From positions 330,001 to 362,000 of the forward strand of contig NC_017080.1 in the NCBI RefSeq assembly GCF_000284115.1: 32,000 nucleotides of DNA, read 5' to 3'. The notes under the pieces were generated by a model, which was not told the origin of the DNA, searched no databases, and worked only from the letters and a program-made list of their open reading frames with translations. How positions within the stretch are numbered: the stretch's first letter is position 1; each line of letters begins with the position of its first letter. Source of the stretch: Phycisphaera mikurensis NBRC 102666. GTDB taxonomy: Bacteria; Planctomycetota; Phycisphaerae; Phycisphaerales; Phycisphaeraceae. Positions 1-32,000 of the stretch are shown here, in pieces. The position numbers and the translations under genes are program-made.

Positions 1-328
1 CGCCGGCGGACGCGGGTCGGGGGACGCGCGGCGAGGAAGCGGCGGCCCGGCTGCGGGCGGCGCCGGCGTCGGCGAGGGCGGCGTCGGCAACCCGCAAGTC
101 CGCCGCGGCGGCGTCGGGCGCGGGAGGTTCGGGAGCGTCGTCGCGGTCCGGCGCGGCGGCGGTCAGCACCGGGCCGCCGGGCCTGCCGACCTCCGCGGCG
201 TGCTCGGGCAGGACGAAGGTCACGGCGACGCCGGCGTGGGTCAGCGCGCGCGTCAGGCCCTCGCACGCGGTGCCGATGCCCCCGGAGAGGTGGGGGGGAA
301 ACTCCCAGCCAAGCATGAGAACGCGCAT
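1..328 (-). CDS. Glycosyltransferase (GT-B, glycogen/starch-synthase-like GT4/GT5), 5' portion only; the gene runs off the left edge
   Basis: Absent from the ORF track because there is no stop in the window. The reverse complement from ATG at 328 reads MRVLMLGWEFPPHLSGGIGTACEGLTRALTHAGVAVTFVLPEH, the typical N-terminal Gly-rich motif of this family. An AAGGA Shine-Dalgarno lies 5 nt upstream (within 329-341). Confidence 0.7.
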   Translation of the reverse strand, partial: MRVLMLGWEFPPHLSGGIGTACEGLTRALTHAGVAVTFVLPEHAAEVGRPGGPVLTAAAPDRDDAPEPPAPDAAAADLRVADAALADAGAARSRAAASSPRVPRPASAG

Positions 329-361
329 GATGATCCTTTCCACGGAGCGCCCCGCGGGAGA

Positions 362-1183
362 CTACAGAGGCGACGCCCGCTGGGGGGGAAAGCTCCAGCG
401 GCCGCGGGCGGCGTCGAAGAGCAGCACCGCCGCGGCGGCCGCGGCGTTGAGCGAGTCGACCGGTCCCGGGGCCATCGGGATCCCGATCGCCGCGTCGGCG
501 GCGGCCGCCCAGGTCGGCGCGAGGCCGCGGTCCTCGGGGCCGATGACCACCGCGACCGGGCCGCCGGTGGCCGGCGCCGGGCCGCCCCCGACCAGCGCTG
601 CGTGGAGGGCGATGCCGCGGGCACGGAGGAAGGCGATCGCCGCTTCGGGCTCGGCCACGGCAACCACGGGGAGGTGGAAGACGGCGGCGGTGGAGTTGCG
701 GACGGCCGCGGGGTGGAAGGGGTCGACGTGCGGGCCCACCGCGAGCACGGCGTCGCAGCCCGCGGCCGCGGCGGTGCGGACCATCGCGCCCAGGTTCCCG
801 GGCTTCTCGGTGCCGACGGCGACGAGGTAGAGGCCGGCGGCGGCCGCCGGCGGGAGGTCGTCGAGCCGGGCACGCGGAGCCACGAACTCGCCGAGCAGGC
901 CCTCGGGTCGCCGGTGCCAGGCGATCCTCTCGAAGACGGCGGCGGGGCAGGTCAGCCGCTCCACGCCCGGGGGTGCCGCCGGCACCGTTCGGCCGCCGAG
1001 CAGCTGGGGGCACGCCCACCAAGCGGTGCAGACGAGGCCGGCCTCGAGCGCCCGCTCGACCTCCCGCACCCCCTCCGCCAGGGCGACGCCGGCACCGCGT
1101 CGCTCCGCCGGCCGGCTGCGCCAGCGGACCAGCCGCTTCACGCGTGGGTTCGTCGCGGAGGTGATCGGCAGCGGCTCGGGCAT
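362..1183 (-). CDS. TrmH/SpoU-family RNA 2'-O-ribose methyltransferase (RlmB-like, with N-terminal substrate-binding domain)
   Basis: 273-aa ORF with SpoU motifs GTEKPGNLGAMVRTAAAAGCD, VVIGPEDRGL and IPMAPGPVDSLNAAAAAAVLLF. ATG at 1183. Follows lpdA by 31 nt on the same strand. Confidence 0.9.
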   Translation of the reverse strand: MPEPLPITSATNPRVKRLVRWRSRPAERRGAGVALAEGVREVERALEAGLVCTAWWACPQLLGGRTVPAAPPGVERLTCPAAVFERIAWHRRPEGLLGEFVAPRARLDDLPPAAAAGLYLVAVGTEKPGNLGAMVRTAAAAGCDAVLAVGPHVDPFHPAAVRNSTAAVFHLPVVAVAEPEAAIAFLRARGIALHAALVGGGPAPATGGPVAVVIGPEDRGLAPTWAAAADAAIGIPMAPGPVDSLNAAAAAAVLLFDAARGRWSFPPQRASPL

Positions 1184-1214
1184 GGTTCAGCCGCGGGGCG
1201 GCGTGCCGGCGCGC

Positions 1215-2642
1215 TCAGTAGTGCAGGGCGCGGCCGTCCACCGCGAGCGCGGCCTCCTTCACGGCTTCGCTGAGCGTCGGGTGCGCGTGGACCGCCCGGC
1301 CGATGTCCTCGCTGGTCGCCCCGAAGGACATCGCGGTGGCGACCTCGGCGAGCAGGTCGCCGCCGCCTGGCCCGAGGATGTGGCAGCCGAGCACGCGGTC
1401 GGTTCTCGCGTCGCACAGGAACTTGACCATGCCGGCGGTCTCGTCGATCGCCTTGGCCCGGCCGTTGGCCATGAAGGGGAACTTGCCGGCGCGGTAATCC
1501 ACGCCGGCTTCCTTGAGTTCCTCCTCGGTCTTGCCGACGCTGGCGACCTCCGGGTCGGTGTAGACGATGCCGGGCATGACGTCGTAATCGAGGTGGTGGT
1601 GGCCGGTGGCGATCCGCTCGGCGACGGCGACGCCCTCCTCCTCGGCCTTGTGGGCGAGCATGGGGCCGGCGATGCAGTCGCCGATGGCGTAGATCGTCAC
1701 CCCGTCCTTCTCGGGGGAGGCCGTGAAGGCATCGTCCCCGTCGCCGGTGACGACGCGGCCCTTCTCGTCGCGTTCGACGCCGACGGCTTCGAGATTCAGC
1801 CCGTCGGTGTACGGCTTGCGGCCGACGGCCATGAGCACGCGGTCGCAGAGCACGTCGTCCTGGCCGTCGAGCTTGACGATCAGCGCGTCGTCCGCCTCCT
1901 CCACGCCGGTGACCTTGGCGCCGAGCACGAAGCGGAGGCCCTGCTTCTTGAACTCGCGGAGCGTCGCGGTGGCGAGCTCGCCGTCCATGCCCGGCAGGAT
2001 CCGGTCGAGATACTCCACGACGGTGACGTCGGAGCCGAGGCGGCGCCAGACGCTGCCGAGCTCGAGGCCGATCACCCCCGCCCCGATCACGACGAGCCGC
2101 TCGGGCACCTTCTCCCAGGTGAGGGCGTCGGTGGAGGTGCCGATGCCCTCCATCGAGAGGTCGATGCCCGGCAGGCTCGTCGGCACCGATCCGGTCGCGA
2201 TGACCACGTGCTTCGCGGTCACCCTCGCGGGCAGGTCGTCGGGGCTGCCGTCGACCTTCTCCAGCTTCACCGAGCGGTCGCCGTCGAAGCTGCCCCGGGC
2301 CGTGTAGACCTTCACCTTGTTCTTCTTCATGAGCCCGGCGACGCCGGAGGTCAGCTGCTTCACCACGGCGTCCTTGCGGGCGTGCATGGCGGCCATGTCC
2401 AGCGTCACCCCCGAGGTGGTGATGCCGTGGTCGCCGAGGTGGGCGCTCGCCTGCTCGTAGAGGTGGCTGCTCTCCAGCAGGGCCTTGGAGGGGATGCAGC
2501 CGATGCGCAGGCAGGTGCCGCCGAGGGCGGGGTTCAGGTCGACCAGGCCGACGGAGAGGCCCAGCTGGGCGGCGCGGATCGCCGCGACGTAGCCGCCGGG
2601 GCCGGCGCCGAGGAGGAGGAGGTCGTGGTCGAAATCGGGCAT
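1215..2642 (-). CDS. lpdA: Dihydrolipoyl dehydrogenase (E3 component)
   Basis: 475 aa. FAD motif LLLLGAGPGGYVAA, redox-active disulfide GGTCLRIGCIPSK, NAD motif VVIGAGVIGLELG, and C-terminal interface HAHPTLSEA. Confidence 0.97.
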   Translation of the reverse strand: MPDFDHDLLLLGAGPGGYVAAIRAAQLGLSVGLVDLNPALGGTCLRIGCIPSKALLESSHLYEQASAHLGDHGITTSGVTLDMAAMHARKDAVVKQLTSGVAGLMKKNKVKVYTARGSFDGDRSVKLEKVDGSPDDLPARVTAKHVVIATGSVPTSLPGIDLSMEGIGTSTDALTWEKVPERLVVIGAGVIGLELGSVWRRLGSDVTVVEYLDRILPGMDGELATATLREFKKQGLRFVLGAKVTGVEEADDALIVKLDGQDDVLCDRVLMAVGRKPYTDGLNLEAVGVERDEKGRVVTGDGDDAFTASPEKDGVTIYAIGDCIAGPMLAHKAEEEGVAVAERIATGHHHLDYDVMPGIVYTDPEVASVGKTEEELKEAGVDYRAGKFPFMANGRAKAIDETAGMVKFLCDARTDRVLGCHILGPGGGDLLAEVATAMSFGATSEDIGRAVHAHPTLSEAVKEAALAVDGRALHY

Positions 2643-2777
2643 GGCGGGGTCGCGGGGGCGGGGCGGCGGCGGGGGTGCGACGATAGAGGCCGCGGAGCGC
2701 GGAGCGGCGGGTGGTGCGGCGGCTCGGGCCCGGCGGCACGCGGGCGGGCGCCCGGCGGCGGGCCGGGCCGGGCCGGG

Positions 2778-2823
2778 CCGCGGACCGCGGCGGTTGCGGG
2801 TCGATTCAGCCGGCGGTCCGCGG
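2778..2823. repeat. 46-bp palindromic intergenic element, copy A (CCGCGGACCG-N26-CGGTCCGCGG)
   Basis: Perfect 10-bp arms at 2778-2787 and 2814-2823 with a 26-nt spacer. Overlaps the last codons and stop (2806) of the membrane-protein gene. Confidence 0.85.
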
Positions 2824-3717
2824 CTCGCGGCGCAGGCGCCGCCACGCGAGCAGCGGGAGGGGCCCGGCGAGGGCGGAGGCGAGCAGGGAGCCGAGGGTCA
2901 GGCCGGTGGGGATGCCCTGCCACGGCGTCTGGAACAGCAGAATCGAGGCGGTGACCAGCGCGAGCGGGGCGGCGCCGGCGGCGAGGGCCCAGCGGCCGCG
3001 GCCCAGCGGCGTGCGGCCCAGACCGGCGGCGGCGAGGCCGGCGGTGAGCGTCATCGACACGCCCAGCGGGATGCCGCCGCGGCCGTCGGGCCGGTAGAAG
3101 GCCCGCTCGGGGGTGTGGAAGGGCACCGACACCCGCCAGCGGTGGGCGCGGATCCCGCCGCCGTGCCGCTCGGCCCGGTGAACGAGGAAGTGGTCCGGCG
3201 GCTCGAAGCCGAAGCGCTGGGTGCGGGAGTGGCTCTGGCGGACCGCCAGGGCGAGCACGGCAACGAAGACCAGCGTGAGGACGACCGCCAGCACGCCGGC
3301 GGCGGGGCGGCCCAGGGGAGCCAGCCGCGGCAGGCGGCGGGCCAGGCCGGTGCCGACCGCCACGCCGAGCACGGCCGCCGCGGCGTCGCCCAGCTGCGGG
3401 TGGCGGGCGAGGAAGGCGGCCTGCCAAGCCTCGTTGAGGATGCCGAAGGCCGCGCCCGCGAGCAGGAGCCAGCCCGGACGCACGCGCGGGAAGGCGTAGA
3501 CGGCCGCCGCGGCGGCGGTGCCGAAGGCGGCGGCGGTGAGCGGGGTCTGCAGGTCGACCCAGCCGCCGGAGAGCGCGGCCCGCATCCGCGAGGTCCACGT
3601 TCCCAAAGAGTCCACGCGGACGAAGGGGAAGGCGACGCCCAGGAAGAGCCCGAGCGCGCCGGCGGCGGCGACGCAGCGCCAGGGCGTGGCGGGATCGGCG
3701 GGGCGGGGGGCGGGCAC
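2806..3717 (-). CDS. Integral membrane protein; N-terminal half is VanZ-like
   Basis: 303-aa ORF (GTG start) with several hydrophobic segments. Contains a VanZ-like pattern, NEAWQAAFLARHPQLGDAAAAVLGVAVG. Third-position GC is nearly saturated in this frame. The start codon is uncertain. Confidence 0.55.
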   Translation of the reverse strand: MPAPRPADPATPWRCVAAAGALGLFLGVAFPFVRVDSLGTWTSRMRAALSGGWVDLQTPLTAAAFGTAAAAAVYAFPRVRPGWLLLAGAAFGILNEAWQAAFLARHPQLGDAAAAVLGVAVGTGLARRLPRLAPLGRPAAGVLAVVLTLVFVAVLALAVRQSHSRTQRFGFEPPDHFLVHRAERHGGGIRAHRWRVSVPFHTPERAFYRPDGRGGIPLGVSMTLTAGLAAAGLGRTPLGRGRWALAAGAAPLALVTASILLFQTPWQGIPTGLTLGSLLASALAGPLPLLAWRRLRREPRTAG

Positions 3718-3762
3718 CGGGCGGGTATCGGGCGGGCGGGCGGGAGGGGCCAGCGGGGCCGG

Positions 3763-6700
3763 TCAGCCCCCGCCGCGGGCGGCGGTGGGGAAGCGGCGGA
3801 GGTCCAGGGTGACCAGGCCCGCGTCCTGCCCGGCCGGCCGCAGCGGGTTCGTGCCGGGGTGGAGGCTCACGCCGGAGAAGCGGGCGGCGCGGCGGCTCTC
3901 GGCCTCGAGCGCGTTCACGGGGTGGGCGTCCTCGGCCCGGCCGCCGGGGTGGGCGACGCTGTAGGCGCAGCCGCCGAGCGTGGCGGCGGGGACGACGCCG
4001 GTCGCGGGGTCGCGCTCGCTCCACCGCGGTTCCACCAGATCGACGGCGACGGGCGCGTGCGGCTCGATGGTGGGGTGCAGGCACGACCACGGCTGCCACG
4101 CCCGGTAGCGGACGCCGGCGACGGACTCGCCGGCCGTGCCGGTGGGCCGCAGCGGCAGCTCGACGCCGTTGACGGCGACGCGGCGGGTGTCGCCGGCGGG
4201 GAGGCCCGAGACGCGGACCTGGCACCGCTCCAGCGAGGAGTCGACGTAGCGGGCGGTGCCGGTGCCGCTGGCCTCCTCCCCGAGCGTGAGCCAGGGCTCC
4301 ACGCCGACGCGCAGCTCGATGTGCACGCCGTCGACCGTCGCCGTGCCCAGCCGCGGGAAGCGGAACTCGAAGAAGGCGTCGTACCAGCTCGATTCAAAGG
4401 CCATGCCGTGGCGGCCGAGGTCGGCGAGCACGGCGTCGAAGTCCCGCTTCACCCAGTGCGGCAGCAGGTAGCGGTCGTGCAGGGCGGGCCCGAAGTCGCT
4501 GAGCACGCCGGTCAGCGGCTCCTCCCAGCAGCGGGCGATCAGCCCGCGCAGCAGCAGCGCCTGGGCCAGCGCGAGCCGCGGGTGCGGCGGCATCTCGAAG
4601 CCGCGGAACTCCAGCAGGCCCAGGCGCCCGGTGGGCGAGTCCGGCGAGTACAGCTTGTCGATGCACAGCTCGCTGCGGTGCGTGTTGCCGGTCAAGTCGG
4701 TGAGCAGGTGGCGGTAGAGGCGGTCGACGAGCCAGGGCGCGGCGTCCTCGCGCGAGGGAGGCGTCGGGAAGCCGGAGTCGTCTGCCGGCCCCGGCTCGGG
4801 CGTCTGCAGGAAGGCGAGATTCATCTCCTCCACGGCGTTCCGGCGGCCCTCGTCCATCCGCGGGGCCTGGCTGGTGGGGCCGATGAACAGGCCGCTGAAG
4901 AGGTAGCTGAGGCTCGGGTGGCGGTGCCAGCAGGCGACCAGCGAGCGGAGCAGGTCCGGCCGACGCAGAAGCGGCGAGTCCAGCGGGCTGCGGCCGCCGA
5001 CGACGACGTGGTTGCCGCCTCCGGTGCCGGTGTGGCGGCCGTCTTTCTGGAACTTCTCGGTGGAGAGGCCGGCCACGCGGGCGTCGTGGTACAGCGACTC
5101 GGTGGCGTCCACGAGCGCCGGCCAGTCGGCCTCGGGCGCGACGTTGATCTCCAGCACGCCGGGGTCGGGCGTGGCCGCGACGGTCTCCAGCCGCGGATCG
5201 GACGGCGGCGGGTAGCCCTCGACCACGACGCGGGCGTCGGCCTCCGCCGCCGCGGCTTCGACGGCGGCGACGAGCGAGAGGAAGTGCTCGAGCCGGCGGA
5301 TGGGCGGCAGGAAGATCCGCAGGGCGTCGCCGCGGGGCTCGACGGCCAGGGCGGTGCGGACGAGGAGCTTCGGCTCGCTCGGATCGACTTCCTTGGGAGG
5401 CTCGGGGTCGCGGGCGCTCTCGTCGCCGTCGAGCAGCAGCGGGCGCTCCGCCGCGGCGACGGGGTCGTCCGGCCCGGCGTCGGGCTCCGCCTCCTCGAAC
5501 GGCAGGCTCTCCAGCGGGATCCGCAGGCCCGCCGGCGCGTCGCCGGGGAACAGCTCCAGCCGGGCGGGGTCGTTGGGCTCGTCGGCGGCCAGCGACCAGG
5601 GTCCGCTCGACCAGCGGGCGGGAGCCTCGGAGGAGCGGGCCCGACGCAGCGGGAGGATCACGGCGGTGGGGCGGTCGAGCCCGCGGGTCTCGATCGCGGC
5701 GAGGCGCCGCAGCTCCTGCGCCGTCCAGCCCTCGGGCACACGGGGTGCGTCCTCGGCCTCGTCGTCCGCTTGGGCGGAGGCCTCGGCGAAGGCGAGCAGG
5801 TCGAAGCCCTTCGGCAGGGCGCGGAGGCGCTTTGTGTGCGCGTCGGCATCCTCGAAGGCCGGCCGGGCGTTGCCGCCGTCGAGGCCGAGGTGCGCCGAGA
5901 GCGCCGCGACGAATGCTTCGCTCTTTAAGTCGGCTCCCTCACCCGCCGGGCCGCCGGTGGTCGGGTCGGCGAGGCGGTCCGCATCGCTCCAGACGGCCAC
6001 GCCGTCGCGGCGGCGGTGCAGCGCGAGGCTCCAGCGCGGGAGCTCTTCGCCGGGGTACCACTTGCCCTGGCCCGCCTGCACCAGCGAGCCGGCCCAGCGC
6101 GGTCGGGCCCGCTGCAGCTTCATGAGCGCGTGGCCCATCGCGTGCTTCCCGCCGCCGAGGGCCGCGGTGTTCCACGCCGGGTGCGCCGGGAGGCCGGCGG
6201 CGACGAAGGTCGGCTCGCCGCCCATCGTCAGGCGGACGTCGCCGCGGGCGAGGCGGTTGTCGATGTGCCGGCCGAGGGCGTCCACGCGGGACCAGGCTGC
6301 GTCGTCGAAGGGTTTCGTGACGCGCGGGTCCTCGAAGTCGCGGACCACGGTGACGCCGTAGTCGAAGCCGACGCCGACGGACGCACCCGCGGCGGCGTCG
6401 TTCACCTCCGGCTTGCCCGCGAGCCCGGAGGCGGCCGCGAAGGAACCCTCGATCGGCGCCGCCGAGCCCGGCTCCGCCGTCGCCGCCAGCGGGATGTGGC
6501 CCTCGCCGGTCATCATCCCCGAGGTCGCGTCCAGGCCGACCCAGCCGGCGCCGGGCAGGTAGACCTCCGCCCACGCGTGCAGGTCGACCACGTCGCTGGC
6601 CACGCCCGCGGCGGCGTGCTCGTCCAGCGGCTTCTCGTCGGGGGCGAGCTGCACGGAGTAGCCCGAGACGAAGCGGGCCGCCAGGCCCAGCCCGCGCAGC

Positions 6701-7332
6701 AGCTGCACCAGCAGCCAGGCCGAGTCGCGGCAGCTGCCGCTGGCGGCCGCGATCGTCTCCTCGGGGCTCTGGATGCCGGCCTCGAAACGCAGGCGGTAGC
6801 CCAGCCGCTCCTGCACCCGCCGGTTGACCGAGGTGACCGCGTCGATCGTCCGCGGCTCTTCACCGCCGGTTGGCGCGACCAGGCCGCGCACCTCCCGCAG
6901 CATCGCGTCGAAGCCGCTCCCGCACGCCGGGGCCCCCGCCCGCTCCAGGTACGGGGCCAGCTGCCGCGCGAGGTCCTCCCCGTAGGCGATCGGGAAGGTC
7001 TCCGCCTCGGCGTCGAGGAAGAAGTCGAACGGGTTGATCGGCGAGAGGTCGCACCGCAGGCTCACCTCCACCGCGAAGCGAGTGACCGCCTCGGGCACCA
7101 CCACGCGGGCGAGCCAGTTCGCCTGCGGGTCCTGCTGCCAGTTCACGAACGGCTCGACGCGGCGCACCCCGCCGGCGGGCGTCGCGTGCTCCAGCGTCAG
7201 CTTCATCGCGTAGCCCGAGACCGGCGTCCGGGCGTGCGGGGCGGGGCGCAGGCGGATGACCTGCGGGGCGAGGTCCACCGGGCGGTCGTACGTGTACTCG
7301 GTGCGGTGAAGCACCGCGGCGCGGATGGACAA
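3763..7332 (-). CDS. Large transglutaminase-family protein (Bact_transglu_N + transglutaminase core + DUF2126-type C-terminal region)
   Basis: N-terminus reads [32 protein letters not shown]. Cys-His-Asp core: [43 protein letters not shown] long conserved C-terminal region follows. The maximal ORF reaches 7575, but the family-typical N-terminus begins at the TTG at 7332, so I use that start. Confidence 0.9.
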
Positions 7333-7408
7333 AAGAGCTTTCGGGTGGGCAGCGGAAGGACCGGCGGTTGTCAACCAGCGTAGAGGTGGCTCCGCCGTGC
7401 GATCGCTC

Positions 7409-7454
7409 CCGCGGACCGCCGGCTCCGACACCGCTTCGGGCGTTCCGTCCGCGG
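7409..7454. repeat. 46-bp palindromic intergenic element, copy B (one arm mismatch)
   Basis: CCGCGGACCG at 7409-7418 and CCGTCCGCGG at 7445-7454 with a 26-nt spacer. Lies between the B12-like gene and the transglutaminase gene. Confidence 0.75.
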
Positions 7455-7671
7455 TTCCCGCCGCCCGCGGGTTCCCCGCCGCCAAGGCCGGCCGAGCCGA
7501 CGCGCGGGCGTCGCCCGCCCCCGCACCGGGGCGGTGCGGGCTCACGCGCAGCAGCGAACCGGTGGGGCGACCCACCGGGCGTCCTCTGGGTCGGATCCGT
7601 CGACGGGATCCGGGGGATCCGCCGCAGCCGGAGACGCGCCAGCCTCCGCAAGGCGGAGCGCGGAGCGGCCT

Positions 7672-8376
7672 TCAGGCCGCCTTGCGTCGGCGTCGGCCCA
7701 CGGTCCGCTGGTCCCAGGTCATGCGCGTGTCGGGCTCCTCGTCGAGCACCTCGACGACGTGGGTCGGGTGGTCGGCCCAGAGGTCGGCGCCGATTTCCTC
7801 GGCGAGGCCCTCGGCCCGGCCGAAGACGCCGCCGCCCACGGTGACCTGCACCTGCTCGTTGAGCCCCATGTCGTGGAGGCGGTCGATGAGCTGGCGGGTG
7901 CGGGGCACGGTGGCGGGGACGGCGCCGAAGATCACGAGCCGGTCGACGACCAGCGTCCCGACGGCGGCGATGATCTCGTCGTTGGCCACGCCGCCGCCGG
8001 CGAAGTAGACCGTCCAGCCGTCCGCCTCGAGCAGGTCCGCGGTGAGCTGGCCCGCCAGCTCCTCGCTCTCCTCCTCGCCGCAGACCATCAGCAGCGTCTG
8101 GCCGCGGCGGGCTTTCTGCTCGTACTCCGGCTGGAGGCGGTCGGTGATCGACCGCATCAGCCGCGTCGCGAAGTGGTACGACAGATCGGAGAGCTGGTCG
8201 TTGCGGTGGGCCTTCTGGACCTGGTCGAGGGTCGGCCAGATCAGGTGGTTGGCGAGGGCTTCGGCGGTCGCCTTGCCGGATCGGCACTCGGCGAGGACCT
8301 CGCCGGCGGCCGCGCGGTCGCCGGAGATGAGGGCCGTGTAGAAACGTTCGAGCAGGGCGTTGGGCCGGCTGGCCAT
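7672..8376 (-). CDS. Stand-alone cobalamin(B12)-binding-domain-like protein (helical cap + Rossmann-like B12-binding fold) with a degenerate His-on motif
   Basis: Architecture is a helical bundle (IWPTLDQVQKAHRND) followed by TLLMVCGEEESEELAGQLTADLLEADGWTVYFAGGGV...VQVTVGGGVF. An alternative ATG lies at 8433. The ATG at 8376 has a GGAG upstream. Confidence 0.7.
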   Translation of the reverse strand: MASRPNALLERFYTALISGDRAAAGEVLAECRSGKATAEALANHLIWPTLDQVQKAHRNDQLSDLSYHFATRLMRSITDRLQPEYEQKARRGQTLLMVCGEEESEELAGQLTADLLEADGWTVYFAGGGVANDEIIAAVGTLVVDRLVIFGAVPATVPRTRQLIDRLHDMGLNEQVQVTVGGGVFGRAEGLAEEIGADLWADHPTHVVEVLDEEPDTRMTWDQRTVGRRRRKAA

Positions 8377-8617
8377 GATTCGGGGCTCCGGGATTGAGAA
8401 GGTCGGCCCGTTGGCCGGCGACACCCCTTTCATCGTGGGGCGTGCCCCGATCGGGACAGCACGCAGGTGAACGCCGTTATCAGGCGCACGCGGGAGCGGC
8501 CGGCGGCGTAGGAGGCCGCTGCCGGCGCGGCAAGCGTGCTTTTATCGGCGGGCTCGCCCGCGTACAACGGGGGCGGCCTCTCTCGCTCTCGTCCCCGCCT
8601 CCCTCTGGAGAAACGCT

Positions 8618-9523
8618 TTGCACCCTCGAACCTTCCCCCTGCTCCGCCGGCTGCTCCCCGCCGCGTCGCTGGCCCTGGCCGCGGTCACCTTCTCCCCGGG
8701 CTGCCAGACCAACCCCGCCACGGGCGAGCTCTACCTGACCGCGCTCAACCAGGAGAAGGCGGTGCAGATCGGCGAGGAGGCCGAGCCGCAGTTCCTCTCC
8801 GAGAACGGCGGCGTCATCCCCGACGCCGGCATCCGCGACTACGTCGCGTCGATCGGCAACCGGCTCGCGGCCAAGAGCGAGCTGCCCGACCTCCCCTGGG
8901 AGTTCCACGTGCTCGACTCGGTGCAGATCAACGCCTTCGCGCTGCCCGGCGGCAAGATCTTCATGAGCCGCGGGCTGCTCGAGCGGATGACCAACGAGGC
9001 CCAGCTCGCCGGCGTCCTCGGCCACGAGATCGGCCACGTCACCGCCGACCACGTCGGCCAGCGGATGGCGCAGGCCACGGCGGTGACGGCCGCCGGCGCG
9101 GTCTTGGGCGCCGCCGGCGCCGCCACCGACAAGGACTGGCTGAAGGTGCTCGGCGTCGGCACCGGCGTCGGCGGCGGGGTTTACCTCCTGAGGTTCTCCC
9201 GCGGCAACGAGACCGAGTCCGACCTGCTCGGCGTCCGCTACATGGACCGCCTGGGCTACAACCCCTGGGGCCAGGTGCAGGTGATGGAGATCCTCAAGGA
9301 GGCCTCCGGCGGCGGCAGCGGCAACCTCCTGGAGAGCTTCTTCGCCACGCACCCGCTGCCCCAGGACCGCATCGACGACCTCGAGGAGCTCATCCGCGAC
9401 AAGTACCCCGACGCGAAGCGAAGCGGCGACGGCTTCTTCCCGGAGCGCTTCGAGCAGAACGTGCTGCGGCCGCTGTCGAGGCTGCCGGCCCCCCGGCAGA
9501 CGACGCCGCCGGCGGCCGGTTGA
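8618..9523 (+). CDS. M48-family zinc metallopeptidase, lipoprotein (YcaL/LoiP-like)
   Basis: HExxH motif in VLGHEIGHVTADH, with a downstream Glu ligand in NETESDLLG. Lipobox LAAVTFSPGC. TTG start with a GGAG 8-10 nt upstream. Confidence 0.9.
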   Translation: MHPRTFPLLRRLLPAASLALAAVTFSPGCQTNPATGELYLTALNQEKAVQIGEEAEPQFLSENGGVIPDAGIRDYVASIGNRLAAKSELPDLPWEFHVLDSVQINAFALPGGKIFMSRGLLERMTNEAQLAGVLGHEIGHVTADHVGQRMAQATAVTAAGAVLGAAGAATDKDWLKVLGVGTGVGGGVYLLRFSRGNETESDLLGVRYMDRLGYNPWGQVQVMEILKEASGGGSGNLLESFFATHPLPQDRIDDLEELIRDKYPDAKRSGDGFFPERFEQNVLRPLSRLPAPRQTTPPAAG

Positions 9524-9582
9524 ACGCTGGCGCTGGCGCGGGGCGGGGCAGGAAAGGGTGCCGTGGCGGGGACGGGGCAGAT

Positions 9583-9628
9583 CCGCGGACCGTCGCGGTT
9601 TGGAGGCTCTCGCCCCTACGGTCCGCGG
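9583..9628. repeat. 46-bp palindromic intergenic element, copy C
   Basis: Perfect arms at 9583-9592 and 9619-9628 (11 bp if the T/A flanks are included) with a 26-nt spacer. Lies between the M48 peptidase stop and the ubiE start. Confidence 0.85.
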
Positions 9629-9629
9629 C

Positions 9630-10412
9630 TTGGATGCCGCCGCGAAGAAGAAGGTCTGGGGCCGCGACACGCTCGCCGGCGATCCGCACGCGCGGGGCGA
9701 CAAGGCCCGGCGCGTCCGAGCGATGTTCGCCTCGATCGCGGGCTCGTACGACCTCAACAACCGGCTGCACGCCTTCGGCATGGACCAGCGCTGGCGGCGG
9801 GTCGCGGTCGGCATGGCGGCGGTGACGCCCGGCGAGCGGGTCGTCGACGTCGCCTGCGGCACGGGCGACCTGGCGATCGCGCTGGCCCGCACGCTCCCGG
9901 CCGCCGCCGCCGACGGCGGCCCCTCCGTGATCGGCGTCGACTTCACCTTCGCGATGCTCCCGCTGGCGGAGGGCAAGTCCAGCGGCGACGCCGCGGCGGC
10001 CGCGTACGCGGCCGGCGACGCGTTGCGGCTGCCGCTGCCCGACGCCTGCTGCGAAGCGGTGACCATCGCCTTCGGGCTGCGCAACGTGGCCGATCCCTCC
10101 GCCGCCGTCGCCGAGTTCGCCCGGGTGCTCAAGCCCGGCGGCCGGCTGGTCGTCCTGGAGTTCGTCGAGCCCAGGAACCCGCTCATCCGCTGGGGCAACG
10201 CGGCGTACACCCGCGGGCTGATGCCGCTGACGGCGACGGCCCTCTCCGGAGACCGCAGCGGCGCGTACCGGTACCTGCCCAAGTCGGTCGCGACCTTCCT
10301 GGGCACGGCGGGGGTGGCGGCGCTGTACGAGCGGCACGGCTTCGGCGGGCACCGCAGCCGCGCGATGAACCTCGGCACGGTGGACTGCCACGCCGGGACG
10401 CTCGGCCGTTAG
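9630..10412 (+). CDS. ubiE: Demethylmenaquinone/ubiquinone C-methyltransferase
   Basis: MFASIAGSYDLNNRLHAFGMDQRWRR, SAM motif VVDVACGTGDLAIA, FGLRNV, RVLKPGGRLVVLEF. The maximal ORF starts at 9558 but would cover a palindromic intergenic element (9583-9628). The in-frame TTG at 9630 gives family-typical N-terminal spacing. Confidence 0.88.
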   Translation: MDAAAKKKVWGRDTLAGDPHARGDKARRVRAMFASIAGSYDLNNRLHAFGMDQRWRRVAVGMAAVTPGERVVDVACGTGDLAIALARTLPAAAADGGPSVIGVDFTFAMLPLAEGKSSGDAAAAAYAAGDALRLPLPDACCEAVTIAFGLRNVADPSAAVAEFARVLKPGGRLVVLEFVEPRNPLIRWGNAAYTRGLMPLTATALSGDRSGAYRYLPKSVATFLGTAGVAALYERHGFGGHRSRAMNLGTVDCHAGTLGR

Positions 10413-10743
10413 CAGGCCGCTTCGGGATCCCGCGTCAGGCGGTGCTGCCCGCCCGCAGCCCCGATGAGGTCGTGCAGCGGCCAGCGAGGCCCGGCGGTGG
10501 CGCCTCCCGCCGAGCGGAGCGCAGCGGAATGGAGCTGCGACCCCGCATCCGCGGCGCGTCGCAACGCCGCTTGCGCGGGCGGCCGCGTCCCCGCCCGCAC
10601 CCGCGGTGTGAACGCCGTCCGCGGCTCTAAACCCCTTCTCGCGTCCGCCCGATGCCCCCCGCAGCCGGACCCCGCGGCGTCCGCTTGCGTGGCCCGCCGG
10701 CGGATCGTTGGTTGGAACCCCGTGTCCCCCGCGGAAGCACCCC

Positions 10744-11346
10744 ATGCACGAGCACGAGCACGCACCCGAAGCCACGCCCCGCCGACGCCGGCACCCGCGG
10801 CCGTCCCGGCGTCGCGGCTTCACGCTGATCGAGGCCTCCCTCACCACCGTCATCGTCGGCACCGGCGTGCTCGCGATGATCGAGGCCCAGCAGGCGTACC
10901 ACCGCAAGAACCAGATCGCGACCCGCGCCGGCACCGGCCAGCTGCTGGCCAACGAGGTCCGCGAGCTGATGCACGGGCTCCCGCACCACGCCCAGCTGCT
11001 CAACGGCGCCGAGACCCTCAACCTCGGCCCGGAGCTCGGGGAGACCTCGCCGATCGACTTCGACGACCTCGACGACTTCATCTCGGTCGCCGGCGGCGGG
11101 TTCCACCCGCCGATCAACGCCATGGGTCAGACGCTGCCCGGCGACGACATGCTCCGCTGGCGGCAGGTCGTGACGCTCGGCGGCGTGTTCCCGAGCCTGA
11201 TCGACAGCAACGCCACCTTCGCCCTGGGCACCACCGAGATGATCCGCGTGGTCGTCTCCGCCCAATACGACACCGACCCCGACCCCACCGCCGAGTCCTG
11301 GGTGCAGGTGGCCGATCTCGCCTGGGTCGTCCCGCCGACCCGCTGA
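10744..11346 (+). CDS. Prepilin-type N-terminal cleavage/methylation-domain protein (minor pseudopilin, GspI/GspH-like)
   Basis: Basic leader ending RRRG, then FTLIEASLTTVIVGTGVLAMIE (G|FTLIE with Glu+5). An alternative TTG start lies at 10708. Third-position GC is very high. Confidence 0.85.
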   Translation: MHEHEHAPEATPRRRRHPRPSRRRGFTLIEASLTTVIVGTGVLAMIEAQQAYHRKNQIATRAGTGQLLANEVRELMHGLPHHAQLLNGAETLNLGPELGETSPIDFDDLDDFISVAGGGFHPPINAMGQTLPGDDMLRWRQVVTLGGVFPSLIDSNATFALGTTEMIRVVVSAQYDTDPDPTAESWVQVADLAWVVPPTR

Positions 11347-11396
11347 GCGGCCGAGCCGCCCGCCGCTCCCGCCCCGTCCCTTCCGGACCGCCCGCC

Positions 11397-14036
11397 ATGC
11401 GCCCCGCCCCGCACGCCCCGACCCCCGCCCGGTTCCCGCTCCCGCGTCGCCCCCGCTCCGGCTCCCGCCAGCGGGGCGTCGCCGCGATCATCGCGATGAT
11501 GTTCCTGGTGATCTTCGGATCGCTGGCCGCGGCGATGGCCATCGTCTCCCAAGGCGGCCTGCGCAGCGCCGAGTCGCACCTCAAGGTCAACCGCTCGCAC
11601 GCCGCGGCCGAGACGGGCCTGGACCTGCTGGAGTGGCGGATGGAGCAGGCGATGGCGGGGCGGACCAACGACCCGGCGCTGGACGCCTCGCTCTCGTTGA
11701 CGCCGGTGCGTTCGGACCAGGGCGTGGTGACGCCGGCGCTGGCGGTCGGCTTCTGGAACCAGACCGCCTGGAACCTCAACCAGATCCTGGGGGCGACCGG
11801 CTCGCTGGGCGTGAACCACAACCAGCGCGGCCTCCGGCTCGAGCCGCAGGCCTCCGGCAGCCTCTCGCAGAAGCTCAGCCTCGGGCCCATCCGCGTCGGC
11901 CCCGGCCAGCCCGACTTCGAGGCCGTCCTCCAGCCGCACCCGCTCCCCGGCGAGGACTACACCTCCGCCCGCTACGACCGGCTTCCCTACGGCCCGCCGG
12001 CGGGCAAGCCCGACGGGACGGCCCTGGAGAAGGCCGCGTGGGCGCGCGACGTGAAGCTCAAGCGGGAGGCGGGCATCGACTTCGTCGTCGGCAGCCCCAC
12101 CGAGGCCGGGCGGGTGGCCGGCTTCGAGTATCGCCCGCTGGATGCGCGCTTCATCCGGGTCAGCGTCACCGGCACCGACCGGGGCACCTTCAACGCCTCC
12201 GCCGACGGGGCGGCCCGCGCGGTCTCCCGCGAGGGCGCCGCGCACAGCGTCATCCGCCGGACGGTCGAGCAGGACTACCTGCTGACCAAGACGATCCCCT
12301 TCGCGCTGCTCGCCCGGAGCCGCGTGATGATCGGCCGCAACGTCACGATCGACGGCCCGGTCAACTCCCGCTTCAGCGACGTCAAGCACAAGCACGGCCA
12401 CCCGATCCAGATGGAGTCGGACTTCTTCAACCTGCTCGGCACCGGCTCCAACGGGCTCAACAACGACCTCAACGGCTTCGTCAGCACGCTGTCGAGCAAC
12501 GGCAGCGGCGTCGATCTCGACGGCGACAACCGCATCAACCTGGCGAGCCCCTCGGAGACCGCCGGCCTGATCGATCCGCGCGACAGCGACTTCGACGGCG
12601 ACGGCTACCTCAGCGAGTTCGACTGGTTCGTCAAGGCCTTCGACGGCAGGAGCGGCGGCGTCGTGGACGGCCGCATCAGCCCCGACGAGCTGGGCATCGA
12701 CGCGTCGAGCCCCGACCAGACGCTGCAGCAGCTCTTCACGCTGATCGACGCCGACGCCTCCCCCAACGTCACCTACGGGCCCGACGGCCAGCCGATCGGC
12801 GACGGCTTCCTCGACGCCGACGACGAGTACGCCAAGGTCCGCGGCCAGCTGATCATGGAGGCCACGCTGGAGGACTGGGAGGAGGTCGCCGCGGAGAGCG
12901 GCAACTACCGCGACTACCTCAAGGGTCCGGTCACGGCCGACTTCGGCAAGCGGCCGCTGGTCGCGGGCGAGGAGGCCACCGACGACGCGTACGACTTCTC
13001 GGCCAACAGCTTCGACATGACGGCCTACAGCGACCGCGCGACCAACACGCTCAACCCCGCGAGCGCCGGCAGCGCCACCGCCAACGACACGAGCGAGCCC
13101 GTGGAGTTCAACGGGCGCAACACCGACGCCGACGGCAACCCCATCTTCGAGAAGGTGCCGTACCAGTCCGAGTACGCGTACGACCACTTCGATCGGCCGG
13201 TGTACCGCAACCTCCGCTTCAGCGACATCCGGATCCCGCCGGGCACCAACGCGCTCTTCGAGAACTGCCGCTTCATCGGCGTCACGTACATCGAGACCGC
13301 CGCGAACAACATGGACCCGAACTTCAACTACGCCGGCATCCAGGACAAGGACGGCGTGCCGACCTACTGGGACCGGCCCGTGGAGATCGACGGCGTCAAG
13401 TACGGCGGCCTCCGCCCGACCGACCCCGGCTACGACCCCGCGGACAACGCCACCGGCACGAAGATGCTGTCCAACAACATCCGCTTCCACAACTGCACCT
13501 TCGAGGGACCGGTCACCGGCGGGCCCGTCGGCGGCGGACGCTTCCCGGCCAACTTCCAGTTCACGCACACCCGCAACAAGGTGACCTTCACGGGCCGGAC
13601 GCGCTGGGAGCACGACGCGAACAACGGAAAATCCGACGCCGACAAAGCCTTCTACCGGCGCTCGTCGATCCTGATGCCGCACTTCTCGGTGGAGCTCGGC
13701 TCCTTCAAGGATCCCGCGAGCCTCACCGAGGAGGTCGACCTGGAGGGCACCGTGGTCGCCGGCATCATCGACATCCGCGGCCAGGCCGACGTGCACGGGA
13801 CCGTGGTCACGACCTTCGAGCCCGAGAGCGACACCGGCCCGGTGATCGGCAACACCAGCCCGAACTTCAACACGACCCTGGGCTACTTCGACAACGCCGA
13901 CGGCGACCGCGAGGGCGAGCGCCCCGACAACGGCGTGGGCCGCATCCGCCTGCGCTACAACGCGGTCGCCACGCTGCCCGACGGGATCGAGAGCCCGATC
14001 ACGCTGGTCCCGCTGCACCGGACGTACGCCGAGTGA
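11397..14036 (+). CDS. Giant (879 aa) PilX_N/GspK-like pseudopilin-family protein with EF-hand/dockerin-like Ca-binding loops and a beta-helix-like C-terminal region
   Basis: In-frame ATG at 11397 inside track ORF 10464-14036. N-terminus SRQRGVAAIIAMMFLVIFGSLAAAMAIV has no Glu+5, as in GspK/PilX. AAAETGLDLL follows. Ca-loop-like DLDGDNRINL and DSDFDGDGYLSEFD. Repeats NLRFSDIRIPPGTNALFENCRFIGV and NIRFHNCTFEGPV. Confidence 0.85.
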   Translation: MRPAPHAPTPARFPLPRRPRSGSRQRGVAAIIAMMFLVIFGSLAAAMAIVSQGGLRSAESHLKVNRSHAAAETGLDLLEWRMEQAMAGRTNDPALDASLSLTPVRSDQGVVTPALAVGFWNQTAWNLNQILGATGSLGVNHNQRGLRLEPQASGSLSQKLSLGPIRVGPGQPDFEAVLQPHPLPGEDYTSARYDRLPYGPPAGKPDGTALEKAAWARDVKLKREAGIDFVVGSPTEAGRVAGFEYRPLDARFIRVSVTGTDRGTFNASADGAARAVSREGAAHSVIRRTVEQDYLLTKTIPFALLARSRVMIGRNVTIDGPVNSRFSDVKHKHGHPIQMESDFFNLLGTGSNGLNNDLNGFVSTLSSNGSGVDLDGDNRINLASPSETAGLIDPRDSDFDGDGYLSEFDWFVKAFDGRSGGVVDGRISPDELGIDASSPDQTLQQLFTLIDADASPNVTYGPDGQPIGDGFLDADDEYAKVRGQLIMEATLEDWEEVAAESGNYRDYLKGPVTADFGKRPLVAGEEATDDAYDFSANSFDMTAYSDRATNTLNPASAGSATANDTSEPVEFNGRNTDADGNPIFEKVPYQSEYAYDHFDRPVYRNLRFSDIRIPPGTNALFENCRFIGVTYIETAANNMDPNFNYAGIQDKDGVPTYWDRPVEIDGVKYGGLRPTDPGYDPADNATGTKMLSNNIRFHNCTFEGPVTGGPVGGGRFPANFQFTHTRNKVTFTGRTRWEHDANNGKSDADKAFYRRSSILMPHFSVELGSFKDPASLTEEVDLEGTVVAGIIDIRGQADVHGTVVTTFEPESDTGPVIGNTSPNFNTTLGYFDNADGDREGERPDNGVGRIRLRYNAVATLPDGIESPITLVPLHRTYAE

Positions 14037-14137
14037 GCCGGCCCCGCCCCCTGGCGGCCTCACCCGGGGCCCCCGGACACCCGATGAGGCCGCTGCCGGC
14101 CACCGCCACCGCCGCGCCCGCCGCTCTTGACGTTGCC

Positions 14138-14821
14138 ATGGCCTCTTCCTCCCCGATTCCGCGAACCCGCCCACGCCCGCGCACCCGCCGCGGGCCGCGG
14201 CGGCAGGCCGGCCTCTCGCTCGCCGAGATGCTCATCTCGCTGGCCATCTCCGCGGCGCTGCTGACGGCCGTCGCCCTGGCGATGGACGCCAGCTTCACCG
14301 CCTACGCCAGCGCGGCGGAGTCGACCTCGGCGCAGAGCTCCACCCGCCTGGTGGTGCACCGGATCCAGGCGATGATCCGCGGAGGCGTGGCGCAGGGCCC
14401 GCTCACCCCCGACGACCACCTCGCCTGGAAGAACACGATCCGGCTCAAGAGCGGGGGGACGCTCGCCCTGCCGGAGCCCGACTTCAGCAACAACCCGGTC
14501 ACCAGCGACTACCTGCTGCTCGATGACCGCGACGGCCGGCTGATCGCCCTGGACTTCGACCCCATCACCGCGACGGTCTTCCTGAGCACGCCCGAACCGG
14601 ACGGTCGCTACGAGCGGCGGCCCCTGCTGCAGGGCGTCACGGCCTGCACCTTCAGCTTGTTCCGACGGCGGGACCGGCAGAGCGATTACCAGAACGTGCT
14701 GGAGCGCGGCGGCATCGACCTCACGGTCCAGCCCGGCGCCGACTCGACGCTGGGCACCGAAGCCGGGCAGTCCCCCCCGATCCGCTTGATCGCTTCCACC
14801 TCGCCCCGCCGCCTGCGCTGA
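14138..14821 (+). CDS. Prepilin-type N-terminal-domain protein (minor pseudopilin, GspJ/PulJ-like)
   Basis: In-frame ATG at 14138 inside track ORF 11633-14821. Basic leader ending RRQAG, then LSLAEMLISLAISAALLTAVALAM (Glu+5 present), then a STRLVVHRIQAMIR helix as in GspJ-type proteins. Confidence 0.8.
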   Translation: MASSSPIPRTRPRPRTRRGPRRQAGLSLAEMLISLAISAALLTAVALAMDASFTAYASAAESTSAQSSTRLVVHRIQAMIRGGVAQGPLTPDDHLAWKNTIRLKSGGTLALPEPDFSNNPVTSDYLLLDDRDGRLIALDFDPITATVFLSTPEPDGRYERRPLLQGVTACTFSLFRRRDRQSDYQNVLERGGIDLTVQPGADSTLGTEAGQSPPIRLIASTSPRRLR

Positions 14822-14961
14822 ACGCGGGCACCACGACCCCCGGGGAAAAACCCGCGCGGTTCGCTTGCCCCGCTTCCCCCTGGATCGTCCCCTTGCCCGC
14901 ACGCTCTCGCCGAGAGCGGCTTTCGCGGCAGAGCCGCACGATCCGCTTCGAAGGACACCCG

Positions 14962-15843
14962 ATGCACAGCTCCATCCCTCTCACCCGCACCTCCCTCGCC
15001 CGCCGCGTGCGGCCCGCGGCGGCCGCCGTCGCGGCTTCGCTGGCCCTCACGGGGCTGGCCGCCGCCCCCGCGGCCGCGGCCCCCGGCGTCGCCGACGTCC
15101 TCGACGCGGTGGACGCCGCGCAGGAGAGCATCCGCCTGGAGGGCACGCTCCGCGACTTCACCATCGACCACCCCGACATGGAGTACGGCAAGAAGAGCTT
15201 CGGCCTCCGCAAGGGCATGGTCGAGGAGCGGCTCGGCGCCGACGGCCGGCCGGTCCTCAGCGAGAAGTACGCGAAGAATCCCGGCAAGGCGATGATCCAG
15301 AGCGAGTCGACCTTCAACCAGTGGTTCCGCGACGTGCCGGGCGTGAACCTCACCGAGGTCGTCGAGCTGACCCTCCAGCCGCACCCCGCCAAGCCCGGCG
15401 TCATGTACTTCGCCCGCGAGGCCCAGAGCTCCGGCGACAAGCGGTTCTTCTTCCCCGCCGATGGCCGCGGCTTCAACGACATGCGGAACGCGGGCAAGGG
15501 CCTGCACAACTACTTCTTCACCTTCGAGCTCGAGACCGAGTTCACCTACGACGATCCCAGCGGGCGCGACCACGCGCTGGAGTTCGCCTTCAGCGGCGAC
15601 GACGACGTCTGGGTCTTCATCAACGACCGCCTCGCGGTCGACCTCGGCGGCGTGCACGGGCAGCAGAGCGCCAAGGTCAACCTGGACCGCAACGCCGAGA
15701 AACTCGGCCTCGAGCCCGGCGAGACCTACCCGCTCCGCCTCTTCTTCGCCGAACGGCACACGACGCAGAGCAACTTCCGCATCGAGACCACGCTGAAGCT
15801 CAAGGGCCTGCCGCCCTCGAACATCACCGCGAACTACGACTGA
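14962..15843 (+). CDS. Secreted fibro-slime-domain (PA14-like) protein
   Basis: Signal peptide AAAAVAASLALTGLAAAPAAA. RDFTIDHPDMEY. Then FFFPADGRGFND...HNYFFTFELETEFTY...FAFSGDDDVWVFINDRLAVDLGGVHGQQSAKVNLD...LFFAERHTTQSNFRIETT, which matches the fibro-slime signature (TIGR02148-type). ATG at 14962 with an AAGGA upstream; the maximal ORF starts at 14893. Confidence 0.85.
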   Translation: MHSSIPLTRTSLARRVRPAAAAVAASLALTGLAAAPAAAAPGVADVLDAVDAAQESIRLEGTLRDFTIDHPDMEYGKKSFGLRKGMVEERLGADGRPVLSEKYAKNPGKAMIQSESTFNQWFRDVPGVNLTEVVELTLQPHPAKPGVMYFAREAQSSGDKRFFFPADGRGFNDMRNAGKGLHNYFFTFELETEFTYDDPSGRDHALEFAFSGDDDVWVFINDRLAVDLGGVHGQQSAKVNLDRNAEKLGLEPGETYPLRLFFAERHTTQSNFRIETTLKLKGLPPSNITANYD

Positions 15844-15952
15844 TCCGCATCCTCGAGGACCAGGACGCGTCGAGCACCCACCGCCGGGGGAACCCGTGGG
15901 GTGGGGTGTGCAGCGTCGTGCACGCTTGTCCATCCCGCAAGCGGCGTGGCAG

Positions 15953-15979
15953 CCGACGCAGAGGAGCGTCGGTTGTTCC
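15953..15979 (+). terminator. Possible weak intrinsic terminator downstream of the fibro-slime gene
   Basis: Hairpin CCGACGC-aggaga-GCGTCGG (15953-15972) followed by TTGTT. The T tract is poor and the site lies about 110 nt after the stop. Confidence 0.25.
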
Positions 15980-16169
15980 CGAACGCGGAGAGCGGCCGCG
16001 ATCCGACCGCCGCGACTCAACCGCCGCGTCGGACCGGACCGATGCAACGAGGCAGAGCCTATCCCAACAACCGGCCCCGCGCCGGACTGCGGGAGGGAGA
16101 CCACGGGCCGCGGCGTGGGGCCGATCGCTCCCGCCGCGGCCCGCTGCTGCGCGGGCGCCGCGGCCGGGC

Positions 16170-17510
16170 TCAGCCCGATTGGGCCGAGCGGATCAGCAGC
16201 GTGTTGTTCTGGCCGCCGAAGCCGAAGCTGTTGGAGAGGGCGGCCGTGACCGGTTTCCGGCGCGCTTCATTCGGCACGTAATCGAGGTCGCACTCGGGGC
16301 CGGGCGTGGTGAGGTTGGCCGTGGGGGGGAGGACGCCGTCGCGGATGGCGAGCACGCAGGCGATGGCCTGCACGGCGCCGGCGGCGGCGATCAGGTGGCC
16401 GAGCATCGACTTGATCGAGCTCACGGGCGGGACGGCGGCGAGGTCGGCTCCGTCCGCTCCGGCGAAGACGCTCTTGATCGCGCGGGTCTCGATCGAGTCG
16501 TTCTCCTTCGTGCCGGTGCCGTGGGCGGCGATCCAGTCGACCCCCGCGGGCTCCAGCCCCGCCATTTCCAGCGCCTGCCGCATGGCGGCCGCGGCGCCGC
16601 GGCCCTCGGGGTGGATGTCGGTGATGCGATACGCGTCGGCGGTGGCTCCGTAGCCCCCGATCTCCGCAAGGATCTCCGCTTCCCGCGCCTCCGCGTGGCT
16701 GCGCCGCTCGAGCACGAGGATCCCGGCGCCCTCGCCCATCACGAAGCCGTCGCGGTCGGCGGAGAAGGGCCGGCTGGCGGTCTCGGGCGAGTCGTTGCGG
16801 TTCGAGAGGGCGGTCAACCGGTTGAAGCCGGTGACGCCGAAGGGGTGGATCATCGTGTGCGCCCCGCCGGAGAGCATCACGTCGGCCTCGCCGCGGGCGA
16901 GCACGGCGCAGGCCTCGCCGATCGCCTGCGTGCTCGCGGCGCAGGCGGTGAGGCAGTTGCTCGCCGGCCCCATCGCGCCAAACTCCAGCGCCAGGTGCGT
17001 GAGCGGCATGTTGGGCTCCTGCTCCACCTCGCGGTCGGCGTCGAACTGGCGGAGCGCCTCCGCCGCCCACGCTCTCGCGTCGACCGCGCCCGCGTCGGCG
17101 TCCCAGGCCGCGAGCGTCGTCGAGACGTAGTGCTCCAGGTCGATGGTGCCCTCGCCGGCGCCGAGATACAAACCCAGCCGCTCGCGGTCGAGCCCGTCGA
17201 ACCCGTCGAGCCCCGACTGCTCCCACGCCCGGGACGCCGCGCCGAGCGCAAAGCGGGTGTGCCGGCCCGCGGTCTCGTGCAGCTTGGGGTGCTTCAGCCC
17301 CGAGGGGGACCACCCGGGATCCACCTCCGCGGCGAACGTCGTCGGGAAGGTGCTGGCGTCGAAGCCGCGGATCGCGGCGGCCCCCGACTGCGCGTTCAGC
17401 ATCCGCTTCCACACCCCGTCGAGCGTGTCGCCCAGCGGCGTCACCCAGCCGCAACCGGTGATGACGATCGGGTCCGTCGAGCTTGTTCTTGCGTCAGCGG
17501 GGGTGGTCAT
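16170..17510 (-). CDS. Beta-ketoacyl-ACP synthase, FabF/KAS-II family, catalytically canonical
   Basis: 446 aa from ATG at 17510. Active-site Cys in NCLTACAAST, His in AAHGTGTKEND, His in SIKSMLGHLIAAAG. C-terminal NSFGFGGQNNTLLI. Confidence 0.93.
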   Translation of the reverse strand: MTTPADARTSSTDPIVITGCGWVTPLGDTLDGVWKRMLNAQSGAAAIRGFDASTFPTTFAAEVDPGWSPSGLKHPKLHETAGRHTRFALGAASRAWEQSGLDGFDGLDRERLGLYLGAGEGTIDLEHYVSTTLAAWDADAGAVDARAWAAEALRQFDADREVEQEPNMPLTHLALEFGAMGPASNCLTACAASTQAIGEACAVLARGEADVMLSGGAHTMIHPFGVTGFNRLTALSNRNDSPETASRPFSADRDGFVMGEGAGILVLERRSHAEAREAEILAEIGGYGATADAYRITDIHPEGRGAAAAMRQALEMAGLEPAGVDWIAAHGTGTKENDSIETRAIKSVFAGADGADLAAVPPVSSIKSMLGHLIAAAGAVQAIACVLAIRDGVLPPTANLTTPGPECDLDYVPNEARRKPVTAALSNSFGFGGQNNTLLIRSAQSG

Positions 17511-18808
17511 CACGCTTTCTCCAGCACGAGGGCCGTGTTCTGCCCGCCGACCGCGGTGGACGCAACCAGGATGGTCTCCAGCTTCTCGGCGTCCTCGCTC
17601 TTCGCCGCGCAGCCAGCCCGCGGTTCCTTCCGGTTCACGATCGGCGGCAGCTCGCCCCGCGACAGCGCCTCCGCCGCGACCGCGACCTCGAAGCCGCCCG
17701 CCCCCGCGGCGAGGTTCCCGGTGGAGGCCTTGAGCCCGAGCACCGGCACCCGGTCGAGCCCGTCGCCGAACACCGCCCGCAGGGCGGAGGCCTCCGCCGC
17801 GTCCCACAGCGGGTGGCCGATCCCGAAGGGGATCACCGCGTCCACGTCCTCGGGGCTCTTCCCCGCGTCGGCCAGCGCCCGCCGCATCGACGCCGCGATC
17901 GCCCGGCCCTCCGGGTCCGGCTGCCGATTCAGGCTCTCGGGGTGGAACGTCTGCGAGGACGCGAAGCCGGACAGCCGCGCCCGCGGGGCCGCCCCGCCGC
18001 GGCGCTCCAGGTTCTCCGCCGTCTCGATCACCAGGATCCCGCCGCCCTCGGCGACCGCCGTGCCTTCGGCGTTCTCGTCGAAGGGTCGCACGCTCCCGCC
18101 GGTCGGCGCCAGCCGCCCCCCGAGCACCTGCCGGTGGAAGGCCATCGGGTTCAGCCGGCTCTCGGCCCCGCCGCAGAAGCACGCGTCGGCCGCGCCGCGC
18201 TGGATCACCCGCAGGCTCTCGCCGATCGACAGCCCGCCGCTGGCCTCGCCGCAGGTGATCGTGTTGCTGGGCCCGCGGGCCTCGTGGATGATCGTCACGT
18301 GGCAGGCGAGCATGTTCGGCAGGTACTTGAGCAGCCACAGCGGCGTGAGCTGCTGCATCCCCTCGGCGCCCCACTTCTTCAGGCTGAAGCTCCCGTCGTC
18401 GTCGGTCGACCCCGCCAGCGCCGCCCCCAGCTCGTTCTCGTCGGCCGCGATCAGCCCCGCCCCGATGTGGCAGCCGAAGCGCTCCGCCGCGACACCGGGT
18501 TCGCCCCCCTCCGCCGTTCCCGGCGTCACCAGCCCCGCGTCCTTCGCCGCGAGCTTCGCCGCCACCACCGCCAGCTCGATGTCCCGGGCCATCACCTTGA
18601 CCGCCTTGCGGTAGCTCTTGGGCACCGCCTTCTTGACGTCGAGATCGGTGACTTCGCCCGCGAGGTCGTGGCCCGTGCCCGACGCGTCGAAAGCCGACAC
18701 CGGCCCGAGCCCGATCTTCCCCGCGGCGAGCGCCGACCAAACCTCGTCGATGCCCTGCCCCAGCGGCCCGACGGGTCCAAGCCCGGTGATGTAGACGCGC
18801 AAAGCCAT
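17510..18808 (-). CDS. Ketosynthase-like paralog lacking the catalytic triad (chain-length-factor-like partner)
   Basis: 432 aa from ATG at 18808. Aligns without gaps to FabF around all three motifs: RGPSNTITCGEASGGLSIG (Glu at the nucleophile position, a Cys 2 residues earlier), VIPFGIGHPLWDAAE (Phe at the first His), LKASTGNLAAGAGG (Asn at the second His). Its TGA overlaps the ATG of the downstream KS (TGATG at 17508-17512). Confidence 0.88.
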   Translation of the reverse strand: MALRVYITGLGPVGPLGQGIDEVWSALAAGKIGLGPVSAFDASGTGHDLAGEVTDLDVKKAVPKSYRKAVKVMARDIELAVVAAKLAAKDAGLVTPGTAEGGEPGVAAERFGCHIGAGLIAADENELGAALAGSTDDDGSFSLKKWGAEGMQQLTPLWLLKYLPNMLACHVTIIHEARGPSNTITCGEASGGLSIGESLRVIQRGAADACFCGGAESRLNPMAFHRQVLGGRLAPTGGSVRPFDENAEGTAVAEGGGILVIETAENLERRGGAAPRARLSGFASSQTFHPESLNRQPDPEGRAIAASMRRALADAGKSPEDVDAVIPFGIGHPLWDAAEASALRAVFGDGLDRVPVLGLKASTGNLAAGAGGFEVAVAAEALSRGELPPIVNRKEPRAGCAAKSEDAEKLETILVASTAVGGQNTALVLEKA

Positions 18809-18853
18809 GGGCGGGGAGGGTAAGGAAGCGCTCCGGCTTCGCCGCCACCGGTT

Positions 18854-18899
18854 CCGCGGACCGTCGCCCCTCCCGCCGCTTCGGACCCACGGTCCGCGG
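18854..18899. repeat. 46-bp palindromic intergenic element, copy D
   Basis: Perfect arms at 18854-18863 and 18890-18899 with a 26-nt spacer. Lies between the PEP-CTERM gene stop and the KS-like gene start. Confidence 0.85.
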
Positions 18900-18921
18900 A
18901 TCCGCGGCCCTGCCGCCGCGA

Positions 18922-19824
18922 TCAGTTCCGGCGGCCGGTGAGAATCAGCAGGGCTCCGGTGGCGAGCAGCAGGGCCGAGGCGGGCTCGGGGACCACCTCG
19001 AAGTCCACGAGGTCGAGGTCGTTGATCGTGTTTGTGAACACGGTGTCCCCGTTGTTCACGCCGCGCACGTCGTCGACGCCGTGGGTGAAGCGGATCCCGC
19101 CGATGAGCGTCGTCGCCGGCGCGACGCCGGTCGCGGCCGGGGTGTCGGGCTCGGACCCGGTGATCGCGTCCATGCTCCCGTTGGAGCCCGGCGCCGTGAG
19201 GTCGGTCCCCACCGCCGTGACGCTGCCGAGGCCGTCGGCGACGTAGTTGCCGGTGGACGCCGAGCCCCCGACCGGCGTGTGCGTCGCGTAGGACCCGATC
19301 GCGGGCGTCGGGCTGAAGGGGTTCCCGCCGGCGTCGAGGAACTCCATCACGGAGTGCTCCCACACCACGCCGGCGCTGTTGCCGCTGGACCAGCTGAGGT
19401 CGGCGACGTCGCTCGCCTCCACGAGAAGCGTGAGGAAGTCGATCTGGATCGTCTGCGTCACGCGGTGCCCGCCGTTGTTGGCGAGGACCCCGCCGCCGGA
19501 GACGAAGCTCGGATCGATCGTCGAGACCAGCCCGGTCCCGCTGGTCCCCGTCGTCGCGACCCAGGACACGTTGTTGCCGTCGTCGGCGGTGAGCCCGGTG
19601 GCGGTGACCGACACCGCGATGTCCGCCACGCCGTCCGCGACGGCCAAGCCGGTCGCCGCGTCGAAGACGTCGTAGAGGCCCGGCCCGTTGTAGTTGCCGC
19701 CGACCTTGAGGAAGTCGTCGACGAGATCGAACGCGGGAACGACCGCCGCGGAGGCCGCCCCGCCCGCCGCCACCGCCAGCAGCGCCGCCGACGCCGAGCC
19801 CGCGAACGTGTGCCTGGGTCTCAT
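18922..19824 (-). CDS. PEP-CTERM sorting-domain secreted protein
   Basis: N-terminal signal peptide SASAALLAVAAGGAASAA. C-terminal VPEPASALLLATGALLILTGRRN (PEP motif + TM + basic tail). Strong AAGGAGG Shine-Dalgarno 6 nt upstream of the ATG at 19824. Confidence 0.9.
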   Translation of the reverse strand: MRPRHTFAGSASAALLAVAAGGAASAAVVPAFDLVDDFLKVGGNYNGPGLYDVFDAATGLAVADGVADIAVSVTATGLTADDGNNVSWVATTGTSGTGLVSTIDPSFVSGGGVLANNGGHRVTQTIQIDFLTLLVEASDVADLSWSSGNSAGVVWEHSVMEFLDAGGNPFSPTPAIGSYATHTPVGGSASTGNYVADGLGSVTAVGTDLTAPGSNGSMDAITGSEPDTPAATGVAPATTLIGGIRFTHGVDDVRGVNNGDTVFTNTINDLDLVDFEVVPEPASALLLATGALLILTGRRN

Positions 19825-20010
19825 CCGGAACCTCCTTGGGAGTGCGGGCCGCGACCAGGAGGAGACCCCTCCTCGGTTCCGACCCCGCAGCGAAGAACCT
19901 AAGGAGGTGCGGCCCGCTTCGACCGGGCGAAGCCGCCTTTCGAGCGAGATTCCAGATTTTCAGGCGAACCCCGACGGAACCTCCCGCCCCCCCCGGAGAG
20001 GTCCCCACGC

Positions 20011-20505
20011 GCCGGCCGGAGGCCAAGGTGGCCCACCGCCACCGGCGGCGTAGGTCGGGCGGAGCCCGAGCGGTTCTTGGCGGTGCGGGCGTGTCCGCTG
20101 CGCGGGCTCTACACCGCCGGGGGCGGTGAGCCACCTGCGGGCCTGCGGGCCCGGGCCCTCACGATCCGCGGCTTCGCGCTGAGCACGCGGCTTGGCGGCC
20201 CGCTTCGTCTGCCGGCCGGAGGCCAAGGTGGCTCACCGCCTCCGGCGGTGTAGGTCGGGCGGAGCCCGAGCGGTTCTTGGCGGTGCGGGCGTGTCGGCTG
20301 CGCGGGCTCTACACCGCCGGGGGCGGTGAGCCACCTGCGGGCCTGGGCCCGGGCTCCCAGGGTCCGCGGCTTCGCGCTGAGCGTGCGGCTTGGCGGCCCG
20401 CGCCGTCTGCCGGCCGGAGGCGGAGGTGGCTCACCGCCTCCGGCGGTGTAGGTCGGGCGGAGCCCGAGCGGTTCTTGGCGGTGCGGGCGCGTCCGCTGCG
20501 CGGGC
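20011..20505. repeat. Tandem repeat, ~200-bp unit x 2.5 copies (20011, 20211, 20409), each unit a nested imperfect palindrome
   Basis: Direct alignment by eye puts copies 1 and 2 at roughly 90% identity over 198-200 bp. Copy 3 is truncated after about 97 bp. Each full unit has 24-nt inverted arms (copy 2: 20227-20250 GGTGGCTCACCGCCTCCGGCGGTG and 20312-20335 CACCGCCGGGGGCGGTGAGCCACC; 23/24 complementary). Confidence 0.9.
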
Positions 20506-20541
20506 ACAGCCTCCGTGGTGCGTCGAGATCGGCGGCTCCGC

Positions 20542-22152
20542 TCAGGCCCCGGCCGGGGTGGCGGCTTCTTCGGCGTCTTCGCCGGTGTCGAGGCGGTCCA
20601 GGGCGGAGCGGGCGAGGCCCAGGCCCATCTCGTCGTGGAGGTAGCAGGCGGCGTCGACGCCGGCGGCACGCAGGGCGTCGATCTCGTCGGGGAAGCGGGC
20701 CATCGCGACGATGTGGCCGGTGTAGCCGCGGGCGCGGATCAGCCGCGTGATCGTGTTGGACTCGGCCTTGGCCTGCAGGCTGATCACGACCAGCTCGGTG
20801 GAGGAGTCGGGGCTGAGGCGGGCGTAGAAATCGGGATCGGTGGCGTCGCCGTGGACGACGGTCCGCCCGGCGGCGGCGTGCCGCTCGACGGTGGTGCGGT
20901 TGACGTCGAGGCCGATGACCCCCTCGCCCAGCCGCTCCCGCAGCGCGTCGTAGGCGGCGGTGCCGACGCGGCCCATCGCGATCACCACCGCCCGCGGCGG
21001 CCGCTCCAGCTCGATGTGCCGGTCGTCGGGCAGCCGCTCCTGGGTCTCGAAGCCCAGCAGCCGCGATTGCCAGCGGGCGAAGAGGCGGTGCGCCGCCGCG
21101 TTGAAGGGGGCCGCGAGCACGAAGCTGAGGCTCACGGTGATCGCCAGCACGACCAGCCACTCGCGGCTGATCCAGCCTTTGTCCGCACCGAGCGCGCCGA
21201 CGATCAGCCCGAACTCGCTGGCGTTGGCGAGCACGACCGCGCTGAGCATCGCGGTGCGGGCCCGCAGCCGGAAGCGGGTCATCAGCCAGAAGAAGGCGAC
21301 CGCCTTGAGCGGCACCAGCAGCACCAGCGCCACCGCGATCCCCAGCTGCTCGGGGCCCGGCAGCCCGTTGAGGCCGATCGTCAGGAAGAAGGCGACCAGC
21401 AGGAGGTCTTTGAGGCCCAGCAGGCTCTTGGAGAGCTCGCTGGCCTTGGGGTGCGAGCCGATGAGCAGGCCGGCGATCAGGGCGCCCAGGTCGGGCTTCA
21501 TCTTCAAGAGGGTGAACAGCTCGGTGAAGCCGTAGACCAGCACGAGCCCCGAGAGCAGCAGCAGCTCGCCGTGGCCGACCCGGTCCATCGCGAGCTTGAG
21601 CAGCGGCCGCACGAGCGGCAGCGCGAGCAGGCCGACCGCCCAGGGGGACGGCACCTTCCCCAGCGACGCGGTGAGGAAGACGATCGCGAAGAGGTCCTGC
21701 ACGATGAGGACCCCGATCGCCTCGTCGCCGTGGCGGCTCTTCAGCTCCGCCTTGTCTTCGAGCACCTTCACCGCGAAGACCGTGCTGGAGAAGCTGAGCG
21801 CGAAGGCGATCAGGAGCGAGGTGCTCCAGGACAGCTCGGCGAAGATCCCAAGCCCCAGCAGCGAGAGCCCGAAGAGGCCGACCCCGACCCCGAGCGTGGT
21901 CGCGGCCATGTGCGCCGAGGCGACTCCCCAGACCTCGGGCTTCGCGAGGCCGCGGAGGTCCAGCTTGAGCCCGATGCTGAACAGCAGCAGGTGGATGCCC
22001 AGGTCGGCCAGCGTGTCGAGCGTGTCCGAGGGCTCGACCCCGATGCCCGAGAGCACGAAGCCCGCCCCCAGGAAGCCGACCATCGGCGGCAGGCCGAGCT
22101 GCCGGACCGCGAGGCCGACCAGGAACGCGATGACCACCCAGATCGGATCCAT
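20542..22152 (-). CDS. Monovalent cation:proton antiporter-2 (CPA2) family, Kef/YbaL-like, with C-terminal TrkA-N/RCK domain
   Basis: MDPIWVVIAFLVGLAVRQLGLPPMVGFLGAGFVLSG followed by 12-13 TM segments. C-terminal AVVIAMGRVGTAAYDALRE Rossmann motif. ATG at 22152; the maximal ORF starts with GTG at 22176. Confidence 0.9.
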   Translation of the reverse strand: MDPIWVVIAFLVGLAVRQLGLPPMVGFLGAGFVLSGIGVEPSDTLDTLADLGIHLLLFSIGLKLDLRGLAKPEVWGVASAHMAATTLGVGVGLFGLSLLGLGIFAELSWSTSLLIAFALSFSSTVFAVKVLEDKAELKSRHGDEAIGVLIVQDLFAIVFLTASLGKVPSPWAVGLLALPLVRPLLKLAMDRVGHGELLLLSGLVLVYGFTELFTLLKMKPDLGALIAGLLIGSHPKASELSKSLLGLKDLLLVAFFLTIGLNGLPGPEQLGIAVALVLLVPLKAVAFFWLMTRFRLRARTAMLSAVVLANASEFGLIVGALGADKGWISREWLVVLAITVSLSFVLAAPFNAAAHRLFARWQSRLLGFETQERLPDDRHIELERPPRAVVIAMGRVGTAAYDALRERLGEGVIGLDVNRTTVERHAAAGRTVVHGDATDPDFYARLSPDSSTELVVISLQAKAESNTITRLIRARGYTGHIVAMARFPDEIDALRAAGVDAACYLHDEMGLGLARSALDRLDTGEDAEEAATPAGA

Positions 22153-22247
22153 GCCTGCCGCTCCGGACGCGCCCACTCCAAAACCTCCGCCATCGGTCCG
22201 ACCCGGGCACGCGGGTGAAAGCGTTGGGGCCGCTGGCCGGGGCGGAG

Positions 22248-22293
22248 CCGCGGACCGCGTGCCGTTTCGGCGAGAAACCGCGACGGTCCGCGG
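22248..22293. repeat. 46-bp palindromic intergenic element, copy E
   Basis: Perfect arms at 22248-22257 and 22284-22293 with a 26-nt spacer. Lies between the TatD stop and the antiporter start. Confidence 0.85.
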
Positions 22294-22299
22294 AGTCCT

Positions 22300-23100
22300 T
22301 TAGCCCGGGAGGCGGAACCGCCCGCTCTCCCGCAGGAAGCGGGTGGGGGCTTCGAAGAGGACGTCGCGGACGAACGCCGCGTCGTGGCCGCGAGCGCGGA
22401 GCTCCAGGGCGCACTTGGGGACCGCGAGGGGGTCGCTTCTTCCCCAGTCGGCGGCGGAGTTGATCCAGGTGCGCTCGCTCCCGTAGCACTCCAGCAGGTC
22501 GGCGGCGCGGGCCGGGGAGAGCTTGGAGTCGGGGTAGAGGGTCATGCCGGCCCAGTACCCGCGGTCGAGGACCATCGAGGCGGTGTGCTCCTCGACGTGG
22601 TCGACGAGGACGCGGGCCGGATCCACGCCGGCGGCGTCGAGCGCGTCGAGGATCAGGCGGGTGCCCTTGCTCTTGTCCTCGAGGTGCGGGGTGTGGACGA
22701 GGATCAGCTTGTCGTGCTCCAGCGCGAGGGCGACGTGCTCCTCGAAGACGGACAGCTCGGCCCGGGTGTTGCGGTTGAGGCCGATCTCGCCGACGCCCAG
22801 CACGTTGGGTCGGTCCAGCAGGTCCGGGATCAGCGACATCACCTCGCGGGCGAAGGCGGTGTCCTGGGCTTCCTTCGGGTTGACGGCGAGCCAGCAGAAG
22901 TGCTGGATGCCGAACCGGGCGGCGCGGGCGGGCTCCACGTCCGTGAGCTGGCGGAAGTAGTCGGCGAAGCCGGCGGGGCTGGAGCGGTCGAAGCCGGCCC
23001 AGAAGGCGGGCTCGGTGACGGCCACGCAACCGGCGGCGGCCATGGCGGCGTAGTCGTCGGTCGTCCGCGAGACCATGTGGATGTGCGGGTCGATGTACAT
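22300..23100 (-). CDS. TatD-family metal-dependent hydrolase
   Basis: 266 aa from ATG at 23100. [31 protein letters not shown] metal-ligand motifs. The upstream extension to 23214 is Arg-rich and unlikely to be coding. Confidence 0.85.
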
Positions 23101-23138
23101 CGCGCGGGGCCGCCGGGCCCCGCAAGGTACGACGCCGG

Positions 23139-24248
23139 TCACCCCCGGAGCAGCCCGGCCAGCACCATGGCGGCGCCGGGCACGGCGAGGCAGGCGCCGG
23201 CGAGGCCCAGGCACAGGCGGGTGGTGCGGGAACGCTCGTCCTCGGCCTCGCCGAACAGCGGCGGGAGCACGCCGGCGAGCACGCGGACCGGGGCGTCGAG
23301 CTTGGCGGCGGCGGGGCGGAGGAGCGGGCGTCGCGCGCGGCCCGGCGTCGCGGGAGGCGGCGGGGCCGCGGCGGCGGCCGGCGCGTCGGACGCGGCGGGT
23401 GCGGGCGGTGGCGGGGCGTCCGGTGCGTCCGGGGGGGCGGCCGCTTCGGCGGGTTCGGCGGGGGGTGGAACGGAAGCGTTCCGGATCCCGTCGCCGTCGC
23501 CGTCGCTGGCGGCCGGCTCGGGTTCGGGCGTGTGCGGCGGCGACACCGGCTCCGAAGGCAGGCCGGCCGCTTCGCGTTCGAGGGCGGCAAGGTCCAGGAA
23601 GGCGGCTTCTCGCCGCGCCGGCTGCGTGGGTGCTGGCGGGGGGGGCGCGGCCTCGGGCGGACCCGCCGGGTCCGCCGGGTCCGCCGGGCCGAACTCCGCC
23701 TCGGCCTCGGCGGCGAGCAGCGCGTCGAGGTCGAGCAGCTCGCCGGAGACCTCGGCGGGCGGTGCCGGCTCGGCGGCGGGCGGTCCGATCCCCGCCGCCG
23801 GAGCCCCGGCGGCCGCGCCCGGCTCGGGATTCGCGTCCGCGACAACGCCCGCCCCGGCTCCCGCGGCTCCGGCTCCTTCGGGCGGCGGTCCGCTCCCCGG
23901 AGCCTCCGGGGGGCCGTCGTCGTCGTCCGCCGAGTCGTGGTCGCGTTCGGGGTTGGCGTCGCCCTCGCCGCCCTCGCCCCCCCGCTCGCTCTCCCGCGCG
24001 GCCGCGAGCACGGCCGATCCCATCCGGGCCTCGACCTCCCGATCGATCTCCGCGGTGGCATCGCCGGCTCGCCGGGCGGGCTTCGCCTGCGCCGCGCCGC
24101 CGTCGCCCTCGGCGCCGGCGGCCGGGTTCGCCATCTTGTTCAGCAGCGAGTCGAGCTGGGCCTCGAGCTCGTGCGGCGGCGGAGCGTCCTCGCCGTCGCT
24201 CCGCGTGGGCGGCGGTTCGGGGTCGGGATGGTCCGGGGGCTGTTCCAC
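23139..24248 (-). CDS. Hypothetical acidic Pro/Ala/Glu-rich low-complexity protein with a single C-terminal transmembrane anchor
   Basis: 369-aa ORF. Third-position GC is nearly saturated in this frame. C-terminus [23 protein letters not shown]. No recognisable domain. The competing + strand ORFs look like shadows. Confidence 0.5.
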
Positions 24249-24338
24249 GCTGAGGGGCGGGGGTTCCCGCTCGCGTCTCTATCGTGCATCCGCGGGGGGG
24301 GATTCACCCGGAGGGCCCCGCGCGCCCCGCCCGCCGCC

Positions 24339-25049
24339 ATGCCGCCGACCTTCGTCCTCCCGGAACTGGCTTCCTGTGCCGCCGCGGAGCGGGTGGCGCT
24401 GCCCCGGGAGGAGGCGGTCCACGCGGCGCGGGTGCTCCGCCTCCGGGCCGGCGACCAGGTGACGCTGATCGACGGGGTAGGCACCCGCGCCGAGGCGGAG
24501 GTGGCGGGGGTGGAGCGCGGCGTCGTGACGGTTTGGGTGGGGGCTCGCTCCCGGCCGCCCGCGCCCAAGCCGGCGGTGCGCGTGCTCGCCGCCCCGCCCA
24601 AGGGCGCCCGCGCTGAAGCCATGGTCGACGGCCTCGCCCAGCTGGGCGTCGCGGCGTGGGTGCCCCTCTTGACCGACCGGGGCGAGCCGGACGGCTCCGC
24701 AAACCGCCGCCGCCGCTGGGAGCGGGCGGCGGCGGAGGCGGCGAAGCAGTGCGGGCGGGCCGCGTTCCTGCGCGTGGAGCCGGCGGCCGGGCTGGCGGAG
24801 ACGCTGAGGCCGCCCGCGGCGGGGCTGCGGGTGCTGGCGGATCCCGCCGGCGAGCGGCCCTCGCCGCCCCCCGGCACCGCCGCCGTCGACCTGTTCGTCG
24901 GCCCCGAAGGCGGGTTCACCGACGCGGAGCGTCGGCGGATCCTCGATGCCGGCGCGGCCGCGTGGAGGCTGGGTCCGCACGTCCTGCGGATCGAGACCGC
25001 GGCCCTGGCGGGCGCCGCGATCGCCGCCCGCGGACCGACGCCGGTTTAG
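24339..25049 (+). CDS. rsmE: 16S rRNA (uracil1498-N3)-methyltransferase
   Basis: In-frame ATG at 24339 inside track ORF 23532-25049. HAARVLRLRAGDQVTLIDG, KGARAEAMVDGLAQLGV, AAKQCGR, LFVGPEGGFTDAE, LGPHVLRIETAAL. Confidence 0.88.
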   Translation: MPPTFVLPELASCAAAERVALPREEAVHAARVLRLRAGDQVTLIDGVGTRAEAEVAGVERGVVTVWVGARSRPPAPKPAVRVLAAPPKGARAEAMVDGLAQLGVAAWVPLLTDRGEPDGSANRRRRWERAAAEAAKQCGRAAFLRVEPAAGLAETLRPPAAGLRVLADPAGERPSPPPGTAAVDLFVGPEGGFTDAERRRILDAGAAAWRLGPHVLRIETAALAGAAIAARGPTPV

Positions 25050-25075
25050 AGCCCGGGGCCGGCGTGGTCCGCGGG
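25029..25075. repeat. Palindromic intergenic element, copy F (variant, 27-nt spacer, one arm mismatch; extra GTCCGCGG direct repeat to 25083)
   Basis: CCGCGGACCG at 25029-25038 and TGGTCCGCGG at 25066-25075. Spans the rsmE stop codon, between convergent rsmE and sufD. Confidence 0.7.
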
Positions 25076-25106
25076 TCCGCGGATTCGCGCCCCTCCCGCC
25101 GCGTGC

Positions 25107-26444
25107 TCAGACCTCGATGGACAGCAGCGAAGCACCCGGCAGCTTCGCGATCATCTCGGCGGCGAGGAGCTGGCGGACGGGCTGGAGGTCCATCCGCTGG
25201 AAGCCCTCGGCGGCGAAGGCATAGATCAGCATCGCCCGCGCGGTCTCCTCGTCGAGGCCGCGGCTGCGGAAGTAGAAGACGGCGTCGGGGTCGACCTCGC
25301 CGGTGGTGCAGCCGTGCGTGCACTTCACGTCGTCGGCGAAGATCTCCAGCTGCGGGCGGGCGTTGACGCGGGCGCCCTCGCTGAGCAGCAGGTTGCGGTT
25401 GCTCTGCACGGCGTCGGTCTGCTGGGCGACGGGGTCGACGACGATGCGGCCGGTGAACACGCCGCGGCTCTCGCCGTTGAGGATGCCCTTGTAGAACTGC
25501 CGGCTGCGGCAGCCCTGCGCCGCGTGGTGCACGCGCATCACGTTGTCGAGGTGCTGGTGCCCGTCGCCGACGTACAAGCCGTTGATCAGGCACTCGCAGT
25601 CGGTCCCGGCCAGCGTCGGGCTCACGTTGTTGCGGACCAGCGATCCGCCGAGCAGCACGGTGTGGCTCTTGACGTCGGTGCTCTCGCCCAGGTGCGCGAA
25701 GAGGCTGGCCACGTGGAAAGCCTCCCGGCCGTCCCGCTCCAGGAAGTAGTGCTCGACGCGGGCGCGGTCGGCCGCGAAGATCTCGGTCGCGGCGTTGGTG
25801 AGCGAGACGCCGGCCCCCTCCACGGCCACGGCGTGCTCGAGCACCGTGACCGAGGACGCCACGCCCGCGATGATCAGCCCGCGCGGGTGGCTGGCCACCG
25901 GCTCGCCCGCGTCGGTCGCGATGGAGAGCACGTGCACCGGCTTGCTCGCCGCGACGCCGTCCTGGACGCGGACGAAGACGCCGTTCTCGACGCTCGCGTT
26001 GTTGAGCGCCGTGAAGGCGTCGTCGGTCTCGCGGGTCAGCCGGCCCAGGTGCGGCTCGACGAGGTCCCGGTGCTGGCAGATCGCCTCGGTCAAGGGGAGC
26101 ACGAGCACGCCGGGCTCCAGCTCGCCCGTGGCATCGGACAGCTCTTCACGGAAGCGGCCGTCCACGAAAACCAGCAGCGTTGCGTCCAGGCCGGGCACCT
26201 GGAACGACGCGAGCGCCTCGTCGCTCACCTCCGCGTCGTCCACCGCCGACACGAAGTTGGTCGCCGCCAGCTTGTCGAGGTTGGTGAAGCGCCACGACTC
26301 GTTCCGCTTGCCCGGCCAGCCCAGCTCCTTGAAGCGGGCGCGGCCCGCGTCGCGGAAGGGGTTCAGCCAGCTCTGGCACTCGGGGATGGTCCGGCTCGCT
26401 TCGATCACGTCCGGGAGGGTATGCGTGGGGGTGGAGGTGGCCAT
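25107..26444 (-). CDS. sufD: Fe-S cluster assembly protein SufD
   Basis: 445 aa. Typical C-terminal half: VRNNVSPTLAGTDCECLINGLYVGDGHQHLDN, RSRQFYKGIL, QTDAVQSNRNLLLS, NARPQLEIFADDVKCTHGCTTGEVD. Follows sufC. Confidence 0.93.
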   Translation of the reverse strand: MATSTPTHTLPDVIEASRTIPECQSWLNPFRDAGRARFKELGWPGKRNESWRFTNLDKLAATNFVSAVDDAEVSDEALASFQVPGLDATLLVFVDGRFREELSDATGELEPGVLVLPLTEAICQHRDLVEPHLGRLTRETDDAFTALNNASVENGVFVRVQDGVAASKPVHVLSIATDAGEPVASHPRGLIIAGVASSVTVLEHAVAVEGAGVSLTNAATEIFAADRARVEHYFLERDGREAFHVASLFAHLGESTDVKSHTVLLGGSLVRNNVSPTLAGTDCECLINGLYVGDGHQHLDNVMRVHHAAQGCRSRQFYKGILNGESRGVFTGRIVVDPVAQQTDAVQSNRNLLLSEGARVNARPQLEIFADDVKCTHGCTTGEVDPDAVFYFRSRGLDEETARAMLIYAFAAEGFQRMDLQPVRQLLAAEMIAKLPGASLLSIEV

Positions 26445-26506
26445 GGCTCAGTTCCGCGGCTTGGCCGCGGGTGTGGGATCGGGAGGCGGCGGAGACGCCG
26501 GGGGCT

Positions 26507-27283
26507 TCAGGCGACGCCGGCGTGCTCCTGCAGAAACGGCGCATAGCCCGTCTCCTCCAGCTCGGTCGCCAGCTCCTTGCCGCCGGAGCGGATGATCCGG
26601 CCGCCGGCGAGGATGTGCACGTGGTCGGGCACGATGTAGTCCAGCAACCGCTGGTAGTGCGTGATGAGCAGGAAGGAGCGGTCCTGGTCGCGCATCGAGT
26701 TCACGCCCTCAGAGACGATCCGCAGGGCGTCGATGTCCAGGCCCGAGTCGGTCTCGTCGAGCACACCGAGCACGCTGCCCAACACCGCCATCTGGAAGAT
26801 CTCGAAACGCTTCTTCTCGCCGCCGGAGAAGCCCTCGTTCACGTTGCGCTTGAGCATCTCGTAGGGCACGTTGATCTGGCTGGCCTTCTCGCGGAAGTGC
26901 TTGAGCAGCTGGGCGGCGTCGAGCTCTTCCTTGCCCTCGAAGGCCTGCTTCGCGTTGACCGCGGCCTTGAGGAACTGCATCGCCGACACGCCGGGGATCT
27001 CGACGGGGTACTGGAAGGCCAGGAACAGCCCGCTGTTGGCCCGCTCGTCGGCGCCCAGCTCGGTGATGTCCTCGCCCTTGAAGAGGATCGACCCCTCGGT
27101 GATCTCGTAGTCCTCCTTTCCGGCGAGGACCTGGGCGAGCGTGGACTTGCCCGAGCCGTTGGGGCCCATGATGGAGTGGACCTCGCCGGGCTGGATCGTC
27201 AGCGAGAGTCCGTGGAGGATCTCGACGTCGGGGTCGTCCTCGAGGCGGACGTGGAGGTTGGTGATTTCGAGGAGGGGGGTCAT
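26507..27283 (-). CDS. sufC: Fe-S cluster assembly ATPase SufC
   Basis: 258 aa from ATG at 27283. Walker A GPNGSGKST, signature FSGGEKKR, Walker B LGVLDETDSGLD, and THYQRLL. Confidence 0.96.
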   Translation of the reverse strand: MTPLLEITNLHVRLEDDPDVEILHGLSLTIQPGEVHSIMGPNGSGKSTLAQVLAGKEDYEITEGSILFKGEDITELGADERANSGLFLAFQYPVEIPGVSAMQFLKAAVNAKQAFEGKEELDAAQLLKHFREKASQINVPYEMLKRNVNEGFSGGEKKRFEIFQMAVLGSVLGVLDETDSGLDIDALRIVSEGVNSMRDQDRSFLLITHYQRLLDYIVPDHVHILAGGRIIRSGGKELATELEETGYAPFLQEHAGVA

Positions 27284-27342
27284 GGTTTCCGCCTCCGGCG
27301 GAGGGGCTTGGGGGTGGGTGGAAAAGGAAGCGGTCGGTGGGC

Positions 27343-28872
<1,530 letters not shown>

Positions 28873-29088
28873 GGCGATGTTCCTTGGGCGGCCCCGCCCG
28901 TGGGGCGCGGCAAAGAGGATAGGCGGGCAGGGCCGCCCGCCGGGGACGGCCGCGGAAGCCACCCCACCGGCGGGCGGTTCGCAGCGGACGCGGGAAGCGG
29001 GGAGATCCCGGCTCCGGTGGGTGCCGCCGCCGCAAGGCGGCGTAGCATCGCGGCACCCCGCAACCGGGACCCAACCGAAAGAGAACCC

Positions 29089-29421
29089 ATGCCCATCAAC
29101 CTTTCCGACACCGCGAAGCGTGAGATCAAGTCCATCATCGAGCAGCAGGAGCTCGACGCCGAGAGCGTGAAGCTCCGCGTCGGGGTCAAGGGCGGCGGCT
29201 GCTCGGGCTTCTCGTACCTGCTCGACCTCACCGAGACCCAGCGCGACAACGACGAGGAGTTCGAGGTCGAGGGCCTCCGCGTCGTGTGCGACCCCAAGAG
29301 CTACCTGTACCTCAACGGGACGAGCATCGACTTCAAGGACGAAGTGATGGGCAGGGGTTTCGTCTTCAACAACCCCAACGCCACGAGCACGTGCGGCTGC
29401 GGAAGCTCCTTCAGCGCCTGA
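29089..29421 (+). CDS. erpA: IscA/ErpA-type A-type Fe-S cluster carrier
   Basis: 110 aa from ATG at 29089. [15 protein letters not shown] and C-terminal [16 protein letters not shown] (the three conserved Cys). Divergent from sufB. Confidence 0.9.
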
Positions 29422-29588
29422 GCGGTTTCTTGGAGCAGCGCAGCCAGCGGAGGCGGTGCGTGGGCGGAGCGGTCGCCGCGTTGCGGCCGCGCCGGGCACA
29501 GACAAGAAGAGACGGGGCGGAGTTGCCCGGGGGCTTCGGCTTGCTCCTCTGACACGCCGGTCGCATCGCCCGCTCGCGGCTCGCGGCG

Positions 29589-29634
29589 CCGCGGATCGCT
29601 GGCGCCGCCGCCGGATCGCGGAGACGGTCCGCGG
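29589..29634. repeat. 46-bp palindromic intergenic element, copy H (one arm mismatch)
   Basis: CCGCGGATCG at 29589-29598 and CGGTCCGCGG at 29625-29634 with a 26-nt spacer. Lies downstream of the erpA-like gene. Confidence 0.75.
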
Positions 29635-29650
29635 GTCCGGCCGCGGCTCT

Positions 29651-29696
29651 CCGCGGACCGCCAGCCAGAGACGGCGTTCCGGCGGACGGTCCGCGG
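29651..29696. repeat. 46-bp palindromic intergenic element, copy G
   Basis: Perfect arms at 29651-29660 and 29687-29696 with a 26-nt spacer. Starts 16 nt after copy H. Confidence 0.85.
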
Positions 29697-29827
29697 CGGG
29701 GCGTCGCGTCCCGGCGGCGCCTTGGGGGCAGCAGCAGCCTTTGGTAGGGTTCCGCGTCCGCGTGAACGGCCTTCGCAGCGTGCGCAGGCCGACGCGGACA
29801 GGAACCCCGCCCGAAAGGCTTTCTCTC

Positions 29828-30037
29828 ATGAAGATCACCGACCTCGCCAAGCTCTCCACCGCCGCCCTCGCCCTGGGGGTCTTCGGCACCGCCGGCCTCG
29901 GGTGCGAGTCCATGAGCGGGGGCGACGAGATGGAGTCCGCCGGCGACAACATGATGGAGGCCGCCGAGGACACCGGCGACGCGATGGGCGAGATGGCGGA
30001 GGACACCGGCGACGCGGTGAAGGACGCGATGGACTGA
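29828..30037 (+). CDS. Small (69 aa) acidic, Met-rich lipoprotein
   Basis: In-frame ATG at 29828. Lipobox [12 protein letters not shown]. Mature part is [42 protein letters not shown]. Third-position GC is about 100%. A strong terminator follows. Confidence 0.75.
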
Positions 30038-30065
30038 TCCCGCTCCGGGATCCCGACGCCCCCGC

Positions 30066-30101
30066 GGCCCGCTTTCCCCTTGGGGAGGCGGGCCTTTTCG
30101 T
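30066..30101 (+). terminator. Rho-independent terminator
   Basis: GGCCCGC-TT-TCCCC-TT-GGGGA-G-GCGGGCC (30066-30094) followed by TTTTCGTT. Lies 29 nt after the stop at 30037. Confidence 0.7.
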
Positions 30102-30208
30102 TGCCAGCCTCTCGACCGGTGTCCCGGGGCCGATAAACTCGGTTCTTCCCGCCCGCAGGGCATCCCAACATCGCCCGGCGTGACCCGCCCCTCCCGATCG
30201 CCAAGCCC

Positions 30209-30913
30209 ATGCCCGGAATCAAGGACAAGATGACCGGCCTGCTCTCCAAGCTCCGCGGCGACAAGCCGGTGGCGCTGGACGTGGTGCGGAAGGACGACGG
30301 CACCGAGGCACGCCGCGAGGTGACGATCGCCCAGCTGAAGGAGGGCTACGGCGAGGTCGTCGGCACGATGCAGGCCATCCGCGGCCACCTCGACGACCAG
30401 AAGGTCCGCCAGGACCGCATGGAGCAGATGCTCTCGGGCCTGCCCGAGGTGCTGCGGGCGGTGCCCGAGGCGGCGCGGACGCAGACGCAGCTGGTGAAGG
30501 CGATCGGGGCGCACCTCGAGACGCAATCCGCGGCGACGGGGCAGCTGACCGAGGCGATCCACGGGCTCTCGAACAACAGCCGCAAGCAGGACCAGACGCT
30601 GGAGGGCATCGCGGAGCACCTCGTCGAGGAGCGAGAGACCAAGCGGGAGCTGAACACCAGCGTGCTCTCGCTCAACGCCGCCATGGAGGGCGTGGAGGCG
30701 AGCAACCTCGCCGCCCGCGACGCGCTCGCGGCGAGCCGCGAGGAGGCCCAGCGACGCGAGGAGCGCCTCGTCCAGATGCACCAGCGCGGCCAGCGCAACA
30801 ACACGCTGATGCTCGTCTTCGCCGCCGCGCTCTTTCTCGCCGTCATCGCCGCCGGCATCTGGCTCGTCAGCACGGGCGCCCTGACGCTCCCGGCGGCGCC
30901 CGCGTCGGGGTGA
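30209..30913 (+). CDS. Hypothetical coiled-coil protein with a C-terminal transmembrane anchor
   Basis: 234 aa with long heptad-like helical regions rich in Q/E/R. C-terminal [21 protein letters not shown]. Good third-position GC. No recognisable enzymatic motif. Confidence 0.7.
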
Positions 30914-31078
30914 TCGTGCGGTTCCTGCTCCGCCGCGGGGTGTGACGCCGCGTGGCGTCCGTTTGCGCGGAACCTTGCGGGCGTGCCGGTCTCGGCGGGG
31001 CCACCGGTACACTCCGCCGCGCGCCGGCTGTTCTTGTTTTCGGCCGGGCGAGATCCCGTTCGAAAGGAAGACCTCCCC

Positions 31079-31525
31079 ATGGCTGAATCCGGCGAAACCA
31101 CTGTCATCGGCTCCGACTCGCACTTCAAGGGCGAGCTGACCTTCGAGAAGACGGCCAAGATCGTTGGACGCTTCGAGGGCACGATCGTCGGCAAGGGCGA
31201 GCTCAACGTCGTCAACAGCGCCGAGTGCCGGGCGGACGTCTCCGCCGCCGTCGCCAACGTCGACGGCACCATCGAGGGCAACGTCGACGCGGACGACACG
31301 GTCCGGCTCAACGCCAACGGGACGGTCCGCGGCGACGTGACCGCGGCGAAGATGGTGATGGCCGAAGGCGCGAGCTTCTACGGCATGTGCAACGTGGGCC
31401 CGGACGCCAAGAAGAGCGGCGGGCGTTCGTCGGCTCCCGCGAGCACCCCGCCGAGCCCGCCGCCGAGCGGCGGCGGCGGGAACAGCCCCGGCGGCGGCTC
31501 CGGCGGCGGCAACGACAAGAAGTAG
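31079..31525 (+). CDS. Bactofilin (polymer-forming cytoskeletal protein, DUF583) with a Pro/Gly-rich tail
   Basis: In-frame ATG at 31079 with an AAGGAAG Shine-Dalgarno upstream. Beta-helix repeat pattern VIGSDSHFKGELTFEKTAKIVGRFEGTIVGKGELNVVNSAECRADVSAAVANVDGTIEGNVDADDTVRLNANGTVRGDVTAAKMVMAEGASFYG. Confidence 0.88.
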   Translation: MAESGETTVIGSDSHFKGELTFEKTAKIVGRFEGTIVGKGELNVVNSAECRADVSAAVANVDGTIEGNVDADDTVRLNANGTVRGDVTAAKMVMAEGASFYGMCNVGPDAKKSGGRSSAPASTPPSPPPSGGGGNSPGGGSGGGNDKK

Positions 31526-31687
31526 GCCCGCGGCGGAGCCGGGCGCGCAGGACCTCCTCCCGCCGAGGCGGCGGGGGTGCCCTGCGCCCGGCCCGCCCGC
31601 CGACGCTCGGTGTTTTCTTCCGCGCCGGCTTCCCCGCCCGCCGCTCGCTCCCCGCTCCTGCCCTTGGCCAAAGCCGCCGGCCCCAGG

Positions 31688-32000
31688 TTGGTCCAGTGCT
31701 ACCTGTGCGGACACCGCTTCGAGGTGTCCGGGCGGGCGCAATCCACGTCGTGCCCGGGCTGCAACCGGGCGGTCCGCGTCGCGGACGAGACGCTGGGCAC
31801 CGGCAAGCGGCGCGGCCCGATCCGCGAGCTCCGCACGTGCGGCCGGATCGTGATCGGCAAGCGGGCCCGCCTCATCTGCGAGCACGTCGAGGCGCACGGC
31901 GGGCTCGAGTGCCTCGGCATCCTCGACGCGCGCGACGTCGTCCTCGGCGGCGGGGGCCTGCGCCTCGGTCCCAAGGCGGAGTTCAAGGGCGAGCTGCACG
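31688..32000 (+). CDS. Zinc-ribbon (FmdB-like CxxCGxxFE...CPxC) protein with a bactofilin-like repeat region, 5' part only; runs off the right edge
   Basis: Absent from the track because there is no stop in the window. Reading from TTG at 31688 gives (M)VQCYLCGHRFEVSGRAQSTSCPGCNRAVRVADE...GRIVIGKRARLICEHVEAHGGLECLGILDARDVVLGGGGLRLGPKAEFKGELH. The start codon is uncertain (another TTG lies at 31664). Confidence 0.5.
   Translation, partial: MVQCYLCGHRFEVSGRAQSTSCPGCNRAVRVADETLGTGKRRGPIRELRTCGRIVIGKRARLICEHVEAHGGLECLGILDARDVVLGGGGLRLGPKAEFKGELH

What the first reader, a model, noticed from the sequence alone, without database searches (positions are those of the whole stretch)
10708..15843. Orphan pseudopilus 'tip-complex-like' operon (I/H-like, hypertrophied K-like, J-like) followed by a secreted fibro-slime/PA14-like protein
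Three consecutive same-strand genes have pilin-type N-termini.
- 10744-11346: RRRG|FTLIE with Glu+5.
- 11397-14036: QRG|VAAIIAMMFLVIF without Glu+5, as is typical of GspK/PilX.
- 14138-14821: QAG|LSLAE with Glu+5 and a GspJ-like following helix.

This composition mirrors the GspI-J-K / PilV-W-X tip complexes that cap pseudopili. The K-like member, however, is 879 aa, about 2.5 times the usual size. No major pilin, ATPase, platform protein, secretin or prepilin peptidase is in the window. A signal-peptide-bearing fibro-slime (PA14-like, putatively glycan-binding) protein starts 140 nt downstream on the same strand. Together these look like a self-contained adhesive or capture tip module (tip complex plus lectin-like partner or cargo) that would have to plug into a pilus or T2SS machine encoded elsewhere. 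I do not recognise this specific four-gene arrangement as a described system.
Basis: partly seen in the sequence, partly recalled or inferred. Interest (0 to 1): 0.7.

Follow-up and report, generated by a model that had tools for sequence, protein, structure and literature searches.

The report
Pilus tip module of Phycisphaera
Three adjacent genes of the marine planctomycete Phycisphaera mikurensis encode the priming and tip subunits of a type IV pilus, including a giant ComZ-like cap protein; this is a lineage-specific version of a known design and has only been separated from its motor genes.

Summary
Genes at 10744-11346 (A) and 14138-14821 (C) have canonical prepilin N-termini with Glu+5. 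The gene at 11397-14036 (B, 879 aa) has a GspK/PilX-type N-terminus without Glu+5. A secreted fibro-slime/PA14 protein (D) follows.

The window is from Phycisphaera mikurensis. A-B-C is conserved in at least 260 Phycisphaerae species genomes. In 63 of 66 loci with enough upstream sequence it lies directly downstream of a PilT-family ATPase gene and a PilC/GspF-type platform gene. P. mikurensis keeps that pair at another locus, so "orphan" describes a lineage-specific split.

In deeper relatives the cluster reads pilM-pilN-pilO-pilB-pilT-pilC-A-B-C, which is a type IVa pilus operon.

The AF2 model of B (pLDDT 82) best matches Thermus ComZ, a GspK-like tip pilin with an ice-binding-protein-like beta-solenoid. 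The model of C (pLDDT 86) best matches the XcpV-XcpW minor pseudopilin complex. The long form of B also carries a roughly 250-aa insertion with dockerin/EF-hand-like Ca2+ loops.

The PA14 gene is adjacent in only 36 of 61 loci, so its link to the trio is plausible but not shown.

Verdict: a new member of the known class of beta-solenoid-capped minor-pilin tip complexes, not a new system. Interest is moderate.

The parts
10744..11346 (+). Gene A: PilV/GspI-like minor pilin (200 aa). Prepilin cleavage site G25|F26, Glu+5 at residue 30 (nt 10807-10833 encode RRRGFTLIE). Conserved acidic motif DFDDLDDF at 11056-11079.
   Evidence: N_methyl scores 19.8 bits. TIGR02523 PilV scores 24 bits, N-terminal third only and below the cut-off. 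The gene lies immediately upstream of B in 78 related loci. Its fold was not modelled.
11397..14036 (+). Gene B: giant ComZ/PilX/GspK-type tip pilin (879 aa). Predicted cleavage after G27 (QRG|VAAII, nt 11469-11492) and no Glu+5.
- Residues about 28-300: long N-terminal helix followed by helices and strands.
- From about residue 304 (SRVMIGRNV, 12318-12344): strand-rich region of the model, read as the start of the beta-solenoid on the strength of the ComZ and ice-binding-protein fold matches.
- About 600-805: second strand-rich region with NALFENCRF (13248-13274) and NIRFHNCTFEG (13476-13508).
- Conserved C-terminal strand, residues 869-878.
   Evidence: more than 260 full-length homologs, nearly invariant N-terminus. 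(AF2 pLDDT 81.9, pTM 0.82). (best PDB match ComZ 6qvi_B, E 7.6e-4, followed by ice-binding proteins). (719 cluster representatives)..
12375..13166 (+). Insertion within B (about residues 327-590) specific to the long Phycisphaerae-type form. It carries dockerin/EF-hand-like Ca2+-binding loops: DLDGDNRIN (12513-12539), DSDFDGDGYL (12582-12611), and a degenerate third loop VDGRISPDEL (12663-12692).
   Evidence: hhalign of long against short family, probability 100, E 2e-58, with the centre unaligned; invariant D373, D377, N378, R379, E387, D398, D402. EF-hand_5 in 6 and Dockerin_1 in 2 of 36 members; weak dockerin and calmodulin matches; some homologs are named EF-hand domain-containing protein.
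14138..14821 (+). Gene C: PilW/GspJ-like minor pilin (227 aa). Cleavage site G25|L26 and Glu+5 (QAGLSLAE, nt 14204-14227).
   Evidence: N_methyl 25.6 bits, TIGR02532 16.7 bits, both above cut-off. AF2 pLDDT 86.2; top PDB match is chain 5bw0_C of the XcpV-XcpW complex, probability 0.99, E 7.4e-3. Immediately downstream of B in 76 loci. It overlaps B's stop codon in L005 and L169.
14962..15843 (+). Gene D: secreted fibro-slime/PA14 protein (293 aa) with a signal-peptide-like N-terminus. It is a frequent but not obligate neighbour, and its functional link to A-B-C is inferred only.
   Evidence: TIGR02148 106.7 bits, PA14 42.1 bits; a homolog lies within 3.2 kb downstream on the same strand in 36 of 61 loci; absent from the distant clusters. 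The C-D gap (140 nt here, 295-367 nt in L001 and L006) is larger than the gaps within A-B-C.

Best explanation
A, B and C are the minor pilins that prime and cap a type IVa-like pilus in Phycisphaerae.

Proposed mechanism. A prepilin peptidase encoded elsewhere cleaves all three after the conserved Gly. The PilV/GspI-like A, the PilW/GspJ-like C and the PilX/GspK/ComZ-like B assemble on the PilC platform into a complex that nucleates the filament and stays at its tip. B lacks Glu+5, as expected for the topmost subunit, which has no subunit above it to pair with. It cannot fit in the filament body because it carries a large beta-solenoid of roughly 550 residues. This solenoid projects along the fibre axis and would serve as a plug, adhesin or receptor. 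A dockerin/EF-hand-like Ca2+ module is inserted in the Phycisphaerae form. The highly conserved PilT-family ATPase retracts the fibre and pulls whatever B has bound towards the cell.

Genome context. In most Phycisphaerae the genes form one same-strand cluster, pilT-pilC-A-B-C, often preceded by PilZ-domain genes. In P. mikurensis a rearrangement moved pilT-pilC to another locus.

The PA14 protein. The downstream fibro-slime/PA14 protein is most likely a secreted glycan-binding protein that cooperates in surface or polysaccharide attachment, or it is merely a syntenic neighbour.

Shown versus inferred.
- Shown: pilin signatures, synteny, fold similarities, the split locus.
- Inferred: assembly into a trimer, tip location, the ligand, Ca2+ binding, any role of D.
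For: - Pilin N-termini with and without Glu+5. They are nearly invariant across relatives.
- pilT-like and pilC-like genes lie directly upstream in 63 of 66 loci. A and C flank B in essentially all loci.
- The ATPase passes the PilT/PilU model: 436.7 bits in L001 and 449.8 bits in P. mikurensis L087, against a cut-off of 319.1. The platform is a T2SSF protein.
- The P. mikurensis pilT-pilC pair sits at a second locus.
- In distant relatives A', B' and C' lie inside pilM-pilN-pilO-pilB(MshEN)-pilT-pilC. L086 has pilB directly upstream.
- B model: pLDDT 81.9. Best PDB match is ComZ (E 7.6e-4), followed by ice-binding proteins. These are the same structural neighbours the ComZ authors report (PMC6561018).
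- C model: pLDDT 86.2. Best match is a chain of the XcpV-XcpW complex, probability 0.99.
- B-C or A-B stop/start overlaps or gaps of 7 nt or less in relatives suggest co-translation.
- Cyanobacterial PilX proteins with the same solenoid have been proposed as tip plugs (bioRxiv 10.64898/2026.02.12.705559).
- Fibro-slime proteins and type IV pilins are paired in the Fibrobacter cellulose-adhesion model (PMC4668043).
Against: - There is no sequence-level homology to ComZ, GspK or PilX. PilX_N and T2SSK are not hit in any of 36 long-form members.
- The Foldseek TM-scores to ComZ are low (0.18 and 0.27), so the fold match is modest.
- A's fold was not modelled. Its PilV assignment rests on 24 bits over the N-terminal helix.
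- No GspH/FimU-like fourth minor pilin and no major pilin is present in the cluster.
- PilB, PilMNO, PilQ and PilD could not be located in Phycisphaeraceae. None lies within +-10 kb, and genome-wide scans were not possible.
- No trimer model, no expression data, and no promoter or terminator calls.
- D is absent from 41% of loci and from all distant clusters.
Confidence: 0.7

Rival explanations
1. The trio is the tip of a T2SS-type pseudopilus. It never leaves the periplasm and acts as a piston that secretes proteins across the outer membrane. The adjacent fibro-slime/PA14 protein would be a dedicated substrate.
For: - The platform protein scores best against GspF (348.6 bits, against 306 and 291 for the PilC models).
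- C's best structural match is a T2SS pseudopilin complex.
- B's N-terminus weakly matches GspK.
- D has a signal peptide and follows the trio in 59% of loci.
Against: - The adjacent ATPase is a PilT/PilU-family member, which T2SSs do not use.
- Distant relatives have PilM/PilN/PilO and a PilB with an MshEN domain rather than GspL/GspM.
- No GspC or GspD, no GspG-like major pseudopilin and no GspH was seen.
- The GspF score is below its cut-off of 424.
- D is missing from 41% of loci.
Confidence: 0.1
2. The module is a competence-pilus tip. B is a ComZ-like DNA receptor that, together with A (equivalent to PilA2), captures extracellular DNA for uptake by PilT-driven retraction.
For: - ComZ is the best and only significant structural match to B.
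- ComZ binds DNA and PilA2 and is argued to sit at the tip (PMC6561018).
- The tight link with pilT fits a retraction-dependent function.
Against: - No sequence similarity to ComZ, so its DNA-binding lysines cannot be mapped.
- B carries Ca2+-binding dockerin/EF-hand-like loops absent from ComZ.
- No comEA, comEC or dprA genes are nearby.
- The frequent PA14 lectin-like neighbour points to glycans instead.
- Natural competence has not been reported for this group in the papers searched.
Confidence: 0.12
3. Phycisphaeraceae run a reduced filament machine without PilB, in which the PilT-family ATPase works with PilC under PilZ and c-di-GMP control. This ATPase would drive both extension and retraction of a short fibre made of A and/or C and capped by B.
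For: - Within +-10 kb of 66 Phycisphaerae loci there is no pilB or pilMNO ortholog, whereas distant relatives have them in the same operon.
- PilZ-domain genes replace pilB upstream.
- The PilT-like protein is unusually conserved (median identity 83%, against 40% for B).
- No separate major pilin gene is present in the cluster.
Against: - Genes encoded elsewhere could not be surveyed.
- Several loci carry a second PilT paralog and a 539-550-aa PilB/GspE-like ATPase 1-7 kb away.
- Dispersed T4aP genes are common.
Confidence: 0.08

Closest known systems
Thermus thermophilus ComZ with PilA1-PilA3 (competence pilus tip; PDB 6qvi; PMC6561018)
   Same: - A large pilin-like protein that escapes pilin HMMs.
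- Pilin-like domain, described as GspK-like for ComZ by its authors, plus an ice-binding-protein-like beta-solenoid.
- Encoded among PilV/PilW-type minor pilins.
- Argued to be sterically restricted to the tip.
- Best PDB match of the B model.
   Different: - No detectable sequence similarity; TM-scores are low.
- B is about 340 aa longer and has a dockerin/EF-hand-like insertion.
- The set has three members (no PilA1/GspH-like one), gene order V-X-W, and is linked to pilT-pilC rather than to the major pilin gene.
- The ligand is unknown. DNA binding was not tested.
Cyanobacterial PilX family with beta-solenoid, including the PilX-EPS/HpsA subfamily (bioRxiv 10.64898/2026.02.12.705559)
   Same: - A PilX-type minor pilin interrupted by a bulky triangular solenoid resembling ice-binding proteins.
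- Co-occurs with PilV-type pilins.
- Proposed to replace PilY1 as the tip plug.
- An expanded subfamily with extra domains is linked to polysaccharide.
   Different: - Different phylum.
- Homology not tested here, because no cyanobacterial sequence was compared.
- The Phycisphaerae form has Ca2+-loop insertions and a PA14/fibro-slime neighbour rather than an hps glycosyltransferase locus.
T2SS GspI-GspJ-GspK (XcpV-XcpW-XcpX) pseudopilus tip complex
   Same: - Three-member composition.
- The K-type member lacks Glu+5 and is enlarged by an inserted domain.
- C's model matches the XcpV-XcpW complex.
   Different: - In GspK the insertion is an alpha-domain at a different position (PMC6561018).
- Here the machine context is PilT, PilC and PilMNO, not GspE, GspL and GspM.
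- The GspI, GspJ and GspK HMMs are far below their cut-offs.
T4aP minor pilins plus PilY1 priming complex (Pseudomonas, Myxococcus; PMC7541494)
   Same: - A priming and tip complex with a large non-fibre-compatible adhesin.
- PilY1 has an EF-hand-like Ca2+ site that tunes extension and retraction (established knowledge), paralleled by the Ca2+ loops in B.
   Different: - PilY1 is a separate non-pilin protein with a beta-propeller.
- Here the bulky domain is fused into the PilX-like pilin, and no PilY1 homolog was seen.
Fibrobacter succinogenes fibro-slime proteins with type IV pilins (cellulose-adhesion model; PMC4668043)
   Same: - Secreted proteins with a fibro-slime domain are proposed to act with pilins in polysaccharide attachment.
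- D passes the same TIGR02148 model.
   Different: - The Fibrobacter fibro-slime protein first characterised is much larger (180 kDa, PMC4668043).
- No gene linkage between fibro-slime and pilin genes is reported in the passages of that paper I read.
- Here D is small (293 aa) and gene-linked in only 59% of loci.

Membership tests
Type IV pilin / prepilin (class III signal peptide; PF07963, TIGR02532) | Short basic leader, Gly at -1, hydrophobic +1, Glu at +5, followed by a hydrophobic helix of about 20 residues | tested here: met
   A has RRRG|FTLIE and C has QAG|LSLAE. Both are conserved in about 80 loci. C passes both HMM cut-offs (25.6 against 21.2; 16.7 against 16.3). A falls just below them (19.8 against 21.2; 15.3 against 16.3).
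Type IV pilin / prepilin (class III signal peptide; PF07963, TIGR02532) | Cleavage and N-methylation by a prepilin peptidase (PilD) | not testable with these tools
   No PilD gene is in the window or in any fetched locus. Genome-wide search was not possible.
GspK / PilX-type tip minor pilin | Pilin-like N-terminal helix lacking Glu+5 | tested here: met
   B has QRG|VAAIIAMMFLVIF, with Ile at +5. The consensus across 36 homologs is RxRG|xAAxLAMMFLVIFGSLAAAMAIVSQG.
GspK / PilX-type tip minor pilin | Match to the family HMMs (PF14341 PilX_N, PF03934 T2SSK, NF037980 GspK) | tested here: not met
   - No Pfam hit for B or for any of 36 long-form homologs.
- NF037980 scores 16.3 bits against a cut-off of 130.
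- The short relative in L089 reaches PilX_N at 23 bits, under the 25.5 cut-off.
ComZ-like / beta-solenoid PilX tip pilins | Pilin-like domain combined with a large ice-binding-protein-like beta-solenoid in one polypeptide | tested here: met
   AF2 model with pLDDT 81.9 and pTM 0.82. Foldseek top hit is ComZ 6qvi_B at E 7.6e-4, probability 0.82. The next hits are ice-binding proteins 5uyt, 3uyv and 5b5h and a pectate lyase.
ComZ-like / beta-solenoid PilX tip pilins | [quoted passage not shown] | tested here: inconclusive
   A conserved terminal strand (residues 869-878) follows the strand-rich C-terminal region in the secondary-structure string. The model coordinates could not be inspected, so its pairing with the pilin sheet is unverified.
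ComZ-like / beta-solenoid PilX tip pilins | Sequence homology to ComZ | tested here: not met
   A profile of 36 homologs searched against all PDB sequences at E<=10 gives no ComZ or GspK hit. Identity in the Foldseek alignment is 8%.
ComZ-like / beta-solenoid PilX tip pilins | Binds a PilV-type partner (PilA2) and DNA | not testable with these tools
   This needs multimer modelling or biochemistry.
GspJ / PilW-type minor pilin (gene C) | GspJ-like fold | tested here: met
   Model with pLDDT 86.2. The top Foldseek PDB hit is chain 5bw0_C of the XcpV-XcpW complex (159 aa): probability 0.99, E 7.4e-3, TM 0.33 and 0.44. The next hit is at E 0.23. That this chain is XcpW (GspJ) is inferred from its length.
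GspJ / PilW-type minor pilin (gene C) | Match to TIGR01711 gspJ or equivalent HMM | tested here: not met
   The L001 ortholog scores 18.1 bits against a cut-off of 64.85. The window protein hits only PRK10557 at 17.3 against 120.
GspI / PilV-type minor pilin (gene A) | Match to TIGR02523 PilV, or a GspI-like fold | tested here: inconclusive
   TIGR02523 scores 24 bits against a cut-off of 52.2, over residues 24-78 only, and likewise for the L001 ortholog. A PDB profile search hits only N-terminal helices.
Type IVa pilus machine (genomic context) | PilT/PilU-family ATPase and PilC-type platform associated with the pilin genes | tested here: met
   - Directly upstream in 63 of 66 related loci.
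- TIGR01420 scores 436.7 and 449.8 bits against a cut-off of 319.1.
- T2SSF Pfam domains are present.
- In P. mikurensis the pair is at a second locus, L087.
Type IVa pilus machine (genomic context) | PilB extension ATPase and the PilM/N/O alignment complex | tested here: inconclusive
   They are present in the same operon in distant relatives (L089: PF11104, PF05137, PF04350, MshEN+T2SSE; L086 pilB). No ortholog lies within +-10 kb in Phycisphaeraceae. Only a divergent 539-550-aa T2SSE is nearby in some loci.
Type IVa pilus machine (genomic context) | Secretin PilQ, prepilin peptidase PilD, major pilin PilA | not tested
   None was seen in any fetched locus.
Fibro-slime / PA14 proteins (gene D) | TIGR02148 fibro-slime domain and PA14 fold, with a secretion signal | tested here: met
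   TIGR02148 scores 106.7 against 45. PF07691 scores 42.1 against 24. The N-terminus MHSSIPLTRTSLARRVRPAAAAVAASLALTGLAAAPAAAAP is signal-peptide-like by inspection.

The most novel reading that the evidence does not exclude
Phycisphaeraceae may have reduced an ancestral pilMNO-pilB-pilT-pilC-minor-pilin operon to a compact PilB-less machine: PilZ/c-di-GMP input, a PilT-family motor, PilC and three pilins. Its fibre would be capped by a Ca2+-gated, dockerin-bearing beta-solenoid. That cap would recruit the secreted PA14/fibro-slime lectin, or bind algal polysaccharide directly, and reel it to the cell. This would be a pilus-based glycan-capture device in planctomycetes.
Probability: 0.08. Interest if true: 0.75.

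Novelty: new member of a known kind. Interest (0 to 1): 0.38.

Why it matters
- It assigns a role to a protein family annotated as hypothetical, with no Pfam model. The profile search gave 719 cluster representatives, and at least 260 Phycisphaerae species genomes encode it.
- It extends the ComZ/PilX design, in which a beta-solenoid is built into the tip pilin, from Deinococcus-Thermus and cyanobacteria to the PVC superphylum. That suggests the design is a widespread alternative to PilY1.
- It identifies a well-conserved pilT-pilC-minor-pilin cluster as a handle for studying pili in planctomycetes, where attachment to algal surfaces and uptake of polysaccharides are open questions.
- The Ca2+-loop insertion and the recurrent fibro-slime/PA14 neighbour give concrete, testable hypotheses about the ligand.
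- It also shows that an apparently orphan module in one genome can be a simple operon split.

Tried and rejected
- Pfam and NCBIfam on B: no family. Only weak GspK N-terminal and pentapeptide noise.
- PDB sequence-profile searches with A, B and C alignments: only N-terminal helix matches or weak EF-hand/dockerin matches.
- Promoter and terminator scan of 10300-16300: nothing, which is uninformative at 73% GC.
- Rfam on the whole window: nothing.
- Literature searches for pili in Phycisphaera, Poriferisphaera and planctomycetes found no description of this cluster.
- Intein idea for the 986-aa SufB ORF: rejected. The SufB match starts at residue 482, so the long ORF is a high-GC read-through upstream of the real start.
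- Pectate-lyase-like enzymatic role for the solenoid: only a weak hit (E 0.12, probability 0.04), so not pursued.
- Most short B-like relatives in metagenomes are stand-alone or tandem, without pilin or ATPase neighbours. The family is therefore not always operon-linked, and this remains unexplained.

Full report
**Observation**

The window has about 73% G+C. It is identical to the Phycisphaera mikurensis chromosome over gene B: P0001 is 100% identical and sits on a 3.80-Mb contig. Third-position GC of 0.94-0.98 supports four consecutive plus-strand genes.

| Gene | Coordinates | Size | N-terminus or domain |
|---|---|---|---|
| A | 10744-11346 | 200 aa | SRRRG\|FTLIE..., Glu+5 |
| B | 11397-14036 | 879 aa | SRQRG\|VAAIIAMMFLVIF..., no Glu+5 |
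| C | 14138-14821 | 227 aa | RRQAG\|LSLAE..., Glu+5 |
| D | 14962-15843 | 293 aa | signal peptide; fibro-slime 106.7 bits, PA14 42.1 bits |

A six-frame motif scan finds no other pilin N-terminus in the 32 kb. The remaining large ORFs are housekeeping genes: SpoU methylase, a pyridine nucleotide-disulphide oxidoreductase, DUF2126/transglutaminase, a B12-binding protein, M48 peptidase, UbiE, two ketoacyl synthases, a PEP-CTERM protein, a Na+/H+ exchanger, SufBCD and bactofilin.

**Distribution and synteny**

B has more than 260 full-length homologs of 700-900 aa at about 40% identity. Those that carry a taxon label are labelled Phycisphaerae or Planctomycetota, and most are annotated as hypothetical.

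A pattern scan of species-representative genomes found 260 genomes encoding a relative. The best 80 loci are all labelled Phycisphaerae, Phycisphaerales or Planctomycetota, apart from the most distant one (L086), which is labelled Planctomycetaceae. They include the cultured strains ZRK32 and Poriferisphaera sp. WC338.

I mapped neighbours by tblastn:
- A lies immediately upstream of B in 78 loci, and C immediately downstream in 76.
- A PilT-like ATPase gene and a PilC-like platform gene lie directly upstream, on the same strand, in 63 of the 66 loci that have at least 3.6 kb of upstream sequence.
- The exceptions are L004 (the closest relative of P. mikurensis, with B 64% identical), L044, and L072 (platform hit incomplete).

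Gene calls show short gaps or overlaps inside the cluster. In L005, A-B is 7 nt and B-C is -1 nt. In L169, B-C is -4 nt.

The ATPase passes the PilT/PilU subfamily model (436.7 bits, cut-off 319.1). The platform scores highest against GspF and next against PilC, all below the equivalog cut-offs. PilZ-domain genes often precede the pair.

Median identities to the reference copies show that the motor and platform are far more constrained than the pilins:

| Protein | Median identity |
|---|---|
| PilT-like | 83% |
| PilC-like | 78% |
| A | 46% |
| B | 40% |
| C | 42.5% |

**The "orphan" status**

Searching with the platform protein of L005 returned a P. mikurensis ortholog (P0282, 78% identity). 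Its neighbourhood (L087) shows a 351-aa PilT-family gene (449.8 bits) followed by the platform gene and then ybaB, with no pilin genes. The five-gene cluster was therefore split in the Phycisphaera lineage.

**Deeper relatives**

A profile of 36 B homologs retrieves 719 cluster representatives. These include a shorter form of about 520-570 aa. Profile-profile comparison of the long and short forms gives probability 100 and E 2e-58, with both ends aligned. The central region, about residues 327-590 of the window protein, is unaligned, meaning it is an insertion in the long form.

In five metagenome loci (L089, L090, L103, L104, L146) the short form sits in this cluster: pilM (PF11104), pilN (PF05137), pilO (PF04350), a hypothetical gene, pilB (MshEN+T2SSE), a pilT-like gene (67% identical to the Phycisphaerae one), a pilC-like gene, A' (G|FTLAE), B', and C' (G|LSIIE). 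The most distant genome locus, L086, also has pilB directly upstream of pilT. This places the trio in a type IVa pilus assembly operon rather than a T2SS.

Many other short-form genes are stand-alone or tandem, without pilus neighbours. I cannot explain these.

**Structure**

The AF2 model of B has mean pLDDT 81.9 and pTM 0.82. It has a 60-residue N-terminal helix, helices and strands up to about residue 300, a helical middle, and a long C-terminal strand-rich region ending in a conserved strand.

Foldseek against the PDB gives one significant hit: Thermus thermophilus ComZ (6qvi_B, E 7.6e-4, probability 0.82). Ice-binding proteins and a pectate lyase follow. The ComZ paper reports that ComZ is a GspK-like pilin domain with a beta-solenoid resembling ice-binding proteins. 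The solenoid is inserted before the last strand, too bulky for the fibre body, binds PilA2 and DNA, and is proposed to sit at the tip (PMC6561018). A 2026 preprint finds the same solenoid in all cyanobacterial PilX proteins, including the HpsA-like PilX-EPS subfamily, and proposes a PilY1-like plug role.

The similarity of B to ComZ is structural only. TM-scores are low (0.18 and 0.27), identity is 8%, and no sequence method links them.

The model of C (pLDDT 86.2) has a single convincing PDB match: a 159-aa chain of the XcpV-XcpW minor pseudopilin complex (probability 0.99, E 7.4e-3). By its length this chain should be XcpW (GspJ).

Its N-terminus gives a weak PilV match of 24 bits.

**The insertion in B**

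The long-form-specific segment contains invariant acidic loops: DLDGDNRIN at 373-381, DSDFDGDGYL at 396-405, and a third, EF-hand-like loop that is degenerate in P. mikurensis. A minority of homologs hit EF-hand or Dockerin_1 Pfam models. The PDB profile search gives weak dockerin and calmodulin alignments over this region. Some database entries are named EF-hand domain-containing protein. Ca2+ binding is therefore a reasonable inference, not a demonstration. From established knowledge, PilY1 uses an EF-hand-like Ca2+ site to tune pilus dynamics, which offers a functional analogy.

**The PA14/fibro-slime gene**

A homolog of D lies within 3.2 kb downstream on the same strand in 36 of 61 loci, sometimes in two copies. 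The pair of ketoacyl-synthase genes on the opposite strand is retained in 30 of 61 loci, and 25 loci have both. D is absent from the distant clusters. The C-D gap is consistently larger than the gaps within A-B-C.

Part of the association may therefore be inherited gene order. The literature does offer a functional precedent: in Fibrobacter succinogenes, fibro-slime proteins and type IV pilins are both implicated in attachment to cellulose (PMC4668043). I regard a cooperative adhesive role as plausible and unproven.

**Conclusion**

The best-supported reading is a minor-pilin priming and tip complex of a type IVa-like pilus. It consists of a PilV-like A, a ComZ/PilX/GspK-like B and a PilW/GspJ-like C, and has been separated from its pilT-pilC partners in P. 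mikurensis.

It is a new member of a known kind: tip pilins with a built-in beta-solenoid. Its notable features are the Ca2+-loop insertion, the three-member set, the tight pilT-pilC linkage, PilZ genes in place of pilB, and a recurrent PA14 neighbour.

Three questions remain open:
- Do Phycisphaeraceae retain PilB, PilMNOPQ, PilD and a major pilin?
- What does B bind?
- Is D a partner of the trio?

Noticed in passing
L006:19295-22592 and L169:553-5097: A conserved unit lies 1-7 kb from the pilT-pilC-A-B-C cluster in several Phycisphaerae genomes. It reads hisF-like gene, second PilT/PilU paralog (381-384 aa, TIGR01420 374.5 bits), divergent 539-550-aa T2SSE ATPase (about 155 bits to both GspE and PilB, far below cut-offs), then a 564-aa membrane protein with a weak CvpA-like N-terminus and no other family. 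It may be another part of the same machine or a separate one.
   Followed up: partly
L118, L122, L123, L141, L147, L158 (for example L158:6471-7862 and 7950-9656): Many short (about 460-570 aa) relatives of B in metagenome contigs are stand-alone or in tandem pairs among housekeeping genes. They have no pilin, ATPase or platform gene within 8 kb, so the family is not always operon-linked.
   Followed up: partly
L087:3279-5171 and 13915-16410: The relocated pilT-pilC pair of P. mikurensis is flanked by two GGDEF/EAL proteins (GAF-GGDEF-EAL and CHASE-GGDEF-EAL). In other Phycisphaerae, PilZ-domain genes precede the pair. Both observations hint at c-di-GMP control.
   Followed up: no
window 16170-18808 (- strand): Two adjacent beta-ketoacyl synthase genes (445 and 432 aa) converge on the pilin/PA14 block. 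The pair keeps this position in 30 of 61 related loci, so it belongs to an old syntenic neighbourhood.
   Followed up: partly
window 18922-19824 (- strand): A 300-aa secreted protein ends in a PEP-CTERM sorting signal (VPEPASALLLATGALLILTGRRN; TIGR02595 17.7 bits against a cut-off of 16). This implies an exosortase system in this organism.
   Followed up: no
window 27343-30303 (- strand): The SufB ORF is listed as 986 aa, but the SufB model matches only from residue 482. The N-terminal half is probably non-coding read-through typical of high-GC DNA, not an intein or an extra domain.
   Followed up: yes
window 3763-7575 (- strand): A very large (1270 aa) transglutaminase-like plus DUF2126 protein (Pfam: putative amidoligase enzyme; 1034 bits) lies next to a B12-binding-domain protein (7672-8433). 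It is unrelated to the finding.
   Followed up: no
window 14900-14935 (C-D intergenic): A short G+C-rich inverted repeat (GCTCTCGCCGAGAGC) lies between C and D, with no T-run. The terminator scan did not call it, so whether it separates transcription units is unknown.
   Followed up: no
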